Below are positions 1 through 56,428 of a stretch of 56,428 nucleotides of DNA, one piece after another. Below the pieces are notes generated by a model that saw only the letters and a list, made by a program, of their open reading frames with translations, was not told where the DNA came from and did no database searches. Positions within the stretch are counted from its first letter, which is position 1. Every line of letters begins with the position of its first letter. The position numbers were made by a program, and so were the translations under genes. The DNA comes from a virus. Where the stretch lies: IMG/VR virus record IMGVR_UViG_3300046051_000019, positions 1 to 56,428 of that record; one strand, 5' to 3'.

Positions 1-55
1 CGTCGCATCTCTATCAGTTACAAACGTATATGTGGGCGATGGATTGCCCGGGTGA
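1..55. repeat. Terminal overlap: bases 1-55 are identical to 56374-56428
   Basis: Direct comparison of both ends (cgtcgcatctctatcagttacaaacgtatatgtgggcgatggattgcccgggtga). The unique unit is 56373 bp. Confidence 0.95.
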
Positions 56-272
56 GATCGCGTACATGACGCGTAACGAGCTCGACGAGATGGTGTTCGA
101 TTTCGAGCGTGATGGACAGGTCGAGCAAGACATCGAGATCCGCACCACGCGGCATCACGCGAATCTCCTCGATGACGAACCGCCGGACACCGATCCGGTC
201 ACGGATCGTCGATGTAAGTATTGCGAATGGCGGAGTGAATGCGAGTCACTGGGTGGGTCACGATGGGAGTAA
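3..272 (+). CDS. Cas4/RecB-like PD-(D/E)XK nuclease, C-terminal part. Same gene as 55887..56428, read across the junction.
   Basis: In frame with the ORF that runs off the 3' end. Ends with CKYCEWRSEC (C-x2-C-x5-C), as in the Cas4 Fe-S cluster. Confidence 0.75.
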   Translation, partial: SHLYQLQTYMWAMDCPGEIAYMTRNELDEMVFDFERDGQVEQDIEIRTTRHHANLLDDEPPDTDPVTDRRCKYCEWRSECESLGGSRWE

Positions 273-280
273 GATTTACA
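269..280 (+). promoter_or_regulatory. BRE/TATA-like box GTAAGATTTACA for the polB gene
   Basis: Centre lies about 27 nt upstream of the GTG start at 305, which implies a leaderless transcript. Confidence 0.45.
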
Positions 281-304
281 TACAGACAGAGGTAATACAG
301 TATC

Positions 305-2860
305 GTGCAACGCTACGATCTCCGCTACAGTACTCAACCGGAACTCGTGCTCGAAACGCTCGCGAAGAACGAGAACGGTGACAAGGAGATCGAGACGTTC
401 CACCCGCCGTGTCGCCCATATTGCTATGTCAAGACTGCGAGTGACGTCTCGACTGACAGGAAACGGTACCTCTCTGCACTCATCCAATCCGTTACGGACA
501 ACGATTGCAGGGTACGACGCGACGAGACGCATCGCCACGTGAACGGTGACTTCGAGTTATGGAAAGTCACAGCTGGGATCCCATGGGACATCCGAGATTT
601 CAAACACGGCTTCGAGTACGAGACGTTCGAAGCCGATATCCCGTACGCTCGGCGGGTCATGATAGACGAGGGCATCCAAGCCGATGTACCCGAACCCGAA
701 GACATACTCTACTTCGATATCGAGGTGGATCCGCGCGGCGAGTTCCCAGACCCAGAGGAAGCTACAAAGCAAATACTGTCCATCGCGTGGACCGATGGCG
801 TTGGGAGCGAAGGATTCATCTGTTACGACGACGAGGAGCGCGTGCTCAGGGAGTTCTTCGATCTTCTCGACGACTACTTCGTGCTCGCTGGATGGAACTC
901 GGAGACGTTCGATTGGATGTACGTGTTAAACCGGAAACAAATCCACGATATTTACTACGACGAGTTCGAGATCGTGCATCTCGACTTACAGTACTTATTC
1001 ATGCACGTCAACCGCGAGGAACGGCAATCGTTCGCGCTTGACGCAGTCGGTGAAGACGAGGTCGACATGACTAAAACGATGAGTGAAGAAGACCACGAGA
1101 TGGGCTACGAGGTCCTCTGGCACTGGTTCCAAACCGATCGCGAGACACTCGAAGAATACAACGTCGAGGACGCTCGTATTACAGCTGCTATCGACGAGAA
1201 ATACCGACTAACACGTATCGTGTTCCGGATCTGTCGACGCGGGTACACGCGACCCTCTACGTTGATGTACAACACCGATAGCGGTCAAGTCAACATGGCC
1301 GTGGGAAAAGCGTGTGACGGCGCGATACTCAACCACAACGACGAATCGTTCAACGACAAAGGCAAATATCGAGATCTACACGACTTCCCTGGAGGTCGCG
1401 TCTTCAAACCCATCCCAGGCACGTATAGCGACGTGATGACCGCTGATTTCAGTGGGATGTACCCGGCGATCATCAGGGATTTCAACGTCGGTGTCAAATC
1501 GTGGCTCGACACAAACGATATCACCGAAGCAGTCGAGACGGCGAATCAGCGATTCGACGAGGACGTCACGAAAACCGATATCATCACTGGTATCGGGCCG
1601 GAACCCGAAGACGCGTACGAGACCACGGGGCAACTCGACAACGTCGGTAAAGCTCGCGGATATTTCGTGAAACCCGGTATCGTGGAGTCAGAGATCGCGG
1701 GGTCACTCGACGGTATCGAGTCGCTACGTAAAGAATTCAAGTCGCTCAAGAAACAAGCGAGTAAAGGTTCAACGGAATGGCATCGCCGTAACAACCAAGA
1801 CCGTGGACTCAAAGTGCTCACGAACTCGATGTTCGGCGTCGCCGCGTCACCCGTTCACCGGTACTACGAGCCCGGGATGAGCGAGAACATCACGGAGATC
1901 GGTCAGCACCTCACGTCAGCGTGTAAGCTCTGGGCGGAGGAGAACCTCGAGGAAGTCGAGAAAGTAGTGTACGGGGACACGGACAGTGTACAATTCGAGC
2001 TCGTCGTCGAGAACACCGACGTGGACATGGACGGGTTCGACGAGTACGTCGCTGATTTCGTCGACGAAGTCGGGCCTGACAACGAGCTCGATCTCGATAT
2101 CAATGACCTCGAGGAGTGCTATCGGGCGCGGCGCGTCGCGCAACGAACCGCGTCGAAGCTCAACGACTTCGTCGTGACGTACGTTCGCGACGTGTTCAAC
2201 TCGCCTGGAGACCACATGGAGATGGATCTCGATGACGTGTGGAAACGGTACCACATCACGGATCGAAAGAAGAAGTACGCGGGTGACGTGGTGTACGACG
2301 ACGGTCCGTGCGCGTACCGTAAAATCAAGGGTTTCAAGTGTGTGAAAGCGAATACCTCTGACGCGATCGTCGATTTCCAGGAGGACTTGATCGACGCGAA
2401 GCTCAGTGGCGACGACACGACTGGGATCGTTAGAGAGTACAAAGACAAGTTATTCACGGGTCGATTCGACGAACAGATGGTCCAACATACTCGATTGAAC
2501 CAGATGCCAAACGAATACGAGACGATAATGGCTCATGCACGCGCGGCGAAGAAAATCATCGAGCGAGAAGGCGATCGCGGCGCCGTGAGGACGGGTGACA
2601 AGATAGCGTATCTCAAGTACGGTGACGACACTGGGCAAGTGATGCCGGTCGATAACGGGATCGAGGATTTCAGGCCGAACGAACAGTATTGCTCTACGTG
2701 TAGCGACGTCGTGTTCACGCCACACGGGCACGAGACCACTGGTGGCCCGCGGTTACGGCGGTCTCATTACGCGTACTTGTGGGCGAATCGATTCGAGCCC
2801 ACGATGGAGTTATTGCAAGTAACGTTGTTCGAGCAAACCGGGCTGGAGTCGTTTGCATGA
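305..2860 (+). CDS. polB: Family B DNA polymerase with 3'-5' exonuclease domain
   Basis: Exo motifs FDIEVD, GWNSETFDW and YNVEDA. Pol motifs A DFSGMYPAI, B KVLTNSMFG and C YGDTDS. Confidence 0.95.
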   Translation: MQRYDLRYSTQPELVLETLAKNENGDKEIETFHPPCRPYCYVKTASDVSTDRKRYLSALIQSVTDNDCRVRRDETHRHVNGDFELWKVTAGIPWDIRDFKHGFEYETFEADIPYARRVMIDEGIQADVPEPEDILYFDIEVDPRGEFPDPEEATKQILSIAWTDGVGSEGFICYDDEERVLREFFDLLDDYFVLAGWNSETFDWMYVLNRKQIHDIYYDEFEIVHLDLQYLFMHVNREERQSFALDAVGEDEVDMTKTMSEEDHEMGYEVLWHWFQTDRETLEEYNVEDARITAAIDEKYRLTRIVFRICRRGYTRPSTLMYNTDSGQVNMAVGKACDGAILNHNDESFNDKGKYRDLHDFPGGRVFKPIPGTYSDVMTADFSGMYPAIIRDFNVGVKSWLDTNDITEAVETANQRFDEDVTKTDIITGIGPEPEDAYETTGQLDNVGKARGYFVKPGIVESEIAGSLDGIESLRKEFKSLKKQASKGSTEWHRRNNQDRGLKVLTNSMFGVAASPVHRYYEPGMSENITEIGQHLTSACKLWAEENLEEVEKVVYGDTDSVQFELVVENTDVDMDGFDEYVADFVDEVGPDNELDLDINDLEECYRARRVAQRTASKLNDFVVTYVRDVFNSPGDHMEMDLDDVWKRYHITDRKKKYAGDVVYDDGPCAYRKIKGFKCVKANTSDAIVDFQEDLIDAKLSGDDTTGIVREYKDKLFTGRFDEQMVQHTRLNQMPNEYETIMAHARAAKKIIEREGDRGAVRTGDKIAYLKYGDDTGQVMPVDNGIEDFRPNEQYCSTCSDVVFTPHGHETTGGPRLRRSHYAYLWANRFEPTMELLQVTLFEQTGLESFA

Positions 2861-3507
2861 TAGTAATCGATACGCGTGAACCGGAGTCGATCACTGAACA
2901 GCTCAGGGAAGAAGCGAGCGACGTCGAAGTCACTGAGGAGCACCTCGATACGGGTGACTTCTTAGCCGGTAGCTATATCGTTGAGCGTAAGCAGTACGGG
3001 GATTTCATTGGTCGCATGACGAACTCGGAGCGCGACGTCTGGCAACAAGTACTCGCGATGGAATCAGCTGCTGACGAGCTCGGGTACACCCCGGTGTTGC
3101 TCCTCGAGGGCGAATGGGCTGAAGCGATGCGATGGTCGAGCTTGACACCGAAAGAACCGACGATGGCGATCGGTAGTATCATGAAACTCGGTATCAGCGT
3201 CGTGCACACGTATGGTCCACGAGCGTCGTGTCAATTACTGGTCAAGCTCGGTGATGACTCGTCGCACGACGTCGGTAGTATCCGGGACTCGCCATCAGTA
3301 CCGCCAGAGATGTACCCGAGGTATATGACTGAGGGGTTTGTTGGCGTCGGCACGGCGCGTGCCGAGGATATCCTGGACAGGTATAGCAGTTTCGCTAGCG
3401 TGGTTCGACAGTTACTCGAGGACCCTGAGGATCTCAAGGAGATACACGGTATCGGTGACGCCACCGTCGAGAAAATGGTCGATATGGTGACGCGGGAATG
3501 GGAGTGA
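2857..3507 (+). CDS. ERCC4 (XPF/Mus81/Hef-type) structure-specific nuclease with C-terminal HhH
   Basis: VIDTRE...GDF...ERK signature and IHGIGDATVEKM hairpin. ATGA overlap with the polB stop codon. Confidence 0.8.
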   Translation: MIVIDTREPESITEQLREEASDVEVTEEHLDTGDFLAGSYIVERKQYGDFIGRMTNSERDVWQQVLAMESAADELGYTPVLLLEGEWAEAMRWSSLTPKEPTMAIGSIMKLGISVVHTYGPRASCQLLVKLGDDSSHDVGSIRDSPSVPPEMYPRYMTEGFVGVGTARAEDILDRYSSFASVVRQLLEDPEDLKEIHGIGDATVEKMVDMVTREWE

Positions 3508-3508
3508 G

Positions 3509-3766
3509 CTACGCCGCGTCGACCTTTACGTCGGTCACGGTGCCGGTGAACGGGTGTCGCGAGCCAACTGAGAGGAGCTCTCGGTCATCAGTGACTTTCA
3601 TGTGCTGTCCGTCGCTCCGCTGGAACGTGATAACGGTGTCTGGCTCCGTTTGGACTCGCTCCACCGTGCCGCTCCGCGTCTGGTGCTCGTCGCTTCGAAC
3701 GGAGTCGTACGTGACGACGACGCGATCGGTTTCGTCGAGTCGAGCGCTGATGTGGATGAGTGCCAT
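3509..3766 (-). CDS. Hypothetical protein
   Basis: 85-aa ORF that starts 1 nt after the stop of the upstream minus-strand gene, suggesting an operon. Confidence 0.55.
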   Translation of the reverse strand: MALIHISARLDETDRVVVTYDSVRSDEHQTRSGTVERVQTEPDTVITFQRSDGQHMKVTDDRELLSVGSRHPFTGTVTDVKVDAA

Positions 3767-3767
3767 G

Positions 3768-3944
3768 TCAGTTCTCTCCGCAAGCGGCCATGTAGCGCAG
3801 CGTCGCAGTGATGAGCCCGTCGTAGCGCTCCGCGGCTGATTTCTGTTTTGCTGCGTCGAGACCGTCTTCGTGGATCACGGTGACCATGAATCGGATGTGG
3901 TACGTCTCGAATTCTTCGCCGTCAGCGAATGTGTGTGCGTTCAT
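3768..3944 (-). CDS. Hypothetical small acidic protein
   Basis: ATG at 3944 lies directly behind the conserved leader with a GGAGG box. The longer ORF to 4175 only translates the leader and promoter. Confidence 0.6.
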   Translation of the reverse strand: MNAHTFADGEEFETYHIRFMVTVIHEDGLDAAKQKSAAERYDGLITATLRYMAACGEN

Positions 3945-4005
3945 CGTTGGGACCTCCTTTCCATTTAGACTAATGGCCGGTATCACAATAAGTCTTTCTC
4001 TTACA
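3945..4005 (-). promoter_or_regulatory. Conserved promoter+leader cassette, copy 1
   Basis: Minus strand reads TGTAAGAGAAAGACTTATTGTGATACCGGCCATTAGTCTAAATGGAAAGGAGGTCCCAACG then ATG. Confidence 0.75.
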
Positions 4006-4020
4006 GATACACTTATTACC
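4006..4020 (+). promoter_or_regulatory. Divergent TATA-like box (ACACTTATTACC)
   Basis: Centre lies about 27 nt upstream of the GTG at 4042. Confidence 0.4.
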
Positions 4021-4041
4021 GTCCGGTCCAAACAAATCCAT

Positions 4042-4533
4042 GTGCAACTATTCGCGTTCCACAAAAACACCGCGCTGTGCGCGCAATGGCTCTGCGACAA
4101 ACACGTCGTCAAGATCCCGACCGAAGCAGTGCAAATCCTCAACACCGCGCTACACGTCAACGGGTGTGACGACACGTTCTACAAACCAACGCACACGCGA
4201 CACCCCATCGTGCAATGGACAGCTGACTCGTTGATGAACTGGCGCTGGGCTCGCTTGTACGCGTACGCCGTCGGTGGCGAGTACACGAATCGCTACGACA
4301 AATCGCACACGTCGACCCAAAAACTACGCGACTGGCGATACGGCACAGCGGCGCCGTACGAGTACTTCGACGACGTCCAGTTCACTCCGCCACCGCGTGC
4401 GTTTGATTACGAGTCCGATGCCGATTCAGTGTGGCTTGCGTATCGCGACTACTACCGCGACTACAAAATCGATGCGATGGACGTGCGTTACGATCGCGGT
4501 CGACAGGCTCCCGAGTGGCTGTTTGAGGACTAA
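4042..4533 (+). CDS. Conserved viral protein with an LCDKHVVK...YKPTH..HP motif. Possibly related to the pyrimidine-dimer DNA glycosylase fold; uncertain.
   Basis: N-terminus reads QLFAFHKNTALCAQWLCDKHVVKIPTEAVQIL...YKPTHTRHPIVQW. The GTG start is inferred from promoter spacing. Confidence 0.5.
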   Translation: MQLFAFHKNTALCAQWLCDKHVVKIPTEAVQILNTALHVNGCDDTFYKPTHTRHPIVQWTADSLMNWRWARLYAYAVGGEYTNRYDKSHTSTQKLRDWRYGTAAPYEYFDDVQFTPPPRAFDYESDADSVWLAYRDYYRDYKIDAMDVRYDRGRQAPEWLFED

Positions 4534-4550
4534 CGTTCACAAAGACAGAC

Positions 4551-4566
4551 AGAGAAAGTTTTATTG
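4551..4566 (+). promoter_or_regulatory. BRE/TATA box AGAGAAAGTTTTATTG
   Basis: Lies about 30 nt upstream of the ATG at 4593. Confidence 0.45.
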
Positions 4567-4592
4567 TCTATCCTGTCCAACTCGAAAACGCA

Positions 4593-5612
4593 ATGCCTGG
4601 ATACCAATTGGCGCATACGTTCGAAGGGCTAGCAGAGTTTCGTGAAACGTTGCCACAGTTGGCACACGCTTCATCGCATCCAGTCTACATCGATCTCGAT
4701 AGTCAATACGGTGAAGAGACGAGTAGTCTGTCTAACGCCGTGCAAGTTGAACATCAAGGTGTATACAATAACCGGGACGACAGGCTCGCGTACATCGGCA
4801 CCGACAAATACAGGATCACGCAACACGAAGAAGTACTACGCGTCATCGACGACGCCGTCGGGCAAACCGTTGGCGAGATCGACATCGGTCAAATCCGTGA
4901 CTTCGGTGAACGCATCGACGGCATGCTCACACTCGAAGGGCACAGCGTCGACGTCGAGGAACTCGTCGACGACGGCTACGTCCCACCAGAAGGCGAAGTC
5001 ATGACAGATCGAGCCGAGGAGTTCCAGGGTTTCGGTGAACACGACGGCACGGTGCGCGACGTCCTCGGCGTCGGTGTCAGGTTCGCTAACTCGTTCGACG
5101 CGTCAGAGCGGATCCGCGTCGAAACCATGGGATATCGCTACATCTGCCAGAACTGGATGGTCTGGGGCGAGGAAACCATCGGGGAGTTCACTCAGTTACA
5201 CATCGACGAGCTCAGTCAATCCGACGTCGAGACCTTGATCTTCGACGTGCTCGAACAACGATCCGAAGTCGAAGGGCTCATCGTGGACTCCATCCAGGAC
5301 GACGACTACCCGTTGACCTGGGCGATGCCAGCGCTCGACGACGCCGGGTTCGGCCCGAATTACCAGAAACGCATCCTCAAGAAACTCCGAGACTACGGCG
5401 CCGTCGACGACGAGTTCCGGCGCTGGGACTTGTACAACGCGGTCACGGAGTACCTCGACCACGACACGATGCAACTCGGCGACGACGGCGTGAACCCCAA
5501 CGTGTACGATCGTCACCAAGGACGAGCGATCCAGATCCTCATGGAAGAAATCGACTCGCCGAGCGACAACGCGCTCGACGCGTCCCAAGAGGCGCTCGAG
5601 GAACTCGCATGA
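4593..5612 (+). CDS. DUF932-like phage/plasmid protein
   Basis: Core RFANSFDASERIRVETMGYRYICQNWMV resembles the NSxDxS...R.xC.N signature of DUF932. Confidence 0.6.
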   Translation: MPGYQLAHTFEGLAEFRETLPQLAHASSHPVYIDLDSQYGEETSSLSNAVQVEHQGVYNNRDDRLAYIGTDKYRITQHEEVLRVIDDAVGQTVGEIDIGQIRDFGERIDGMLTLEGHSVDVEELVDDGYVPPEGEVMTDRAEEFQGFGEHDGTVRDVLGVGVRFANSFDASERIRVETMGYRYICQNWMVWGEETIGEFTQLHIDELSQSDVETLIFDVLEQRSEVEGLIVDSIQDDDYPLTWAMPALDDAGFGPNYQKRILKKLRDYGAVDDEFRRWDLYNAVTEYLDHDTMQLGDDGVNPNVYDRHQGRAIQILMEEIDSPSDNALDASQEALEELA

Positions 5613-5947
5613 CCCTTGACGGGGACGACTACAGGGCGTTTCTCGAGAAAGTCGGTGACGACGTCGCGGAAGAGTTCAACGAGGAGCTCTTCGGTCACGA
5701 CGCGCATCGACAGATCGAGCTCCCGGACTCGATCGCGAAAGTAGAGCTCCACCACTTATTGAGCGCGCTCATCACCGCTCACAACCACGCGAGTGATAAC
5801 GGTGATTTCTACGATTGCGTGATGTACCACGCGCTCATCACGGAGTTCGCGGAGCTCGACGAGGAACTGTACCGTGAATTCGAGGAAGCACAGAAACGCG
5901 ACCACTCGCTCACCGCGGTTCTCGGCATGGCTGGTGGGCAGGTATGA
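5609..5947 (+). CDS. Hypothetical protein
   Basis: ATGA coupling to the upstream gene. Acidic composition. Confidence 0.6.
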   Translation: MTLDGDDYRAFLEKVGDDVAEEFNEELFGHDAHRQIELPDSIAKVELHHLLSALITAHNHASDNGDFYDCVMYHALITEFAELDEELYREFEEAQKRDHSLTAVLGMAGGQV

Positions 5948-6405
5948 GCGACGACGACGTGTCGCTCGACGACTTCGATTTAACCGCTGGGATGGAATTC
6001 GACATCGACGTCGAGGACATCGAGGAGATGTCGAATCAGCTCCGGCAAGCAGAAGCGTTCGACGTCGAGGAAGCGAGCTCGGAGCGACTCGCAGAGTTCT
6101 CGAGTGCGCTCAAGGAACTCGCGGATCACGTCGAGGACGCTCGGAAAGACGTGTTCGAAGCGCAGCTCGACAAGCGAGTCGAGGTCGACGAAAACGTCGG
6201 ACCGTTGGTGAAGCGTCATGGCAGTCGACGATACGTCGAGAATCGTGAACGCGCGATCCGCGCGTTGGAAGCGAACGACATCGATCCAGTCGCCGCGATG
6301 AAGTTCAACGCGAAAGACCTCGAGGAGATACTTCGAGAACACGGTCTCGACCCACGCGAGCACGTGTCGACGACGGAGTACGAGTACTTCCGGAGGCGCC
6401 GCTGA
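5944..6405 (+). CDS. Hypothetical acidic protein
   Basis: ATGA coupling. 153 aa. Confidence 0.6.
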   Translation: MSDDDVSLDDFDLTAGMEFDIDVEDIEEMSNQLRQAEAFDVEEASSERLAEFSSALKELADHVEDARKDVFEAQLDKRVEVDENVGPLVKRHGSRRYVENRERAIRALEANDIDPVAAMKFNAKDLEEILREHGLDPREHVSTTEYEYFRRRR

Positions 6406-7052
6406 TGGCTCGGAGATCGGCTCGGTTCTTCGACTTGATGGAGAGGCTCGACTACGACCACCCGGATAACCCACCGGGGAATCGGTTCGGTCGTGTCAGG
6501 TGGGAGAAAACGGTACCGAAAGAAGCGATGGTCGAGATAGCTGGAAAACTCGGCATCGACACGAGTGGCGACAAGCCTGAACTCAGGCAACGTATCAGAG
6601 AGCACTCGCACTCGCACGGTAGCGAGAAATCACCGGAGTCGAAACTGTCAACGAATGACCTCTTACGCATCCGTCTGGCACTCAATCGAGCGCTGCGTCT
6701 CGATGCTAGCGAAGTCGACGTTTACGACGATTTGCCGAAGTGGGGCGGTAACCTCGTCGTCACGACTGAAGAGCACGACGAGCTCGAAGTCGAAGTCGTC
6801 GATAAAGGCAAAGCTAGTTGGAAGGACCATTGGGGCGACGAACCGAACTACAGTGAGTACGAGCTGTACAAACTCGCAGGGCGTCACTTCGAAGACGGCC
6901 GGCGTCATCGCGTGATGGTGCTTCACGACCTCGATTACGATCAGTTCAACTATCGTGGTTCGGTCGTGCTCGAGAAGCAAGTCGGCTATGGCCCGTATCA
7001 ACGCTGGAAGAAGCAGTGCTACGTTCGCGAGGTGATGGTCGATGACCAGTGA
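6405..7052 (+). CDS. Hypothetical protein with a possible SAP-like motif
   Basis: TGATG coupling. EAMVEIAGKLGIDTSGDKPELRQRI resembles a SAP helix-extended-helix. Confidence 0.55.
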   Translation: MARRSARFFDLMERLDYDHPDNPPGNRFGRVRWEKTVPKEAMVEIAGKLGIDTSGDKPELRQRIREHSHSHGSEKSPESKLSTNDLLRIRLALNRALRLDASEVDVYDDLPKWGGNLVVTTEEHDELEVEVVDKGKASWKDHWGDEPNYSEYELYKLAGRHFEDGRRHRVMVLHDLDYDQFNYRGSVVLEKQVGYGPYQRWKKQCYVREVMVDDQ

Positions 7053-7443
7053 CGCACTCCAAAACGGTTTTGACTGCGTTAGTTGCGGCGATGAAATCGC
7101 TGACATCGTACAGCTCGTCGAACACGAGTGCGACGAGGTCTTACACGTGGACGCGCTTGGCTCGAGCGAGATCTCGACGCTGCTCTACGTCGAGGCACGT
7201 GTCGTCGATGGCTACGCTGAGTTGGAAGAAGCCCGGATGAACCATGAAGACTGGCAGAACCTTAAGCTATTCGAAGTCGCTGGCATCCTTACGAGGGGCG
7301 AGACGAAACGAGCATCCAGTGACGACGTTCAGACGGAACACGCAGAGCGAGGCGAGATGGTGACACCAATCAAACGGTTCACTGAGGAAGCGTGGAGCCT
7401 AGCCGCTGGGTGTCGAAAGCTGCGCGGTCAGCGGAACTTGTAG
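7042..7443 (+). CDS. Hypothetical protein (N-terminal CxxC)
   Basis: 133-aa ORF that overlaps the upstream stop codon. Confidence 0.55.
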   Translation: MTSDALQNGFDCVSCGDEIADIVQLVEHECDEVLHVDALGSSEISTLLYVEARVVDGYAELEEARMNHEDWQNLKLFEVAGILTRGETKRASSDDVQTEHAERGEMVTPIKRFTEEAWSLAAGCRKLRGQRNL

Positions 7444-7479
7444 CACACGCTTTTCACTCTTCATGTGCTACTCTCTACC

Positions 7480-7749
7480 ATGGAGAGACCGGTCTGTACG
7501 AACGGTAACAGGCTTGACGAGTATCCGACACAGCGGCGTCAAGCGACGCGTATTGGCATCAACTTTCGCGGCTGGGTGGAGTACGCTAACGTCAAGGACG
7601 GCGTGGTGTACGAAGCGGTGTACCCGGTTCACGAAACAGAGTATTTCGCGGAGTTGAGACAGCACGATATGCTTGGTGAGACGATCGACGAGCACGTCGA
7701 GCGCTCTGAAGAGATCTTCGACGAGTGGAAACACGCAGAGATACAGTAA
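7480..7749 (+). CDS. Hypothetical protein
   Basis: ATG at 7480 lies about 27 nt after ACGCTTTTCACTC. The same box recurs at 26789. Confidence 0.5.
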   Translation: MERPVCTNGNRLDEYPTQRRQATRIGINFRGWVEYANVKDGVVYEAVYPVHETEYFAELRQHDMLGETIDEHVERSEEIFDEWKHAEIQ

Positions 7750-7750
7750 G

Positions 7751-7765
7751 GTTTTTTATCTTTCA
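7751..7765 (+). promoter_or_regulatory. T-rich TATA box (GTTTTTTATCTTTCA)
   Basis: Lies about 27-30 nt upstream of the ATGs at 7781 and 7787. Confidence 0.4.
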
Positions 7766-7786
7766 GTCTTTTATCTTTGTATGTGT

Positions 7787-7936
7787 ATGGCGTATCAATG
7801 CTCGGCACCGAACTGTGACAACGACGTCATCTTGGACGAGACACCGCATTGGACACTAACAGAAACGATTACACTCGAACGGTTTTGCAGTCACGGTTGC
7901 GCGAAAACGTATCTCGAACAAGTGATCCAGACATGA
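7787..7936 (+). CDS. Small zinc-binding protein (TRASH/FCS-like Cys pattern)
   Basis: MAYQCSAPNCDN...CSHGCAKTY. The start could also be 7781. Confidence 0.5.
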   Translation: MAYQCSAPNCDNDVILDETPHWTLTETITLERFCSHGCAKTYLEQVIQT

Positions 7937-8532
7937 CGCTCATCGTGCTCGAAGGCGCGAGCCGTAGCGGCAAATCAACGATCAGAGACCGGCTCGTCGA
8001 GCGACGTCCAAAATGGGTCACGTGGAAAGGCACTAATTTGATGCGTGAAGGGATCGGTGAGAGCTGGATCGATTACCGTGAGCGTTACCACGAAGCACTA
8101 CATCGGCTCTACGAGCTCAACCCGGAAAACGTTATCCTCGCGGATCGAGGGTTCACTGATTGCGTGTACAACTCCGACGAGCAAATCCGCGAGGAGTTCC
8201 GTCGCTTAGCGGCGTGTTACGGTGACGCGTACGTCTTGTACTTCTTCCCGGGTGATCTCCGATGGTCGAACCAGCGCTTCGACGAAACCGATTCCTCGGA
8301 GCGTCACGCTCACTTGGTGCACGAGTCTGAGGGTCGCGACGTCCTCTTCGAGCGCGGTACTCGAGATCAACCGAAGCTCAACCGCGTTCTTAATGAGTAC
8401 GAAGAGCTATTGTCGATGTTCCCGTATCAGCACATCGACACTGATGAACTCGACGTCGAGACGGCGACGAACGTCGCGGAGCAAGCGATACTGGACTGGT
8501 ACGGGACGGGTGAACACGACCCGGACGTGTGA
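7933..8532 (+). CDS. P-loop (deoxy)nucleoside-monophosphate kinase, thymidylate-kinase-like
   Basis: MTLIVLEGASRSGKST Walker A and an ADRGF motif. ATGA coupling. Confidence 0.65.
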   Translation: MTLIVLEGASRSGKSTIRDRLVERRPKWVTWKGTNLMREGIGESWIDYRERYHEALHRLYELNPENVILADRGFTDCVYNSDEQIREEFRRLAACYGDAYVLYFFPGDLRWSNQRFDETDSSERHAHLVHESEGRDVLFERGTRDQPKLNRVLNEYEELLSMFPYQHIDTDELDVETATNVAEQAILDWYGTGEHDPDV

Positions 8533-9101
8533 TGTCACGACGAATATACGAACTGTCGGCTGAAGCGCCGGACGCTGTCGAGGACATGCGACAGCTCCTT
8601 CAAGGGTTGCCTGTTGACACTGATGACATCACTGTGATTCACGTCAACGTCGAAGCGGAGCTCAACCCGGAGGACATCCTCGATTCACTGGAACAGGCGC
8701 AGCTCGACGAGTACGACGTAATCGAACAAACGGACGTAGAGTACGGTCCGGTGCCAGATTTCGAGCGTGACGAGCGACCTGGCACCGGTACGGTGTCGGG
8801 CGGAACGTATAGAGGCGCCATCCACGAGGACGCCGTGATGCCGGACACCAAGCACGCCACTGTGTTGCGTACGGTGAATGGTCGCTGGCTGACTAGCACT
8901 GAAGTTGCAGGTCAGATCGACGATTTGGACACCAACGCAGCCTCGGCGTATCTCAGCACTGCGTTTAAGGACCGTGGATACGTCAAGCGCCGTAGCGACG
9001 CGCCGTATGAATACACGTTGGACCAGGATGGTGAGTCTGCTCTCGCACTCGGTCAGGACTTGTACGAGCAGGAGCTGGAGGACGAAGAGGGGTTAGAGTA
9101 G
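8532..9101 (+). CDS. Hypothetical acidic protein with a probable C-terminal winged helix
   Basis: TGATG coupling. C-terminal TKHATVLRTVNGRWLTSTEVAGQI...YVKRR. Confidence 0.55.
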   Translation: MSRRIYELSAEAPDAVEDMRQLLQGLPVDTDDITVIHVNVEAELNPEDILDSLEQAQLDEYDVIEQTDVEYGPVPDFERDERPGTGTVSGGTYRGAIHEDAVMPDTKHATVLRTVNGRWLTSTEVAGQIDDLDTNAASAYLSTAFKDRGYVKRRSDAPYEYTLDQDGESALALGQDLYEQELEDEEGLE

Positions 9102-9125
9102 TCAAAAATACCCGTTCGTATAACA

Positions 9126-9190
9126 GTGAAAAAGTGAAAGACTTATTGTGATACCTGCCTAACATTCACGTGGACAGGAGGTCCCAACGC
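9126..9190 (+). promoter_or_regulatory. Conserved promoter+leader cassette, copy 2 (diverged middle)
   Basis: GTGAAAAAGTGAAAGACTTATTGTGATACC...GGACAGGAGGTCCCAACGC then ATG at 9191. Confidence 0.65.
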
Positions 9191-9598
9191 ATGCCAGACG
9201 CAGACGAACTAGACGAACAGTACACCGCGGACGAGCTCCGGCGCGGCCCAGCGATCGGCGTCACAGGTCGCTGGGACATGACGAAGCAAGAACTCATCGA
9301 CGCCATCACCGAGGAGACCGGTGTCGAGCGAGTCACCGACGAAGCGTTTCAAGGCGTGCACGATGTCGAGCCTGGCGACACCGTCGAGATGAACCATCTC
9401 CAAGCCGTGCTCACCGTCACCGACGTCGAGCGAAGCGAACACCGCGTCGCGATCGAGATGGAAACGACTCACGGCGGTCGCCACAGACTCGTGTACGACG
9501 AGTTCGAGATCCCGCACCTCGAGCGCTGGCGTGCGAACGACGACAAGTGGATGAAAAACAGTACTGACCCGGAGTACTTCCGAGTCGTTCAGGACTGA
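9191..9598 (+). CDS. Hypothetical protein (possible Rho_N/SAP-like motif MTKQELIDAITEETG)
   Basis: ATG lies 8 nt after the GGAGGTCCC box. Confidence 0.6.
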   Translation: MPDADELDEQYTADELRRGPAIGVTGRWDMTKQELIDAITEETGVERVTDEAFQGVHDVEPGDTVEMNHLQAVLTVTDVERSEHRVAIEMETTHGGRHRLVYDEFEIPHLERWRANDDKWMKNSTDPEYFRVVQD

Positions 9599-10248
9599 AA
9601 CGCAATTTCTTTCGCGTCACCGAGCTGCTCTCGATAAATATGAGCGGACGTCATGACGTGCTCGTGGCGACCGATCTCAGCATCGATCTCCTCTGCGAGC
9701 TCGTGGTGGTAATGACCGAATACCCCGACGTCCATCGGGTACGCGAACATCAAGTCCTGTGACCTGTTATACGTGAAGCAATGTAAGTACGTCCCGTTCC
9801 CGTTCTCGTCCGCGCGGATCATCCACTGCACGCGGCTCGTGCACGGCGAGTCCGGGGCACCGCCGAATTGGCTCGTCGCTTTCCGGGTACCGTGGTCACG
9901 GGTTAAGAGCTCGATCCATTTCTCCCAATCCGCGCTAATTCGTTTCCTGATGACGTCTTCGTAGAACGTCCCGTCGTCGAGATCCAGTCTCGTGTCGAGC
10001 TCACTCGATGCTGTGAACTCGGGTTCCTCGCCGCTCCGCACGGTTTCTATTTCGCTCCATAAGTAGTCGTGTCGTGGGTCGTCTTCGCTCCAGACGACGT
10101 ATTCATCCGGGGTGTGCGCGGTGACGCAGTAGTTCTGTAGTTCGAGCGTCTCGAAGCCCCGGGTCTCGACGCGTTGTCCGTGTTGGATAACTGATCGAAG
10201 CACTGATGGGTAGGAGTCGGCGACGTTCGCGACGTATAGTTCGTGCAC
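9589..10248 (-). CDS. Thymidylate-synthase (ThyA) family pyrimidine C5 transferase, paralogue 1. Asp at the base-specificity position suggests a dCMP substrate.
   Basis: SPCTSRVQWMI carries the catalytic Cys. YNRSQDLMFAYPMDV aligns with YQRSxDxxLGxPFNI, with N replaced by D. The GTG start lies 27 nt after AAACTTAAT. Confidence 0.7.
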   Translation of the reverse strand: MHELYVANVADSYPSVLRSVIQHGQRVETRGFETLELQNYCVTAHTPDEYVVWSEDDPRHDYLWSEIETVRSGEEPEFTASSELDTRLDLDDGTFYEDVIRKRISADWEKWIELLTRDHGTRKATSQFGGAPDSPCTSRVQWMIRADENGNGTYLHCFTYNRSQDLMFAYPMDVGVFGHYHHELAEEIDAEIGRHEHVMTSAHIYREQLGDAKEIAFQS

Positions 10249-10327
10249 GGTTCGTGGTAAGGAACGAGTAACATTAAGTTTTTCTCTTACAGTTACATTT
10301 ATCAATACTCGGTGTTTAACACCGTAC
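10249..10327. promoter_or_regulatory. Divergent promoter region with two outward TATA boxes
   Basis: Minus strand reads TGTAAGAGAAAAACTTAAT and plus strand ACATTTATCAAT. Each lies about 27 nt from its start codon (10248 and 10328). Confidence 0.5.
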
Positions 10328-10945
10328 ATGAGGTCCGTATGGCAGAACTTTCAAGACGGCGTGTCTCACTGCTCGGAGTGCCCCGGGCAAGAAGCACCGT
10401 ACCCACTTGGCGGTATCGGTAACCATGGCGCCGACGTGATGCTCGTCGGGCAAGAACCAGCGTACAACGTCGACGACGACACGGTTACCACGGAGATGAA
10501 CTGGCTCGACGCAGTAGCTACGATGATACAGAACCGTCGTGACTCCATGAACCCGCTCTGGAAACACATGATGAACGTCGCTGTCGCGGCGGAGTGCTCG
10601 CCAACCGATCTCTACTTCACGAATATCAGCAAATGTTCAACAGACAATACATCGTTTAGCGACTGCCTCGAACATTGCAGAGGGTACTTCCCACGCGAAG
10701 TCGCACAGGTCGATCCAGACGTCATGCTACTATACGGTGGGAAAGTCATCAGTACGGTGTTCGACATGTTCGACATCGAGTGGAGCGGGTCAGTTGGTGA
10801 CGTGCACGGCGAGATCCATGAAACGTCGAGCCTGAAACTCGCCGCGTTCTACCACTGGGGCTACATTTATAGACAGGGGGATCTAACGTCTTACCGCGAA
10901 GAGGTGACCAACGTTGTCCAAGACACTGTATCAGCGGAGAACTGA
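10328..10945 (+). CDS. Uracil-DNA glycosylase superfamily protein (family 4/5-like)
   Basis: N-terminal CSEC, motif MLVGQEPAYN in place of GEAPG/GLAPA, then YFTNISKC and HWGY. Confidence 0.6.
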   Translation: MRSVWQNFQDGVSHCSECPGQEAPYPLGGIGNHGADVMLVGQEPAYNVDDDTVTTEMNWLDAVATMIQNRRDSMNPLWKHMMNVAVAAECSPTDLYFTNISKCSTDNTSFSDCLEHCRGYFPREVAQVDPDVMLLYGGKVISTVFDMFDIEWSGSVGDVHGEIHETSSLKLAAFYHWGYIYRQGDLTSYREEVTNVVQDTVSAEN

Positions 10946-10948
10946 TCA

Positions 10949-12193
10949 ATGAGCATCCTCGAAACCGATCTCGCGGACGTTACCCCTGGGGGTCACGCGG
11001 CTCAAGCACTGCTCCACAAGTACGGTCTCGGCGCGCTCTTCGCCGCTAATGTATTAGGTGCCGGGTCAATATACATCTTATCGCAGACCGGCGCCTCAGT
11101 CGGGTTCACGTTGCTCTGGGTGCTACCGCTCGCGTTCGCTGTGGACATGGTGATGCACGACATGTCGTCGCGACTCGCGGTTAGGGATCGACCCCTAATG
11201 GAGTACATCAGTGACGCGCTCCACGAGCTCACTGGGAGTACACGGATCGGCGTCGCGTATGCCATACTGATGGCGCTCGTCATGCAACTCTGGGCCGTGG
11301 CGAACTACGCCGTAGCCGGCGCCGCGTTCTCGTGGTTCACAGGTGTCAACGTGTACGTCGCGATCCTCGCCGCGTCAAGCATCGGTGTCGTGCTCGTGAT
11401 GACGCGCACGTACAACTATATCGAAGCGGTTATCAGTGCGTTGCTCGTAACCGTGTTCGTTTCCTACGCCGCGTTGTCATTCGGGTTAGACGTCAACACG
11501 GCTGATCTCGTCAGTGGGTTCGTGCCCGGCGACGTGTCGAGCGCGACACTCGTCATCGCGATGCTCGGCACCACGATTTACTATCCGAACTTTTTTATCC
11601 AGAGCTCGATGCAACCGACAAAGGAATGGACGTCACTGAGAAAGTATCGTCGCGACAACGCGGTAGGTATCGCGTTCGCGATACTGATCTCAGTCGGGAT
11701 GCTCGTCGTCGCAGCTGTCGCGCTCGAGCCCGGTGAGCTATCCCTCACAGATCCAGCGATACCGCTCGTCGACTCCGTTGGCGCGTGGACGCTTCCCGTG
11801 TTCATGGCAGCTGTGCTCGCCGCGTCGTTCACATCAGCCACTGGGACGCTATTCGGTTCGTCGTTCGCGGTGCCTCAATCGCTCGGGAAGAAAACGATCT
11901 TTGGCGACACTGTGTTCACCGTGGTCACCGTCGTGCTGATCGGTGTCAGCTCGGTGCTATCCATCTTGGCGCTCGAGTTCACGGAGATGACACCGGTCCG
12001 GATGGCTATCACGATGCCAGCGTTGAACGGCGCGATCTTTCTCCCAGTGACGATCTTAGCGATGTACAACGCGACGGCGTACGAGATGGACGCGTGGCAA
12101 AAAACCGTCTCGGCGATCGCTGTCGTCGTCATGTTCGCGGGATCGATCCTCACAGCCGAGTCGCTGTTCGACACAGTGGTGAGCTTCCTATGA
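10949..12193 (+). CDS. NRAMP-family-like integral membrane transporter with non-canonical substrate-site residues
   Basis: About 11 hydrophobic segments. GLGALFAANVLGAGSIYILSQTGASVGFTLLWVL aligns with NRAMP TM1, with GAGS in place of DPGN. TM6 has YYPN in place of MPHN. Confidence 0.65.
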   Translation: MSILETDLADVTPGGHAAQALLHKYGLGALFAANVLGAGSIYILSQTGASVGFTLLWVLPLAFAVDMVMHDMSSRLAVRDRPLMEYISDALHELTGSTRIGVAYAILMALVMQLWAVANYAVAGAAFSWFTGVNVYVAILAASSIGVVLVMTRTYNYIEAVISALLVTVFVSYAALSFGLDVNTADLVSGFVPGDVSSATLVIAMLGTTIYYPNFFIQSSMQPTKEWTSLRKYRRDNAVGIAFAILISVGMLVVAAVALEPGELSLTDPAIPLVDSVGAWTLPVFMAAVLAASFTSATGTLFGSSFAVPQSLGKKTIFGDTVFTVVTVVLIGVSSVLSILALEFTEMTPVRMAITMPALNGAIFLPVTILAMYNATAYEMDAWQKTVSAIAVVVMFAGSILTAESLFDTVVSFL

Positions 12194-12513
12194 CTGACCC
12201 GTATATCCGACAGGTACAAGAAGCCACGCACGCGTGGCGTATGGAGAAATGGCCAGATCTCACGCCGCTCGCGCAACTCGCTGGCACCGACGTCGAGGTA
12301 TCGGAGCTCCTCGAGATGGAGGTGAAGAGCGAGTATTACGACGACGACTGGGCGAGCGAGGAACGATTCAAGGAAGAGATCGGAGACGTCATTATTTACT
12401 TGATGGGGTACTCGTCACTCCGTGGGTTCGACGTCGACGAGTGCGTCGAAGCGGCGCTCGATAAGAACGAGGACCGAGACTGGGAGGAACACATGGAAGC
12501 ACCTGAGCGATGA
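12190..12513 (+). CDS. MazG-like all-alpha NTP pyrophosphohydrolase
   Basis: EVSELLEME...EEIGDVIIYLMGY...ALDKNEDRDW. ATGA coupling to the transporter gene. Confidence 0.7.
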   Translation: MTDPYIRQVQEATHAWRMEKWPDLTPLAQLAGTDVEVSELLEMEVKSEYYDDDWASEERFKEEIGDVIIYLMGYSSLRGFDVDECVEAALDKNEDRDWEEHMEAPER

Positions 12514-12650
12514 CTCGGTGTCCAATCGGTGGTTGTGACAATGCGGTGGAGCCCGGGCCGAATTGTTACGTCGAAGTCGAGCTCAGTAGTGAATCCGTGA
12601 AGAAACTGGTCTGTGAAGACTGCGCGGAGACGTTCAAGGACCATGTTACT
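12510..12650 (+). CDS. Small zinc-ribbon protein (46 aa)
   Basis: MTRCPIGGCDN...CEDCAETF. ATGA coupling. Below the ORF-track length cutoff. Confidence 0.5.
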
Positions 12651-13116
12651 AAGTGACGTATCGATCCGGGAGCGAATCAGTGAAGATATCGTCGTTACGC
12701 CTGAACCGGTAGAGGAACAGTTCCAACCGGCGTCGTTCGACGTCAGGCTCGGAGAGCAACTCTACCACGCGGCGACGGACACGACGAGTGTCGACGGGAA
12801 TAGCCACGTACTCGAGCCACGGGAAGCGTACATCGGGCACACGATGGATTACGTCGAGTTACCGCTCGACGTAGCTGCGCAGTTGACTGGCCGGAGTAGT
12901 ATCGGTCGTCAAGGCGTCATTATCCATAAAACCGCTGGGTGGATAGATCCCGGTTTCCGCGGCGAGATCACGCTCGAGCTCTATAATTTCAGTGAAGACC
13001 CCGTTGTTCTCGACGTCGGTAGCCGCGTCGGTCAACTAGTGTTCTTCCAACTCGACCAAGAGAGCACGGGGTACGATGGACAATTTCAAGATCAACTGGG
13101 CCCGACGGCACGGTGA
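12643..13116 (+). CDS. dcd: dCTP deaminase / dUTPase family protein
   Basis: GRSSIGRQG and AGWIDPGFRGEITLELYN signatures. Confidence 0.8.
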   Translation: MLLSDVSIRERISEDIVVTPEPVEEQFQPASFDVRLGEQLYHAATDTTSVDGNSHVLEPREAYIGHTMDYVELPLDVAAQLTGRSSIGRQGVIIHKTAGWIDPGFRGEITLELYNFSEDPVVLDVGSRVGQLVFFQLDQESTGYDGQFQDQLGPTAR

Positions 13117-13150
13117 CTTGTACGAGTTGCGACTCGACTGGAATGTCAAA

Positions 13151-13170
13151 GTGAAAGAAAGACTTATCAT
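13151..13170 (+). promoter_or_regulatory. GTGAAAGAAAGACTTATCAT promoter box
   Basis: Same AAGACTTAT core as the cassette family. Lies about 30 nt upstream of the ATG at 13198. Confidence 0.5.
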
Positions 13171-13197
13171 GGAGCGTGCCTTAGATCCAACCGGACT

Positions 13198-13413
13198 ATG
13201 GACGACATCGCACCAGCGGAGAAAACCAAGGAGTACAGTCAAGCGAAGACGTACGTCGTCACCGAAGCCGAGACCGAAGCAGATGCTCGACGCAGTGCGG
13301 AGACGCAATATCGCGACGAGATCGAGCACCAATTCCTCATCAAGGACTTACAGGCCTTCGTTCGAACGCACCCAAAGGGCTACGAGGTCGCGGTCGTCGC
13401 GAGACTACAGTGA
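13198..13413 (+). CDS. Hypothetical protein
   Basis: 71-aa ORF located after the promoter box. Confidence 0.55.
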   Translation: MDDIAPAEKTKEYSQAKTYVVTEAETEADARRSAETQYRDEIEHQFLIKDLQAFVRTHPKGYEVAVVARLQ

Positions 13414-15218
13414 TGTTCGAATACGATATCGTCGAGAACGAGTACGGGCCACAACTCGCCGTGTCGTTCCAATACGACGAACGAACAATCGAACAGATCA
13501 AGTCACTGAGCTGGGAGACGACGCATCGAGCATGGTCAGAGGACCACGACGCGTGGCTCATCGATTACACCGAGCAGTCGCTCGAAGAATTCCAAGACCA
13601 AATGAACGTCGTTATCCCGCCGCGATACACGCCCAGCGAGGACCACAGCGGCGTGGTTCATGCAGTGGTTCCAGACGAATACGCGTGGTTCTTCCTTCAA
13701 GACCCGTCGAGCGAGATCGATGATTTACTCTGGCAAGAGCTCGCGTACTGGAACGACGCGTACAAGGAACACCAACAACAATGGATTCGACTCTACGATA
13801 CAGATACCCATGGCGCACCGATCGGTCTCCTCGACAAGACACGGAAGCTCGTCGAGGCGAGTGGCTACGAGTTCACAGTTACGTGGAACGGTGACCGAAA
13901 GGGCGGCGCGGTCCAGCTCGACTGGGAGTTCCCCTCGGAGCTCCGCGGATACCAACGAGACGCGATCAACGCCGTGAAAGCGAATGACGGAGGTATCATC
14001 GCGTTACCAACCGGGACCGGGAAAACCGTCACGGCGATGAAACTCCTCGAGGAAGTGTCGCTCGAGATGGGGCGAGGTATCGTTCTCGTGCACACACAAG
14101 AACTGCTTTATCAATGGGAGAGTGAGATCCGCGATGCGCTACGCGTGGAGCCCGGCGTGATTGGCGATGGGAACTGGAGCGAGGGCCCAGTTACGATCGC
14201 GGTGATGCAGACGTTGATGAGCCGTGGCGTGGACGAGCTCGACGAGTCGTATGGCGTCGCGGTGTTTGACGAGTGTCACAGGACATCAGCGGCGGACACG
14301 ATGCACGACATCGGGATGGATTTAAACGTCGCGATGCGTGTCGGGCTCAGCGCGACGCCGTGGCGTCGGATCGAGGGCGAGGAACTCATGATCGAGGGCG
14401 CGGTTGGCGGCGAGGCGCACACCGTTACCGCCGAGGAAATGATCGACGCCGGGTATCTCTCAGAACCGCGATTCGACGTCATCGACCCTCGAGACTACGG
14501 GCGTGTCGACACCGCTAATACCGGTGAAGCGTATCACGACGCGTACCGTCGCTGTATCAGTCTCACCGCGACGAGGAACCGCGCGATCGCGGCGAAAACC
14601 GCGGAGCTCGCCAACCTAGGGTACCAAGTGTTGGTTAACGTGGATCGTATCAAGCACGGGCGTCTCCTCGAGTACGCATTGAACCGAGACGTCGATCACG
14701 ACGACGTCATTGACGCCGTTGACTTCGACGACGCGCAATCGAGGCGCGAGTTCATCAGCGCGTTGCAAGCGACGAGTCGAGTCGCTGATACGAACGCCGA
14801 GTTCATGCACGGCGCTGATACCACTAAGATCCGTCAGGATACACTCGACGAGTTCCAAAACGGTGACCTCGATATCCTCGTCTCGACGCTATTGAGGGAG
14901 GGCGTCGATATCCCGAACATTAGCGCTATCGTTCTCGCGCAAGCAGGGAAAAGCGACGTCAAGCAAATCCAGGTCATCGGGCGAGCGCTACGACCGAAGA
15001 ACGGCGACCACGCTCGCATCGTGGACGTGAACGATACTGGTCGATACTTTCGCAGTCAATTCGAGAAGCGCATAACCGCGATGCGGGAATACTATGGAGA
15101 GTATGGACCGTCTTTGAGTGACTTCGATGTCGAGCCGACATCGGATGATGGACCACCCGAGTCGCGGAGCTTAACTGACGAGCCACCGGAGTCGTTCGAG
15201 GACCTCTATGATAACTGA
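13413..15218 (+). CDS. Superfamily 2 DNA helicase (Rad25/XPB- or type III res-like)
   Basis: ALPTGTGKT, VFDECHR, GLSATPWR and QVIGRALR motifs. TGATG coupling. Confidence 0.85.
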   Translation: MFEYDIVENEYGPQLAVSFQYDERTIEQIKSLSWETTHRAWSEDHDAWLIDYTEQSLEEFQDQMNVVIPPRYTPSEDHSGVVHAVVPDEYAWFFLQDPSSEIDDLLWQELAYWNDAYKEHQQQWIRLYDTDTHGAPIGLLDKTRKLVEASGYEFTVTWNGDRKGGAVQLDWEFPSELRGYQRDAINAVKANDGGIIALPTGTGKTVTAMKLLEEVSLEMGRGIVLVHTQELLYQWESEIRDALRVEPGVIGDGNWSEGPVTIAVMQTLMSRGVDELDESYGVAVFDECHRTSAADTMHDIGMDLNVAMRVGLSATPWRRIEGEELMIEGAVGGEAHTVTAEEMIDAGYLSEPRFDVIDPRDYGRVDTANTGEAYHDAYRRCISLTATRNRAIAAKTAELANLGYQVLVNVDRIKHGRLLEYALNRDVDHDDVIDAVDFDDAQSRREFISALQATSRVADTNAEFMHGADTTKIRQDTLDEFQNGDLDILVSTLLREGVDIPNISAIVLAQAGKSDVKQIQVIGRALRPKNGDHARIVDVNDTGRYFRSQFEKRITAMREYYGEYGPSLSDFDVEPTSDDGPPESRSLTDEPPESFEDLYDN

Positions 15219-15236
15219 CAGAGAAAGACTTATACC
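15217..15236 (+). promoter_or_regulatory. GACAGAGAAAGACTTATACC promoter driving the tRNA and the structured RNA
   Basis: TATA centre lies about 27-30 nt upstream of the tRNA 5' end at 15261. Confidence 0.55.
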
Positions 15237-15260
15237 GTTACGTGTTTAACTTACACTCGA

Positions 15261-15334
15261 TGCGAGGTAGGACAGCTAGGCTACTCCGCACGGCTCATGC
15301 CCGTGAAACCGATGGTTCGAGTCCATCCCTCGCA
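15261..15334 (+). tRNA. tRNA with CAT anticodon (Met, or Ile if C34 is modified)
   Basis: Hand-folded cloverleaf. Acceptor stem TGCGAGG/CCTCGCA. U8 is present and the D loop has GG. Anticodon stem CACGG/CCGTG with loop CTCATGC. T arm GATGG-TTCGAGT-CCATC. Confidence 0.85.
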
Positions 15335-15339
15335 ACTGC

Positions 15340-15447
15340 CCGGCAACCGTGTCAGTTACTTCGAAAGCTCCCGAACACCCTGACACGGATTCACCCGGGC
15401 TTATGGGAACGACGAAGGGTTCGAGTCCCTCCGTTCTCACTTGCCGG
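15340..15447 (+). ncRNA. Structured tRNA-like RNA module A (three-way junction)
   Basis: Closing stem CCGGCAA/TTGCCGG. A 9-bp hairpin pairs 15347-55 with 15380-88. The minihelix is GGGAACG-acg-AAGGG-TTCGAGT-CCCTC-CGTTCTC at 15405-38. No credible ORF. Confidence 0.55.
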
Positions 15448-15548
15448 AGCGAAAACAGCTCGCCGTCTCGGAAGGGACACATCCAGTGACCGCGTACCGT
15501 CGTGCGGACCTGGAGGACTCGCGGGCACACGACGGGCTCCGGCGCACT

Positions 15549-15613
15549 CGGCAAGGGAACCGGTTACTTCGCATCTAGCGCGAGTGACTCGCGTTCGAAT
15601 CGCGACTTGTCGT
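15549..15613 (+). ncRNA. D-arm-less tRNA-like module B with a 7-nt loop AUCUAGC
   Basis: Acceptor stem CGGCAAG/CTTGTCG. Long stem pairs 15563-72 with 15580-88. T arm TCGCG-TTCGAAT-CGCGA. Confidence 0.4.
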
Positions 15614-15688
15614 GCACAGCACGGCAACGTGGTCTAACACGGCATAAGACACTAACACCCGGTTCCCACTCATCCGAGGTACATACCA

Positions 15689-15940
15689 ATGAACGATTTC
15701 AACGTCGAGGTTAAGAAAGACGACGAGCCACGATTACACGTCCCGAGTGACGCGAGATCCGAGCTCAGCGAGGACGAGATAGCGTCCATCACGCGCCAAG
15801 CGATGGATCGATTCGGCGTCGAGACCATCCCGGAGCTCATCGTCACGACGGAGAAAACCATCGAGGAAGAATACGTTCTCGGGACAGTCGAAATCGTCGA
15901 GGACGGCGTCGTGTTCACCGCGAAGGACGAGAGGTTCTAA
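15689..15940 (+). CDS. Hypothetical acidic protein
   Basis: 83-aa ORF immediately upstream of the TROVE gene. Confidence 0.6.
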   Translation: MNDFNVEVKKDDEPRLHVPSDARSELSEDEIASITRQAMDRFGVETIPELIVTTEKTIEEEYVLGTVEIVEDGVVFTAKDERF

Positions 15941-15942
15941 CC

Positions 15943-17478
15943 ATGGACTTGAACTCGTCTAAAACAGAAGCGCGGAACCTCGCTGGTGGCCATCGCCACG
16001 AGATCAATGACCCACTGGAAGCGCTTCGAATGGTCATGATTACCAACTTACTCGAGGACACGTACTACGAGGACGACTCCGAGTCGCTCGAGAAACTCGT
16101 CGAGCGCTTTCAAGCAGCTGCGAACGTGGATCCCGAGTTCCCGTTGCGACTCGCCGCGTGGGCGCGACGAGACGCATACGTTCGAGACGTCCCGCAAGTA
16201 TTACTCGTGCTCAGCGCGCGCCACGACGACGCGAAGCACTACGTTCGACGATACGCGAGCCACGTGATCGATCGAGCCGACGAGCTCTGCACGACGCTCG
16301 CGTTTAACAACACAGTGGCTGGTGACGGCCCGGGTGACTTCTCCGCGACGATTCCATGGGTCTTGAAACGAGCCATTGCTGATGTGATCGAGGACGCGTC
16401 GTTCGACGCGTACCAGTACGCGAAGTACCGACAAGGGCACCGAGCGGTCTCGATGCACGACGTGTTCAACCAAGTGCACCCATATGGGTACGAGGACAGT
16501 CCAGAACCCGTCGAGGGACAATCCGAGATCGCGAATAGGATAACCAAGGGAGGGAAGGACGCGTATCCAGACGTACAGTCTCTCAGCCAGAGACGTACGT
16601 GGGAAGACACCATCAGTGAAGCGGGGCAAGACGGCGACGTCACGGCTGATGACTGGCGCCGCGTGCTCGACGACATGGGGTTATTCGCCCGAGTCCGGAA
16701 CTTACGGAACATGCTCGAAGCTGGGCTGACTGGTGAAGAAATCCTCGAGGACGCGAGCGACGAGTGGATCCGGAACAGTCAACTATACCCGTTCAGGTTT
16801 TACCAAGCACGGAAAGCACTCAAGGGCGCTAGTGAGATGGATCGCTACGTGCACGAGTGGCTTGAGAACGCGGTGAACGTCGCGTGTGAAACCGTGCCAG
16901 ACGAGCTCGTACACACAGCGACGCTCGTGGACCTGTCGGGCTCGATGCAACAACGGGTGTCGAACCGGAGCGACCTTAGTCGCGTCGAGATCGCGGCGTT
17001 GTTCGGCGCGATGCTCGGTCAGAGACGCTCGGATGTCATCGGGTTCGCCGATACAGCGACTCGTGTCCCCGTTGACCCGCTCGAGAACAGTGTGCTCTCG
17101 TTGCAAGAAGCGATCGTGTCCACGGATGTCGGGAGTAGCACGTTCGCTCACAAGGCGCTCGAGTTCATCGCGGACGAGTCTACTGATGGAGAAGTCGTTC
17201 CTGATAGAGTCGTGGTGTTCACTGATTTCCAGATCTGGGAGAGACAGCGGTACGGTAACGACCCGAACGCGTTCCGTGGTGCGTGGGAGATGCTTCGCGA
17301 GATGCACTCCGAGGAACCGTATTTGTACATCGTGGACTTGGCGAGTTACGGCGAGATCAAGCTCCCAGAGAACTACCCGGGCGTCACGAGACTGCAGGGA
17401 TGGAACGACGGCGTGTTGGATTACATCTGGCACGCCGAGAACAGTTTACTAGACGACATTCAAGCGTATGACCCATGA
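15943..17478 (+). CDS. Ro60/Rsr-like TROVE-domain protein with C-terminal vWA domain
   Basis: N-terminus has NLAGGHRHEINDPLEALRMV..TYYED..DPEFPLRLAAWARRDAYVRD, which is TROVE-like. The vWA MIDAS is DLSGSM. Confidence 0.7.
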   Translation: MDLNSSKTEARNLAGGHRHEINDPLEALRMVMITNLLEDTYYEDDSESLEKLVERFQAAANVDPEFPLRLAAWARRDAYVRDVPQVLLVLSARHDDAKHYVRRYASHVIDRADELCTTLAFNNTVAGDGPGDFSATIPWVLKRAIADVIEDASFDAYQYAKYRQGHRAVSMHDVFNQVHPYGYEDSPEPVEGQSEIANRITKGGKDAYPDVQSLSQRRTWEDTISEAGQDGDVTADDWRRVLDDMGLFARVRNLRNMLEAGLTGEEILEDASDEWIRNSQLYPFRFYQARKALKGASEMDRYVHEWLENAVNVACETVPDELVHTATLVDLSGSMQQRVSNRSDLSRVEIAALFGAMLGQRRSDVIGFADTATRVPVDPLENSVLSLQEAIVSTDVGSSTFAHKALEFIADESTDGEVVPDRVVVFTDFQIWERQRYGNDPNAFRGAWEMLREMHSEEPYLYIVDLASYGEIKLPENYPGVTRLQGWNDGVLDYIWHAENSLLDDIQAYDP

Positions 17479-18362
17479 ACCTATACCAGTTACTACGAGC
17501 GCTGCTCGAACGGTTCAGGCGCACTGATAGCGGCGACCAGAGCGACACCAGTAGTGACCAGGACGTCGAAGAGACGCCTGATACTGAGAGCGACGTTAAC
17601 GAGACTGAAGACCCTCCAGTCGAGGAGCACACGCCACCCAGCGACGACGACGAAGAAGAAGAGACGGAGGACGTGAATCGCTCGAGCGACGAGTCGCTCG
17701 ACATCACGTGGCCACCGAACCCGTGCGTGGACCCGCCGCATCGCGGCGTCGGCGACGAGACCATCGAGGTACGACTGTATTGGCGCGTCGGCGACGAGCT
17801 CGGCGAGTGGGCGTGTAAGATGGCGAAGCCCTACGTGGAGTATTGCTACGAGGAAGCCTGGGGCGAGGGCTACGAAGTCGACTGCGTCATCCACCCCGAA
17901 CCGTTACCGATCGATAAAGACTCGCGTGACCATCACGGATCGTGGTTCGTCGCGTTCAAAGAGTACTACTGGCACCAATTAACGTCGGAGAACCGAGCGA
18001 AGCACGCGAACGCGCTCATCGGTCACCTTCCTGGGGTGTACGGGGAGGGCGGTGGGCACTACTGTGTCGTGAACCTTCACAAGCTCGATGGTCCAGTCGA
18101 CCACGAGCCGTGGAGAGACGACGCGTGTATCCGTGAACGGCACTACGGCGGGCTCGGGTACTCGATTAACTCGATGCTACACGAGATCGGGCATTGTCTC
18201 GGGTTGTCCCACGACGACCACGAGCCCGATCAAGACGACTTCGTCGAGGCCTATGGGTATTCACACGTCACCGTGATGAATAACAGTTATCACACTGGGA
18301 ATGGCCAGATTCATATCTTGAGCGATCGAGTCCGTGGCAGGGAACCCGATTTGTCGTACTAG
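17475..18362 (+). CDS. Metzincin-like zinc metalloprotease with an acidic low-complexity N-terminus
   Basis: HEIGHCLGLSHDD matches HExxHxxGxxH(D). ATGA coupling to the TROVE gene. Confidence 0.6.
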   Translation: MNLYQLLRALLERFRRTDSGDQSDTSSDQDVEETPDTESDVNETEDPPVEEHTPPSDDDEEEETEDVNRSSDESLDITWPPNPCVDPPHRGVGDETIEVRLYWRVGDELGEWACKMAKPYVEYCYEEAWGEGYEVDCVIHPEPLPIDKDSRDHHGSWFVAFKEYYWHQLTSENRAKHANALIGHLPGVYGEGGGHYCVVNLHKLDGPVDHEPWRDDACIRERHYGGLGYSINSMLHEIGHCLGLSHDDHEPDQDDFVEAYGYSHVTVMNNSYHTGNGQIHILSDRVRGREPDLSY

Positions 18363-18811
18363 ATGTCGATGGTGTGTCGACAGTTCGGGTAGTTCGAGCA
18401 CCCCCAGAACTCGCCGTGCTCGGATTCGCGACGAGCCATCCACGCTTCGCACTCGTCGCATCGCGGGTTGATAGCTTCTCTCCAGTTGAGCGCCATGTCC
18501 TGGATCTTGGGACGGAGGTTGCTCCGCCACGACTCGATCCTGAGTGTTTTTCTGCGCCCAGAAACTGGGCGGTCGTCCTCGAGGCTCCACACGACGTTTC
18601 GGATCGCGTCGTCCCCGCGGTCGCGAGCGCTCCCGTTTTGGAGCGTCGAGAACACTCGGAGCTCGAGGTCGTCCGTTGGGAGATCGATGGAGTAAACGAC
18701 CTCGTTGACATCGTCCATGTCGACTTCCTCGAATTGAGCGAAGTCGTCGAGGAACTCCTCGAATTCGTCCTGTGCGATGTTGGTGTAGCGTCGCGCCTGT
18801 GATTGTGCCAT
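18359..18811 (-). CDS. Protein with a C-terminal topoisomerase-type C4 zinc finger
   Basis: CDECEAWMARRESEHGEFWGCSNYPNCRHT. The ATG at 18811 follows the conserved leader. Confidence 0.6.
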   Translation of the reverse strand: MAQSQARRYTNIAQDEFEEFLDDFAQFEEVDMDDVNEVVYSIDLPTDDLELRVFSTLQNGSARDRGDDAIRNVVWSLEDDRPVSGRRKTLRIESWRSNLRPKIQDMALNWREAINPRCDECEAWMARRESEHGEFWGCSNYPNCRHTIDI

Positions 18812-18872
18812 CAATGGGACCTCCTGTCCATTTAGACTAATGGCCGGTATCACAATAAGTCTTACTCTTTTT
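18812..18872 (-). promoter_or_regulatory. Conserved promoter+leader cassette, copy 3
   Basis: Minus strand reads AAAAAGAGTAAGACTTATTGTGATACCGGCCATTAGTCTAAATGGACAGGAGGTCCCATTG then ATG. Confidence 0.75.
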
Positions 18873-18894
18873 CATAGACCATGCGCCTAAAGCA

Positions 18895-18908
18895 ACACTT
18901 TTTATCTT
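18895..18908 (+). promoter_or_regulatory. ACACTTTTTATCTT box
   Basis: The same box occurs at 54683-54696 and 54955-54971. A second TATA-like CTATACG at 18933-39 lies 27 nt before the ATG at 18963. Confidence 0.4.
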
Positions 18909-18962
18909 TCAAACACTACCTTCTATACGTTATACCGCTCGTCAAAAAGGTACTGACATCAC

Positions 18963-19817
18963 ATGAACGAACAACAGATCTTGGAGACACTCAGAGACGA
19001 GCCATTCGGCGTCGAGTGGAGCGCTTGGTGCCACCCAGAGACGCTACGCGACCTGCGCGACGACTGCCAATCGCTGCGCACTAAAGACGACCCGATACCA
19101 CCCACGCCACGTGAACGATTCGGCAGGGACTTCGTCGCGGATCCCGCGCTACCGCGCGACGAGTTCTTCGTCTACCCAGAAGACGTAACAGAGTTCATCG
19201 ACGCGTACGTCACGCACCCGCCGCGACGGCTCGTCGAACAACTCATCGAGCGACAAGGCATCGATGCACGCGACGAGGACTACAACACCGTCGTCACGAC
19301 CACGCTCTGGTACAGTCTCGAAGAAACGCGTCACGAGTTCGATGTAGACGCGATCAAGGACGTCGAGCGCATCCCGGCGCTTCGACAGCTCATCGAGCGA
19401 CACGTTCCAGACGACCACCCGCCCGCGTCACCCGAACTCGTCGAGTGGGAGTCGACAAGCGATTATCTCGACGTCGACGTCACGGATACCACGTGGCGAT
19501 GGACCATGGATTACACCGATAGCGACGTCGCGTCGCGTGTACAGTTCAGTTACCGAGTCGCTCACCGAGATTTACTCGAGATGCACGAGGACCACGTTAT
19601 AGGTGCGATGGACGCGTTCGCGAGGCGAGCGATCGACACAGTGAACTCAACTGAGACACGCGAACTCACTGGTTGGCTCACGGAGCACAGTGAGCCACGC
19701 ATAGCGACGGAGCCCGATAGCGGCGAGATCTCGGACGTCCATACGTCTGTTGGAGAAAAAACCATCTCGTACGGTGATTTATACATGCAACCGCGGAGGG
19801 TACCGTCATGTCGCTAG
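18963..19817 (+). CDS. Hypothetical protein
   Basis: 284-aa acidic ORF. Confidence 0.6.
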   Translation: MNEQQILETLRDEPFGVEWSAWCHPETLRDLRDDCQSLRTKDDPIPPTPRERFGRDFVADPALPRDEFFVYPEDVTEFIDAYVTHPPRRLVEQLIERQGIDARDEDYNTVVTTTLWYSLEETRHEFDVDAIKDVERIPALRQLIERHVPDDHPPASPELVEWESTSDYLDVDVTDTTWRWTMDYTDSDVASRVQFSYRVAHRDLLEMHEDHVIGAMDAFARRAIDTVNSTETRELTGWLTEHSEPRIATEPDSGEISDVHTSVGEKTISYGDLYMQPRRVPSCR

Positions 19818-20227
19818 ACGCGCTCCGCGCGTTCAGGAAGCGATTCTTCACGAAACCCCGGCCCTCAGGGAGGTACTTCCTCGCCGACGCCACCGTGAGC
19901 GACGTGACGCGCGCCCTCGGGACACAGTCGTTCGCGCCGAACTGGGAGTACAGTTACAACTATCGCGGTGAAGACGTCAACCTCGCGAGAGTAGTCTACG
20001 AGGAACACCGCGGCGTCGAGTGGTGGCAAACACACGTCAGGGGGTGGATCGCTGACGACGGCGTCGAGCTCAGCGCGCACTGGGAACCCGAGCCCACCGA
20101 GCACCCCTCGATGCATCTCAGCGGTGACGCGTGTACCGTCACTCGCGGCGAAGAAGAGTTACGCGCCGCGCTTGACGCGATCGAGTACATGGAGTTTATT
20201 TGGGACGAGACTCGATCACTCGGATAG
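19808..20227 (+). CDS. Hypothetical protein
   Basis: 139-aa ORF overlapping the upstream gene by 10 nt. Confidence 0.55.
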   Translation: MSLDALRAFRKRFFTKPRPSGRYFLADATVSDVTRALGTQSFAPNWEYSYNYRGEDVNLARVVYEEHRGVEWWQTHVRGWIADDGVELSAHWEPEPTEHPSMHLSGDACTVTRGEEELRAALDAIEYMEFIWDETRSLG

Positions 20228-20477
20228 GCATCTCTTTCATCGATCGACGAGTCCCGCGTTTCCGCATTAGCTCGATGTTCTCTTGATAGGTTAACTCGGG
20301 GTCTACGCGCGACGTCCAATCCTGGACCTCGTAGTGCACCGCGGCGGCTTTCACGCACTGCCAGGACATCACGGGTTTCTCGCGTCGCTCCGTGTATTGG
20401 TTCCCGAGTGGGAGTCGTGATTGTTCGTGCTCGGTGAGCCTGGCTTGACCGAGCGCTGGTTCGCGTCGCTGTTTCAC
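20196..20477 (-). CDS. Hypothetical protein
   Basis: GTGA overlap with the upstream minus-strand gene. The start is uncertain; an alternative ATG lies at 20369. Confidence 0.4.
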   Translation of the reverse strand: MKQRREPALGQARLTEHEQSRLPLGNQYTERREKPVMSWQCVKAAAVHYEVQDWTSRVDPELTYQENIELMRKRGTRRSMKEMPIRVIESRPK

Positions 20478-20731
20478 ATGTCGAGTCGTCGCGTCATCTC
20501 GTCGAACATCTCAGCGATCTCGTCGCCGCGAGTCTCCATTACCGCGTCGTCGACGAGTAACCAGATGGAGCGCTTGATTTTCCATTCCTTGATGGATTCT
20601 AAGCACGGGTCGCAGATGGCGAGCTCGGTGTCCTCGATCGCGTGGAACGTTACGTCGACCTCGCTTCGCTCGTCGCCGTATTTACACATCACGCACCACA
20701 CGGGGTCCGTGAATGGCTCGACGACGCTCAT
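20474..20731 (-). CDS. Small zinc-ribbon protein
   Basis: CVMC...CDPC pattern. Operon overlap on both sides. Confidence 0.55.
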   Translation of the reverse strand: MSVVEPFTDPVWCVMCKYGDERSEVDVTFHAIEDTELAICDPCLESIKEWKIKRSIWLLVDDAVMETRGDEIAEMFDEMTRRLDM

Positions 20732-21204
20732 GTTAGTTCCTTGAATAGCCGAGCGGCGCGGCGCCAGTCGTGTTCTTGCGCGTCACCCTTGGTCCGGGCT
20801 AGCTGGAGTGTTTCCTCACTGAATAACTCGATGAATTGGTGTTTCGCGATCTCGCGGGCGTGGTGTTCGGGCACGAGCTCGTCGGTGACGTTTTGCATTA
20901 TCGCTGTGACGAGTGATTCGTGGAACGACGCCATCCCGTCGATGATGGCTTGTTCGCCGGTCTCGGTTAATCGGTACCATCGCAGCGAGCCGGGTTTGTC
21001 GTAGGTATCGGTGTACACGAGCTCGAGCGAGCCTTCGTCGCGGGCTTGCCTGAGTGCCTTTGAGACCTGCTGTCGAGATAAGTTTATCTCGATGTCTCGA
21101 TGCGTGAATTCGTTCTCCATGTTGCTTATTTGTTGTACTATTTTGAGCCGTGAATCGTGGCGTCCGCGGCCGTGTGCTGACGCGAGCGGGTTGAATGCTT
21201 GCAC
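20728..21204 (-). CDS. Winged-helix transcription regulator (candidate)
   Basis: ISNMENEFTHRDIEINLSRQQVSKALRQARDEGSLELV...RWYRLTETG. The start is GTG 21204 (leaderless) or ATG 21120. Confidence 0.55.
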   Translation of the reverse strand: MQAFNPLASAHGRGRHDSRLKIVQQISNMENEFTHRDIEINLSRQQVSKALRQARDEGSLELVYTDTYDKPGSLRWYRLTETGEQAIIDGMASFHESLVTAIMQNVTDELVPEHHAREIAKHQFIELFSEETLQLARTKGDAQEHDWRRAARLFKELT

Positions 21205-21224
21205 GGTCTAGTGTAGTGCTCGAA

Positions 21225-21432
21225 CCGTGATAAACTTACCTCTTTCGCTTGTTTCCAACGAGGGTAGTCGCGTAGAGCCTTTGTTTACACTATTCCGAAA
21301 CTGTCTCGCTGCCTTGTTACCGAGCAAGACAGCTTGAATAAAAATCGACGTGTTAACAGATGAAAACAAGTCTTACTGTCTTACAGCGACGACAGGAAAA
21401 CGGTGTTGCTTACTATAATAAGAACAACACCC
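21225..21432. repeat. Left arm of an imperfect inverted repeat (partner 24348..24575)
   Basis: A 34-nt identical core at 21399-21432 is the reverse complement of 24348-24381. A 16-nt block at 21317-21332 is the reverse complement of 24451-24466. Weaker similarity lies between the blocks. Confidence 0.75.
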
Positions 21433-21697
21433 ATCCAGTTGAAGCTGACACTCTCCCGTCTCACATACCGATACAACAGAGCAAGAACGCACTCACACAC
21501 CGTTCCAAGACGCGATTCCCGGCGCTTCAAGCACGGACGTAGATCCCATTGCTTCGCCGCTCGCCACGTAGCTCGCTGCCCGCTGAACCAGCCATAGCCT
21601 TGCAACACTGCCCAAGCCCGCCTCCGTTCAGTGTGGTTTGGTTCTTGATGGCGTTGTCGCGTGGCGATGTCGTGGTTGGTTTCTACGCGGCGCGGTA

Positions 21698-21756
21698 TGT
21701 GTAAGAGTAAGACTTATTGTGATACCGGCTATTAGTCTAAATGGAAAAGAGGTCCC
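21698..21756 (+). promoter_or_regulatory. Conserved promoter+leader cassette, copy 4
   Basis: TGTGTAAGAGTAAGACTTATTGTGATACCGGCTATTAGTCTAAATGGAAAAGAGGTCCC then ATG at 21757. Confidence 0.75.
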
Positions 21757-22719
21757 ATGTATTACGACTACTCCCACGGCATGGAAATCGAGCAAGATCC
21801 CAACCAAGCGCCGCGAGACGTCGTGCAAGGCGACGACTGGCACAGGGACGGTAGCGGTCCCCAAGAAACCGATTACGGCGCGTACAACCAAGTCAAATCC
21901 ATTCTCAACGCGTTCAAGGACGACTGCGACGGCTCGACGTGGACGTGGCACAACGAGACCACTGATGGCGCGGGATGCGGGAGCCATGTTCATCTCAACG
22001 TCGGCTCGGATTTCGACGACGAGCTCCAAGCCTGGACCATCACGCACAACACCGTCATCGAGCTCGCGCCATTCATGCTCCCGTTGTTCTGCGCGGACTG
22101 GACCAACGGCTACAGGGACTCAGTCGCTCGATGGGCGAGCCCCACGACGACGCGGTACTCGCAGGACACACTGCAATCGATGGTCTCCAACCCTCGGAGT
22201 CAATCACGGAGCTACGACGCAGTCACGATGAACGGCGCGGATTACTCCGGGAAACCGCTCACGCTCGAGCTCCGGATGAACGAGGCGCACCCGGCTCGAG
22301 CCATCGTGGGGTTGTTGTTCCTCCGAAGGGTCGCGGGGCGCTGCGTGGAGAAGGGATGGTCACCCAAACTCGCTGGGGATCGCTCCAGGGTCATCGCGGA
22401 GATCTACGACGCGGCGTACGACGCGAGCGACCCGATCGAGGCGCTCCGCGACGCGGGGTCCATTGAATTCGAGGACGGGCGCGGGATCCCCGGGGTCGGC
22501 GAGGCGTTCGATACCGCGCTCGAGGTGCTTCGAGCGATCCTCGGGTCGATGGGCACGGATCACGGGAATTACAAGGATCGCGTCAACGCGTTCACGGTGG
22601 CTCGGATCGACGGGAGACACGAGTCGGGCCCGGAGGACCTTGGTCGCGAAGCGTGGAGGGTCGACGAGGGCTCTCGATTTTGGAGCATGGTGGACGACCG
22701 GCGCTGGGACGAGGTGTAG
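21757..22719 (+). CDS. Amidoligase (Pfam Amidoligase_2 / glutamine-synthetase-like COOH-NH2 ligase fold)
   Basis: GMEIE, DGSG, GCGSHVHLN and LELRMNEAH motifs, typical of this family. Confidence 0.65.
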   Translation: MYYDYSHGMEIEQDPNQAPRDVVQGDDWHRDGSGPQETDYGAYNQVKSILNAFKDDCDGSTWTWHNETTDGAGCGSHVHLNVGSDFDDELQAWTITHNTVIELAPFMLPLFCADWTNGYRDSVARWASPTTTRYSQDTLQSMVSNPRSQSRSYDAVTMNGADYSGKPLTLELRMNEAHPARAIVGLLFLRRVAGRCVEKGWSPKLAGDRSRVIAEIYDAAYDASDPIEALRDAGSIEFEDGRGIPGVGEAFDTALEVLRAILGSMGTDHGNYKDRVNAFTVARIDGRHESGPEDLGREAWRVDEGSRFWSMVDDRRWDEV

Positions 22720-22940
22720 TGCTCCTCGAGGTATTCGCAGCGGTCTCGACACGGTTTTCGAGCTGTGAACAGCTGAGATATCGGTGTTTGAGACCGGGTT
22801 TCGCGCTCGAAGCTGCTGTAGCGGTGTTTGGAGCGTGTTTAGCATGGGGGTAACGCTGCTCGAAGCGGCGCGCAGTACGCCCGGGTGGTTCGCGAGACGA
22901 TGAGTCACTGCTGTTCGCCCTGCTCACACACTCGCGTCAG

Positions 22941-22962
22941 TGTGTAAGAGTAAGACTTATGG
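22941..22962 (+). promoter_or_regulatory. TGTGTAAGAGTAAGACTTATGG promoter box
   Basis: Same core as the cassette family but with no downstream ORF. The predicted TSS is near 22984. Confidence 0.5.
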
Positions 22963-22983
22963 CGTTACTGGTCTTACGTGTAC

Positions 22984-23100
22984 ATGGAAGGCAGCTGGTT
23001 CGATCCCAGCCGCTCACCTGGCTGAAGCGCGAAGGACAGGTGACGTGCCCGAACAGGGGCGCCGTGGCGATTAACTGTCACGCACCACACCCTTCCTCAC
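22984..23100 (+). ncRNA. Promoter-driven structured small RNA with a T-arm-like hairpin
   Basis: Ends pair as GGAAGG (22986-91) with CCTTCC (23091-96). The T arm GCTGG-TTCGATC-CCAGC lies at 22994-23010. A 7-bp hairpin pairs 23014-20 with 23037-43. Confidence 0.5.
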
Positions 23101-23113
23101 ACGCTCCCTTTCA

Positions 23114-23177
23114 GTGAAAAAGAGAAAGACTTATTGTGATACCGGCTATTAGTCTAAATGGAAAAGAGGTCCCACAG
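23114..23177 (+). promoter_or_regulatory. Conserved promoter+leader cassette, copy 5
   Basis: GTGAAAAAGAGAAAGACTTATTGTGATACCGGCTATTAGTCTAAATGGAAAAGAGGTCCCACAG then ATG at 23178. Confidence 0.75.
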
Positions 23178-23360
23178 ATGGCACGCTACAAACTCACCGG
23201 GTACACCGTCAACACCGACGAGCTCCCAGACTGGAAAATCGACGAGCTCACCAAGAGCACCACGATCGTCACCGCGGAGAACAAGGAACACGCTCGACGC
23301 GTGCTCCGCGACGAATACGTCGACGAGTTCCACGACGTCGAGATCGAGGAAGTGAACTAA
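23178..23360 (+). CDS. Hypothetical small protein
   Basis: MARYKLTGYTVNTDELPDWK..., 60 aa. Confidence 0.6.
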   Translation: MARYKLTGYTVNTDELPDWKIDELTKSTTIVTAENKEHARRVLRDEYVDEFHDVEIEEVN

Positions 23361-23361
23361 C

Positions 23362-23943
23362 GTGTGCTGGATGACTGCGCGGCGCGGTGACTCCCCGCTC
23401 GCCTCGGGGCTCGACGCGTGCCAACGACACGAGGACGCGAGCGGCGGGCACTCCTGGGGCTACGCGATCAGTGATGGCGAGAAACTCGAGACGTTCACAC
23501 AAGTCGGGACCATCGACACGTTCGCGACGAGCCCCGAGGCCGAGGTCGCGCTCGTACACACGCGACTCGCGACTCGCGGCGAGATCACGGAGGAGAACGC
23601 GCACCCGTTCTTGATTCACTGGCACGAACCCGGGGGTGCGTCGCGCACAGCGGCGCTCGCGCACAACGGCACGTGGCACGACGCTCCACACGATGGCCGT
23701 GCGGACTCGTGGCACATGGCCCGTGAACTCGAAGCACGCCTCGAGGACGACGCCGAGCTCCGCGACGCAGTCGAGTCGCTTGGCGCGCTCACGAGTGAAA
23801 CGTTTATCGTCGTCACTGATATGGCCCGGGCGCTCGTGTACTCGGGGCGCTTCACGGTCACCACTGATGACGTCGAGTCCCCGCGAGTCGTGCAGTCGAG
23901 CGAGCTCGACGAGATCCCGACTGGCTCGACCCTCGAGCTCTAA
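23362..23943 (+). CDS. Class II (Ntn-type) glutamine amidotransferase
   Basis: The GTG start is followed by Cys2, the Ntn nucleophile. HTRLATRGEITEENAHPF motif. Confidence 0.7.
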   Translation: MCWMTARRGDSPLASGLDACQRHEDASGGHSWGYAISDGEKLETFTQVGTIDTFATSPEAEVALVHTRLATRGEITEENAHPFLIHWHEPGGASRTAALAHNGTWHDAPHDGRADSWHMARELEARLEDDAELRDAVESLGALTSETFIVVTDMARALVYSGRFTVTTDDVESPRVVQSSELDEIPTGSTLEL

Positions 23944-23963
23944 CCGTCACGGATCGAGTGACA

Positions 23964-24011
23964 GTAAGAGAAAGACTTATTGTGATACCGGCCATTAGTC
24001 TAAATGGAACA
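23964..24011 (+). promoter_or_regulatory. Conserved promoter+leader cassette, copy 6 (lacks the GGAGGTCCC part)
   Basis: GTAAGAGAAAGACTTATTGTGATACCGGCCATTAGTCTAAATGGAACA then ATG at 24012. Confidence 0.7.
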
Positions 24012-24101
24012 ATGGAACTCAGTGACGAAGAACTCGCGCGCCAAGAAGCACAGACCCGAGCCAGCAAGGCCCGCCGCGAACTCCCCGACGACTGGATCTA
24101 A
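24012..24101 (+). CDS. Possible 29-aa peptide MELSDEELARQEAQTRASKARRELPDDWI
   Basis: Follows cassette copy 6. Acidic composition typical of haloarchaea. Confidence 0.35.
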   Translation: MELSDEELARQEAQTRASKARRELPDDWI

Positions 24102-24347
24102 CGTCTCGTTTTCCAACACGTGAGCTCACGACACGCTAGTAGGCACACCACGCCACACCAACAGCAGTAGCGTCACCAGACTCACGTAGCGAGGACACGT
24201 TCTCGTAGCTCTCACAATGCCCCTCCTACGTGGGGCCACACCCCGCCCGTTCTCGACGAGTGGAGGTACAGCGGCCGTGACTCTCACGAGGCGCACGTGT
24301 CTATACGGCTGACGCTGATTTGACGGGCTCTGTATGTAAGTGATGGG

Positions 24348-24575
24348 GGGTGTTGTTCTTATTATAGTAAGCAACACCGTTTGACACCGTTTCCCGATGG
24401 TGCTGTGGGGTCGCTACGCGGCGTGGATCTGTCTATTGAGTTGACACGTTCTGTCTTGCTCGGTAAGTCGGCAGTCTTACGGACTCGGTTTTTTGTAAAG
24501 TAAGGCGCGTGGCATACTTTCAACTCGGAATATAGCGTATTGGCCTCTCTTTCACGGTAAGAAAGACTTACAATC
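24348..24575. repeat. Right arm of the imperfect inverted repeat (partner 21225..21432)
   Basis: See the left arm. The outer end contains the GTAAGAAAGACTTAC promoter for the gene at 24596. Confidence 0.75.
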
Positions 24576-24595
24576 TCGGGGTTCCAATACCAATC

Positions 24596-24808
24596 ATGGA
24601 GGCACTCGACGAGCTACGACGATACGTGAGCAGGAACGAGTACAGCACGGAGGTCACGATCGACCAGGACAACCTCGACGACGTACAGTGCATCGCCGAC
24701 GAGCACGAGTGGATCTACGTCGAGGAGCGACACCTCGATGAATTCGACGTCCCGGCATCAGTCACCATCAGGGTGACGATTGATCTCGACGAATGGAGAA
24801 ATGAGTGA
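24596..24808 (+). CDS. Hypothetical acidic protein
   Basis: 70-aa ORF starting about 30 nt after the AAGACTTAC box. Confidence 0.55.
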   Translation: MEALDELRRYVSRNEYSTEVTIDQDNLDDVQCIADEHEWIYVEERHLDEFDVPASVTIRVTIDLDEWRNE

Positions 24809-25076
24809 AGCGTTCCGCTGCGATGGCTGTGACGAGTACTATGGCGGGACCCCGACCACTATCTCGATTGGACTCGAGCACGGAGTGGTTGGCGACTCCG
24901 TGACGCTCGGTCACTTCGCTGGCCGGGACGACGCGCACCCGCGTGACGACGAGCCCGAGCATATCGTCGAGTGGCCGTTTCACGACGGTGGTGTCGAGCT
25001 CTGCGCGACGTGCACCGCGAGCTACGTGGTGCCCGGCGTCCAGGAAGCAGCGCAGCAAGGGCGATACGATGACTGA
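24801..25076 (+). CDS. Small zinc-ribbon protein
   Basis: CDGCDE...CATC pattern. Overlaps the upstream stop codon. Confidence 0.5.
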   Translation: MSEAFRCDGCDEYYGGTPTTISIGLEHGVVGDSVTLGHFAGRDDAHPRDDEPEHIVEWPFHDGGVELCATCTASYVVPGVQEAAQQGRYDD

Positions 25077-25299
25077 CGAGCCCAGGATTGAAAGAGTTCA
25101 CAACGGCGAGCGCATCGCTGTCAATAAGACTATCGGTGAACAGTCGAAGGAGTTGAACGGGATCGAGCGCTCAGTCACGTGCCCGTGTGGGACTCGACGG
25201 AATATTAGGAGCGTGTATCAGTGCCTCTATTGCGAGGTCTGGTTCTGTAAAAATTGCGCGAGGGAACACTTCGGTGACCAGGAGGCTGGCGATGACTGA
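25069..25299 (+). CDS. Small Cys-rich zinc-binding protein
   Basis: CPCG...CLYCEVWFCKNC pattern. Confidence 0.5.
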   Translation: MTDEPRIERVHNGERIAVNKTIGEQSKELNGIERSVTCPCGTRRNIRSVYQCLYCEVWFCKNCAREHFGDQEAGDD

Positions 25300-25612
25300 C
25301 GGGTTGAAGAACCCGATGCGCTTCAGTATCCGGAACCGCTCCATAAACATCGAGGAGAAGCTTCGACACCCTGATTTCGACGAGAAACACGTGACGCGGA
25401 TCGAGATCGTGGACGAACAGATGTACGTTCATTGGGAATGGCTAGATGGGACCGAGCAGTCCGAGACTATCGAAATCGACCAGCAGAAAGCAGCGACGAT
25501 GCTTCACCAATTGACGTTGACACGGGAGCGAGAGCGTCTTTCACCGGTATCTGACGAACACCTGGATACGGCTACGACGTGGCTGGAGGAGTCACTCCAG
25601 GATGATGAGTAA
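25292..25612 (+). CDS. Hypothetical protein
   Basis: ATGA-type coupling. 106 aa. Confidence 0.5.
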   Translation: MTDGLKNPMRFSIRNRSINIEEKLRHPDFDEKHVTRIEIVDEQMYVHWEWLDGTEQSETIEIDQQKAATMLHQLTLTRERERLSPVSDEHLDTATTWLEESLQDDE

Positions 25613-25889
25613 CGTTCTGGAGAGCGAGCCAGGCGTTATTTGCGTGATGGAACCTGGGTACGAGTACGAGTATCAGGTCGGTCAAGCGGACGGTGAGGGC
25701 GTTGTTCGAGACGACGAAGGTAGGTGTTACAGTAGCGATCGGTTCGACGTAGTGTACGAGATAGATTCGTGTAACGTGTGTGGCGCGAGTGACCTCGCGG
25801 ACTTCGAGCTCGTGAGGAACGTGTTGGAGTGCCAGGAGTGTAGTCATCTCCACATAGATAAGCGGTTCTCGGAGTTGATTGGTCTATGA
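25602..25889 (+). CDS. Small zinc-ribbon protein
   Basis: CNVCG...CQEC pattern. Confidence 0.5.
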   Translation: MMSNVLESEPGVICVMEPGYEYEYQVGQADGEGVVRDDEGRCYSSDRFDVVYEIDSCNVCGASDLADFELVRNVLECQECSHLHIDKRFSELIGL

Positions 25890-25936
25890 GGGACGTGTTG
25901 ATAGCGACGAGCGGCGTGGTATTCTTCATCCTGCGG

Positions 25937-25984
25937 TGTGTTAAAGAAAGACTTATAACGGTACGGGTCCATTATCCAACTGGA
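25937..25984 (+). promoter_or_regulatory. Promoter+leader cassette, copy 7 (diverged)
   Basis: GTGTTAAAGAAAGACTTATAACGG...GGAATGAGGTCCC. Confidence 0.5.
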
Positions 25985-26125
25985 ATGAGGTCCCATCAAT
26001 GTAGCGAGCACGACCGATGCGAGCGCCCCGATGGCCACACTGGCCCCCATGCAGCTGGGTTCCCCAATAACGCTGCTCGGCGACCAGACTCCGAACCACG
26101 GGCCGTGTGGAGCAGCGACGAATGA
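25985..26125 (+). CDS. Possible small protein (46 aa)
   Basis: Its ATG lies inside the GAGGTCCC box. ATGA coupling to the next ORF. Confidence 0.3.
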   Translation: MRSHQCSEHDRCERPDGHTGPHAAGFPNNAARRPDSEPRAVWSSDE

Positions 26126-26244
26126 CAGCCCAGAAACACAGCGGTCCCGTCTGTGAAGAATGCGGCGCGTCAGTCTACCGTCCAGACACAGCTACAAAGT
26201 GCGACGCGTGTAGCCACGTGAACCCCGATGGGATCGCGGAATGA
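26122..26244 (+). CDS. Small zinc-ribbon protein (40 aa)
   Basis: CEECG...CDAC pattern. ATGA couplings on both sides. Confidence 0.45.
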   Translation: MTAQKHSGPVCEECGASVYRPDTATKCDACSHVNPDGIAE

Positions 26245-26594
26245 TCGACAAAACGTGTAGCGAGTGTAACGGTGAACTCGAAGCAGTCGCGGATCGCACC
26301 GTGAAATGCCAGGAGTGCAACCGGTCCATCGTTACGAGTCGAGCCGTCGTCAGTCACGTGTTCGGACCACGGCTCGACTGGTCGCTCCGTGCCGTGCGAC
26401 TCGACGAGCCACGTGACGAGCATCGAGTCGTGTTCGATGTCACGGGGGAAATCGACGCCCGAGTCGTCGCTCGAACGACCACAGATGGCGACTTCGTCGA
26501 GTGGGAGCCGTCGCCACCCGAGAGCGATCGAGCGTTCCTCGAGGAACGCGCCGTGAAAACAGCTCGATCGTTCGAGTGCACGAAGCTCGAATGA
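26241..26594 (+). CDS. Zinc-ribbon protein
   Basis: CSECNG...CQECN pattern. 117 aa. Confidence 0.55.
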   Translation: MIDKTCSECNGELEAVADRTVKCQECNRSIVTSRAVVSHVFGPRLDWSLRAVRLDEPRDEHRVVFDVTGEIDARVVARTTTDGDFVEWEPSPPESDRAFLEERAVKTARSFECTKLE

Positions 26595-26779
26595 AGGAGT
26601 ACACGTTCGACGAGTTGGAGCGTCGTCACCGCGAGGCGCAAGGGACACTCGTCGACATGAGCACAGATGGAAACATGGTCGGGTCGATGAACTGGCGAGC
26701 GCTCCAAGAACGCGAAGAAGAACTCCGAATGGAGAGACTACGACGCGCACTGCGGCGAGACAGCTCTGACTCCCAGTGA
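26591..26779 (+). CDS. Hypothetical coiled-coil protein
   Basis: ATGA coupling. 62 aa. Confidence 0.5.
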   Translation: MKEYTFDELERRHREAQGTLVDMSTDGNMVGSMNWRALQEREEELRMERLRRALRRDSSDSQ

Positions 26780-26875
26780 TTCCGGGGCAACGCTTTTCAC
26801 TCATCAGACCCCTATTCTCTAATAGGCCTCACTGGACGAGTTGACGCATCGACTCCAGTGAGTTCAAACACTAGC

Positions 26876-27391
26876 ATGTCTTCTCGCACCGAGGCGTTCA
26901 AGGAACTCGTGCAACGCGACAAAGACGTGTGTAACAACTGTTTCCGTCGCACGCACGACACCATCGAACGGAACTACGCGAAGCGAGCGTTCAAAAACAG
27001 TGACGGGGAACCCGACGTATGGTGGGAAGAAGTCGATTTACCCTCGATGCGATTCGTTCGCTCGACTCGAGTCGAACACATGTACCCCGATAGCGACGAC
27101 GGCGCGACGATACAGTCGTGTAAATGCGGTCAACGCGGGATCCCACTCAGGCCAGTCGAGCTCGAAGTCGCGATGACGTACGCGAAACGCGTCGCGACTC
27201 GACTCGACGAGAAAAACGTCGATTTCGACAGAGACACGTTACTCGACAGGGTGCGAATGGACATGCAGAGACCCGAGAACCAGTCTCGACTCGACTCCGT
27301 TCTCGGGCAAGCCGTTCAAGGAGCGATCAAGGTATGGACATTGAGAAACTCGGGTGCACAGATTACGGAGACGTCTGCGAGCTCGCAGTAG
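26876..27391 (+). CDS. Hypothetical protein
   Basis: An ORF with a CxxC...CxC pattern. An alternative GTG start lies at 26858. Confidence 0.55.
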   Translation: MSSRTEAFKELVQRDKDVCNNCFRRTHDTIERNYAKRAFKNSDGEPDVWWEEVDLPSMRFVRSTRVEHMYPDSDDGATIQSCKCGQRGIPLRPVELEVAMTYAKRVATRLDEKNVDFDRDTLLDRVRMDMQRPENQSRLDSVLGQAVQGAIKVWTLRNSGAQITETSASSQ

Positions 27392-27546
27392 GGTCAATCG
27401 TCACAGTCACGTTTTTCGTCGGGACAGTGCTCGGCGCGCTCGACCCACCGAGCTGGTTGTTCCAACTCGTCGTCGTCTCAGCGGTCGCGGCGATTTTCGG
27501 CGATAAAATCTACAAATACAAGAAGCGAATCAAAGGTGGTAAGTGA
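27334..27546 (+). CDS. Small membrane protein
   Basis: Two hydrophobic segments and a basic C-terminus. Confidence 0.45.
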   Translation: MDIEKLGCTDYGDVCELAVGSIVTVTFFVGTVLGALDPPSWLFQLVVVSAVAAIFGDKIYKYKKRIKGGK

Positions 27547-27977
27547 TGCCCGATTCATCCAATGGTAACTGGCAAGGCGTCGATCTCAACAGGATACCGA
27601 TCCCCGATGACCTCTCGGAGTGTCACGCGCGTCAACGCAGGGCGTATATCTACGAGCGCGTGAAAGAAGAGGGACACCCGAGTCTCATCGACACACAGGA
27701 AGAGTGCGAGAAACTCGACGTGTCCAGGCGCCAGATCTACTACGATCTCGACGCCATCGCGGAGTTCATCGAGTCGTTCCTCGGCGAGCACCACACCGGT
27801 GAGAACTGGACTGTGTTCGAGAAAGCGAAGCGAGAAGCGCTCCGCGAGGGCGACTGGAAAGGCGCCGTGGAGATCCTCGAGAAAGAAGCCGAGTGGCTCG
27901 AGCGCCGTGGCGCGATCAACACCGAGCCCGAGGAACACGAGATCACGTGGCGCGAATACATCGAGTCAAGTGAATGA
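27546..27977 (+). CDS. Putative terminase small subunit
   Basis: Located directly upstream of TerL. HTH-like LDVSRRQIYYDLDAI. Confidence 0.5.
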   Translation: MPDSSNGNWQGVDLNRIPIPDDLSECHARQRRAYIYERVKEEGHPSLIDTQEECEKLDVSRRQIYYDLDAIAEFIESFLGEHHTGENWTVFEKAKREALREGDWKGAVEILEKEAEWLERRGAINTEPEEHEITWREYIESSE

Positions 27978-29572
27978 GTCAATCGAAACCAGCGCCAAGT
28001 GATTACACGTCGGGCGACGATCGCTACGTTCGCTTCGCTGAGGATTTCCTCGAGCTCCAAGTGTCGGAACCGCAGAAGCGTATCCTACGCGCGGTCGCGA
28101 CGAATCAACACGTACTCGTCGTGGGCGCGAACGGGTTCGGTAAATCCTATATCATCGCGGCGCTGTGCGACGCGTTCATCGCGACGAACACTGATAGCGT
28201 CGGTCTCGGTACGTCGGGTTCCTATAGCCAGTTCGTCGACACGATGTGGAACCCGATGAAATCGCTCGCGAAGAAACTCCGAGACGAACACGACATCCCG
28301 GTTCGTGTCTACGACGGGAATCAACCGAAACTCGAGCTCGACGACGAATGGTTTTTCAAAGTCGTGAGCCCACGGGATCCAGGGGACCTCGAGGGCAGGC
28401 ACGCAGCTGATGTTCTCATCGTCATCGAGGAAGCGGATAAAGCGTATATCACGGGGGAGCACTTCGATAGCGCTGGGTCCTCGGTGACGGATATGAACGA
28501 TCGAATGATCGCTGTGGCGAACCCACCGGAAGACGAAGCGAACGTCGTGTACGACTTGATGCAAGACGAGTCCCGGTGGCACGTCCTCGAGTTATCGTCG
28601 TTCGAAGCCCATAACGTCCAAGTCGACATGGACGAGTTGGACGACGAGCGCATCCCGGGTATCGTGGATCTCGTCACCGTGGCCGCGGATTGGGAGGACT
28701 GGAACAACGAACCGTGGCCAAGGGCCGAGGAGCAGTGGAGCGACGGCGAGTACCCCGGGGTTTCCGAGCTGAAAGACCGCGTCCAAAACGATGCGTTGAC
28801 GCGTGACGAGCTCGTCGACGTGCTCAAACCAGGGGCGTCGAGGGCGAGACACGCGCACATGGAGCGCGACGATTTGGATAAACGCTGGTATCGTCGACGC
28901 GCCGGCGTGATGCCGCCGGACTCCGCGATGGTGTTCCGTCCGTTCAACGTGCAAGACGTCGAGGAAGCGTACGAGCGCTCCCCTGATATCAGTACCGCGA
29001 CGCCGCAAGGTGTCGGGCTAGACGTCGCTCGGAAAGGCGGGGATCACAACGTCCTCGCGGCGAAGCACAGCGACGTGATACGCGTGCACGGGCGCTGGCA
29101 AGGCGTCGATCACAACACCAATGAATCAAAGGCGAGGAACCACCTCGAGGACTGGGCTAATGTCACGGTCGCGATCGACGCGCAAGGCGAGGGCTCTGGA
29201 CTCGCGGATCGTGTGCACTCGTTCCACGACGAGCTTGTCCGGTTCAACGCCGGGGAAGAAGCAGCTGAGTCCACTGAGTACTACGACAGGTGGACTGAGG
29301 GCTTGTACAAGCTCGGTCAGTTCCTCCGTGATGGCGGCGTGTTCAATAGTCGCCGGTTACGCGAAGAACTCCTCGCCGCTGCTCGGACGATCGAAATCGG
29401 GGAGAAATACTATAAGTCACGGGAAGAAACAGTGTTTCAAGCGACGTCGAAAGACGACGTCAAGGAACACCTCGGGAGATCACCCGACTTGCTCGACGCG
29501 GCGTACATGGCTGTGTGGGCGGCGAGCGACGCCCCGGAGCGCGAGAAAAAGAAACAAGTGCTAACGTGGTAA
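27974..29572 (+). CDS. terL: Terminase large subunit
   Basis: Walker A VVGANGFGKSY and Walker B LIVIEEADK, plus a C-terminal nuclease-like region. Lies just upstream of the portal gene. Confidence 0.85.
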   Translation: MSQSKPAPSDYTSGDDRYVRFAEDFLELQVSEPQKRILRAVATNQHVLVVGANGFGKSYIIAALCDAFIATNTDSVGLGTSGSYSQFVDTMWNPMKSLAKKLRDEHDIPVRVYDGNQPKLELDDEWFFKVVSPRDPGDLEGRHAADVLIVIEEADKAYITGEHFDSAGSSVTDMNDRMIAVANPPEDEANVVYDLMQDESRWHVLELSSFEAHNVQVDMDELDDERIPGIVDLVTVAADWEDWNNEPWPRAEEQWSDGEYPGVSELKDRVQNDALTRDELVDVLKPGASRARHAHMERDDLDKRWYRRRAGVMPPDSAMVFRPFNVQDVEEAYERSPDISTATPQGVGLDVARKGGDHNVLAAKHSDVIRVHGRWQGVDHNTNESKARNHLEDWANVTVAIDAQGEGSGLADRVHSFHDELVRFNAGEEAAESTEYYDRWTEGLYKLGQFLRDGGVFNSRRLREELLAAARTIEIGEKYYKSREETVFQATSKDDVKEHLGRSPDLLDAAYMAVWAASDAPEREKKKQVLTW

Positions 29573-31017
29573 TGATTACGTTTAACGACACCGAGTACTC
29601 GCGCGACGTCGTGGAGAAAGCCGCTGAGGTCGCACCCGGGCTCACGCGACGCGCACTCGCGTCGAATCGAGCGCCGAGCGCGTCCCTTCGCTCACAAGCC
29701 GCGTTCGGTCAGCAGTATGGCGGGGATCGCGAGATCTGGGACGTGCTCGGGTACGATCGAGACGTCGACGCAGAGCAATACCGCGCGAAGTATCAGCGTC
29801 AAGACATCGCGGCGAAGGTCGTGAAGCTCCCCGCGGAGGACACGTGGCGCTACTCGCCGAGTGTCAGCGACGATCTCGACGCGGAGAACACCACTGGGTT
29901 CGAGCGTGACGTACAGCGACTCGTCGACGAAGCGAAGTTATTCCACTACATGCGCCGAGCTGACACCGTTGCGGGCATCGGTGAGTTCGGCGTGTTACTC
30001 GTCGGGCTCAGGGACGGGCAACCGCTCGACGAACCGCCGAACCAAGCAGTGCTTAGTGGTCCTAGCGACGTCGCGTTCTTCACCCCGTTCGCGCAAGACA
30101 GCGTCGACGATTGGTTACTCGGGAAAGACGGTGACCGCGCGCCGACTGACCCGAGGTACAATAGGCCAGTCGAGTACACGATCGACTTCGCTGACGTCGA
30201 CGACACAAATGGGAGTGACCTCCGCGACGTTCACTGGCAGCGAGTGTTCCATATCGCTGAAGGGAAAGACGACAGCGATTTAAAGGGCACGCCGCGATTG
30301 CGACCGATTTACAACAGGCTCGAGGATCTCGAGAAAACCGTTGGCGCGTCAGCTGAGATGTTCTGGGCAGGCGCCGATAGGAAACTCCACTTCGATATCA
30401 GTAGCGATAACTCGGCTGATATCCCTGACGACGAACTCGACGATCTCGACGAGGAAGTCCAGAAACTTGTTCACGACATGCAATCTCACATCAAGACGTT
30501 TAACACCGATATCAACGTCATCGACGGTCAAGAAGTAGACCCATCAGGGATCGTCGACGAGCTACTAAAATTCATCGCGGGCGCGACGGGTATCCCGAAG
30601 CGAGTGCTAACCGGCTCCGAACGCGGCGAGTTAGCGTCGAGTCAAGACAGAGCGACGTGGTTCGGTCGGATCGAGACGCGTCAAAACACGTTCGCGGAGC
30701 CCATGATACTGCGCCCAGTGCTCGATCGCTTCGTCGAATGGAGCGTTCTCTCAGACCCAATCGATGGATCGTACGTCGTGCAATGGCCGAACTTGTTCGA
30801 GTTAACTGAAGTCGAACAATCAGAGGTCGTCAACAATCGCGCGCAAGCAGTGAGTCGCATCGCGCCACAGGGCAACACGGATTTGCTCGGTACACCGGAA
30901 GAGCTCTTCGCGTTCATCGCGGATGGCGAGAAACCCGACTTCGAGGACCGAGCCGAGATCGAGCTGCTCGACGAGCGAGTACAGCGAGAGAACTTCCAGG
31001 AGCTCGTAGACCAATGA
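29572..31017 (+). CDS. Portal protein
   Basis: Size and position between TerL and the MuF-like gene. Confidence 0.75.
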   Translation: MITFNDTEYSRDVVEKAAEVAPGLTRRALASNRAPSASLRSQAAFGQQYGGDREIWDVLGYDRDVDAEQYRAKYQRQDIAAKVVKLPAEDTWRYSPSVSDDLDAENTTGFERDVQRLVDEAKLFHYMRRADTVAGIGEFGVLLVGLRDGQPLDEPPNQAVLSGPSDVAFFTPFAQDSVDDWLLGKDGDRAPTDPRYNRPVEYTIDFADVDDTNGSDLRDVHWQRVFHIAEGKDDSDLKGTPRLRPIYNRLEDLEKTVGASAEMFWAGADRKLHFDISSDNSADIPDDELDDLDEEVQKLVHDMQSHIKTFNTDINVIDGQEVDPSGIVDELLKFIAGATGIPKRVLTGSERGELASSQDRATWFGRIETRQNTFAEPMILRPVLDRFVEWSVLSDPIDGSYVVQWPNLFELTEVEQSEVVNNRAQAVSRIAPQGNTDLLGTPEELFAFIADGEKPDFEDRAEIELLDERVQRENFQELVDQ

Positions 31018-31886
31018 GCGCGACACGGCGACACGCGCACAACGCGATCGATAGCCGAGTCGACCCGACTCAATCCAAACAACTCAGGCGTCGCTACGAG
31101 CGAGCGTTACGGAGACCACTACGTAAACTAAAAGGACTTATCCGGGACGGTATCGTGGATCGCGGCGCGATGGACATGGCGATGAACGAACCGATGCCCG
31201 TGTTCCGGTTCACGACTGATGAGCGACGAGAAGTCGTGAAACACTTCATGGACTGGCTGAACAGCCAGCAGCGACAAGGGTACTTGGACGTCATCGATTC
31301 ACGAGACAATCGCTTCGTGAGGAACGCGTACACGAAAGGCGCTAGGTTCAGTGACGCTCGGTTACGAGAAACCGGGTTGAACGTTCCAAGCGAAGAAATC
31401 GAAGCCGTACTGAATAAACCGATCCACGAGAGCAAGGTACAAGAACTGTTTACTCGTAACTTCGAACTGTTAGAAGGCGTCGATACCGATATGCAATCAG
31501 CGATGCGGGAAACCTTGAGCGGAGGACTCGCTCGAGGGCAGGGCCCTGGTGGAATCGCGTCGGATCTCAACGATCGAGTCGACGCGATCGGTACGCGTCG
31601 ATCCAATCTCATCGCGAGAACCGAGGTCATCAATGCTCACTCAGAGGGCACGTTGACTCGATTCGAGGAACTCGGCGTCGACACAGTCACTGTGAAAGCC
31701 GAGGTACAAACCGCTGGCGACGACAGGGTCTGTGAACGCTGCTGGTCCATCGAGGGCGACGTGATGACAGTGGAGGAAGTCAGGGAAGACACGTTCACTT
31801 TTGATGGCACTGATTTCCCGGTTAAGCCACCGATTCACCCGAATTGTCGATGCGTGCTCCTCCCAGTCACTGACACGGTGAACTAA
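31014..31886 (+). CDS. Head morphogenesis protein (SPP1 gp7 / Mu F family)
   Basis: ARTEVINAHSEG and PPIHPNCRCVLLP motifs. Confidence 0.8.
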   Translation: MSATRRHAHNAIDSRVDPTQSKQLRRRYERALRRPLRKLKGLIRDGIVDRGAMDMAMNEPMPVFRFTTDERREVVKHFMDWLNSQQRQGYLDVIDSRDNRFVRNAYTKGARFSDARLRETGLNVPSEEIEAVLNKPIHESKVQELFTRNFELLEGVDTDMQSAMRETLSGGLARGQGPGGIASDLNDRVDAIGTRRSNLIARTEVINAHSEGTLTRFEELGVDTVTVKAEVQTAGDDRVCERCWSIEGDVMTVEEVREDTFTFDGTDFPVKPPIHPNCRCVLLPVTDTVN

Positions 31887-31888
31887 CA

Positions 31889-33523
31889 ATGCAACTCGTC
31901 ACGAACGAACTCGACACTAGCAGTATTAGGTACGAGGACTTCCGTGGTCGCGAGTGGCTCGTGGCGCCAGTCACCGCGATGCGCGCGATGAATCTAGATA
32001 AGGGTTATGTACCGAGCCACGAGATCAAGAAGAGCGCCTCGGCGTGGAACGGGACACCGATCACGTTGAACCACCCGCGGAGCGAGACCGGTGAACTCGT
32101 CTCCGCTAACTCGCCGGACATCGCGGAGAAAACGTGGATGGGATACCTGTTCAACGTACACGCGGCGAATGGAGGTGAGAGACTAGACGGCGAGGCATGG
32201 TACGATATCGAGCATTGTAAACAACTCGGTGGGCGAGCCACGAACGTCATCGAGAAACTACTGTCAGACGAACCAGTCTCGGTCTCGACGTCGTATTTCT
32301 TCGACCGGTTACCCGCTGGGAACTACGACGACGAGTATCGAGAAAAAGTATCCGGGAATCTCAGGCCAGATCACCTCGCTACGCTCCCGGACACGAAAGG
32401 AGCGTGCTCGATCGAACAAGGGTGCAAGGTAGCTGCTACGAATAATGAAGAGCGATTCACGGTTACTGCGCTCCCCGATGACCCCGATGAGCCCGACGCG
32501 GGCCCGATGGGCGAGGATAGCAGTGAGGAAACCGTGCAATCTAGTGACGAGCAATCTGGAAACACAGATGACGGCATCATAACCGCGATCCGGAACCTAG
32601 CAGAGAAAACTGGGATCGTCGGGTCCGGTGACGCTCGCGGGTACGTCGTGTTCGATGAACAGACGTCGAACGGTGAGCAAGTCACGGTGACTGAAGCATC
32701 GTTCCGAGATGCACGGTGGATGACTGTTATCCACGTGCGTGAAGACGATGAACTATCTGAGCCGATCGGCTCGGGTGAACCGCAAGACGCCGGGGAGATC
32801 GTTCAAAGCGAAGAAATCGAGCTCGACGAACCGTTAGAGGACGATGCCACAGTCGCGGCGATGTTACACTACGTCACCGAGGAGAATGAAATGTCTGAAG
32901 CCATCACGGCGCGTGACGGTGAACGTTTCATGAACTCGGCATTCGTCGGTGTAGCGCCGAGCGACGCAGACGTCGGGGAACAGTCGCTGAACGAGACGGA
33001 CATGGAAGATACATCCAACAACATGAGCGACCGAGTCGAAGAGCTCGTGGAGCAACACGAGTTCAACGCGGAGAACCTTCCTGACGAAGAAACCGAGTGC
33101 TTCGATCGTATCTACGAGTCGTTCGCTAGTAACGAGGAGAGCGACGAAGATACGAGCGACGGCGACGTCACGGAAGACGAACAGATCACGATGAACGTAG
33201 AGGACTTCGAGGCACGGCTCGAAGAAGTCAAGGAAGAAGCCAAGGAAGAAGCCAAGGCCGAGATCGCACGGAACCAAGAAGAAGAAGCGCGTGAAGAGTT
33301 AGTCGACGACATCGTCGCGAACAGTGACCGTGAACGCGAAGACCTCGAGGGCATCGAGACAGTTGACGCGCTCGAGGTCATCCGCGAGGAAGTCCGCGGG
33401 CAAGCCGCTGCGAACTTCGCCGCGACGCCGGGCGCGTCAGTCGAGTCGTCGAGCTCGGATACGATGCCGAGTCTCTCTGCGAGTGAGCGCATCGCGGAGC
33501 GAGAGGGAGGTGACGAACGATGA
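31889..33523 (+). CDS. Scaffold-like protein (DUF2213-like N-terminus, very acidic coiled-coil C-terminus)
   Basis: Position before the capsid gene. Contains long runs rich in E and D. Confidence 0.6.
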   Translation: MQLVTNELDTSSIRYEDFRGREWLVAPVTAMRAMNLDKGYVPSHEIKKSASAWNGTPITLNHPRSETGELVSANSPDIAEKTWMGYLFNVHAANGGERLDGEAWYDIEHCKQLGGRATNVIEKLLSDEPVSVSTSYFFDRLPAGNYDDEYREKVSGNLRPDHLATLPDTKGACSIEQGCKVAATNNEERFTVTALPDDPDEPDAGPMGEDSSEETVQSSDEQSGNTDDGIITAIRNLAEKTGIVGSGDARGYVVFDEQTSNGEQVTVTEASFRDARWMTVIHVREDDELSEPIGSGEPQDAGEIVQSEEIELDEPLEDDATVAAMLHYVTEENEMSEAITARDGERFMNSAFVGVAPSDADVGEQSLNETDMEDTSNNMSDRVEELVEQHEFNAENLPDEETECFDRIYESFASNEESDEDTSDGDVTEDEQITMNVEDFEARLEEVKEEAKEEAKAEIARNQEEEAREELVDDIVANSDREREDLEGIETVDALEVIREEVRGQAAANFAATPGASVESSSSDTMPSLSASERIAEREGGDER

Positions 33524-33996
33524 GTCGACCCGAGGACCCGAGCACGGTCCTGTTGCACGGCGACGACACGAGTCGCTATCTCAAGGACGGTGTCGCGCAA
33601 GCAGCGATCACGCCTGGCGAGCTCCTCGAAGTTCAGGGCACTGAGGACACAGGGGCTGACATGGCTCGTCAACTCGCCCCGCAATCGAGTGCAGCTGTTC
33701 CGGTCGCGACTCGCGTCGCGCTCGAGTACGGTCACACTGGGCGTGGGATCGACTCCGACTACGAAACCGATGACCACGTGGAGTACCATCACTTCAAGAA
33801 AGGCGAAGAAGCGTACATGTGGCTCGCTGACGGGGAGAACGTCACTGTGGATGATCTCCTCGTTAGTGATGGCACGGGTGCGCTCCGCGCAGCTGCTGGT
33901 GACGGTAGTGAAGACGCAGCTGCTGTGCTCGTCGCGACGGAAGCAGTGGATAACACGAGCGGTTCACCCGCTCGTATCAGAGCGGAGGTGATCTAG
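33520..33996 (+). CDS. Putative head decoration protein (DUF2190-like)
   Basis: Position and size. Confidence 0.45.
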   Translation: MSRPEDPSTVLLHGDDTSRYLKDGVAQAAITPGELLEVQGTEDTGADMARQLAPQSSAAVPVATRVALEYGHTGRGIDSDYETDDHVEYHHFKKGEEAYMWLADGENVTVDDLLVSDGTGALRAAAGDGSEDAAAVLVATEAVDNTSGSPARIRAEVI

Positions 33997-33997
33997 C

Positions 33998-35020
33998 ATG
34001 AGTCAAGCAGCTAATGTCTCTGGCGGAGCTGATGCCGTCGCTGGTGCGTTCGGCGAGGGCCTCAGTTACTTCATGGCATCGAACGCGGAGCGAAAAGAAA
34101 TCGCTGCTAACGCGACTACGCTTCAAGACGACGAGTGGCGAACGGTTAGCGACCGGATGGTCGAGATCTATCGCGGTGACCTCGTCGGTATCAACGACTT
34201 GATGGACGCTGGCTTGACGCGCGACATCTCACTCGCCACGAAGGTCGACTTGTGGCAGACGATGAGCCAGATGACTGGCGCGGAAGTCTCGATGGACGGC
34301 GAGACCGAGTCCGAGGAAGACCGAGGGACTGGTCAAACCGAGGGCGTCCCGGTTCCCATCGTTCACAAGGACTTCCGTATCAGTGAACGTGACTTGCTCA
34401 CGTCGCGGAACCTCGGTAATGATCTCCGGACTGACATGGTCGCTGACGCGACCCGCGCGGTCTCGGAGACACTCGAGGACATCTTGTTCCACGGGTGGAG
34501 CCCTCAGATCCGTGATGGCCGCGATAGCTTCGAGCTCTACGGGTACACGAGTCACCCGAATCGTAACACTGTTAGCGCGAGCGAAGAGTGGTCTCGCTCC
34601 GGTACTGGCGCGGAGGCTATCCGGGAGACGCTCGTCACTGCGCTAGACGAGCTCGATAAGGACGATCGCGCTGGCGGTGAGTTCTGGGTGTACCTCGCCC
34701 CTGAAGAGTGGCGCGTCTTCAGGTCGGCTATCGACCCTGATGGCGACGGGAACCTCACGGTTCGCGAGCGCTTCGAGAACGAGTTCGACACCGAGATCGC
34801 GTCAGTTCAGCGATCGGATCGCCTCGACGAGGGCACTGGTGTCATGGTCGACCCGCGTCAAGACGTCGTCGAGCTCGCCGTCGCGGAAGACGTACAAACC
34901 GTGGAGTGGCAGTCTGGCTCGGGGATGACGAATCACTTCAAGGTCATGGGCGCGATGGCCCCGGAGATCAAGGCTGATAGCACTGGTCAGAGCGGCGTCG
35001 TCGAGATGACGGGGCTCTGA
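33998..35020 (+). CDS. Major capsid protein, HK97 fold (encapsulin-like)
   Basis: 340 aa. Sequence looks encapsulin/linocin-like, for example EDILFHGW. Position is canonical. Confidence 0.8.
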   Translation: MSQAANVSGGADAVAGAFGEGLSYFMASNAERKEIAANATTLQDDEWRTVSDRMVEIYRGDLVGINDLMDAGLTRDISLATKVDLWQTMSQMTGAEVSMDGETESEEDRGTGQTEGVPVPIVHKDFRISERDLLTSRNLGNDLRTDMVADATRAVSETLEDILFHGWSPQIRDGRDSFELYGYTSHPNRNTVSASEEWSRSGTGAEAIRETLVTALDELDKDDRAGGEFWVYLAPEEWRVFRSAIDPDGDGNLTVRERFENEFDTEIASVQRSDRLDEGTGVMVDPRQDVVELAVAEDVQTVEWQSGSGMTNHFKVMGAMAPEIKADSTGQSGVVEMTGL

Positions 35021-35025
35021 TATCG

Positions 35026-35355
35026 ATGACTGAGTATCGAGTCACGTGGAAACGCATCGCTCGCGGCGACGAGGTGTTCGAGGAAGGTGACGTGTTCGAG
35101 CCCACTGACGCCGAGCTCGACGCGTTCGGCGATCGCCTCGAACCTGTCGATGGAGACGAAGACAACGCTGAGGACGGCGACGAGCTCGACACGGCGCCGT
35201 TCGACCCCGCGGAGTACACGAACGAGGAGATCGCGGAGAGGGTCGAAGTCGCTGACGACGAAGAAGCGCTCCATGCGCTATTGGACCTCGAGGAAAACCA
35301 GCAGGACCGCGATGGCGCGACTAGTGCTATCGAGGAGCGACTCGAAGAACTGTAA
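35026..35355 (+). CDS. Hypothetical acidic protein
   Basis: ORF within the head module. Confidence 0.55.
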   Translation: MTEYRVTWKRIARGDEVFEEGDVFEPTDAELDAFGDRLEPVDGDEDNAEDGDELDTAPFDPAEYTNEEIAERVEVADDEEALHALLDLEENQQDRDGATSAIEERLEEL

Positions 35356-35741
35356 TGCCCCGAACGGATGCGTCGCGAGTCGCTGGGATCCTCCCATCGG
35401 ACCCGGGCTCGACTGTTCTCGACATCCATATCGAGGACGCGAATAGCATGGTGAGCGAGGACTTACCCACCGAAGACGTCAGTGACAGTAGACTCGAGCG
35501 CATCGAGCGTTACCTCGCCGCGCATTCCTATAAGTTCCTCGAGAACCGTCAAATGGAGGAATTCAGTCGTGAATCGTCGAGCGGCACGTTCACAGGGGTG
35601 TTCGGTGAAGGGCTAAAAGCGACGAGTTACGGGCAAATGGCCGTCGAGGCTGACCCGACGAGTACGCTCTCGGATCGCGTCAAACCAACAGCTACGATCA
35701 AGACGCTGGACAGTCGTAACATCGATAATCCACGACACTGA
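35355..35741 (+). CDS. Putative head-tail connector
   Basis: Position. TAATG coupling. Confidence 0.45.
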   Translation: MPRTDASRVAGILPSDPGSTVLDIHIEDANSMVSEDLPTEDVSDSRLERIERYLAAHSYKFLENRQMEEFSRESSSGTFTGVFGEGLKATSYGQMAVEADPTSTLSDRVKPTATIKTLDSRNIDNPRH

Positions 35742-36100
35742 TGCCAAGTAGATTCGTACGCGCCGCCGGGTTCGAGCGCGTCATGAACGGGTTCGAGGAT
35801 CTCTTGGACTCCGCTGGGTCAGACACGTGGATCGTCGGTACGAACGTACGGTACGGGTTATACTTGGAATTCGGGACGCGAAACCACCCACCGTACCCGT
35901 GGCTTCGACCAGCGATCGAGAAAGTAGCTGAGAACGACGCCGACGAGATCGCTGACAACGCTGAGAGCACCGAGGAGCTCGTCGCGGAGATCGCACTCGC
36001 GATCGAGCGACGCGCGAAAGAGATAACTGATAGCAGGGGCGAGCGACCGTTCCGTCAAACCGGGAACTTATCAGCGAGCATCGAGGCACAGGAGCTATGA
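35741..36100 (+). CDS. HK97 gp10-family head-tail joining protein
   Basis: YGLYLEFGTRNHPPYPWLRPAIE motif. Confidence 0.65.
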   Translation: MPSRFVRAAGFERVMNGFEDLLDSAGSDTWIVGTNVRYGLYLEFGTRNHPPYPWLRPAIEKVAENDADEIADNAESTEELVAEIALAIERRAKEITDSRGERPFRQTGNLSASIEAQEL

Positions 36101-36471
36101 GGGACGAAGTAGCTGAGCCGTCGCGCGAGATGCTGAGATTCGCTGGGAGACCCCTCACCGTGGTTACACGGACTAACCCCGTTCAGGACGAGCGACACCG
36201 AGACGTGCACTGGGATAGCGAGGAACGAGTCGACACGACGGGTGAAGTCGCGGAGCGCGGGACGCCATCGTTCCAGAAGCGCGCGAACTCAGTCGATGTC
36301 GACGTCGATCTCTTCGTCTGGCTTCCAGGCGACGTCTCAGTGACGACTGGTGACGACGATCAAAACACGCCATCGACTCACATCGAGGACGGTGACAGGA
36401 CGTACAGGGTGTACGAGGTCTACCCCGAAGACAACGGGTTAGTGAGGTGCCACTGCGTCAAGCATGACTAA
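36097..36471 (+). CDS. Putative head closure / tail adaptor protein
   Basis: Position. ATGA coupling. Confidence 0.4.
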   Translation: MRDEVAEPSREMLRFAGRPLTVVTRTNPVQDERHRDVHWDSEERVDTTGEVAERGTPSFQKRANSVDVDVDLFVWLPGDVSVTTGDDDQNTPSTHIEDGDRTYRVYEVYPEDNGLVRCHCVKHD

Positions 36472-36952
36472 CGAAGAAGCGAACGTGATACTCGTTGGCA
36501 TGCTGATCGACGAGTGGACGCCACAAGACATCGATGCGTCGTTCGACGAGGAATCCCGGATCAGTACAGGGTGGTGGAACGAGGACAACGCTCACCCACA
36601 AATCACGGTTACGAGCATCACTGAAGACCCAAGTTACGACGGGATAAACCCGTCAGGCGCCGGTGCGACGAGCTGGGTGAACGGCACCGTCGACGTAAAC
36701 GTATGGGTCGCGAACGATCGCGACGCCACGGATGGGCTTCACCCGAAGATACTACGACACCAGTTACGGAAAGAAGTCGAGGACGTCATCACGGATCACG
36801 CAACGGGGTACGAGTACGTTGACCCGGATGGCGGTACTCACTTCTTGACACGAGTCGAGCCTACTGGAACCGACTCTAACGTCGAGACGGGTAACGAACC
36901 GACGGTGTTCCGGTACACGATCGAGACGAGTTACGTCTACCATAAACGGTAG
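36464..36952 (+). CDS. Putative tail completion protein
   Basis: Position. Confidence 0.4.
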   Translation: MTNEEANVILVGMLIDEWTPQDIDASFDEESRISTGWWNEDNAHPQITVTSITEDPSYDGINPSGAGATSWVNGTVDVNVWVANDRDATDGLHPKILRHQLRKEVEDVITDHATGYEYVDPDGGTHFLTRVEPTGTDSNVETGNEPTVFRYTIETSYVYHKR

Positions 36953-36994
36953 GTGCGCGTCACTGATAGCTGAGTGGCGCGACTATACTAAGAC

Positions 36995-37020
36995 GCGAGT
37001 CGTTATCGCGAACGACTCGC
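36995..37020 (+). terminator. 10-bp perfect hairpin GCGAGTCGTT-atcgcg-AACGACTCGC between the head and tail modules
   Basis: Seen directly in the sequence. Its function as terminator, attenuator or processing site is unproven. Confidence 0.35.
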
Positions 37021-37058
37021 TTGGAGTTGAACACCACGGCCCAGTAGAGGCCAGTACA

Positions 37059-37247
37059 ATGTGGATACGAACTACGCTCGACAACCGCGTCTCGTTCTTC
37101 GACGCGGACGTGATGAACGAACCGATCGAGTGGTCCGAGAACGAGACCGCGAAAGTAACAGCTGAAGTCGGGGAAGCGCTCATCGAGAAATACGAGCACA
37201 TCGAGGAACACGAGACTAATGAGTCAAAGTCAACGTATAGCCCCTGA
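37059..37247 (+). CDS. Hypothetical small protein
   Basis: 62-aa acidic ORF. Confidence 0.4.
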   Translation: MWIRTTLDNRVSFFDADVMNEPIEWSENETAKVTAEVGEALIEKYEHIEEHETNESKSTYSP

Positions 37248-38508
37248 AACCGGGCTTCGAAGCGATCGCATTGAGTGGCTCCGTGAGGACGTGACTGGAG
37301 CTATCCAGGACGACCCCGAGTGGCGCGTGTACTCGGATTCGATGAACACGTTCACGTGGTCACCGAGCGTGAATAACACGCGACGCGATAATCTCGGTAC
37401 TCCATACGCGGCTGGGCACCATAGCGGTATGGAGGAACACGAGCTCACCGTCGCGTACGACTTACAGCGCCCACTCGTGGACACGAATAGTGACCCTGAT
37501 GACGCGAGCTACGACGCTATCATCCGAGCGACGACTGGGTTCCTACCGCACACACACGCCGTCGTGGAGCGCGAAGTACGGAACAGTACGTTGGACGAGC
37601 CGAGTGACGTCGCTGGCGCTCGAACGTATACTGTCGCGAAGGGTGGGTACCCTGATGTCACGTACGAGGGCGACCCGGAGGACGGGCAACCGATCCCAGC
37701 GGAGCTCTCGTATCAATTCGAGAAGATCCGGTCATACGAGATCCGGCAACCAGCGAACGCAGAACTGATCTGTGTTCGATCCACTGAGAGCAGCGACGAC
37801 TCACAAGACGTGACTATCGAGAGCGAGGGCGCGGCGGAGAGCGAAACCGTTACCCTCGACGGGACGAACCTCGTGAGCACATCGGTGCAGTTCAGTGACA
37901 TCGACGCTATCGAGCTATCAGCTGAAACCACGGGCGACGTCAAGGTATTCATTAACGACGGCGATCAATCGACGCCAAGCGAAGGCACTGAGCTCGTGAA
38001 CCCTGAGATCCGCGGGTCGATGTATTACAGCGAAGACGAGCAACCATTGGAGGGTGATCTCGGCGTCCCAGCTCTGGGCGCGGGGAGTCACGGCACGGAG
38101 ATCGGCACGACGTTCGAGCACTTCATCGGCGACAGGGTCGAGCGCCCCGCGGGCACGTCACTCGCACCCGATATCAATAACTACACGATCGAGACGGATA
38201 ACGGGTACGACTCGACGAGTCGCCACGATTCTCAGCGCCCGCGGATCTCTGAAGCGAACGTCGAGCTCACGATCAGTGCTGACGTTATCGGTGAACGGAC
38301 GTCGCATAGCCATATCATGGACGCGCTCGGGACGGAGGGACTCGACATGGAATGGGAATTGAGCAGGTCGCTGTTCACGTTCTACGACGCGACGTTCACT
38401 GATGCGGGCGAGCGTGGTCGTGAAACTGACGACGCAGCCGTGCAGCGCTCCGTGGAGCTCGAGCCAAGCGGTGACCCAGCTGTGGACGTGGAGAACATCG
38501 AGTCATGA
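37219..38508 (+). CDS. Putative major tail protein
   Basis: The gene order of this ORF, chaperone, frameshift extension and tape measure is that of siphoviruses. Confidence 0.5.
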   Translation: MSQSQRIAPETGLRSDRIEWLREDVTGAIQDDPEWRVYSDSMNTFTWSPSVNNTRRDNLGTPYAAGHHSGMEEHELTVAYDLQRPLVDTNSDPDDASYDAIIRATTGFLPHTHAVVEREVRNSTLDEPSDVAGARTYTVAKGGYPDVTYEGDPEDGQPIPAELSYQFEKIRSYEIRQPANAELICVRSTESSDDSQDVTIESEGAAESETVTLDGTNLVSTSVQFSDIDAIELSAETTGDVKVFINDGDQSTPSEGTELVNPEIRGSMYYSEDEQPLEGDLGVPALGAGSHGTEIGTTFEHFIGDRVERPAGTSLAPDINNYTIETDNGYDSTSRHDSQRPRISEANVELTISADVIGERTSHSHIMDALGTEGLDMEWELSRSLFTFYDATFTDAGERGRETDDAAVQRSVELEPSGDPAVDVENIES

Positions 38509-38855
38509 CTGAATACGGGCTCCCTGACGTCCGCGACCCGGATAGCGGTGAACTCCAAGCGGTGGATCACTCGTACACGTTCGACGGTCAAGACGTCACG
38601 ATCCAACTCGTACCGCCGACTATTTCTCAATTCGAGGAGTACGAACAGATGGGCACTGATGTCGACGTCGACGAGTTATTCGTCGTGGTCGACGAGCACC
38701 TCGTGAAACCCGAGATCGACAGGAAAGACGCGACGGTTCGAGAGCTCACGTGTTACTTACAAGGGATCATCGATTACGGTGTCGGTGGCGGTTCTAACTT
38801 CATGCAAGGAGTCCGTCGTGAGCTCGAGGAACGGGATGGTGGCCCGGGAAACTGA
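38505..38855 (+). CDS. Tail assembly chaperone (G-like)
   Basis: Position. The slippery heptamer lies 4 nt before its stop codon. Confidence 0.65.
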   Translation: MTEYGLPDVRDPDSGELQAVDHSYTFDGQDVTIQLVPPTISQFEEYEQMGTDVDVDELFVVVDEHLVKPEIDRKDATVRELTCYLQGIIDYGVGGGSNFMQGVRRELEERDGGPGN

Positions 38856-39091
38856 ACGAGACGGAGAGCAAAGCAGCGTTCGTCGCGTGGCTCCACGATC
38901 GAGCGTACACGTTTAACGGGGATTCATTGATCGCTGGGCTCACGCCGAACGAGGTATCAGTGTTACAGCTCGGGTGGATCGTCAGGCAAGAAAAAACACG
39001 GGAACGCATGGACTCGAGTCATCGCAGGAAGTACAGTAAGCCTCGTAAGTCGACAAGGGAAGCCTTGCACGATTACAGTGAGAAACTATAG
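38843..39091 (+). CDS. -1 frameshift extension of the tail chaperone (GT-like product)
   Basis: CCCGGGA at 38843-49 is in X_XXY_YYZ phase. The -1 frame stays open for 82 codons and stops 3 nt before the tape measure ATG. Confidence 0.65.
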   Translation, partial: PGKLNETESKAAFVAWLHDRAYTFNGDSLIAGLTPNEVSVLQLGWIVRQEKTRERMDSSHRRKYSKPRKSTREALHDYSEKL

Positions 39092-39093
39092 TC

Positions 39094-41661
39094 ATGGCCT
39101 CAAATCCATTCAGTGACGGTATCGACGTCAAAGTCGACGCGGAGACCAGTGGGTTTGAGAGCGCTCTAGGCGGCGCGATGAGCCAGTTGGGTAATTTCAA
39201 GTATCAAATCGGGTTGCTAGGCGGCGCGATAGCGACTGTCTCGGCGGGTGGCATCGCGAAGGGCGTGAGTGCGTTCAACGACTTCGAGGACGCGATGACT
39301 GAGTCCCTCGCGATCATGGGGGACGTTAGCGACGAGATGGAGGGTAACATGGAGGACACCGCGCGGAGTGTCGCGCAAGAAACGACGTTTAGCGCGAACG
39401 AAGCAGCTAACTCGTATTATTACTTGGCGAGCGCGGGGATGGACGCGCAAGAGAGTATTAATTCCTTGCCGCAAGTAGCTGATTTCGCGCAAGCTGGGAT
39501 GTTTGACATGGCTACTGCGACGGATCTGCTCACGGACAGCTTGACTGCTCTTGGGCAGGACTCTGAGGATCCTCAAGAGCAAATGAAGAACATGCAAGAG
39601 CTCTCCGACCAACTCGTGAAAGCGAACACGATGGCTAACGCGTCGGTTGAGCAGTTCTCTGAAGCGTTAACGAATCGAGCCGCTGCTGCGATCCGTAACT
39701 ATAACGTCGATCAAGAAGAGGGCATCGCGCTCTTAGCGTCGTTCGCTGATCAGGGCGTGAAGGGCCGGAAAGCGGGTCGACGGCTCTCCATCATGTTACG
39801 CGACATGCAGAACGCTGCGCAGGACAACGCCGAGAAATTCGAGGAGCTCGGTATCCAGGTCTTTGACTCTGAAGGTAATATGCGCGACATGACTGATATC
39901 ATGTCTGATATGGAGAACGCGCTCGGTGATATGAGTCAAGAACAGCGAAACGCCGCTATTAACCAGCTCGGGTTCACTCAGCAAGCACAAGCTGGTATCA
40001 ACGCGCTACTTGGTCAATCTGACGCGATAGCCGAGTACAAGGGCGGGTTGGAGGACGCGGGTGGCACGACTGAAGAAGTCGCGAGTAAACAGTTGACTTC
40101 GTTTAATAAACAAATGCAGTTACTGAAGTCCCAGGTCAACGAGATCTTTATCTCGGTCGGTGAACAATTGAGACCGGCGCTCGCGTCTATCATCGAGCCT
40201 ATCACGGATGGGATCAGTGCGTTTCAAGACTTTAACGAAGCAACTGATGGGATGGCCGCGACTGTCGCACTCGTCATCGGGCTCGTGACTGGGCTCATCA
40301 CGGCTGGCGCTGCGTTGGTGAGCGCGCTTGGCGGCGTCGCGGCTATCGTCGGGACTGTTAGCGCCGTGTTGACTGGTGTCGTCGCGCCGGCGCTCGCGGT
40401 AGCCGCTGTCGTCGCGGCGTTGTGGCTCGCCTGGAAAAATAATTTCCTTAACATTCAAGGTGTAACGAAGCGAGTCCTGGGTTTCGTTAAAGACCTCGTG
40501 GAAACCGTGCTCGGCGAGATCCAAGCGTTTTGGCAACAGCACGGCGAAGCGATTATTCGCACCGTGAAACAAGCGTTCGCGTTCATCGCGATGGTCATCG
40601 AGACGTACGTGATGTTCTTGTGGAATAACTTGTACAAACCGATTTTTAAGTCGATCGAGGAATTATGGAACGCGCACGGGCAACAGCTCATCGGTGAAAC
40701 GAAGAAAACGTTTGATTTCATCGCTGGTATCGTTCAAGACGTATTGAACTTCGTTATGCCGTTCGTTAAAACCGTGTTGCAAACGATTCACGCGTTTTGG
40801 GACCGGTACGGCGAGTCCATCATGGACATCGTGACGAACGTGTTCGACATGATTCGTGTCGTCATCGAGGGCGTGCTCGACACAGTTATCTCGATCGTGA
40901 GGATCGCGTTAGCGTTGCTTCGAGGTGACTTCAGTGGCGCACTCGATATCCTCGTCGGGCTCGTACAACGACAATTCGATAGAATCGTACAGCTCGTCGA
41001 GCTCGCGCTCGATACACTCGTGAACATCGTGGAGATCAGTGTCGACGCGGTTATCAATGCTATCACGTCGATGCTCGATAGCGTCGTCAACACCGTTAGT
41101 AACTTCGGGAGCGACGTGTACGACGCCGGGAAAAGCTTGATCGAATCATTCGTCGACGGTATCAAGTCGATGGCGTCAGCGCCAGTCGACGCCGTGAAGG
41201 GAATCGCGGGCTCTGTGACGAAGCATTTACCGTCGAGTGACGCGAAGCGTGGTCCGTTCTCTCAACTCACGGATTCCGGTGAAGGGTTCAGTGAAGCGTT
41301 CGCGAAGGGTATCAAGGACTCAGTCGGGATGGTCACGGGCGCGACGTCGATGGTCGCTCGACGAGCGTCAATCGACGGGAGCGACATGGTGAGCGACAGC
41401 GTGGCACTCACGTCCGCTGGGAACCGTGCTCGAGCTGACGCTCTCAGCACGATGGACCCGGCCCAGATGGTAGACACGTTCGAAGCCGCGATGCAGCGTA
41501 CGGACGGATCCACAGATGTCGTTGATAAACTCGACGAGTTGATGCGTCGCTTAGAGCAACTCGAGTTCATCGCCGAACTGAACATGGATAGCAAGAAGAT
41601 GGCTGAAGCGAACGCTACCGCGAAGGATCGCTTCACTGACGCTCAGGTCACCTCGAGATAA
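39094..41661 (+). CDS. Tape measure protein
   Basis: 855 aa, alpha-helical with hydrophobic segments. Canonical position. Confidence 0.85.
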   Translation: MASNPFSDGIDVKVDAETSGFESALGGAMSQLGNFKYQIGLLGGAIATVSAGGIAKGVSAFNDFEDAMTESLAIMGDVSDEMEGNMEDTARSVAQETTFSANEAANSYYYLASAGMDAQESINSLPQVADFAQAGMFDMATATDLLTDSLTALGQDSEDPQEQMKNMQELSDQLVKANTMANASVEQFSEALTNRAAAAIRNYNVDQEEGIALLASFADQGVKGRKAGRRLSIMLRDMQNAAQDNAEKFEELGIQVFDSEGNMRDMTDIMSDMENALGDMSQEQRNAAINQLGFTQQAQAGINALLGQSDAIAEYKGGLEDAGGTTEEVASKQLTSFNKQMQLLKSQVNEIFISVGEQLRPALASIIEPITDGISAFQDFNEATDGMAATVALVIGLVTGLITAGAALVSALGGVAAIVGTVSAVLTGVVAPALAVAAVVAALWLAWKNNFLNIQGVTKRVLGFVKDLVETVLGEIQAFWQQHGEAIIRTVKQAFAFIAMVIETYVMFLWNNLYKPIFKSIEELWNAHGQQLIGETKKTFDFIAGIVQDVLNFVMPFVKTVLQTIHAFWDRYGESIMDIVTNVFDMIRVVIEGVLDTVISIVRIALALLRGDFSGALDILVGLVQRQFDRIVQLVELALDTLVNIVEISVDAVINAITSMLDSVVNTVSNFGSDVYDAGKSLIESFVDGIKSMASAPVDAVKGIAGSVTKHLPSSDAKRGPFSQLTDSGEGFSEAFAKGIKDSVGMVTGATSMVARRASIDGSDMVSDSVALTSAGNRARADALSTMDPAQMVDTFEAAMQRTDGSTDVVDKLDELMRRLEQLEFIAELNMDSKKMAEANATAKDRFTDAQVTSR

Positions 41662-44027
41662 TGTTGAGATTACTCGTCGACGACCCAGATACACCGTCGA
41701 GCAGCGAGGAACTCGTCGCTATCGAGGAAGAATACGAGGTCGGTAAAATGTCGATGGCAACAGTGGTCATCGAGCGAAGTAAGCTTCGAGGGATCTCCAC
41801 TGACCTCGAGGAAGGCCGCACCGAGCTCTACGTGGAGCGCAACAACAGTGTGGAGTTCGGTGGGAAGCTACGCGACGTCGAGCGCGGCGAGCCGGAATCC
41901 GAGCTCGTCGTTAACAGCTTCGAGTCGTACGCGCGAGAAACAGAGCCCGTGCCCGGCGACGATATCTATGAGAACGTCGCTGATAGCACCATTGTGGGAG
42001 ACGCGATCGACGCCGTTCCACACCTATCTCGAGGAACCATCGAGACGGTCGAAACCGGGTTAACCATCGTCTTCTCACACGTTAGCCCGGCTCGGAAGCT
42101 CCGAGAGGTAACCGAGTCAACGGGCGCGTTCCTGTCGTTCAACCCTGATGGAACCGTGGATTACGTAGCTGATCCCGGCGTTGACAACACCGATATCACC
42201 GTTTCGCCGAGTGAGAGCAACGTCACTAACTCGTTTGACGTGACTCGTGACGCGCACGATAAACGAGTCACGCACATGCGGTTGCTCGGCGCTGGCGAAG
42301 GACAGCACCAAGTAACGGCTACGGTCGCGCCACAAGACGACTCAACGGTGTACGAGAACGATGGTCGGTACGCGAACCCTGATTGGGAGCAGGGTGACGA
42401 CAAGACCTGGGACACGTACTCGAATAAAGACGCGCAAGACAGTAGCACGTTGATCAGTCAAGGGCTCGCGAAGATCAACGACGAGAAAGACGTGTCGATC
42501 GACGTCGAGACCACGGTATCCGAGGATATCATCGGGGAGACTATCGATATTGGTGACAGGTATCACTTAGCTCATAGCGAGGACGAAGTCGATCACGACT
42601 TAACCGTTGTTAGCGTCACGCGAGTCTCGGATACAGATGGTATCCTAGCTGATGTCACGTTCAGTAGTCGCTCCACAGCGGTTTCGCTGGAGCGCACGAG
42701 TGAGAAGAACAGGAAAGACCTGGATAGATACGGGCACGCGTTCGAGGGCACGCCGGTCACGCTTACGACTGGCGGCGGTCGACAGCCCGTGGATAGCAAC
42801 GTGAATTACGAGTTCAGTTTCTATTACCCGGACGAAGTCAAACACGAACATCGAGTCAAACTAGTCGTGAAAGGCGACTCGTATCGAGCGTATTCCAGTG
42901 GCGCGGAAGCTGGCGGGGATCACACGCACACGTTCGAGTACATCGTTACTGGTGAACATAACCACGAGATACCGAGCGACGAGTTCCAACATCGACACGC
43001 CCTCGAGCCCTCGAACACTGCTACCGAGGATCACGAACACGGGGATGGCTCGTACGACGCCGATAGTCACCCGCATCGCGACGGGACGTACGACACTGAT
43101 AGCCACGACCACTCGTCGGGCTCGTTCGACGCTAACAGTCACGGTCACTCGCTTAGTGCATCGACTGATAGTGAAGTGAACTACGAGCACGGGCGCGTCG
43201 CCGATGACGATAGCGGTTTACAATACGCTGGCGGTACCGGTGGATCGTGGGAACAGTTTTACACGTTTAACTTCAGTAACTACGAGTTCATCGCGATACA
43301 CTTCATCGCTACTCGATGCAATCAAGTCGTCGAAGTCAGGGTGAAAAACACGCAGAGCACAGCTAAATGGCCGAGCTATAGAGGTCAAGCGATTTGGGGC
43401 ACGTCGAACGAGGCAGGGAGCGGTACTGGGTTCATCATGGTACCTCAAGACGTAGGGTGGGTCGAATGTCAATATAAGACTGACACCAATGACAGTGTCG
43501 GTAACATCGCCGCGGTTGGGCTAGCGATCGGCGAACACTCTCACCCGTTCTCGCTATCGACTGACACTGATAACAGTCAACCAGGCGTAAGCGGTTATAG
43601 CGGGAACACTCAGCCTGGCGTGAGTGGTCGATCGAGTTATACATCGCCGGGCGTCTCAGGGCTCTCCGGGACCGAAGCACCCGGGCTTACGGGTGACTCA
43701 AACGTCACTGGGGGCGTCCGGACGAGCACGACTGAAACCGAAACCACTGAAGAAACGACGACACCGCCAGATCAAGGCGGTCACGAACACGCGGTCGAGC
43801 CAGGTATCAACGAGTTCAACCGTGAACCATCCGGGTGCGACGTGCGCGTGAATGGACAAGTAGTCGAGGAAAATATTGGTGACGGCGAATTCGAGACGCA
43901 AATCGATTTAGAAGGCGAATTGAATACTGGTAGCGTTAACAGTATCGAAGTCACGTCGGATACGCTTGGTCACGTCCAGGCGCATGTCGACATCGACGTG
44001 TATCGACAGATCCTTGGAGACGGATAA
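41661..44027 (+). CDS. Distal tail / baseplate-fibre protein with HxH and PGVSG repeats
   Basis: Position after the tape measure gene. Repeats are described in the findings. Confidence 0.6.
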   Translation: MLRLLVDDPDTPSSSEELVAIEEEYEVGKMSMATVVIERSKLRGISTDLEEGRTELYVERNNSVEFGGKLRDVERGEPESELVVNSFESYARETEPVPGDDIYENVADSTIVGDAIDAVPHLSRGTIETVETGLTIVFSHVSPARKLREVTESTGAFLSFNPDGTVDYVADPGVDNTDITVSPSESNVTNSFDVTRDAHDKRVTHMRLLGAGEGQHQVTATVAPQDDSTVYENDGRYANPDWEQGDDKTWDTYSNKDAQDSSTLISQGLAKINDEKDVSIDVETTVSEDIIGETIDIGDRYHLAHSEDEVDHDLTVVSVTRVSDTDGILADVTFSSRSTAVSLERTSEKNRKDLDRYGHAFEGTPVTLTTGGGRQPVDSNVNYEFSFYYPDEVKHEHRVKLVVKGDSYRAYSSGAEAGGDHTHTFEYIVTGEHNHEIPSDEFQHRHALEPSNTATEDHEHGDGSYDADSHPHRDGTYDTDSHDHSSGSFDANSHGHSLSASTDSEVNYEHGRVADDDSGLQYAGGTGGSWEQFYTFNFSNYEFIAIHFIATRCNQVVEVRVKNTQSTAKWPSYRGQAIWGTSNEAGSGTGFIMVPQDVGWVECQYKTDTNDSVGNIAAVGLAIGEHSHPFSLSTDTDNSQPGVSGYSGNTQPGVSGRSSYTSPGVSGLSGTEAPGLTGDSNVTGGVRTSTTETETTEETTTPPDQGGHEHAVEPGINEFNREPSGCDVRVNGQVVEENIGDGEFETQIDLEGELNTGSVNSIEVTSDTLGHVQAHVDIDVYRQILGDG

Positions 44028-44029
44028 TC

Positions 44030-44317
44030 ATGGAAGCAGAATACGAGGTCATCGAGCAACGAGACAACAACATCAAGCTACGAGTCTCGCTACCGGGCAA
44101 ACGCCACATGATCCAGCACAGTATCCCGGTTCGGAAAGTGAACCGGTCGGATCTCTCGACGCAAGAGTACATCGAGGAAACAGTTGCTCGGATCGCGAAC
44201 CGGCACTGCGAGTGCGAATCGATCCCGGACGACGAGCTACCGAGTGACGGTAGAGTCGAGTTCGAACCCGGGCCACAAGAGCCGAGGGAGGTGAAAGAAG
44301 CGCAGAAGAACGAATAA
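44030..44317 (+). CDS. Hypothetical protein
   Basis: 95-aa ORF. Confidence 0.5.
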   Translation: MEAEYEVIEQRDNNIKLRVSLPGKRHMIQHSIPVRKVNRSDLSTQEYIEETVARIANRHCECESIPDDELPSDGRVEFEPGPQEPREVKEAQKNE

Positions 44318-44360
44318 CTGTTCGCGGGACCAATCAATGAATGAAGAAGCCACGTAACAC

Positions 44361-44813
44361 ATGACAACGCAACTACATCGGACTGGTGAAGAGTTCGCCG
44401 TGAAGAAAGTGTTCAGGACCGACGAGCTCGGATCCGTGACCACGGTTAGTGTCGGGCTGTACGACGACAGTACAGATGGGCTCAGTGACACGAGTGGCCC
44501 TAGCGATATCTCGACTGAACCGACTGGTGGCTCGTACACTCGACAAACAGCTGACCTGGACACGAGTGACTTCACGACGGAGGAGAACTCGAATAACAAC
44601 TGGCAAGCCGTCATCGCGGATCAGACGTTCGACGTCTCTGACTCGGACGCGAACGTGGACGCGTACTTCGCGATCGTGACGTTTCAATCCGAGAGCGAAG
44701 GCGACGGTTCGCAAAACGATAACTTGTTCTGGACGGGTGACCTCGACCAACTGTACGATTTACAGTACGTCGACGAGTTCGTTCTACAGGGATCGGGGCT
44801 CGAGTTCACATGA
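44361..44813 (+). CDS. Hypothetical tail-module protein
   Basis: 150-aa ORF. Confidence 0.5.
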   Translation: MTTQLHRTGEEFAVKKVFRTDELGSVTTVSVGLYDDSTDGLSDTSGPSDISTEPTGGSYTRQTADLDTSDFTTEENSNNNWQAVIADQTFDVSDSDANVDAYFAIVTFQSESEGDGSQNDNLFWTGDLDQLYDLQYVDEFVLQGSGLEFT

Positions 44814-45019
44814 CGTTGTTCAGCGACGAGGAACGCGACGCGATCTGTATCGACTCGGAGTGCAAAGAGCACGGTGACGGGTCAATGGAGTGCCGGGTTC
44901 CTCGCAGTATCGAAGAAGCACGGGAGCTCCAGCGCGACGCACGATCAGCTAGTATGAGCTTTGCTGGCGCAGAGGCGCTGGAAGCAACAGCGATAGTGAG
45001 GCGTAGCGATGGCGACTGA
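44810..45019 (+). CDS. Hypothetical protein
   Basis: ATGA coupling. Confidence 0.45.
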   Translation: MTLFSDEERDAICIDSECKEHGDGSMECRVPRSIEEARELQRDARSASMSFAGAEALEATAIVRRSDGD

Positions 45020-45557
45020 TTTCGTGTTCCCCGAGGACTCGGGGACCGGCGCGGCGGGCGGCGACAACGCTGACGCCGCGAACTTCGCCACGCTCGCCTA
45101 CGCGCTCGGGTACGTCGACACCGCCGTCGAGGGCCTCGGGCTCTCGAACACGACTTACGGAACGGACACCGACGTCGACGCCGGGCTCATGGTCGCGTCG
45201 GACGCCTCCGCTGACGAGGCACAGTCCTCGGCGACCCGCGACCAGGGCGTGGCCTACGCGGCTATCGTCGCCGCCCGCACCGGGCTCTCGCTGAGCAGTA
45301 ACGGCGTCGACGAGATCTGGGCTGACGTCGATCTCTCCGCTGACGACACCATCACGGTACAAGTTGGTGAGCCCGCGAGCCAGCCGAAACTGAAGCTCGC
45401 GGAGGTCGACAACGACAACTCGACGACGACGCTGTTCAACCGCGTCAGGGAAACAGTCGACGTCTACGCGACCGCTGGCGACGTCCCGGCGCTCGCCGAG
45501 GGCCAAGCGGTGTGGGTACAGGACGAGAAGCGGTACTACTACGAGGACGGGAAGTGA
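45009..45557 (+). CDS. Hypothetical tail-module protein
   Basis: 182-aa ORF. Confidence 0.5.
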   Translation: MATDFVFPEDSGTGAAGGDNADAANFATLAYALGYVDTAVEGLGLSNTTYGTDTDVDAGLMVASDASADEAQSSATRDQGVAYAAIVAARTGLSLSSNGVDEIWADVDLSADDTITVQVGEPASQPKLKLAEVDNDNSTTTLFNRVRETVDVYATAGDVPALAEGQAVWVQDEKRYYYEDGK

Positions 45558-45564
45558 ACACGAC

Positions 45565-46212
45565 ATGGCACTGATACAAGCAGCGAACAGGGAAGACGTA
45601 CTGAGAGGCAACGGGTTCACGTTCTACGAACAGCAGTTCCACGAACTCAACGGGACGCCGGAAGGGTTCACTGAGAGCGTCAGTGGCGGCGGTACAGTCA
45701 CATACACTACGAGGGGGGTACAACTTGAGCCCGGCTCGACGGTGGGTGACACCGCCGTCCTGAACATCGGGCGACTCAGCCGGTTCAACAACCACGGGCT
45801 GACCCGGCTGTACCTCATCTACGAGACCCTAATCAATGGTAGTGACGTCACCGCCAGCGACAAGTTCAGGATGGGAGGCTGCTCCGCAATTGGCATCGGC
45901 GACAACGACTCGGTTGCATGTCTCTCGTTCCACGAGGGGCAACTCGTCGCGGGAAACGACAGTTCGACTGTTACTCGGGACGTCTTGACGGAGATGAACA
46001 ACAACGAAAGGGCTGCTCGCTATATGCCGGTCATCATCGACTACGACTACAACAACAACGAAGTGGTCTTCAGACACCTCGGCTGGGGCAAGACGTACAC
46101 GCTCGACGTCGCACCGCCCGAGCGTATCTGGGAACCAATCGTGCAGACGGAGAGCGACGGTGTTGGCGATTTTGTACGGCTGTCCTACTTCGGTATCCAG
46201 GTGATCGAGTAA
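45565..46212 (+). CDS. Hypothetical tail-module protein
   Basis: 215-aa ORF. Confidence 0.5.
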   Translation: MALIQAANREDVLRGNGFTFYEQQFHELNGTPEGFTESVSGGGTVTYTTRGVQLEPGSTVGDTAVLNIGRLSRFNNHGLTRLYLIYETLINGSDVTASDKFRMGGCSAIGIGDNDSVACLSFHEGQLVAGNDSSTVTRDVLTEMNNNERAARYMPVIIDYDYNNNEVVFRHLGWGKTYTLDVAPPERIWEPIVQTESDGVGDFVRLSYFGIQVIE

Positions 46213-46502
46213 TGATCGAGCACACGTTCATCCCCGACGGTGGCGTGGAGATCCCGCGAGAAGCACAGGACAGCATCGCTGTCGCGTCGTACCTGGAAGA
46301 CACCGGGGGTCAAGACGTCGACTGGCGAGACGTCGAGCGCGTCACGCGGAGAGGCGAGTTGGTGCTCCGGCTCGACGGGTCGCTATCAGACTACCCCGGG
46401 GACGCCCTCGACGGGTACGCGACAGCTATCGACGAGTCCATCAACGGCCTCAAGGCTCACCCGGACGGCTGGGTCGAGGTCGAGGACCCGCTCCTCGACT
46501 GA
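46212..46502 (+). CDS. Hypothetical protein
   Basis: TAATG coupling. 96 aa. Confidence 0.45.
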   Translation: MIEHTFIPDGGVEIPREAQDSIAVASYLEDTGGQDVDWRDVERVTRRGELVLRLDGSLSDYPGDALDGYATAIDESINGLKAHPDGWVEVEDPLLD

Positions 46503-47917
46503 TGGCTGATCCCTCGGATTACCTCGGGATCTCGAAGCCAGACCAAGGAAAAGACCCGTGGACGCAGGACTACTACGACTTCGTCGACGAGGTCGACCAG
46601 CAGGTCAAAGAACAGGAGTTCCAAGAGAGCGCGTCCTACTTCGTCTCCCAGCGGGGTGGCGAGACGTATATCATGGACGGTGTCAACGGAGCCGAGACGT
46701 TCTTCGGGACCGTCGACGAGGTCCTCGGCTGGCTCCAGGCAAACACCGAGGACGGCCAGCGGATCGTCTTCCACGGCGTCTCGGGTGAGATCACGACGGC
46801 GAGGACATGGACCACCGACTTGTACCTCGACTTTTACGACTCGTACTTCTTACAGAAACAGAAGGAATACAGTTTCAACTTCGAGGGCGAGAACGTAGCG
46901 AGGTACGACGTACAGAGCGACGTCGAGCAGTGGGCCCGGTACATCGACGTCCCCGACGGCTCAGTTTGGTCCGAGGGCGACCTCGCGTTCCTTCAGAGCG
47001 ACAGGGAGTTCTTCACCAACGTCAGTAGCGCGAACCCGCTCGGCGAGGTCCACGAGGTCCTCGAAGTCAACGGCGACTCCATCCAACTCGCCGACACCGT
47101 CCGGTACTACTACCCGTTGTCGCAGAACCCGACGGTCGACCGCGTCGACCCCGTGACCGTCGTGATAGACGGCATCGAGATCGAGGGCGACGAAGCTGAG
47201 GGGGCGAACGCGGACTACAAACTCCTCCAGTTCTCGTATGCACGCGATTGCGTCCTCAGGGACAGCGAGGTCTATCGCGGCAAGCGCGGTATGTCCATCC
47301 TGGGGTCCTATGGAACTGTGGTGCGGAACAACAAGATATACAGCTTCCGAGGCGGCAGCAGTGGTGGCGTAGGGTACGCGGTTCCCGTAGACCACGGGAA
47401 CTCCTACGTCTGGGTCGAGGGCAACAAGATCTATGACTCTCGCCATTGCACGAAGATGGGTGGGTCTCGGCGAAACGTAATTCCGGGATACCCGTGGGAC
47501 ATCTTCTGGGTCAATAACTACATCAGTGGGAACGATCAGAGCCATGTCTGTGACGCTCACGGCGTGACGGGGTCGAAATACCTCATTGACAACGTTATCG
47601 ACGGCGGCGACAGGCGAGCCATCGCGTCCGGCGCGCACATCACCGTCGTCCGGGGCAACCGGATCACAGCGTCCCAAGAACATCCCTACCTGGACAGGGG
47701 CGACGAGACCGAGTCAATCCTGATCTTCGAGGACAACATGGTGCTCGGGAACGGCGGCCCGATGGTCCGGCTCGACTCTAATGACTTTGACCTCGTGGCG
47801 ATCCGCGACAACTCGACGGAGGACCCCGCGAGCCTCGACTCGACGTCCGTCGGCTCCGGAGCCACCGTCAAGGACTTGATCGAGGAGCGGAACATCGGGA
47901 TCAACTACGGGCTGTAA
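46502..47917 (+). CDS. Right-handed beta-helix (pectate-lyase-fold) tail spike or depolymerase candidate
   Basis: Repeated NNKIY..G / GNKIYD / NNYISGN / DNVIDGG / GNRI turns typical of PbH1 repeats. Confidence 0.55.
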   Translation: MADPSDYLGISKPDQGKDPWTQDYYDFVDEVDQQVKEQEFQESASYFVSQRGGETYIMDGVNGAETFFGTVDEVLGWLQANTEDGQRIVFHGVSGEITTARTWTTDLYLDFYDSYFLQKQKEYSFNFEGENVARYDVQSDVEQWARYIDVPDGSVWSEGDLAFLQSDREFFTNVSSANPLGEVHEVLEVNGDSIQLADTVRYYYPLSQNPTVDRVDPVTVVIDGIEIEGDEAEGANADYKLLQFSYARDCVLRDSEVYRGKRGMSILGSYGTVVRNNKIYSFRGGSSGGVGYAVPVDHGNSYVWVEGNKIYDSRHCTKMGGSRRNVIPGYPWDIFWVNNYISGNDQSHVCDAHGVTGSKYLIDNVIDGGDRRAIASGAHITVVRGNRITASQEHPYLDRGDETESILIFEDNMVLGNGGPMVRLDSNDFDLVAIRDNSTEDPASLDSTSVGSGATVKDLIEERNIGINYGL

Positions 47918-47919
47918 CA

Positions 47920-49713
47920 GTGACTGAACTCGGTGCACTCGACGTCGGCGCGTTCCAGCTCTCTGGAATCGCCGCTAGTGGTAGCGTCACCGAGTCGAGC
48001 ACCGTGCCAAGTGCCACTGTTCCAGGCGCGAAGACTACTGCTGATGCATCGATTACAGGCACCGTTTTAGAGCAGTCTGATGATAACTCGTTTTCTCGCT
48101 CAACGGATGGTAGTGTCACTATACTAACGAGCTCGTCACTCGAGTCAACGGTTACTAGGCGCGGCGTCGCGGGTACTGTTACGTCTCTATCTGCGACTCC
48201 ATTCGTGGATATGCGACGGTTTCAAATCGGTGGCGCCGCGCTGGGCGACGCTACGCTTGGCAGTTATCCATTAACTCGATCCGGTGAAAGTACACGGCGG
48301 TTCCGAATCGGTGGCGCCGCGCTGGGCGACACCGTGCTAGGGACGTCTTTCCGAGCGAATGCAGCGACTAGTGTAGCTACGTCACCAGTAGCGTCCACTG
48401 AGTCCACGAGCACCACGGTTCGTGCACTCGTTACAAAGGTCGGTCCACAGATAGATACGTCGTTCGGTCGTTCGTTCGGTCGATACTTCGGCGGGATCCG
48501 TGGCTTATCGGGGTTAGTAGTTAACCCGTTCACGAAAACTGTCGTTGACTTGACATCGATTTCTCTTGGCGACGCTACGCTTGGCGATGGAGAACTCGGC
48601 GGTATCTCGATGACATCGATGAGTAGTAGCTCGGTTCTCGACGCTAGCGTGAGGCGTAAATACGTCACTGGGCAAATCAGTCAACTAACCAGTGACGCGT
48701 TACAGATACGCTCAGCTGGTGAGTCACTGGGTACTCAGCTCGGCGAGTTCGAGCTCGGTGAAGGAGTACAAGCAGTTGTCCCCGTTACTCGCTCGTATGG
48801 TGGCGAGACGTCACGGCTCGTCACTGGTCCAGTCGAGACTCGTGCTCGATCGTCGCTCGCGTCGCTCGGGAAATTCATGCTCGGCGAGACCATTATTGGA
48901 GCAGCTGTTATCACTCGTTCGCTTGGCGGTGAGACGACTCGAGTCATTGCTCGCGGAGCCGAGCCAGTTCTCGTCCCGATTGGCGCGTTCGCGATCGACG
49001 GGATCTGGGTACAGTTCGATGAATTGAGATTCGATCATATCGGTACTGATATTGGCGCGAACATTAGTCGAGTCAGGCAAGACGCGTTGAAACGAGAAGT
49101 CGATACCGAGCACGAAATCGAGACGATCAATGAATTCGCTGGCGGGTTCACGACGGTGTATAGACCTGAAACCGAGTTGGAGAACGTGAAACCGCCACGC
49201 GAGCTTCGTGACGTGTTCGTCGAAACTGGGCACGCGCTCGACGAGCTCAGTGTCACGCAAGAGAGCCCGTCGAGGTTTGATCTCGGCATCGGGTTACTCC
49301 GTGGTGAAGAGCGTAGCGAGGAGTTCACGGTTCAAGAAACACGTGACTGGGTGATCGATAGCGGTGATTGGGCGATCGGTGTCAATAGCAGGGACGTAGA
49401 GTTACCCGGGGATCCGTCGAAGCGATCGTTCGACATCGGTTTCGCGTTGACGCGTGAACAGATGGAGACCTGGGCGCATCAACTAGCGGTGCCGAGCGCC
49501 GTCGTGGAGCGACGCGTCCCGGATGGCGACGCTGTGTACGTGGACACGACGCCTGACGACGCGCAAACCGTCGAGGTCACGTCACCGGGGACGAGCATCG
49601 TCCCGGATGGCGAGTACGTCGTGTCGAGCTGGGAAGTCGACATGGTACAATCGAGGCGAACGATAGACGCACGCGAACTGCGATTCGAGGTAACTGCAAC
49701 GATTCATGGCTAG
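47920..49713 (+). CDS. Tail fibre-like protein with Gly/Leu repeats
   Basis: RRFQIGGAALGDATLG occurs twice. The 25-nt DNA repeat at 48225-49 equals 48306-30. Further LGDxxLG units follow. Confidence 0.55.
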   Translation: MTELGALDVGAFQLSGIAASGSVTESSTVPSATVPGAKTTADASITGTVLEQSDDNSFSRSTDGSVTILTSSSLESTVTRRGVAGTVTSLSATPFVDMRRFQIGGAALGDATLGSYPLTRSGESTRRFRIGGAALGDTVLGTSFRANAATSVATSPVASTESTSTTVRALVTKVGPQIDTSFGRSFGRYFGGIRGLSGLVVNPFTKTVVDLTSISLGDATLGDGELGGISMTSMSSSSVLDASVRRKYVTGQISQLTSDALQIRSAGESLGTQLGEFELGEGVQAVVPVTRSYGGETSRLVTGPVETRARSSLASLGKFMLGETIIGAAVITRSLGGETTRVIARGAEPVLVPIGAFAIDGIWVQFDELRFDHIGTDIGANISRVRQDALKREVDTEHEIETINEFAGGFTTVYRPETELENVKPPRELRDVFVETGHALDELSVTQESPSRFDLGIGLLRGEERSEEFTVQETRDWVIDSGDWAIGVNSRDVELPGDPSKRSFDIGFALTREQMETWAHQLAVPSAVVERRVPDGDAVYVDTTPDDAQTVEVTSPGTSIVPDGEYVVSSWEVDMVQSRRTIDARELRFEVTATIHG

Positions 49714-50095
49714 CTTAGTAACAGCACTCTTAACGCTCATCTCGGTGGGCGTCATGGTCGTCGGAGCGGCACTCGGGTATGTCATCGGGCAACTCGACCA
49801 GTTAAAGAAAGATGACATTGAACCGATGAAGAGTAAGATCGACACGGTGTGGAACACAGTGTTCGGCGTGGAGAGCCAAGAAGGTTTTTTGAACGAAGCG
49901 GAGGACAGTCACGAGAAGATCCGGGAGACGATCGAGGAGACTCGGAGGGAACAGAACGAGGCTCACGATGAACTCGTCGATGGGTTCATCGAGGTCGAGC
50001 GATATCTACGCGAGTTGAATCGAGCGCTGCGTCGTCAAGACATCGAGGTCCCTGACGAGGAAATCGATAACGACGAGTTGCTCAAAGACGATTAG
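49706..50095 (+). CDS. Membrane-anchored coiled-coil protein
   Basis: N-terminal TM segment LVTALLTLISVGVMVVGAALGYVIG followed by an acidic helical region. Confidence 0.5.
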   Translation: MASLVTALLTLISVGVMVVGAALGYVIGQLDQLKKDDIEPMKSKIDTVWNTVFGVESQEGFLNEAEDSHEKIRETIEETRREQNEAHDELVDGFIEVERYLRELNRALRRQDIEVPDEEIDNDELLKDD

Positions 50096-51018
50096 ACCTG
50101 GTCTTTGAACGCGGTGAACGCGATGTCGTTCGCTATATCTATAGCTGTTTCTTCGTTGTCGTGGAATCGGCGTTGTTCGTACGCGGTCATGTAGCGAAGC
50201 CAATCCGCGTAGAACGCTTCGTACGCGTGGAGCGCGTCGATCTCGCTCCACGGGACGAGCCCGTCGCGAGCCCGTGCTAACCCGTGTGTGAGGTAGAACA
50301 TCACGGCGTCGAGCTCGTCGCGTGGGAGCCTGATATCTGGGAGCGAAACCGGGTCCATGTCCCTCGCGGCGTCGAGCACCATTGGTTCTCGCTCGACGTA
50401 GTAGTGACAATTATTCATGTAGTGCGTGTACGAACCGAGCTCGACGCCGAGGATCCCGGCGAGTACTTCTTGGAGCCACTGGAAGTTATGCACGTCGTAC
50501 GGGTATCCCCAGTACATGTCTTGTGACCGCATCGACGTGAACGCGTGGAGGGAGTCGTCTCGGATCACGAGTTGCATTGTGAGCGTGCACGCGACGTCTG
50601 GTCCGTCGTAGTTCTCGACGTGAGGTTGGTGGAACGCGATAACGGCTCGACGAGTCGTCTGGTTGTCGACGAGTTGTTGGACGACGCGATCGATTTGGTC
50701 GTGCGGGACGCGCCTGAGGTAGCGGCCGTACGCTGAGCCCTTGAGTTCCCCGTCTGTCATGAATTGGGTCATCGTGGAGTTGTATCGCTCGACGTGCCCA
50801 GGGTTTTGCCCCGCCCAGTACGCGATTGCTTCTTGGAGTTGGAACGCGAGGTTGTAGTTCTCCCTGAAGAATAATCGTTCACGCGGGTCTTGTGATTGTA
50901 TCGCGACGCCGAGGCGTTCACGCGTGTCACCGTTCCGCGAGTGCTGAGCGTCTTTTTCGCTCAGCGTCTTGACGATCACTGGGAACGCGTTGGACGTGGT
51001 GCACTCGAACACGTGCAT
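50092..51018 (-). CDS. Thymidylate-synthase (ThyA) family pyrimidine C5 transferase, paralogue 2. Asp at the base-specificity position.
   Basis: RRAVIAFHQP, DVACTLTMQLVI (catalytic Cys), MRSQDMYWGYPYDV (N replaced by D) and NNCHYY. The ATG is leaderless, 27 nt after CGTTTTTAAC. Confidence 0.75.
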   Translation of the reverse strand: MHVFECTTSNAFPVIVKTLSEKDAQHSRNGDTRERLGVAIQSQDPRERLFFRENYNLAFQLQEAIAYWAGQNPGHVERYNSTMTQFMTDGELKGSAYGRYLRRVPHDQIDRVVQQLVDNQTTRRAVIAFHQPHVENYDGPDVACTLTMQLVIRDDSLHAFTSMRSQDMYWGYPYDVHNFQWLQEVLAGILGVELGSYTHYMNNCHYYVEREPMVLDAARDMDPVSLPDIRLPRDELDAVMFYLTHGLARARDGLVPWSEIDALHAYEAFYADWLRYMTAYEQRRFHDNEETAIDIANDIAFTAFKDQV

Positions 51019-51053
51019 AGTTAAAAGTAAGATTTACAGTGTTAAAAACGTTG

Positions 51054-51368
51054 CTATACGTTGTGTCGCGTGAACGCTTTCTTCTCACCGCGCTGGTACC
51101 AATCCATATCCGTGGGGATAACAGCGCTGCAATGACCACACGACACCTGTGGGTCACGTGGTAGTGTCCCCGTGACGTCGTCGTTGGTCTTCGTCACGAA
51201 GTCGTCCGCTGAACCGAGGCACCACGGACACGAATCGTCCGCGAATGGCTCTGCGCCGTCTGGCGCTTCGCGTACCGCGATTTGATACCGAGTATACCCG
51301 CGGTTCCGCTCGTCCGTGTCATCGTCGCGAGCATCCGTGCCGAATTGGTCCAGTGACGATTGATCCAT
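51054..51368 (-). CDS. Zinc-ribbon protein
   Basis: CPWC...CGHC pattern. The ATG at 51368 follows cassette copy 8. Confidence 0.55.
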   Translation of the reverse strand: MDQSSLDQFGTDARDDDTDERNRGYTRYQIAVREAPDGAEPFADDSCPWCLGSADDFVTKTNDDVTGTLPRDPQVSCGHCSAVIPTDMDWYQRGEKKAFTRHNV

Positions 51369-51417
51369 TGGTAGACTAAAGACCGATACCACAATAAGTT
51401 TTTTCTTTTTCTCTTAC
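51369..51417 (-). promoter_or_regulatory. Promoter+leader cassette, copy 8 (diverged)
   Basis: Minus strand reads GTAAGAGAAAAAGAAAAAACTTATTGTGGTATCGGTCTTTAGTCTACCA then ATG. Confidence 0.55.
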
Positions 51418-51428
51418 GGGTAACGTTT

Positions 51429-51659
51429 ATGTATGTACGTGACAAATACTCGAACGTGACACGAACCATCATCGCTGCACTCGTCGTGCTGCTCGGAATC
51501 AGTATCGGCGTTAACTTCACCGTGGTCTCATACCTCAGCGCCCAAATGGGGTTCCCGTTCTGGCGACATTGGGGCTTCATACACTACAGCGGTACCGCGG
51601 CGTCAGCTGGGCTCGGCGCGTTCGCAGCGGTGTATCTCTCCCATGGGAAACCTATTTGA
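51429..51659 (+). CDS. Small membrane protein
   Basis: Two hydrophobic segments. Confidence 0.45.
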   Translation: MYVRDKYSNVTRTIIAALVVLLGISIGVNFTVVSYLSAQMGFPFWRHWGFIHYSGTAASAGLGAFAAVYLSHGKPI

Positions 51660-51687
51660 CCGTGGGGATACAACTAGCTATTAACCC

Positions 51688-51744
51688 GATTCCAAAGGAA
51701 GGATACCGCGGATACCGCGAGTGCCCATTTCTCCTTTGGAATCG
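51688..51744. promoter_or_regulatory. 12-bp perfect inverted repeat enclosing a tandem GGATACCGC x2
   Basis: GATTCCAAAGGA (51688-99) pairs with TCCTTTGGAATC (51733-44). Lies about 50 nt upstream of the primase gene. Confidence 0.6.
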
Positions 51745-51791
51745 AGGAGCAATAAGAGTAACTATGAAAAACCGCGCGAACCACGGGATAT

Positions 51792-54464
51792 ATGCAACCT
51801 GATAGATTCTGGTACATCAAACTCAGGGACCACGGTACTCGTGGAGAACGAAAGATCCCAGCAGAGCCATGGGGTAGTTACACAGACGACTTCGATGACC
51901 TCGACAACGTGTACACGTACGAGGAAACCCAAACCCATAGCCATGGGAACTACGGTATCGTGGGCACTCGTGTCGAGAACCAGAAACTCATCGTCGTCGA
52001 CGTCGACACGCACGATATCCCGGAGTTCGACGAGGACTTACTCGGGTTCGACGTAAACCGAGTCCCATTCGTTCGGTCACGGAAACCCGACGGGCCAGAC
52101 GGGTACCACGGGTACTACGTCGCGCGGAGAATCAGCGAGGAAATCACCGTCGAGCCAGCTCAGTCCTGGGTAGACGTCAAAGCACACGACCAAGGACACG
52201 TCGTGTCACCGTTCCACGAGAACGAGTGGTACGACTCGTTGAACGACGCCGAGCTATACCAGATCTACGATCACGACGAGGTCAATCTCACGTTTAGCTA
52301 CGACGACCGCGATCTCGTGCAACCGACGAGTACACGGGAATTCGAGTCACTCGACGTCCCTGATGACCCGCCGAGAGAGATACCGAGTTGTCTCCACGAG
52401 TTACTACAGCATCGACGCGACCTCGATCGATCACGAACAGATATAGACCCGTTCAAGCTCGACACAGCGGTCGGGATCCGGCTCGTCGCGTTCGGATACA
52501 GTATCGAGGACGCGATGTCACTGCTACGGGAATACCCACCCGAAGACGGGTTCGATGAACAAGAGTCGCGATACCAACTCGAGCTCTTATACAAGAAACA
52601 ACTCTACCCGCACAGTCGCGCGTCGCTCAACGAGATCGGTGTCCAACTCAGTCCTTGTACGTGTCACCACTGCGATACCCGTAGTGACCTCGTCGCGACG
52701 AACCCGGCGCGTGCCGACGAGTGGACCGTCGACACAGAGGGCGAGATACCGAACGTCGCGATGCCATCGATCGCGCGTACCGGGAAATCGTACACGATGA
52801 TCCGCGAAGCCGCGAGGTGCCTGGACCGCGATACACGAGTCGTGTACGTTTCGAGCGCGCACAGCGAAGCCGAAGCGACCGTCGAGAAGTTCAAAGAGCA
52901 CGGAGTCACGGACGTCGCGTATCTCACTGGGCGGGATAGAGCACTGGAAGAATACAACGTCACGTGCACGGGTGACTTCCGGCAAACAGCATCCGCGAAA
53001 ACGCCGAGAGAAGCAGCTCGGCTCTCGAATTGTAACCAGTACCTCGCGTTAACCCGGGGGTGTAAGAACGCACAAGTCGTCGTCACCGTGCCGGAGAAAC
53101 TCCGCGATATCGGTGATCGAGACTGGGTTATCATGACGGAAGAAGCAGCGTTTAACCGTATCTTGAGCTCGTCTGTTAACGTCATCGACGTCGAGCGACA
53201 CCTGGGCGACGATCGAGTCGTGAAAAAGAAGCTCAGTACCCGGGTAGACAGGTTACAACGCGTCGTGGATCACATCGACGATCTCGACCAAGTGCAACGA
53301 GTCCATCGCTGGGTGCGCACGACGGCGCGGGGAATGATCCAGGTGTGTCGACGCATCGATAATTGGCTCCCAGTGGATTGGAACGCAGTGGACGAGTCCT
53401 GGGCGTCACTCGTCGACGACGTCGAGTCACTACTTAGCGACATCGAGTTCGCGGAGCAACCCGTGTTATCGAGGGCTCGGAAATGGCTTGAGCGCTTCCC
53501 GGATCTCCGAGAATCTATTTTGAACGTGATGTTCCATGATGGCGTGAACAGTTACGAGAACGACGAGAAGAAACAGCTATTCATCGTCGGTGATTGCGAC
53601 GAGTTGTTCGTCCCGTTACCTGAGAGCGTCGACACGATATGGACCGCTGGGAACTCGTTGCCTCACATGGAGCATTTCCACGAGATCTCGCATGGAGACG
53701 AGTACGAAGTGAAACCGTTTTATGGCGGTGTGACACCGGTCCAGGATTGCATCCGAGTCATCAAGTACACGGGTGGTGACAATCAAAACGTTCAAGCGAA
53801 TCACGTGCAACGAGCGATCGAGGAGTTACAACGGGCGCTCGCGCCGAGTGACGACACCGTTTCAGGGTTGTTGGTCTCGGGGTCCTCGAAACATTGCGCG
53901 TCGCACGCAGAGAGAATCAATAGATGCACGTCGCCGAGCGAGAACGATACCTTGGAGGACGTGCGATATTACTTGAACCACGCCACGGTGGTCGCGATCC
54001 CGGAGAACAGTCAGTTCTCTGAGGGCGTCGATACCCCTGAAGCGGATTTTGGCGCGTTGTATAACGGTAATTTCGCGACGCCGCGAGAGGACTACATGTC
54101 GGAGACGTACGGGCGCCGGGATTTGAAGAAAGCGGAGAAGATCCGTGCCGCGCAGAACTCGATCCTGCGCCCGAGCGACGTGCTCGACGACGACATGGTA
54201 CAGTACGGGACGGGTGTCACGCCGGTAATTGTCCCGGATATGCACGTCCCGGACGAGATCTGGGCGCTGTTTGAGGAGTATGGCGTATCGGTGTGGGAGC
54301 AACGCGACATTGTCGACGTGAAGAAGTTGTTGGTGACGTTTATCGATAGCGACGACGTAGAGGTGCATTGTGATCGTGTTCTTCACGTCGACGATACCCC
54401 GGAAGAGGTTAGTGACGTGAAGCGTCTTATCTTGGAACAGGGGTCGTCTCGGCGGTTGGATTGA
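51792..54464 (+). CDS. Primase-polymerase (AEP) fused to a PriCT-like and P-loop helicase/NTPase region
   Basis: AEP motifs VVDVDTHD, GYHGYY and VDVKAHD. P-loop IARTGKSYT. Confidence 0.75.
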   Translation: MQPDRFWYIKLRDHGTRGERKIPAEPWGSYTDDFDDLDNVYTYEETQTHSHGNYGIVGTRVENQKLIVVDVDTHDIPEFDEDLLGFDVNRVPFVRSRKPDGPDGYHGYYVARRISEEITVEPAQSWVDVKAHDQGHVVSPFHENEWYDSLNDAELYQIYDHDEVNLTFSYDDRDLVQPTSTREFESLDVPDDPPREIPSCLHELLQHRRDLDRSRTDIDPFKLDTAVGIRLVAFGYSIEDAMSLLREYPPEDGFDEQESRYQLELLYKKQLYPHSRASLNEIGVQLSPCTCHHCDTRSDLVATNPARADEWTVDTEGEIPNVAMPSIARTGKSYTMIREAARCLDRDTRVVYVSSAHSEAEATVEKFKEHGVTDVAYLTGRDRALEEYNVTCTGDFRQTASAKTPREAARLSNCNQYLALTRGCKNAQVVVTVPEKLRDIGDRDWVIMTEEAAFNRILSSSVNVIDVERHLGDDRVVKKKLSTRVDRLQRVVDHIDDLDQVQRVHRWVRTTARGMIQVCRRIDNWLPVDWNAVDESWASLVDDVESLLSDIEFAEQPVLSRARKWLERFPDLRESILNVMFHDGVNSYENDEKKQLFIVGDCDELFVPLPESVDTIWTAGNSLPHMEHFHEISHGDEYEVKPFYGGVTPVQDCIRVIKYTGGDNQNVQANHVQRAIEELQRALAPSDDTVSGLLVSGSSKHCASHAERINRCTSPSENDTLEDVRYYLNHATVVAIPENSQFSEGVDTPEADFGALYNGNFATPREDYMSETYGRRDLKKAEKIRAAQNSILRPSDVLDDDMVQYGTGVTPVIVPDMHVPDEIWALFEEYGVSVWEQRDIVDVKKLLVTFIDSDDVEVHCDRVLHVDDTPEEVSDVKRLILEQGSSRRLD

Positions 54465-54613
54465 ACTGTTCGGCGTAGTCTTTAGTACGCGATTCACATT
54501 TGTTTCAACGTGATTTGTAGTGTTAGTATCGGTTCTCGTGGTTCCTGTGAAACTCGCTGCGCTCAGTCACGCTGTCACGAGCGATCTCGGCCTGAAACGC
54601 GACGGTATTGATG

Positions 54614-54638
54614 GTTGTAGTTACTATAGTAAGACAAC
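54614..54638. repeat. Palindrome GTTGTAGTTACTATAGTAAGACAAC, related to the inverted-repeat cores at 21.4 and 24.36 kb
   Basis: The central TTACTATAGTAA is a perfect palindrome. Downstream CTACGCTGCGCGGTGG resembles GCTACGCGGCGTGG of the right arm. Confidence 0.55.
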
Positions 54639-54682
54639 GCACTGAGATGAGCTCGGGTTACTACGCTGCGCGGTGGAGAGGG

Positions 54683-54696
54683 TTACACTTTTTAAC
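54683..54696 (+). promoter_or_regulatory. TTACACTTTTTAAC box
   Basis: Lies about 27-30 nt upstream of the ATG at 54724. Confidence 0.45.
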
Positions 54697-54723
54697 TTCC
54701 GGTGTTTATCTTTTACTGTAACG

Positions 54724-54951
54724 ATGGCTCAAGCTGAGACGTTAACCTCCGAGGACATCGTTCGGATGGACCTCGACGAACTGAAGCGGACGAGTAACGA
54801 CATCGACGTCGATCCCGGTGACTTGGATTTCCCGTCGATGGCGCATCACATGACGGTGCGCGGGAAGCTCGAGGCGCTCGTGGATAAGGACGCGATCGAT
54901 TACGGTGACATGGAAGAGGTCTACGAGCGGTGGAAAGAGAGCAAGCACTGA
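54724..54951 (+). CDS. Hypothetical acidic protein
   Basis: 75-aa ORF after the promoter box. Confidence 0.55.
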   Translation: MAQAETLTSEDIVRMDLDELKRTSNDIDVDPGDLDFPSMAHHMTVRGKLEALVDKDAIDYGDMEEVYERWKESKH

Positions 54952-54954
54952 AGG

Positions 54955-54971
54955 ATAACACTTTTTATCTT
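54955..54971 (+). promoter_or_regulatory. ATAACACTTTTTATCTT box
   Basis: Lies about 30 nt upstream of the ATG at 55000. Confidence 0.45.
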
Positions 54972-54999
54972 ACAATCTTAAACTTGGATTGGAGCGACC

Positions 55000-55671
55000 A
55001 TGACAGACGACGCAATCGACGCGTTACAAGAACGGAAGTCCAGTGGCGGCGGAGACTACGCGCCCTGGTGGGAACCCAGCGAGGGCGACGAGATCATCGG
55101 GATCGTCGTCGAGAAACACGACTACACAGATCCAGGCGGAGGCACGCACCCAGTCGGGACGCTTCGCTCAGTCGGGAATGGTGACCACGAGAAAGGCACC
55201 GAGGTCGCGACGCCAACGCACTCCTCGCTCACAGACGACGTCCAAGCAGTCTCGATCGGTGACGTGATGCTCATCGAGTACGAGGGCACCGTGAAAGCGA
55301 ACACGGGTCGCGACATGAACGCGTACGCGACATCTATCCTTACCCGTGACGAGTGGCAAGGCACCGAGCAAGCCGATGACTTCCAAGACGTCTGGGAGAA
55401 CTCACCGCACTACAAAGGCACAACCGAGCAAGCCCTCCAGGCGAGTGACAGTACTGGGAACTCTGAGTCAACCGAGTCGACTGATTCACGTGTCCCGGAT
55501 AAAGCGATCGAGTTCGCAGAGGACGTCGTCGCGATGAACGACGGGGAAGTCCCAGTCGACGAGCTCGACGGGTACCTCAACGACGTCAGGGACTACGACG
55601 TCGAACCCGCGGTGGTCGTCGCGAGCTCAGACGAGCTCAGTTCGGATGGGGACTCGGTGGAGAAAAACTGA
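55000..55671 (+). CDS. Hypothetical protein. A role as an OB-fold DNA-binding protein is speculative.
   Basis: 223-aa ORF with an acidic C-terminal tail. Confidence 0.55.
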   Translation: MTDDAIDALQERKSSGGGDYAPWWEPSEGDEIIGIVVEKHDYTDPGGGTHPVGTLRSVGNGDHEKGTEVATPTHSSLTDDVQAVSIGDVMLIEYEGTVKANTGRDMNAYATSILTRDEWQGTEQADDFQDVWENSPHYKGTTEQALQASDSTGNSESTESTDSRVPDKAIEFAEDVVAMNDGEVPVDELDGYLNDVRDYDVEPAVVVASSDELSSDGDSVEKN

Positions 55672-55839
55672 TACCTCTTCGCTGAGTAATCCATGTATAG
55701 GTCATGGCACCTGACCTCGCGCGGCGACACCGTCGTGCTAAACCCGGTGCAATGCACGCGTGGTTTGGTCAACCGTTGGAACCGGGAAGGCTGGGACCTC
55801 GCCCGGAACCGGAACTCGACAAGTCCACCGCTTCGACCC

Positions 55840-55883
55840 GGCCGTGATTAGGTTTTCGATGGTTCGACTCCGTCCACGGCTCC
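55840..55883 (+). ncRNA. tRNA-like minihelix (acceptor stem + T arm) ending 4 nt before the Cas4-like ATG
   Basis: GGCCGTG-attaggttttc-GATGG-TTCGACT-CCGTC-CACGGCT-cc. Lies in a 215-nt ORF-free spacer at 55672-55886. Confidence 0.5.
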
Positions 55884-55886
55884 TAG

Positions 55887-56428
55887 ATGAGCGACTTGAT
55901 CGACAGGTGGTTGGAATCGAAATATACTGGCGGTGAACCCGACGGCGCTCGATTCCGCGACGAGCGCGGGGAGTATCACGCGAGCAATATCAGTAACTGT
56001 CCACGCCGGTGGTACTGGGATTTCGAACGCGAATCAGAGGACTCGTGGAGCCCGTACTTCGAGCTCGGTCGCGTCTTTGAGGACGTGTACGGGCGAGCGC
56101 TGCGCTGGGAGCACGGCGACGACAGAGTGAAGCAAGACGTGAACATCGAGATACGCATCGACGACGATACTCGTATCGTTGGCGAGTCGGATTGGACGGT
56201 GTTCAAGGACGGTGCTCGATACGAGATAGACAAAGTCACGTTGCGTCGAGACGGTACGCGAGACGCAGTTACCCGAGCGGGTGACGTCGTGGAGTACGGG
56301 TGCGACGTTTTGAAAGTCGTGGAGACGAAGACCACGAAAGACATCGATTGGCGGCGCCGGTATGGGCATAAACCGTCGCATCTCTATCAGTTACAAACGT
56401 ATATGTGGGCGATGGATTGCCCGGGTGA
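55887..56428 (+). CDS. Cas4/RecB-like PD-(D/E)XK nuclease, N-terminal part (continues at 3..272)
   Basis: N-terminal Cys (ISNCPRRWYW), GESDW, VVETKT and HLYQLQTYM motifs. The frame is open to the window end and identical to bases 1-55. Confidence 0.75.
   Translation, partial: MSDLIDRWLESKYTGGEPDGARFRDERGEYHASNISNCPRRWYWDFERESEDSWSPYFELGRVFEDVYGRALRWEHGDDRVKQDVNIEIRIDDDTRIVGESDWTVFKDGARYEIDKVTLRRDGTRDAVTRAGDVVEYGCDVLKVVETKTTKDIDWRRRYGHKPSHLYQLQTYMWAMDCPG

Follow-up and report, generated by a model that had tools for sequence, protein, structure and literature searches.

In phage T4, cytosine is modified at C5 before replication, at the mononucleotide level: dCTP is removed by the dCTPase gp56, dCMP is hydroxymethylated by gp42, the viral dNMP kinase gp1 takes up the product, and the dCMP deaminase cd converts some cytosine to uracil for dTMP. 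The thymidylate synthase (TS) fold of gp42 is also found in MilA, the CMP 5-hydroxymethylase of mildiomycin biosynthesis in Streptomyces rimofaciens (PDB 5JNH/5B6D), whose product is an antibiotic precursor and not a DNA precursor, in the flavin-dependent 5-hydroxy-dCMP synthases (RB69 gp48, DLP3 gp80, and HY126 AfhB; PDB 9IQC/9IQU), and in the dCMP methyltransferase of phage XP12. Work on T4 gp42, MilA, N177D mutants, and MetaGPA has established an aspartate at position 177 (Escherichia coli ThyA numbering) as a determinant of cytosine use. An acidic residue 143 has been published as a correlate of hydroxymethylation and D169N as the mark of the 5-hydroxylases, both being correlative rules and the latter based on a limited set, while S167 and R126 are deoxyribose-type residues. 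Complete replacement of cytosine by 5-methylcytosine (5mC) in the Halobacterium phage ΦN, which a sequence-only reading of the DNA studied here had brought up, was reported by Vogelsang-Wenke and Oesterhelt in 1988, according to the citing text in PMC4284463. In the literature, we found no sequence-level description of such cytosine replacement in an archaeal virus.

The window, which is the whole 56,428-nucleotide stretch analyzed, represents an uncultured tailed virus of haloarchaea, whose genome of ~56 kb it contains in circularly permuted form. It encodes two ThyA-family proteins, paralogue 1 and paralogue 2, along with several proteins of nucleotide metabolism (Table 1). Although 40 kb of the window lies between the two genes, their distance on the circularly permuted genome is only ~15 kb, so that both belong to one replication module, which also includes the DNA polymerase gene lying between them. 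The GC content of the window is 57%, and haloarchaeal hosts are usually more GC-rich. The sites GGCC, CTAG, and GATC are moderately depleted, and by this weak test there is no obvious release from restriction pressure.

Table 1. Features of the replication module, with positions in the window
Feature	Position	Strand	Basis
Family B DNA polymerase (PolB)	305..2860	+	Pfam DNA_pol_B 1.4e-24
P-loop (d)NMP-kinase-like protein	7933..8532	+	phrog_761 'thymidylate kinase' 1.2e-8; weak AAA_33
Paralogue 1	9589..10248	-	219 aa; Pfam PF00303 Thymidylat_synt 40.4 bits (cut-off 24.3), 2.4e-10
UDG-superfamily (family-4-like) protein	10328..10945	+	Pfam UDG 33.2 bits (cut-off 24.3)
Nramp-family divalent-metal transporter	10949..12193	+	Pfam Nramp 1.7e-30
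MazG-like all-alpha NTP pyrophosphohydrolase	12190..12513	+	Pfam MazG 25.8 bits (cut-off 22)
dCTP deaminase Dcd	12643..13116	+	TIGR02274 131 bits (cut-off 92.8); Pfam DCD 1e-35
Paralogue 2	50092..51018	-	308 aa; Pfam PF00303 68.7 bits, 5.9e-19

The sequence-only reading had noticed a catalytic cysteine in both ThyA-family proteins (SPCTS in paralogue 1 and VACTL in paralogue 2) and an aspartate in place of the uracil-reading asparagine of ThyA (PMDV and PYDV). Both proteins match PF00303 above threshold, and HMMER alignments to solved structures, as well as MAFFT alignments with E. coli ThyA and T4 gp42, placed the residues as claimed. The cysteine (Cys136, codon 9841-9843, and Cys144, codon 50587-50589, respectively) aligns with ThyA C146. 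The aspartate (Asp173, codon 9730-9732, and Asp175, codon 50494-50496) aligns with ThyA N177, T4 D179, and MilA D186, that is, at the base-contacting position; a misplacement there, which that reading had named among the results that would refute its proposal, was not found. E58, R166, S167, D169, H207, and Y209 are kept in both paralogues. Asp177 was invariant in the homologues of paralogue 2 (30/30 aligned, from 64 clusters) and in the 18 of paralogue 1 (14/14, plus 4/4 further divergent paralogue-1-like genes), and it is thus not a chance substitution. In a profile search of 1.84 billion representative proteins, the 150 nearest relatives of paralogue 1 had D177 in 150 cases and D143 in 143.

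The two paralogues carry an identical diagnostic signature, D143/C146/T147/S167/D169/D177, accompanied by R126-K127 in paralogue 1 and R126-R127 in paralogue 2. D143/T147/D169/D177/S167 is the signature of T4 gp42 (D145/C148/T149/D179 in its own numbering) and MilA, which predicts that both paralogues are folate-dependent dCMP 5-hydroxymethylases. Judged by the published residue diagnostics, the signature favors a hydroxymethyl over a methyl product for both, and it argues against a canonical TS, a flavin-dependent 5-hydroxy-dCMP synthase (with its D169N), and a dCMP methylase of the XP12 type. Enterococcus phage VPE25 and Lactobacillus phage ATCCB each have a TS homologue with the same D143/T147/D169/D177 combination. 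VPE25-group phages gave the best isolate-phage E-values for paralogue 2 (32.5% identity, down to 1e-26), and ATCCB was the top-listed isolate-phage match for paralogue 1 (28.7%, 9e-11). These are bacterial viruses with one TS homologue at that locus, and T4 likewise has one TS-fold enzyme, whereas the window virus has two.

Neither paralogue has the ThyA-type tail that is present in the XP12 enzyme. Paralogue 1 has only 14 residues beyond the Y209 equivalent. A longer open reading frame (to 10329) was considered for it and is unsupported, because its homologues are 194 to 246 aa long, mostly ~200 to 230. Its AF2 model (pLDDT 85) and its sequence both have a 5-hydroxy-dCMP synthase as the best PDB match (sequence, 2.2e-5); the top fold matches are the HY126 dCMP hydroxylase (E 8.5e-15) and MilA (TM 0.79). 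These synthases resemble paralogue 1 in their short length, truncated C terminus, D177, acidic residue 143, and T147. Paralogue 2 ends in a 101-residue helical extension, and its best sequence (1.1e-23) and fold match is MilA, which its model (pLDDT 92.5) matches over the full length, including this extension (Foldseek TM 0.83/0.80, 310 columns). MilA shares D186, C155, and the acidic residue 143 with paralogue 2, but where MilA has A176 and K133, to which its CMP preference is ascribed, paralogue 2 has the deoxy-type Ser and Arg. T4 gp42 is of low identity to paralogue 2, aligning over only ~80 to 100 residues (phmmer E 7.7e-7; 34% over 83 aa).

The sequence-only reading had placed MazG and Dcd in one overlapping operon next to paralogue 1. 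Both genes are there, but only the Nramp and MazG genes overlap (stop with start), a 130-bp gap separates MazG from Dcd, and the operon also contains the UDG-like and Nramp genes. The UDG-like gene, which matches NCBIfam Arch_udg at 1.6e-10, under its cut-off, is transcribed divergently from paralogue 1. Dcd is above the NCBIfam equivalog cut-off and matches PDB dCTP deaminases down to 4.9e-27; it is possibly a bifunctional Dcd-Dut. Deamination would thus be at the triphosphate level, in contrast to the dCMP deaminase of T4. For the MazG-like protein, which resembles dCTP pyrophosphatase 1 weakly (E 2e-3), we propose a candidate dCTPase function yielding dCMP. T4 gp56 belongs to Pfam dUTPase_2 (dimeric-dUTPase family), and this family and MazG are parts of one all-alpha NTP-pyrophosphatase superfamily. 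The P-loop kinase gene listed in the same reading is present, with weak family matches only, no detectable likeness to T4 gp1, and 29 homologue clusters that are all metagenomic; we propose this virus-specific protein as a candidate modified-dCMP kinase. The substrate assignments of MazG and the kinase are based on weak similarity.

Both paralogues occur together with the kinase, UDG, Nramp, MazG, and Dcd genes in at least three lineages, whose PolB is 53 to 100% identical. Kinase and paralogue 1 genes stay linked across all the lineages seen. In L024 they are one gene apart, and in L009, L022, and L023 the kinase gene directly adjoins the paralogue-1-like gene. The UDG-like gene is next to paralogue 1 in L004, L009, L022, and L024 and ~1.5 kb downstream in L023. 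In L009, the Nramp protein is 78% identical, compared with 54 to 59% for the genes around it. In other haloviruses, with PolB only 31 to 34% identical, MazG and/or Dcd homologues are found <5 kb from paralogue 2 homologues. The linkage of the kinase with paralogue 1 and of MazG and Dcd with paralogue 2 homologues supports a pathway.

The retention of a second enzyme of identical predicted activity counts against the hydroxymethylase assignment. Paralogue 1 could instead catalyze another reaction or use another substrate, as the sequence-only reading had suggested; examples would be hydroxylation, methylation, or a ribonucleotide substrate, giving two modified cytosines or one that is further derivatized. 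Both genes are retained together although paralogue 1 is only 41 to 42% and paralogue 2 49 to 53% identical between lineages. Paralogue 1 falls in a small clade that is confined to haloviruses and made up of short enzymes, with only 5 representative clusters before a >60-bit gap; it shows the family-specific invariant changes R127K, Q165N, and G173A, no W80, and the truncated C terminus; its closest solved relative is the hydroxylase AfhB, and TS-fold enzymes have yielded unexpected chemistry before. However, both paralogues have Asp at position 169, which is Asn in all tested 5-hydroxy-dCMP synthases, the full signature is common to both paralogues and gp42, and flavin-related or extra tailoring genes were not detected in the window. 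We therefore regard such a division of labor as unlikely.

One or both enzymes might also be dCMP methylases, with methylene-tetrahydrofolate as both carbon donor and reductant, leading to fully 5mC-substituted DNA as in XP12 and ΦN. ΦN is itself a halobacterial virus; we know of no published genome sequence for it. The XP12 TS has D177 too, some paralogue 1 relatives share its Asn at position 143, and the window has no glycosyltransferase, which would need a hydroxyl handle, or other tailoring gene. We consider methylation distinctly unlikely, since the window enzymes have the hydroxymethylase-like D143 and T147 against N143 and P147 in XP12, whose TS also has W80 and a 61-residue ThyA-like tail (...PKPEVIE) in place of the short end of paralogue 1 and the MilA-type extension of paralogue 2. 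In XP12, a dCMP deaminase gene adjoins the TS gene and a DHFR gene lies three genes away; no DHFR gene was found in the window.

That Dcd, ThyA, and the Tmk-like kinase serve to boost dTTP in a virus whose GC content is below that usual for its hosts, with MazG in a housekeeping or anti-stringent-response role and canonical DNA, is highly improbable: haloarchaeal tailed viruses are described as commonly carrying pyrimidine-synthesis genes of these kinds (Dcd, Tmk-like, and MazG genes as generic nucleotide-metabolism genes) and the source annotation calls paralogue 2 'thymidylate synthase', but Asn177 is invariantly replaced by Asp in both families and their nearest relatives, the NCBIfam thymidylate-synthase equivalog models give ≤62.5 bits against cut-offs of 108 to 427, the ThyA-type tail is missing, and L024 has a canonical Tmk alongside the paralogue-1-linked kinase.

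Among the scanned ORFs, no DNA methyltransferase was found, as the sequence-only reading had stated, and no ThyX or Asn-type ThyA; sugar-activation and arabinosyltransferase genes are also absent from the window. The window genome, whose host is archaeal, has no glucosyltransferase, unlike T4; a beta-glucosyltransferase gene adjoins the TS genes of VPE25 and ATCCB or lies one gene away. In favor of the pathway, this module encodes a pair of GT4 glycosyltransferases in one relative, and one of the pair matches Pfam 'GT4-conflict'.

The proposal of cytosine-directed C5 modification agrees with all the sequence-level tests that were run, and among family members the cytosine-specific ones are the best matches to the predicted folds. 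In the pathway we favor, the MazG-like pyrophosphatase would convert dCTP to dCMP and Dcd would convert dCTP to dUTP or dUMP, draining the dCTP pool. The catalytic cysteine of paralogues 1 and 2 would attack C6 of dCMP, with the aspartate reading cytosine N3/N4; the methylene of 5,10-methylene-tetrahydrofolate would be transferred to C5, and the intermediate would be hydrated to 5-hydroxymethyl-dCMP. The paralogue-1-linked kinase would then form the diphosphate and host NDP kinase the triphosphate, which the viral PolB would incorporate. Cytosine-type active sites combined with T4-type helper enzymes suggest that cytosine in the DNA of this virus is probably replaced by a modified cytosine, and we think it reasonably likely that the replication module carries out a T4-like, prereplicative C5 modification of mononucleotides, which would probably place 5-hydroxymethylcytosine in the DNA of a haloarchaeal virus.

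Both ThyA-like proteins fall within the thymidylate synthase (TS) family of Pfam (PF00303, Thymidylat_synt), with 40.4 bits for paralog 1 and 68.7 bits for paralog 2 against a gathering cutoff of 24.3. Comparison with homologs places the start of paralog 1 at 10248, which gives a product of 219 amino acids. In E. coli ThyA numbering, both proteins have Cys146, E58, R166, D169, H207, and Y209, all invariant within the respective families. HMMER alignments with proteins of solved structure place D175 of paralog 2 (in PYDV; offset checked) at the Asn of B. subtilis ThyA and at D186 of the CMP 5-hydroxymethylase MilA, and D173 of paralog 1 (in PMDV) at the Asn of E. faecalis ThyA. MAFFT alignment with E. 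coli ThyA and T4 gp42 gave the same placement of Cys and Asp, and the numbering check recovered the published C146/N177 of E. coli and C148/D179 of T4. The catalytic Cys and Asp177 are invariant in 30 homologs of paralog 2, 14 homologs of paralog 1, and four further divergent paralog 1-like genes. The Asp-type pair proposed in the sequence-only reading is thus real, and its Asp stands at the base-contacting position, aligned with T4 D179 and E. coli N177.

N177D is the published diagnostic of a cytosine substrate (D179 in T4, D186 in MilA), and both paralogs carry it. In published enzymes, an acidic residue at position 143 correlates with a hydroxymethyl product and a bulky hydrophobic one with a methyl product; both window enzymes combine D143 with D169, as hydroxymethylases do. 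Position 143 is invariantly D in the paralog 2 family (D141 in its own numbering) and D or N in the paralog 1 family. S167 and R126, which are published determinants of deoxyribose preference (A176 and K133 in MilA go with ribose), are present in both paralogs, and paralog 1 has K at position 127. Positions 177 and 147 have been reported as the most divergent between modified and unmodified metaviromic contigs. At positions 143, 147, 169, and 177, both paralogs are identical to T4 gp42, annotated as dCMP hydroxymethylase, and to the TS homologs of phages VPE25 and ATCCB, which have beta-glucosyltransferase genes adjoining or one gene away. The TS homologs of PaMx11 and Sonora, the latter located within a thymidine-hypermodification cluster, are presumed to be dUMP hydroxymethylases. 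The cytosine-modification interpretation of the sequence-only reading is supported at the sequence level, and the residues favor a sharper version of it, in which both enzymes would synthesize 5-hydroxymethyl-dCMP.

Residues of TS-fold enzymes at four positions (E. coli ThyA numbering)
Enzyme	143	147	169	177
Paralog 1 and paralog 2	D	T	D	D
T4 gp42	D	T	D	D
Phage VPE25 and ATCCB TS homologs	D	T	D	D
Mosigvirus 5-hydroxylase	E	T	N	D
XP12 enzyme (5mC phage)	N	P	D	D
PaMx11 and Sonora TS homologs	D	N	D	N
E. coli ThyA	L	H	D	N

A 5-methylcytosine (5mC) outcome, as in Xanthomonas phage XP12 or Halobacterium phage ΦN, is possible, since the position 143 rule is correlative and some relatives of paralog 1 have Asn143, as XP12 does. 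In a comparison with XP12, which is weak because this is the one sequenced reference for such a methylase, both paralogs have D177 but also D143 and T147, and they lack W80 and a ThyA-type tail. The C terminus of the XP12 enzyme is a 61-residue tail resembling that of ThyA; paralog 1 ends 14 residues past the Y209 equivalent, and the C terminus of paralog 2 is a helical extension of 101 residues. The hydride-transfer step of TS, which forms the methyl group, requires a closing C terminus, and its absence therefore fits hydroxymethylation.

The two enzymes may also differ in chemistry. For paralog 2, the AlphaFold2 model (pLDDT 92.5) aligns with MilA across 310 columns at TM scores of 0.83/0.80, whereas all ThyA structures reach clearly lower values (about 0.6/0.7). 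The model of paralog 1 (pLDDT 85) has its best match in AfhB, the dCMP hydroxylase of phage HY126 (E 8.5e-15), and its highest TM score, 0.79, with MilA. Sequence identity between the paralogs is only 23%. When the paralog 1 profile was run against 1.84 billion representative proteins, its own clade comprised only five clusters, scores fell from 173 to 107 bits between this clade and the wider family, and the best 150 matches had D177 in every case and D143 in 143; on these grounds, paralog 1 is a small, halovirus-restricted offshoot of a large Asp-type branch. The retention of both enzymes although their predicted activities coincide, and the likeness of paralog 1 in architecture to the hydroxylase branch, leave room for a different chemistry of paralog 1. 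The best tblastn and PDB hits, the Mosigvirus and HY126 enzymes, raised the specific candidate of a 5-hydroxy-dCMP synthase. The published mark of these flavin- and O2-dependent enzymes is D169N (RSQN), whereas both paralogs keep D169 (RSQD), and we rejected this as the main reading. In a bolder version, which we regard as rather unlikely, the whole clade of haloarchaeal tailed viruses would need two nonredundant cytosine-specific TS-fold enzymes, paralog 1 differing in reaction or substrate from the MilA-like paralog 2, and the DNA would carry two C5-modified cytosines or a new derivative, with the UDG-like and Nramp proteins as parts of the system. Candidate reactions of paralog 1 would then include hydroxylation with D169 retained, methylation, and a step that follows the initial modification.

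A purely canonical role in dTMP supply agrees poorly with the invariance of the Asp and with NCBIfam thymidylate-synthase equivalog scores of at most 62.5 bits for both paralogs against cutoffs of 108 to 427, and D177 and D143 stand in place of the Asn177 and hydrophobic 143 of a canonical, tailed ThyA.

Synthesis of 5-hydroxymethyl-dCMP would fit into a pathway with the neighboring genes. In Pfam, phrog, and NCBIfam searches, the MazG-like, Dcd, and P-loop kinase-like genes lie where they had first been read, and Pfam showed that genes for an Nramp transporter and a UDG-superfamily protein, both overlooked at first, belong to the same operon. The MazG-like pyrophosphatase would convert dCTP to dCMP, as suggested by its Pfam domain (25.8 bits, cutoff 22) and its weak similarity to dCTP pyrophosphatase 1 (E 2e-3). 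Dcd, a family member at equivalog level (TIGR02274, 131 bits versus 92.8; 4.9e-27 to dCTP deaminases in PDB), would convert dCTP to dUTP or dUMP. The TS-fold enzymes, judging from the signatures observed, would then form 5-hydroxymethyl-dCMP from dCMP and methylene-THF, the paralog 1-linked kinase and a host NDP kinase would raise it to the triphosphate, and the viral family B DNA polymerase (PolB) would incorporate it. The kinase has weak matches to AAA_33 (0.006) and phrog_761 (1.2e-8), and its family profile matches only guanylate kinases in PDB, marginally (0.02); the family invariants are a P-loop, GxSxSGKST, and a DR motif. A function as 5-hydroxymethyluracil DNA kinase in thymidine hypermodification was considered and rejected: both TS homologs are Asp-type, and, unlike the phage Sonora locus, the window has no aGPT-pyrophosphorylase-like genes. 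Among the window ORFs scanned, none was found to encode a DNA methyltransferase, ThyX, Asn-type ThyA, DHFR, or glycosyltransferase.

Features of the window and of relatives
Sequence	Positions	Strand	Feature
Window	305-2860		PolB
Window	3880-4533		Pyr_excise-like protein
Window	7933-8532		Paralog 1-linked P-loop kinase
Window	9589-10248	minus	Paralog 1, 219 aa
Window	10328-10945		UDG-superfamily protein
Window	10949-12193		Nramp divalent-metal transporter
Window	12190-12513		MazG-like pyrophosphatase
Window	12643-13116		Dcd
Window	13410-15218		Helicase, intein-free
Window	15218-15943		Gap between helicase and TROVE gene
Window	15261-15336		tRNA-Met
Window	15540-15613		"tRNA-Pyl"
Window	15943-17478		TROVE (Ro60-like) + vWA protein
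Window	23362-23943		Class-II (Ntn) glutamine-amidotransferase-like protein
Window	50092-51018	minus	Paralog 2, 308 aa
L004, near-identical relative	3805-6810		Helicase split by intein
L005, near-identical relative	3170-6175		Helicase split by intein
L023, 69-kb relative	4423-6497		Two GT4 glycosyltransferases

For a survey of gene linkage, homologs of the kinase were searched for and the gene contexts around the matches were read. Two viral contigs, of 72 kb and 69 kb, carry paralog 2 homologs (53% and 49% identity) and a divergent paralog 1-like gene (41 to 42%) directly adjoining the kinase gene, followed by UDG, Nramp, MazG, and Dcd; the two paralogs have thus stayed together despite substantial divergence. 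A 49-kb relative has a canonical thymidylate kinase (Pfam, 3e-35) alongside the paralog 1-linked kinase, and for this reason the latter is unlikely to be a dTMP kinase. In the 69-kb relative (ERR11420198_27176), two GT4 glycosyltransferase genes, the first matching Pfam "GT4-conflict" with 31.1 bits, are located in the replication module, flanked by ERCC4 and DUF932, and hint at a hydroxyl handle on the modified base of that virus; both are absent from the window. Among haloviruses with PolB 31 to 34% identical, paralog 2 homologs are found within a few kilobases of MazG and/or Dcd homologs at 7 of the 9 loci whose flanking sequence was sufficiently long, and the gene order at halovirus locus L031 is MazG, Dcd, paralog 2. 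Of the arguments from gene context for a joint function of MazG, Dcd, and the long TS homolog, this repeated association is the strongest.

Several other genes have features of their own. The UDG-superfamily protein (Pfam UDG, 33.2 bits versus a cutoff of 24.3; far below the cutoffs of the NCBIfam family-4 models) has GQEP where family 4 has GE(A/G)PG, and its cysteines suggest an Fe-S cluster. Its gene adjoins paralog 1 in most lineages seen, and an unrelated IMG/VR contig (L013) has a UDG-like gene about 2.4 kb from a TS homolog 31% identical. The Nramp gene lies inside the nucleotide-metabolism operon and is the best-conserved gene of the module in two relatives (L009 and L010), with 78% identity versus 54 to 59% for its neighbors. 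A weak match to Pyr_excise (T4 endonuclease V-like pyrimidine-dimer glycosylase; 1.6e-4, just below the cutoff), with a strong one to phrog_624, would make the gene concerned a second DNA-glycosylase-like gene of the module. The glutamine-amidotransferase-like protein matches Pfam GATase_4 (1.6e-5) and phrog_26360 (1.3e-38).

The window (56,428 bp; 54 to 62% G+C) encodes acidic proteins, and its structural module, with a portal, a Mu-F-like protein, an HK97-like capsid, and a tape measure, is that of a tailed virus. Its large terminase (TerL) is closest to those of Halorubrum virus CGphi46 (45% identity) and Halobacterium virus ChaoS9 (40%), and a near-identity DNA search among isolate phages gave no match, so the virus is without a cultured close relative. 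Since tail genes, paralog 2, PrimPol, PolB, and ERCC4 run unbroken in a Logan assembly of the same virus, and paralogs 1 and 2 are 15.7 kb apart in an IMG/VR genome 96 to 98% identical, the window is a complete, circularly permuted genome. Both ThyA-like genes lie in one replication/nucleotide-metabolism module, which the contig ends divide. IMG/VR, scanned with individual proteins and with family alignments, yielded no more than one near-identical genome plus a few distant loci, and a JGI metagenome scan with the paralog 1 alignment gave no match. Among 185,579 reference genomes, no relative of paralog 2 was found and the sole match to paralog 1 was one distant bacterial TS-like hit; neither a provirus nor a host could therefore be identified. 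As an indirect look at restriction protection, we compared palindrome frequencies with expectation (GGCC, 0.61; CTAG, 0.73; GATC, 0.84; CTCGAG, 0.68); every tested site is present at least once.

Several further observations concern other parts of the window and its relatives. The split helicase genes show Hint and Intein_splicing hits and an extra 234-amino-acid ORF, and the ERCC4 neighborhood of L004 has an extra NUMOD3 homing-endonuclease-like gene. The gap after the window helicase holds a tRNA-Met (Rfam, 52.7 bits) and a "tRNA-Pyl" with anticodon CTA called by ARAGORN alone and unreported by the Rfam tRNA model at E ≤ 1; TAG is the stop codon in 8 of the 36 window genes. This element could be an odd amber-suppressor tRNA or a Y-RNA module, tRNA-like in form, that works with the Ro-like protein; this protein is of the RNA-quality-control type and 55 to 63% identical in relatives. 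The most distant paralog 2 homolog (P0064, 36% identity; GCA_030447625.1, JAUJOL010000020.1) lies in a bacterial cluster with carbamoyltransferase, PhyH dioxygenase, aminotransferase, and HAD hydrolase genes, which looks like a MilA-type nucleoside-antibiotic gene cluster.

Replacement of cytosine before replication by TS-fold enzymes is well documented in bacteriophages. Among archaeal viruses, we know of only one case, phage ΦN, whose DNA was reported in 1988 to contain 5mC, and we know of no gene assigned to this modification; the report, to which the sequence-only reading refers, exists as cited. The window system would be a variant of the T4-type pathway, in which the dCTPase is gp56, a match to Pfam dUTPase_2 and the counterpart of the proposed MazG-like dCTPase; new would be the archaeal virus, the coconserved Asp-type TS pair, Dcd instead of dCMP deaminase, and a kinase family of its own. 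In surveys of haloarchaeal tailed viruses, the genes for thymidylate synthase, Dcd, Tmk, and MazG are classed as generic, serving nucleotide metabolism or counter-defense, and cytosine hydroxymethylation is not mentioned. Our literature search found no report of hydroxymethylcytosine or dCMP hydroxymethylase in haloviruses or archaeal viruses; a search for PDB code 9IQC gave no match. The TS superfamily has recently yielded unexpected flavin-dependent hydroxylases, and the coconserved pair includes a small uncharacterized clade of short TS-fold proteins.

The locus and its virus clade offer a concrete, testable candidate for the enzymatic basis of cytosine replacement in haloviruses, in which annotations such as "thymidylate synthase," "MazG," and "Dcd" may mask a DNA-modification pathway. 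If confirmed, this would bear on the evasion of haloarchaeal restriction and CRISPR and on how hypersaline viromes behave in modification-sensitive library preparation or sequencing.

What the first reader, a model, noticed from the sequence alone, without database searches (positions are those of the whole stretch)
10949..12193. NRAMP-like membrane transporter with degenerate metal-binding residues, translationally coupled inside the nucleotide-metabolism operon
Seen in the sequence:
- A 414-aa polytopic protein whose TM1 region aligns well with NRAMP (G.G.L.A...G.GSI...Q.GA..GF.LLWVL).
- It has GAGS instead of the metal-coordinating DPGN.
- It has YYPN instead of MPHN in TM6.
- Its start lies 4 nt after the stop of the UDG-like gene.
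- Its stop overlaps the MazG-like start (ATGA).

Established knowledge: the DPGN and MPHN residues bind Mn/Fe in canonical NRAMPs, and family members lacking them transport other substrates.

Inference: a virus-encoded importer is rare in archaeal viruses. Its operon context suggests uptake of a precursor or cofactor for nucleotide or DNA modification chemistry rather than iron or manganese.
Basis: partly seen in the sequence, partly recalled or inferred. Interest (0 to 1): 0.65.

Follow-up and report, generated by a model that had tools for sequence, protein, structure and literature searches.

The report
Virus-encoded Nramp-related transporter, non-metal-type site
A haloarchaeal tailed virus carries a host-derived membrane transporter of the Nramp superfamily whose pocket lacks every residue that known relatives use to bind metals; related viruses keep it among their DNA-precursor genes, but its cargo is unknown.

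Summary
ORF 10949-12193 (+) encodes 414 aa. It matches Pfam Nramp (106.8 bits, cut-off 29.8) and models confidently as an 11-helix Nramp/LeuT fold. GAGS replaces DPGN and TTIYYPN replaces ATIMPHN. The gene is packed between a UDG-like and a MazG-like gene.

"Degenerate" is wrong. These residues are invariant in 85 homologues and dN/dS is about 0.2. They define an archaeal PF01566 branch with signature GxxS/TxxY and Pro at the TM10 Gln. This branch is neither Slc11/MntH (DxxN/AxxM) nor NRMT (DxxG/TxxA), and it has no conserved acidic residue in the core helices.

The window is a complete, circularly closed tailed-virus genome. The gene keeps the same position (kinase-like, ThyA-like, UDG-like, transporter, MazG, DCD, helicase) on six viral contigs. 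A second virus lineage places it after preQ0 (7-deazaguanine) genes and a purine-type phosphoribosyltransferase. About 70 cellular loci show no nucleotide genes nearby.

No Nramp-family gene turned up in INPHARED, PHROGs or BFVD.

Best reading: a functional, host-derived, ion-coupled importer used as an auxiliary gene. Its cargo is probably a small organic solute rather than Mn/Fe, but this is unproven.

The parts
10949..12193 (+). Nramp-related (PF01566) transporter gene, 414 aa, 11 predicted TM helices
11057..11068 (+). TM1 unwound-region motif G37-A38-G39-S40, at the position of DPGN (Slc11) and DAGG (EleNRMT)
11570..11590 (+). TM6 unwound-region motif T208-T209-I-Y211-Y212-P213-N214, at the position of A-T-I-M-P-H-N of ScaDMT
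12014..12028 (+). TM10 motif M356-P357-A-L-N360. Invariant Pro357 occupies the position of the metal-ligand Gln (EleNRMT Q379; AQxxN in other clades)
   Evidence: role of the Gln from PMC8806188
10936..10951 (+). Junction with the upstream gene: GGAG, TGA stop of the UDG-like gene (10943-10945), TCA, ATG (10949-10951)
12190..12193 (+). ATGA overlap between the transporter stop and the MazG-like start
10328..10945 (+). UDG-superfamily gene. It lies upstream of the transporter, directly or after two small ORFs, on all six lineage-1 viral contigs
12190..12513 (+). MazG-like NTP pyrophosphohydrolase gene. It is found downstream of the transporter on all six lineage-1 contigs
12613..13116 (+). dCTP deaminase/dUTPase-like gene
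9589..10329 (-). Divergent ThyA-family gene, part of the conserved module
7849..8532 (+). P-loop kinase-like gene (weak AAA_33 match), conserved in the module
13410..15218 (+). ResIII/DEAD helicase gene that closes the conserved module

Best explanation
The gene encodes a working secondary carrier with the LeuT/Nramp fold (11 TM helices, unwound TM1 and TM6). A haloarchaeal tailed-virus lineage captured it from Halobacteria and keeps it as an auxiliary gene.

It sits in the same tightly spaced + strand gene string as the dNTP-supply genes (UDG-like, MazG, dCTP deaminase, helicase). I infer that it is co-expressed with them and inserted into the host membrane, where it raises uptake of one small solute while viral DNA is being made.

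It belongs to an archaeal branch of PF01566 with pocket signature GxxS (TM1) / TxxY (TM6) / Pro (TM10). This branch has lost all ligands and proton-relay residues that Slc11 and NRMT carriers use for Mn2+, Fe2+ or Mg2+. I therefore judge the cargo more likely to be an uncharged or zwitterionic small organic molecule than a bare divalent metal. A nitrogen heterocycle is one candidate, meaning a lactam, a nucleobase or a similar ring. Transport would be driven by the Na+ or H+ gradient.

Shown: family, fold, motif conservation, purifying selection, viral location, conserved synteny, host origin.
Inferred: co-expression, import direction, coupling ion, class of cargo.
For: Family and fold:
- PF01566, 106.8 bits.
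- AF2 model pLDDT 89.9. Foldseek gives DraNramp and EleNRMT at TM about 0.8, against about 0.6 for APC, AdiC and Mhp1.

Functional constraint:
- 51 invariant columns in 85 homologues, including the TM1, TM6 and TM10 motifs.
- dN/dS is 0.12-0.30 against five viral orthologues and 0.22 against one cellular orthologue.

Virus:
- The window encodes terminase, portal, an HK97-type capsid protein and a tape measure.
- Its ends share an exact 55-nt overlap, which indicates a closed genome.

Synteny:
- The order kinase-like, ThyA-like, UDG-like, transporter, MazG, DCD, helicase is kept on six contigs at 60-97% transporter identity.
- Second lineage, L065: FolE, QueC, QueD, QueE, a helix-hairpin-helix (HhH) domain protein, then the transporter.
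- Second lineage, L067: two QueC-like genes, QueD, ThyX, dCMP deaminase, a QueE-like gene, a purine-type PRTase, an HhH protein, then the transporter.

Host origin:
- 54 GTDB loci, all Halobacteria, at 44-50% identity.
- The clade holding the lineage-1 viral copies also contains one cellular copy, with bootstrap 92.

Against a metal site:
- D to G37, N to S40, M to Y211, the TM6b histidines to P213 and Q218, and the TM10 Gln to P357.
- The TM3 Asp and Glu align to non-acidic residues under either alignment. There is no conserved D/E in the TM1, TM3, TM6, TM8 or TM10 cores.
- The TM1 Asp is common to Mn and Mg carriers, and mutating the TM10 Gln has a strong effect on EleNRMT transport (PMC8806188).

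Precedent for organic cargo in Asp-less PF01566 proteins:
- PxpT/YcsG is required for 5-oxoproline use (PMC13274462).
- IGPGT-type genes of Haloferax volcanii and Haloarcula marismortui lie in CopG, transporter, hydantoinase/oxoprolinase A, B operons.
Against: - No substrate evidence of any kind exists for this clade.
- B. subtilis YcsG, from the sister orphan clade, was reported as a Mn2+ importer (PMC10448178), so loss of the canonical ligands may not exclude metals. I did not read YcsG's own motif; the Asp-less state was seen in haloarchaeal IGPGT genes.
- The pocket keeps many oxygen donors (Ser, Thr, Tyr, Asn, Gln) that could hold a hydrated ion.
- Cellular homologues sit beside TauE/SafE, Usp and an unknown membrane-anchored protein. 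They are not beside catabolic or nucleotide genes, so context gives no organic-cargo clue for this clade itself.
- One virus-like contig (L069) has the gene without recognisable nucleotide genes.
- Expression during infection is untested.
Confidence: 0.5

Rival explanations
1. It is what databases call it: a divalent-metal importer (Mn2+, Mg2+, Fe2+ or another cation) with an unusual site. It would supply cofactor for the neighbouring metal-dependent enzymes, such as MazG, dCTP deaminase, polymerase, PrimPol and Fe-S or Zn enzymes of the Que pathway.
For: - Every experimentally solved relative found here carries metal ions, and the closest is the Mg2+/Mn2+ carrier EleNRMT at 24% identity.
- YcsG of the PF01566 orphan clade raised cellular Mn when over-expressed (PMC10448178).
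- T208 matches the Mg-relevant Thr224 of EleNRMT.
- The neighbouring viral enzymes need metals. That rests on established knowledge of those families and is not shown here.
Against: - All four ligand positions (TM1 Asp and Asn, TM6 Met, TM10 Gln) and the TM3/TM6b proton relay are replaced by invariant non-equivalent residues.
- No acidic residue remains in the core helices.
- Scores fall below the NCBIfam cut-offs: MntH 47.7 against 430, and Nramp_1 42.3 against 50.
- Mg2+ is plentiful in brines (general knowledge).
Confidence: 0.27
2. It works outwards or as a leak. Either it exports a base or by-product released by the adjacent DNA-glycosylase-like or nucleotide-cleaning enzymes, or it alters membrane potential or ion balance to block superinfection or time lysis.
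For: - In both viral lineages the gene upstream of the transporter, directly or after two small ORFs, is a DNA-base-handling or DNA-binding protein. It is UDG-like in lineage 1 and a helix-hairpin-helix protein in lineage 2.
- EleNRMT transport is not coupled to H+ (PMC8806188), so family members need not be concentrative importers.
Against: - The pocket residues are identical in viral and cellular copies, which argues that the ordinary cellular function is retained.
- The characterised family members read here (MntH/DMT carriers, NRMTs, NRAT, PxpT/YcsG) are described as uptake systems.
- No evidence for efflux was found.
Confidence: 0.1
3. It is a passenger: a host gene recently picked up with no role in infection.
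For: Closest relatives are cellular genes of likely hosts, and one cellular copy nests in the viral clade.
Against: - The gene is kept at the same position across viral genomes whose transporters are only 60-70% identical and whose synonymous sites are saturated (dS above 1), with dN/dS of 0.12-0.30.
- It is present in a second viral lineage.
- Its GC and GC3 match the window.
Confidence: 0.03

Closest known systems
NRMT, Nramp-related Mg2+ transporters (EleNRMT, PDB 7QIA; CabNRMT)
   Same: - Best sequence and structure match among solved proteins: profile E=7e-23 over the full length, TM 0.80-0.83, 24% identity.
- 11 TM helices.
- GTT at the start of the TM6 unwound region, including the Thr that replaces Ala.
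- No TM6b histidines.
   Different: NRMT keeps the TM1 Asp (DxxG), the TM3 Glu and the TM10 Gln. Here these positions are Gly37, a non-acidic residue and Pro357. Tyr211 sits where NRMT has Ala or Thr.
Slc11/NRAMP proper (MntH, DMT1; DraNramp, ScaDMT)
   Same: Same Pfam family and same fold (TM 0.7-0.83). The TM1 flank (Q.GA..G[FY].LLWVL) and Asn214 (= N of MPHN) are conserved.
   Different: The DxxN and A/CxxM ligands, the TM6b histidines, the TM3 Asp and Glu, and the TM10 Gln are all absent. The score is far below the MntH model cut-off.
PF01566 'orphan outgroup' (YcsG/MntG of B. subtilis, PxpT of C. glutamicum; haloarchaeal IGPGT genes next to hydantoinase/oxoprolinase)
   Same: - No Asp in TM1.
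- G-x-G-[ST] in place of DPGN.
- GTT...N in TM6.
- The YcsG model 9a52 matches at TM 0.74.
- Its function is disputed between 5-oxoproline and Mn2+.
   Different: - About 28% identity on average.
- The orphan clade has GPGT, VVPYN and keeps AQxxN in TM10. This clade has GAGS, Y[YW]PN and MPAxN.
- No oxoprolinase gene lies directly beside the transporter in the loci whose gene calls were inspected; this was not screened across all cellular loci.
Virus-encoded transporters used as auxiliary genes (for example the queuosine-precursor transporter reported in Haloquadratum viruses, PMC12418951; LeuT-fold permeases of SIRV11, iridoviruses and Marseillevirus in BFVD)
   Same: A host-type membrane transporter carried in a virus genome. 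The halovirus precedent concerns precursors of queuosine/archaeosine, a modified 7-deazaguanine nucleoside.
   Different: The protein family is different. No Nramp-family member was found among viral proteins in PHROGs, INPHARED or BFVD.

Membership tests
Pfam PF01566 (Nramp superfamily in the broad sense) | Whole-protein HMM score above the gathering threshold | tested here: met
   106.8 bits against 29.8, residues 45-373 on profile positions 5-341 of 357
Pfam PF01566 (Nramp superfamily in the broad sense) | LeuT-type fold with 11-12 TM helices and unwound TM1 and TM6 | tested here: met
   AF2 pLDDT 89.9, helix breaks at residues 36-37 and 210-212, Foldseek TM 0.78-0.83 to DraNramp and EleNRMT
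Slc11/NRAMP proper (MntH/DMT) | DxxN motif in unwound TM1 | tested here: not met
   G37-A-G-S40, invariant or nearly so in 85 homologues
Slc11/NRAMP proper (MntH/DMT) | A/CxxM motif in unwound TM6 and the two TM6b histidines | tested here: not met
   T208-x-x-Y211. The histidine positions are P213 and Q218
Slc11/NRAMP proper (MntH/DMT) | Score above the curated MntH / Nramp_1 model cut-offs | tested here: not met
   NF001923 47.7 against 430; NF037982 42.3 against 50
NRMT (Nramp-related Mg2+ transporters) | DxxG in TM1, with the Asp retained | tested here: not met
   EleNRMT D55-A-G-G58 aligns with G37-A-G-S40. Signature taken from PMC8806188
NRMT (Nramp-related Mg2+ transporters) | TxxA/T in TM6 | tested here: inconclusive
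   The Thr is present (T208), but the A/T position holds Tyr211, and HMMER needs a one-residue gap here
NRMT (Nramp-related Mg2+ transporters) | TM10 Gln (Q379) needed for transport | tested here: not met
   Invariant Pro357 at that column
NRMT (Nramp-related Mg2+ transporters) | Neighbouring MgtE-N-domain gene or M-box riboswitch | not tested
   None was seen among the Pfam-annotated neighbours. No Rfam scan was run
PF01566 orphan outgroup (YcsG/PxpT type) | GPGT in TM1, TTVVPYN in TM6, AQxxN in TM10 | tested here: not met
   It shares only the Asp-less G-x-G-[ST] form. TM6 and TM10 differ
PF01566 orphan outgroup (YcsG/PxpT type) | Operon with 5-oxoprolinase or hydantoinase genes | tested here: not met
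   Absent from the viral loci and from the cellular loci whose gene calls were inspected. One cellular contig has hydantoinase A/B 2.5 kb away on the other strand, and a second contig carrying the identical transporter protein lacks them there. It was not screened across all cellular loci
Virus auxiliary (host-derived) gene | Lies inside a bona fide virus genome | tested here: met
   Terminase, portal, capsid, tape measure, PolB; 55-nt end overlap
Virus auxiliary (host-derived) gene | Closest relatives are cellular genes of the host group, and the viral copy is under purifying selection | tested here: met
Virus auxiliary (host-derived) gene | Expressed during infection and changes host physiology | not testable with these tools
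   Needs transcriptomics or proteomics of infected cells

The most novel reading that the evidence does not exclude
The carrier imports a nitrogen-heterocycle precursor that the virus channels into its own DNA. Candidates are a purine or pyrimidine base or a related ring compound. The virus would use it through salvage (lineage 2 has a purine-type phosphoribosyltransferase two genes upstream) or through base-modification chemistry (two ThyA paralogues and a kinase-like gene in this genome; preQ0 genes in lineage 2). That would make it the first Nramp-fold transporter with a nucleobase-like cargo, and a virus-encoded supply line for modified DNA.
Probability: 0.15. Interest if true: 0.8.

Novelty: new variant of a known kind. 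Interest (0 to 1): 0.55.

Why it matters
1. It marks out an uncharacterised archaeal branch of the Nramp superfamily. Its pocket (GxxS/TxxY/Pro) matches none of the three signatures with known cargo, and genome annotation labels it "Mn2+/Fe2+ transporter" almost certainly without basis.

2. Two halovirus lineages keep this carrier among their DNA-precursor genes, which means some transported solute limits virus DNA production in brines. Identifying it would show what haloviruses are starved of.

3. Together with the oxoprolinase-linked sister clade, it offers a test of how a metal-ion carrier fold and an organic-solute carrier fold interconvert.

Tried and rejected
- blastn and tblastn of the locus and protein against INPHARED phages found nothing. 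PolB finds only about 23%-identical relatives, so no isolate genome could be used for annotation transfer.
- IMG/VR scans with the transporter and with the UDG-like gene returned only one contig, a 94-97% identical relative. Presence or absence across the viral lineage could therefore not be measured there.
- The JGI metagenome scan added 13 loci, all of cellular type.
- My own ORF-calling and neighbour clustering on high-GC cellular loci produced many spurious Arg/Pro-rich ORFs. I replaced it with tblastn of named neighbours.
- Literature searches for Nramp with haloarchaeal virus, Nramp with auxiliary metabolic gene, and PF01566 with queuosine gave no papers.
- The 'Zallot 2019' citation that looked like a lead to a queuosine link is only the EFI tool paper.
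- I considered placing the protein in NRMT because EleNRMT is the best PDB hit. I rejected this because the Asp, Gln and TM3 Glu are missing.
- I considered it a pseudo-transporter. I rejected this on conservation and dN/dS.
- Pfam on the conserved 414-aa cellular neighbour and on several viral neighbours gave nothing.
Full report
**1. What is in the sequence**

ORF 10949..12193 (+) starts with ATG and encodes 414 aa. The preceding UDG-like ORF (10328..10945) ends in TGA at 10943-10945. Three bases later comes the ATG, and a GGAG lies at 10936-10939. The stop codon overlaps the start of the MazG-like ORF as ATGA at 12190-12193.

**2. Family and fold**

- Pfam gives a single hit, PF01566 Nramp, E=1.7e-30, 106.8 bits against a gathering score of 29.8.
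- The curated NCBI models are not reached: MntH 47.7 against 430, and Nramp_1 42.3 against 50.
- phmmer against PDB sequences finds only ScaDMT. The ungapped alignment puts AGS on PGN and TTIYYPN on ATIMPHN.
- A profile of 16 homologues finds EleNRMT (7QIA) best, E=7e-23 over the full length, then DraNramp.
- An AlphaFold2 model built on 85 homologues has pLDDT 89.9 and pTM 0.88. It has 11 long helices, with breaks at residues 36-37 and 210-212, which is where TM1 and TM6 unwind in this fold.
- Foldseek ranks DraNramp and EleNRMT first (TM 0.78-0.83, 18-24% identity). A B. subtilis YcsG model scores 0.74. APC, AdiC and Mhp1 carriers score only about 0.6.

**3. The altered residues are conserved, not decayed**

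A search of 5.8 billion proteins returned 143 hits. Metagenomic sequences are 52-79% identical. Chromosomal genes of Natrinema, Haloterrigena, Halopiger, Natronococcus, Halalkalicoccus, Halococcus, Haloarcula and Haladaptatus are about 45-50% identical, and all are annotated as NRAMP or iron/manganese transporters.

In 85 aligned sequences, G37, G39, S40, T208, T209, Y211, P213, N214, Q218, S220, M356, P357 and N360 are invariant, and A38 nearly so.

A full HMMER scan of 1.84 billion cluster representatives shows a narrow family. Only 20 representatives score below 1e-30, and scores drop steeply from 611 to about 120 bits. The motif table across the next 120 representatives separates the clades:

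| Clade | TM1 | TM6 | TM10 |
|---|---|---|---|
| This clade | [FL]GAGS | GTT.Y[YW]PNF[FW]IQ.S | [MF]PA.N |
| Small intermediate group | FGSG[ST] | GTT.LWPNFFL | not tabulated |
| Large, mostly bacterial clade | IGPGT | GTTVVPYNLFLH | AQ..N |
| NRMT-type | GNDAGG | GTTI[AT]P[WY] | AQ..N in EleNRMT |

One representative with the full GAGS/YYPN signature comes from Aenigmatarchaeota and Heimdallarchaeia MAGs. The clade is therefore archaeal, not only haloarchaeal.

**4. Comparison with known signatures**

Ramanadane et al. define DxxN-A/CxxM for classical NRAMPs, DxxN-AxxT for NRAT and DxxG-TxxA/T for NRMT. They state that the TM1 Asp is common to Mn and Mg carriers, and that mutating the TM10 Gln has a strong effect on EleNRMT transport (PMC8806188).

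Here the signature is GxxS-TxxY, with Pro at the Gln position. The TM6b histidines correspond to P213 and Q218. The TM3 Asp and Glu of DraNramp and EleNRMT align to non-acidic residues under both HMMER and MAFFT. Across 85 sequences, TM6 contains no D/E at all, and no D/E is conserved in the cores of TM1, TM3, TM8 or TM10. The only conserved acidic residues are E159, D236 and D320, which lie outside those core segments; in the secondary-structure map E159 is near the start of the fifth helix, and D236 and D320 lie at or next to inter-helix loops.

Cellier's work divides PF01566 into Slc11, NRMT and an "orphan" outgroup that lacks the Slc11 ligands (PMC9606685, PMC10606218). Shin et al. regard that outgroup as a link to carriers of non-metal substrates (PMC4072509). 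The clade studied here is a further Asp-less branch, roughly equidistant from the orphan and NRMT groups.

**5. It is a virus gene, and a conserved one**

The window encodes PolB, an ERCC4 nuclease, terminase, portal, an HK97-like capsid protein, a tape measure and PrimPol. Its first 55 nt repeat exactly at its end, which is the mark of a closed assembly of about 56.37 kb.

Lineage 1. Contigs of 69 kb, 72 kb, 25.6 kb, 8.7 kb and the 55.5-kb IMG/VR contig carry the transporter at 60-97% identity in the same order: kinase-like, ThyA-like, UDG-like, transporter, MazG, DCD, helicase. dN/dS against these copies is 0.12-0.30.

Lineage 2. This lineage has lower GC (0.47-0.48), and the 89-kb contig encodes a 1997-aa tape measure (the 17.8-kb contig is a fragment). 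It carries a 52-53% identical copy at the end of a block.
- On the 89-kb contig the block holds FolE, QueC, QueD, QueE and a helix-hairpin-helix protein.
- On the 17.8-kb contig it holds two QueC-like genes, QueD, ThyX, dCMP deaminase, a QueE-like gene, a phosphoribosyltransferase and a helix-hairpin-helix protein. The phosphoribosyltransferase is closest to xanthine and hypoxanthine-guanine enzymes but below their cut-offs.

A ninth virus-like contig has the gene among unknown small ORFs.

Rarity. No hit was found in 50,697 phage/archaeal-virus records and no PHROG family matched. BFVD holds only distant LeuT-fold permeases. Three literature searches found no report.

**6. Origin**

All 54 loci found in one-genome-per-species GTDB contigs are Halobacteria. 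In a neighbour-joining tree, the clade containing all lineage-1 viral copies has bootstrap 92. It also contains one cellular copy on a 486-kb, 67% GC contig, flanked by asparagine synthase on one side and EF-1alpha and S10 on the other. Lineage 2 falls elsewhere with weak support. Capture from a host is clear. The number of captures and the direction of transfer for the nested cellular copy are not resolved.

**7. Cellular context gives no cargo clue**

A tblastn screen of all fetched loci with named neighbour proteins gave the following.
- In the first screen, which covered about 64 cellular loci plus six viral or virus-like ones, a TauE/SafE-family membrane protein lay nearby in 27 loci, immediately downstream on the same strand in all but one. 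A universal stress protein was present in 27, and an unknown 414-aa membrane-anchored protein in 33. The JGI metagenome loci screened afterwards mostly show the same cluster.
- These three neighbours appear in different arrangements in Natrialbales, Haloarcula, Halococcus and Haladaptatus.
- gyrB and gyrA lie 2-4 kb upstream in Natrialbales only.
- AstE-like plus PLP-enzyme genes lie upstream only in Halalkalicoccus.
- None of about 70 cellular loci has ThyA, UDG, DCD, MazG or Que markers.

**8. What Asp-less PF01566 relatives do**

C. glutamicum PxpT (50% identical to YcsG) is required for growth on 5-oxoproline (PMC13274462). B. subtilis YcsG was instead reported as a third Mn2+ importer, MntG (PMC10448178).

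I found that IGPGT-type genes on Haloferax volcanii pHV4 and Haloarcula marismortui pNG700 sit in CopG, transporter, hydantoinase/oxoprolinase A, B operons with abutting or overlapping gene ends. This is a second, non-homologous oxoprolinase type. That supports an organic lactam cargo for the sister clade. It shows that loss of the Asp goes with organic-substrate contexts, but it says nothing direct about the GAGS clade.

**9. Mechanism**

Shown:
- an intact, selected LeuT/Nramp-fold carrier of host origin;
- embedded in a tightly spaced + strand gene string of a virus replication and nucleotide module;
- kept in two viral lineages.

Inferred:
- co-expression early in infection and insertion into the host membrane;
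- import driven by Na+ or H+;
- cargo class.

I favour a small neutral or zwitterionic organic solute (confidence about 0.5) over a metal ion (about 0.27). My reasons are that every metal and proton residue is replaced by invariant non-equivalents, aromatic Tyr-Tyr/Trp sits in the unwound TM6, and Asp-less relatives associate with lactam metabolism. An efflux or membrane-perturbing role (about 0.1) and a passenger gene (about 0.03) are less likely.

I give a nucleobase-like cargo about 0.15. A halovirus-encoded queuosine-precursor transporter of another family is a published precedent (PMC12418951).

**10. Verdict**

This is a new variant of a known kind: a virus-borne member of an uncharacterised archaeal Nramp-superfamily branch with a novel pocket signature. 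Interest is moderate (0.55). The gene is real, conserved and unreported in viruses, but its cargo, and therefore its significance, cannot be settled by computation.

Noticed in passing
window 1-55 and 56374-56428: The first 55 nt are identical to the last 55 nt. This is an assembler-type overlap, so the window is a circularly closed (or terminally redundant) complete genome of about 56.37 kb.
   Followed up: partly
window 50092-51018 (-) and 9589-10329 (-): The genome has two ThyA-family genes. The second matches PF00303 at 5.9e-19. Both score far below the NCBIfam thymidylate-synthase cut-offs. With the kinase-like gene at 7849-8532, this could point to pyrimidine hydroxymethylation or hypermodification rather than plain dTMP synthesis.
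   Followed up: no
window 15261-15336, 15540-15613, 15943-17478: tRNA-Met and a tRNA with a CUA (amber-reading) anticodon lie next to a TROVE/Ro60-like plus VWA gene. TAG ends 14 of 57 long ORFs, so a suppressor tRNA would cause read-through.
   Followed up: no
window 10328-10945: The UDG-like protein has GQEPAY where family-4 UDGs have GE[AG]PG. It scores 40.8 against a cut-off of 250 for archaeal type-4 UDG. It shares invariant EPAYN, NPLW.HM, FTN..KC and HWG motifs with four viral orthologues. It may not be a uracil glycosylase.
   Followed up: partly
window 10327-10330: The predicted ThyA-like (-) and UDG-like (+) start codons overlap back to back (CATG), which leaves no intergenic promoter space. 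One start is probably mis-set, or the promoters lie inside the coding sequence. In L002 the same gene pair is 73 nt apart.
   Followed up: no
L084 5247-10819 (H. volcanii pHV4) and L086 3768-9323 (H. marismortui pNG700): There is a conserved operon: CopG-family regulator, IGPGT-type 'Nramp family' transporter, hydantoinase/oxoprolinase A and B. The database label 'divalent metal transporter' is probably wrong for this haloarchaeal clade too.
   Followed up: partly
L006 9470-12396 and many other cellular loci: Cellular GAGS-clade genes are accompanied by a TauE/SafE-family membrane protein, a universal stress protein and an unknown 414-aa membrane-anchored protein with no Pfam match. This holds in roughly half of the loci, in varying arrangements.
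   Followed up: partly
window 23362-23943: A small ORF shows a weak class-II glutamine amidotransferase match (PF13230, 1.6e-05) in a region of otherwise unannotated genes.
   Followed up: no
L065 1-6442 and L067 1-7199: The second halovirus lineage (GC 0.47-0.48) carries a preQ0 pathway. L065 has FolE, QueC, QueD and QueE. L067 has two QueC-like genes, QueD, a QueE-like gene, ThyX, dCMP deaminase and a purine-type PRTase. This predicts 7-deazaguanine-modified DNA.
   Followed up: partly

What the first reader, a model, noticed from the sequence alone, without database searches (positions are those of the whole stretch)
15217..17478. Ro60-like (TROVE+vWA) protein downstream of tRNA(CAT) and about 350 nt of tRNA-like structured RNA: candidate Ro/Y-RNA module in an archaeal virus
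Seen in the sequence:
- 15943..17478 encodes a 511-aa protein. Its N-terminal two thirds read like the TROVE module of Ro60/Rsr. Its C-terminus is a vWA domain with an intact MIDAS (DLSGSM).
- About 700 nt upstream, a strong AAGACTTATA promoter box lies about 27 nt before a canonical tRNA(CAT) at 15261..15334.
- The tRNA is followed by 15335..15688, which contains only Arg/Pro-rich junk frames but dense helices.
- One helix set is a 7-bp closing stem (15340-46 with 15441-47). It encloses a 9-bp hairpin and an acceptor+T-arm minihelix at 15405..15438.
- An 8-bp helix CCGTCGTG/CACGACGG pairs 15497-504 with 15528-35.
- A second tRNA-like unit lies at 15549..15613.

Established knowledge:
- Ro60 orthologues act as RNPs with Y RNAs.
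- Bacterial Y RNA genes sit next to rsr, and YrlA-type Y RNAs carry a tRNA-mimicking domain.
- Some mycobacteriophages carry Ro plus Y RNA.

Inference: this virus encodes its own Ro-type RNP with tRNA-like partner RNAs. It could serve RNA quality control, or act as a decoy or repair device against tRNA/rRNA-targeting host defences. I am not aware of this being described for archaeal viruses.
Basis: partly seen in the sequence, partly recalled or inferred. Interest (0 to 1): 0.85.

Follow-up and report, generated by a model that had tools for sequence, protein, structure and literature searches.

The report
Haloarchaeal virus Ro60 with Y RNAs
A tailed virus of salt-loving archaea carries a gene for a Ro60-type RNA-binding ring protein and, just upstream, two small structured RNAs built like bacterial Y RNAs (one with a tRNA-shaped domain), which extends the Ro60–Y RNA partnership to archaea and their viruses.

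Summary

**Protein.** 15943..17478 encodes a full-length Ro60 orthologue:
- Pfam TROVE, E 2e-21.
- A vWA domain with an intact MIDAS.
- An AlphaFold model whose 13 best PDB matches are all Ro60.

**RNA.** Rfam finds only the tRNA(CAT) upstream, but eight related viral contigs show a recurring module:
stem1–CAA–stem2–UUACUUCG–[insert]–stem2'–AYUCAY–stem1'
- The stems co-vary strongly.
- In five relatives the module gives sub-threshold hits to Rfam YrlA (Y RNA-like).
- A covariance model built from the relatives alone finds exactly two hits in the 56-kb window.
  - 15546..15679: 90.9 bits, E 2e-24. It has V, T, closed acceptor and D arms, as in YrlA.
  - 15338..15400: 43 bits, E 1e-10. It has the stem module only.
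- The same model hits just upstream of TROVE genes in about 45 of 54 haloarchaeal genome loci, next to large tRNA arrays.

- The proposed 7-bp closing stem is not the conserved fold.
- 15401..15545 has no comparative support.
- Ro60 genes in archaeal viruses had already been noted (HGTV-1, Asgard viruses, Borgs). The Y RNAs had not.

Expression, Ro binding and function are inferred, not shown.

The parts
15221..15236 (+). Archaeal BRE/TATA-type promoter box (GAGAAAGACTTATACC) for the RNA array and probably the downstream genes
   Evidence: The exact box lies 25 nt upstream of the tRNA. The box type occurs 10 times in the window against 1.04 expected, mostly on the + strand in intergenic positions. 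Similar AGAAAGAYTTAWA boxes lie about 35-40 nt upstream of the first RNA element in L003, L004, L005, L006, L009 and L010. Function is inferred.
15261..15336 (+). tRNA(CAT), first gene of the array. Its 3' end lies 1-2 nt from Y RNA #1.
   Evidence: ARAGORN. Rfam tRNA 52.7 bits, E 3e-10. Relative L004 has the same arrangement, tRNA-Met(CAT) followed 2 nt later by a Y-like RNA. The anticodon loop CUCAUGC has an unusual G37.
15338..15400 (+). Y RNA-like #1 (short form, no tRNA-like domain). Layout: stem1 15338-43/15395-400; CAA 15344-46; stem2 15347-55/15380-88; UUAC 15356-59; small V hairpin UUCG 15360-63/CGAA 15372-75; 3' loop AUUCAC 15389-94.
   Evidence: Model R1, built without the window, scores 43.1 bits, E 1.3e-10. 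The module finder finds it, with 0 hits in 20 shuffled windows. Folding z = -6.0. Core stems co-vary across 16 copies. Identical in the 97% relative L002.
15405..15438 (+). tRNA-like minihelix: 7-bp acceptor-like stem 15405-11/15432-38 plus T arm 15416-30 with loop UUCGAGU. Possible RNase P/tRNase Z processing signal.
   Evidence: Weak Rfam mascRNA-like hit, 18.1 bits, E 1.3. Present in the MFE fold. Folding z only -1.3. No homologue beyond the T loop in relatives. The role is inferred.
15443..15543 (+). Structured spacer of unknown role: closing stem 15443-50/15536-43 and 8-bp helix 15497-504/15528-35.
   Evidence: MFE fold, z -2.1. No homologue in relatives. The only two substitutions against L002 in the whole RNA region (15468, 15496) fall here, at positions unpaired in the MFE fold. 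No comparative support.
15546..15679 (+). Y RNA-like #2 (YrlA-type, with tRNA-like domain). Layout: stem1 15547-51/15674-78; CAA 15552-54; stem2 15555-63/15659-67; UUAC 15564-67; V hairpin 15568-72/15580-84; T arm 15589-15605; closed acceptor-like hairpin 15607-27; D arm 15632-50; 3' loop ACUCAU 15668-73.
   Evidence: Model R1, built without the window, scores 90.9 bits, E 1.9e-24, full length. Folding z = -6.2. Aligns with homologues in L003-L010. All five helices co-vary in 31 sequences. ARAGORN's 'tRNA-Pyl' call at 15540..15613 is this domain. No Rfam YrlA hit even at E<=10.
15689..15940 (+). 83-aa acidic ORF between Y RNA #2 and the Ro60 gene. Its start codon lies 9 nt after the Y RNA.
   Evidence: ORF list. 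No Pfam family. Present in L002 with 10 substitutions, 5 of them at third codon positions. Absent from the same position in L003, L004, L007, L009 and L010, where the TROVE gene follows the last Y RNA directly.
15943..17478 (+). Ro60 orthologue (TROVE/HEAT-repeat ring plus vWA domain with MIDAS)
   Evidence: Pfam TROVE E 2.1e-21 and VWA_2 E 1.6e-5. PDB sequence hit to Thermus phage phiLo Ro60 (9KOP/9L5Y), E 1.1e-23, residues 36-495. AlphaFold2 model pLDDT 75.8. Foldseek top 13 hits are all Ro60: 9KOP TM 0.73/0.80, Xenopus 1YVP 0.66, Deinococcus 2NVO 0.65, human 9NEN 0.64. MIDAS residues are invariant.

Best explanation
The locus is a viral Ro60–Y RNA module.

**Proposed mechanism**
1. One promoter (15221..15236) drives a polycistronic transcript: tRNA(CAT) – short Y RNA (15338..15400) – tRNA-like minihelix – spacer – YrlA-type Y RNA (15546..15679) – mRNA for an 83-aa protein and Ro60.
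2. The small RNAs are cut out by the host tRNA-processing enzymes RNase P and tRNase Z, because they abut tRNAs or tRNA-like elements with spacers of 0-4 nt.
3. Ro60 binds the conserved basal stem of each Y RNA at the GGCAA(G/C) / A(C/U)UCA(U/C) internal loop. This is the counterpart of the bacterial GNCGAA motif.
4. The tRNA-shaped domain of Y RNA #2 gates the Ro60 cavity and tethers the ring to a host factor that recognises tRNA shape. Haloarchaea lack an exosome, and I know of no PNPase in them, so an RNase R-type exoribonuclease is the most likely effector.
5. The RNP then degrades or handles structured or damaged RNAs (tRNA, rRNA) during infection.

**Shown here**
- The Ro60 identity of the protein.
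- The existence, boundaries, strand, covariation and TROVE linkage of the two Y-like RNAs.
- The YrlA-like architecture of #2.
- The promoter-box recurrence, and the absence of a T-run of 5 or more between the array and the genes.

**Inferred**
- Transcription and processing.
- Ro60 binding.
- The identity of the effector.
- The benefit to the virus.
For: **Protein**
- Searches support a Ro60 orthologue by sequence and fold.

**RNA family**
- The motif CAA-N9-NUACNUCG, with complementary stems and an AYUCAY loop, occurs 18 or more times in 8 viral-type loci. Every copy is on the TROVE strand. None appears in shuffled windows.
- In 16 core copies, 13 of 15 pairs change on both sides and 97% of cells pair. 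The covariation score is 0.94 against 0.25 for shuffles, with 0 of 500 shuffles as high.
- In 31 full copies, 29 of 31 pairs change on both sides across stem1, stem2 and the T, acceptor and D helices.
- A model built with the window left out finds only the two window elements. With filters off, the next best hit is 8.4 bits.

**Link to known Y RNAs**
- Rfam YrlA hits of E 6.5e-6 to 1.6e-3 coincide with the modules in L004, L005, L006, L007 and L010. Two cellular loci, L057 and L012, also hit. Several alignments are full length.
- The features Chen et al. 2014 (PMC4201824) defined are present: same strand and within 4 kb of Ro60; a 5' GNCGAA-like motif; YUAY (here UUAC) opening the V loop; T, closed AS and D arms.

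**Generality**
- The model hits 150-500 nt upstream of TROVE in about 45 of 54 haloarchaeal loci.

**Processing and co-transcription**
- tRNA–Y spacers are 0-4 nt in the window, L003, L004, L007 and L010.
- Promoter boxes recur and are conserved in position.
- There is no T-run of 5 or more in 15200..18400.

**Effector**
- Haloarchaea lack exosome subunits, and RNase R is their candidate nuclease for structured RNA (PMC2841640).
Against: - The window elements do not match Rfam YrlA or Y_RNA at all, even at E<=10. Relatives stay far below the 69-bit gathering score.
- The putative Ro-binding motif is GGCAA, not GNCGAA.
- There are no expression, processing or binding data of any kind.
- The last Y-like module always ends 7-12 nt before a start codon. 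That fits a cis-acting leader as well as a free sRNA.
- No RNA-repair gene (RtcB, kinase-phosphatase) was found among the window genes scanned.
- The covariation counts come from copies selected or aligned by their ability to pair, so percent-paired values are inflated.
Confidence: 0.8

Rival explanations
1. The Y-like modules are cis-acting leader or operator elements of the Ro60 mRNA rather than free small RNAs. Ro60 would bind the module next to the start codon and autoregulate its own translation or mRNA stability.
For: The last module ends 7-12 nt before the next start codon in the window (15679 to 15689), L003, L004, L007, L009 and L010, and in HGTV-1 (5952 to 5965). In L005 it overlaps the start codon. 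No terminator-like T-run separates the RNA from the ORFs.
Against: - There are 2-4 copies per locus. Most lie far from any ORF and are interleaved head-to-tail with tRNAs.
- In cellular loci a tRNA-Arg lies between the Y-like RNAs and TROVE.
- In the window the adjacent ORF is an unrelated 83-aa gene, not Ro60.
- The two roles are not exclusive.
Confidence: 0.12
2. The elements are decayed or unusual tRNA genes within a viral tRNA cluster (pseudogenes or permuted pre-tRNAs that the archaeal splicing machinery matures). They would have no specific relation to Ro60.
For: - ARAGORN calls 15540..15613 a tRNA(cta).
- The loci are rich in tRNAs.
- The T–acceptor–D order resembles circularly permuted tRNAs, a similarity noted for YrlA itself.
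Against: - The Rfam tRNA model does not match either element.
- The conserved, co-varying part is a non-tRNA stem with the invariant loops CAA/AYUCAY and UUACUUCG.
- The short form has no tRNA-like arms at all.
- There is no anticodon loop, and the internal loop (3 nt opposite 6 nt) is not a bulge-helix-bulge splice motif.
- The family tracks TROVE genes across about 45 of 54 cellular loci.
Confidence: 0.04
3. The RNAs are real and Ro-associated, but they act mainly as tRNA-shaped decoys or sensors against host tRNA-targeting defence nucleases, together with the virus-encoded tRNA. On this view they are not tethers to an exoribonuclease.
For: - The family is linked to tRNA arrays on mobile elements and viruses.
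- Ro60 has been proposed as part of RNA-repair platforms in jumbo phages, and of tRNA protection in Borgs.
- HGTV-1 has RtcB and a nucleotidyltransferase near its TROVE gene.
Against: - No repair enzyme was found among the window genes scanned.
- The tRNA-like domain has no anticodon loop, which is the usual nuclease target.
- The short Y RNA lacks the tRNA-like domain.
- There is no experimental evidence.
Confidence: 0.15

Closest known systems
Bacterial and phage YrlA-type Y RNAs with Rsr/Ro60 (Rfam RF02553; Chen et al. 2014, PMC4201824; Wang et al. 2018, bioRxiv 10.1101/312249)
   Same: - The RNA is encoded within a few hundred nt of the Ro60 gene on the same strand.
- The 5' and 3' ends form a long basal stem carrying a conserved motif on the 5' strand.
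- YUAY (here UUAC) opens a V hairpin.
- T arm, closed acceptor-like hairpin and D arm follow in permuted-tRNA order.
- There is no anticodon loop and no free CCA end.
- A second, shorter Y RNA lies in the same locus, as with Salmonella YrlB.
   Different: - The motif is GGCAA(G/C) instead of GNCGAAN0-1G.
- A conserved 3'-strand loop AYUCAY and an invariant UUACUUCG are present.
- In some copies, including the window's, the D arm has the form GUCU...AGAC rather than GCUC...GAGC.
- The window RNAs score nothing against RF02553, and relatives reach only 27-42 bits against the 69-bit threshold.
- Copies are embedded head-to-tail in tRNA arrays.
- The host domain lacks an exosome, so the effector must differ.
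Thermus phage phiLo Ro60 with Yrl1/Yrl2 (PMC12135203; PDB 9KOP, 9L5Y)
   Same: - It is a virus-encoded Ro60 with two Y RNA-like genes just upstream.
- It is the closest solved structure to the window protein (E 1e-23; TM 0.73/0.80).
   Different: - Only 23% identity.
- The phiLo Yrls were identified by a CGAA motif and bind host PNPase, which I do not expect a haloarchaeal host to have.
- It is a bacterial, not an archaeal, virus.
Haloarchaeal tRNA gene clusters with a TROVE gene (Morgado & Vicente 2019, PMC6333295) and HGTV-1 gene 129
   Same: - They carry homologous TROVE proteins (40-45% identity) beside tRNA arrays on mobile elements and viruses.
- The same Y-like RNA family lies between the tRNAs and the TROVE gene.
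   Different: - Those reports list only the protein and the tRNAs. No Y RNA was described.
- The window virus has a reduced version: one tRNA and two Y RNAs, against 13-16 tRNAs in the ten cellular loci scanned.
mascRNA/MALAT1-type tRNA-like processing signals
   Same: The minihelix 15405..15438 (acceptor-like stem plus T arm) directly follows an RNA whose 3' end it could define through RNase P cleavage. It gives a weak Rfam mascRNA-like alignment.
   Different: The match is only 18 bits (E 1.3), has no comparative support, and comes from a eukaryotic family. This is an analogy only.

Membership tests
Ro60 / TROVE protein family | TROVE domain above the Pfam gathering score | tested here: met
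   PF05731: 77 bits against a cut-off of 23, E 2.1e-21.
Ro60 / TROVE protein family | C-terminal vWA domain with MIDAS (DxSxS...T...D) | tested here: met
   VWA_2 E 1.6e-5, 26 bits, just under its 27-bit cut-off. D330, S332, S334, T400 and D428 are invariant in 20 homologues. The model shows an alpha/beta fold that matches vWA domains.
Ro60 / TROVE protein family | Overall Ro60 fold (helical-repeat ring closed by the vWA domain) | tested here: met
   AlphaFold2 model pLDDT 75.8, pTM 0.67. The Foldseek top 13 PDB hits are all Ro60, aligned over about 500 columns, TM 0.63-0.80. Ring closure itself was not measured.
Ro60 / TROVE protein family | Binds Y RNA and misfolded RNA | not testable with these tools
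   Needs EMSA or RIP.
YrlA-type Y RNA (Rfam RF02553) | Score at or above the Rfam gathering threshold (69 bits) | tested here: not met
   No YrlA hit in the window at E<=10, even on a 155-nt slice. Homologous modules in relatives reach 27-42 bits, E 6.5e-6 to 0.12.
YrlA-type Y RNA (criteria of Chen et al. 2014) | Encoded within 4 kb of the Ro60 gene on the same strand | tested here: met
   Y#1 ends 542 nt and Y#2 ends 263 nt upstream of the Ro60 start codon, both on the + strand.
YrlA-type Y RNA (criteria of Chen et al. 2014) | 5' motif GNCGAAN0-1G (putative Ro-binding site) in a stem formed by the 5' and 3' ends | tested here: inconclusive
   The basal stem is present and co-varies. The motif is the one-base-shorter variant GGCAAC (#1) or GGCAAG (#2). 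Cellular homologues carry GUCGAA or GUCAAG at the same place.
YrlA-type Y RNA (criteria of Chen et al. 2014) | YUAY opening the V loop, then T arm, closed acceptor-like stem-loop and D arm | tested here: met
   Y#2 has UUAC 15564-67, V 15568-84, T 15589-15605, AS 15607-27 and D 15632-50. These helices co-vary in 31 sequences. Y#1 has UUAC and V only, so it is a short, YrlB-like form.
YrlA-type Y RNA (criteria of Chen et al. 2014) | Stable RNA bound by Ro60 in vivo; tRNA-type modifications | not testable with these tools
   Needs RNA-seq or northern blots, RIP, and modification mapping.
Canonical tRNA (for the ARAGORN 'tRNA-Pyl(cta)' call at 15540..15613) | Cloverleaf with anticodon arm, matching the Rfam tRNA model | tested here: not met
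   No RF00005 hit at E<=10. The supposed anticodon arm is the V hairpin of the Y-like RNA, and the 'acceptor' 5' strand is part of the basal stem.
Metazoan Y RNA (Rfam RF00019) | Match to the Y_RNA model | tested here: not met
   No hit in the window or in the relatives.

The most novel reading that the evidence does not exclude
Haloarchaea and their tailed viruses have a Y RNA family of their own. It is matured by tRNA-processing enzymes from tRNA-punctuated arrays. Its Ro60 RNP works without an exosome, probably with RNase R or another factor that recognises tRNA shape. On viruses and plasmids, the tRNA–Y RNA–Ro60 cassette would be a mobile device that keeps the tRNA/rRNA pool usable when the host attacks or shuts down translation.
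Probability: 0.25. Interest if true: 0.8.

Novelty: new variant of a known kind. Interest (0 to 1): 0.62.

Why it matters
**What is new.** Y RNAs are established Ro60 partners in animals, bacteria and phages. For archaea, only the protein gene had been noted, in the literature I could search. This locus and its relatives define a divergent YrlA-like family that standard Rfam annotation misses. The family is present in a haloarchaeal virus lineage, probably in the cultured virus HGTV-1, and in most of the haloarchaeal TROVE loci sampled.

**Why it helps.**
- It makes the Ro60–Y RNA partnership testable in the third domain of life.
- It does so in organisms that lack an exosome. That could help identify the long-sought effector of the tRNA-like domain.
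- It may explain why TROVE genes travel with tRNA arrays on archaeal mobile elements.

**Practical use.** The covariance model and the motif GGCAA-N9-NUACUUCG…AYUCAY give a direct way to annotate these RNAs.

Tried and rejected
- **Rfam on the window.** At E<=10, over 1.2 kb and then over 155 nt, it found only the tRNA, with no Y_RNA or YrlA hit. Direct family assignment therefore failed, and the link came through relatives.
- **DNA search of the locus against 50,697 phage records.** No match. Protein-level search was needed.
- **The strict regex module finder on 54 cellular loci.** It found nothing credible, because cellular copies use UCGA/UCAA and AGUUUUC loops. The covariance model recovered them.
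Rejected as the functional fold. It would pair the invariant CAA, and no relative conserves it.
- **A third Y-like RNA in 15443..15543** (it contains CGAA). There is no model hit at E<=10 with filters off and no homologue in relatives, so it stays unexplained.
- **Permuted or split tRNA reading.** Rejected: no anticodon loop, no bulge-helix-bulge motif, and no tRNA model match.
- **RNA-repair partners in the window.** I scanned the locus neighbours, five larger genes further downstream and most larger ORFs in the first 24 kb. I found DNA polymerase B, ERCC4 nuclease, pyrimidine-dimer glycosylase, UDG, dCTP deaminase, helicase, Nramp, portal and tape-measure proteins, but no RtcB or kinase-phosphatase.
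- **Two papers could not be opened**: the HGTV-1 genome paper and the 2020 Annual Review on bacterial Ro60. I cannot exclude that they mention archaeal Y RNAs.

Full report
**1. Context**

The window is the genome, or most of it, of a tailed virus.
- It encodes a family B DNA polymerase, a portal protein, a tape-measure protein and a primase-polymerase.
- Its weak capsid-module matches are to Halorubrum and Natrinema viruses.
- Its proteins are acidic, as in haloarchaea.
- A 97%-identical Ro60 gene lies on a 55.5-kb IMG/VR contig, L002.
- The locus DNA matches no deposited phage record.

**2. The protein**

ORF 15943..17478 (+, 511 aa) is a Ro60 orthologue.
- *Domains.* It matches Pfam TROVE (77 bits, E 2.1e-21) and VWA_2 (E 1.6e-5).
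- *MIDAS.* The residues D330-x-S332-x-S334, T400 and D428 are invariant among 20 homologues.
- *Closest solved structure.* By sequence it is Ro60 of Thermus phage phiLo (9KOP/9L5Y), E 1.1e-23 over residues 36-495.
- *Fold.* An AlphaFold2 model (pLDDT 75.8) has Ro60 structures as its 13 best PDB matches: phage, Xenopus, human and Deinococcus, TM 0.63-0.80. After these come isolated vWA domains.
- *Relatives.* The nearest are metagenomic viral-type contigs (55-97% identity). Next come HGTV-1 gene 129 (40.8%; annotated 'RNA-binding protein, TROVE domain') and many haloarchaeal chromosomal or plasmid TROVE proteins (40-45%).

**3. The upstream RNA region in the window alone**

- ARAGORN and Rfam confirm tRNA(CAT) at 15261..15336.
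- 15336..15690 folds far better than shuffles on the + strand (z -5.5). The minus strand gives z -2.4.
- Rfam reports no Y_RNA or YrlA match, even at E<=10.
- ARAGORN's 'tRNA-Pyl(cta)' at 15540..15613 is not confirmed by the tRNA covariance model.

**4. Relatives supply the evidence**

I fetched the contigs that encode the eight closest Ro60 homologues (L003-L010).
- Wherever upstream sequence is held, there is a stretch of 260-1,600 nt upstream of the TROVE gene with no called gene or only unannotated calls overlapping RNA genes. It is often downstream of the same helicase as in the window.
- That stretch contains tRNAs.
- In five loci Rfam YrlA ('Y RNA-like') gives hits with E from 6.5e-6 to 1.6e-3. 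Two of these are full-length alignments that include the outer stems.
- In L004 such a hit directly follows a tRNA-Met(CAT), which is the window's arrangement.

Reading these regions side by side reveals a repeated module:

5'-stem1 (5-7 bp) – CAA – stem2 (9 bp) – N-UAC-UUCG – variable insert – stem2' – A(C/U/A)UCA(U/C) – stem1'-3'

- A pattern-plus-pairing finder locates 18 clean copies in eight loci. All are on the TROVE strand. Twenty shuffled windows yield none.
- The window has exactly two copies, at 15338..15400 and 15546..15679.

**5. Covariation**

In 16 equal-length core copies:
- CAA, UAC-UCG and the CA of the 3' loop are invariant, while the stems differ freely.
- 97% of cells pair, and 13 of 15 pairs show changes on both sides.
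- The covariation score is 0.94, against 0.25 for shuffles (0 of 500 as high) and at most 0.17 for slid registers.
- Caveat: the copies were selected for complementarity, so percent-paired is circular. The diversity of pair types and the zero background in shuffles are not.

In full-length copies:
- The insert consists of a V hairpin whose 5' strand is the conserved UUCG, a T arm (GGUUCRAAUCC type), a closed acceptor-like hairpin and a D arm.
- This is the permuted-tRNA order that defines YrlA (PMC4201824; bioRxiv 10.1101/312249).

**6. Leave-the-window-out test**

I built covariance model R1 from ten full modules of relatives only, with 31 specified pairs.
- Over the whole window on both strands it finds two hits. 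One is 15546..15679 at 90.9 bits, E 1.9e-24, full length. The other is 15338..15400 at 43.1 bits, E 1.3e-10, where the tRNA-like part is replaced by 16 nt.
- With filters off over 13000..20000, the next best score is 8.4 bits.

Resulting anatomy:
- *Y RNA #2* has every element. These are stem1 15547-51/15674-78, CAA, stem2 15555-63/15659-67, UUAC, V 15568-84, T arm 15589-15605, acceptor-like hairpin 15607-27 (9 bp, ACA loop), D arm 15632-50 and ACUCAU.
- *Y RNA #1* has the basal module, UUAC and a 4-bp V hairpin only. That makes it a short form comparable to a YrlB-type partner.
- Both fold with z of about -6.
- Both are identical in the 97% relative L002. The flanking genes carry about 3% substitutions, and the whole 470-nt RNA region carries two.

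**7. What is not supported**

- *The 7-bp 'closing stem'.* The pairing 15340-46/15441-47 would pair the invariant CAA and has no counterpart in relatives. The conserved closing stem is 15338-43/15395-400.
- *The minihelix 15405..15438.* It is a convincing acceptor-plus-T-arm mimic by eye. Its support is weak: z -1.3, a weak mascRNA-like hit, and no homologues beyond the T loop.
It has z -2.1 and no homologues, and it holds the only two substitutions against L002, both at unpaired positions. I leave it unexplained.

**8. Generality**

R1 hits 150-500 nt upstream of the TROVE gene, on the same strand, in about 45 of 54 haloarchaeal genome loci.
- The stronger copy scores 60-84 bits in 20 of these loci. 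Most loci also have a weaker copy (23-46 bits) just upstream of that position.
- Cellular copies have the same architecture with variant loops, for example GUCGAA or GUCAAG on the 5' strand. The first matches the bacterial GNCGAA motif exactly.
- In the ten loci scanned with ARAGORN, most show the conserved order tRNA array (13-16 tRNAs) – Y – Y – tRNA-Arg(TCG) – TROVE – tRNA-Gly(GCC). Several of the 54 loci are on plasmids.
- Across 31 viral and cellular copies, 29 of 31 pairs change on both sides. That alignment was fitted to the model.
- HGTV-1 has weaker candidates. One (14.5 bits) ends 13 nt before its TROVE gene.

**9. Mechanism**

*Shown.*
- A promoter-type box precedes the array. It recurs 10 times in the window against about 1 expected, and it is conserved in position in relatives.
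- No run of five or more T separates the array from the ORFs.
- Y RNAs abut tRNAs with 0-4 nt spacers in five loci.
- The last module ends 7-12 nt before a start codon in most loci.

*Inferred.*
- There is one primary transcript, punctuated by RNase P and tRNase Z.
- Ro60 binds the GGCAA/AYUCAY internal loop, by analogy with GGUCCGA in Xenopus and GNCGAA in bacteria.
- The tRNA-like domain gates the ring and tethers it to an effector.
- Haloarchaea lack the exosome and rely on RNase R for structured RNA (PMC2841640). That archaea also lack PNPase rests on my own knowledge. The bacterial Ro60–Y RNA–PNPase machine therefore cannot be copied, and RNase R is my candidate effector.
- The benefit to the virus is open. 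It could be RNA quality control under infection stress, or protection of the translation apparatus against host nucleases.

**10. Comparison with what is known, and novelty**

- Ro60 plus Y RNA-like genes are known in mycobacteriophages, CcrColossus, Bacillus phage G and Thermus phage phiLo.
- TROVE/Ro60 genes have been noted in haloarchaeal tRNA clusters, Asgard viruses, Borgs and HGTV-1. None of the papers or annotations I could read identifies a Y RNA.
- My full-text searches for archaeal Y RNAs or YrlA found nothing.
- The elements meet the architectural criteria of YrlA but fail the Rfam threshold and use a variant motif. I therefore call them a divergent variant that works like YrlA, not a member of RF02553 as curated.

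**11. Verdict**

- The structural details needed revision.
- The claim that this is a first for archaeal viruses holds only for the RNA partner.
- Interest is moderate to high.
  - It extends a well-studied RNP to the third domain of life and its viruses.
  - It yields a searchable model.
  - It offers an exosome-free system in which to find the effector.
  - The kind of system is known, and nothing here has been tested experimentally.

Noticed in passing
window 15292-15298 (anticodon loop of the tRNA at 15261..15336); L004 3630-3704: The tRNA(CAT) has the anticodon loop CUCAUGC, that is G37 and C38 where Met and Ile2 tRNAs normally have A37. The tRNA(CAT) preceding the Y RNA in relative L004 has the same loop. 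Its decoding identity (initiator, elongator or Ile2-like) is unclear.
   Followed up: partly
window 3985-4000(-), 4552, 13155, 15221, 22948, 23122, 23968, 24559, 25944, 55660 (+): A box of the type GAGAAAGACTTAT(A/T) recurs 10 times against 1.04 expected. It is probably the virus's general BRE/TATA promoter, clustered in the 22.9-26 kb region.
   Followed up: partly
L001 (HGTV-1, NC_021328) 3054-3207 and 5866-5952: The cultured halovirus HGTV-1 has weaker matches to the Y-like model. One (26 bits) overlaps the annotated 'tRNA-Asp + intron'. The other (14.5 bits, E 0.006) ends 13 nt before its TROVE gene 129. RtcB and a nucleotidyltransferase lie nearby.
   Followed up: partly
L011-L064 (haloarchaeal genome loci), about 2450-2950 of each 7.5-kb locus: In the ten loci scanned for tRNAs, most show a cassette conserved across genera and on several plasmids: tRNA array of 13-16 genes – two Y-like RNAs – tRNA-Arg(TCG) – TROVE – tRNA-Gly(GCC). 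The published description of these tRNA clusters mentions the TROVE gene but no Y RNA.
   Followed up: partly
window 15689-15940: An 83-aa acidic ORF with no family match sits between Y RNA #2 and the Ro60 gene. At that position L003, L004, L007, L009 and L010 have the TROVE start codon directly. L006 has a different small Cys-rich ORF there.
   Followed up: partly
window 10949-12193: The virus encodes an Nramp-type divalent-metal transporter (Pfam E 1.7e-30). This is an unusual auxiliary gene for a haloarchaeal virus.
   Followed up: no
window 17475-18362: The gene overlapping the Ro60 stop codon encodes a 295-aa protein with an acidic N-terminus and an HExxH motif. It gives only weak metallopeptidase matches (Astacin E 0.001, below cut-off). 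Relatives do not have it at that position.
   Followed up: no
window 15443-15543: This GC-rich structured spacer contains a CGAA and an 8-bp helix. It has no homologue in any relative and holds the only two substitutions against the 97% relative, both at unpaired positions. Its origin and role are unknown.
   Followed up: yes
L048 1690-1863 and 7242-7410(-): There are strong matches to the Rfam family sot0042 (202 and 74 bits) flanking the tRNA/TROVE cassette in Natrialba sp. SSL1.
   Followed up: no
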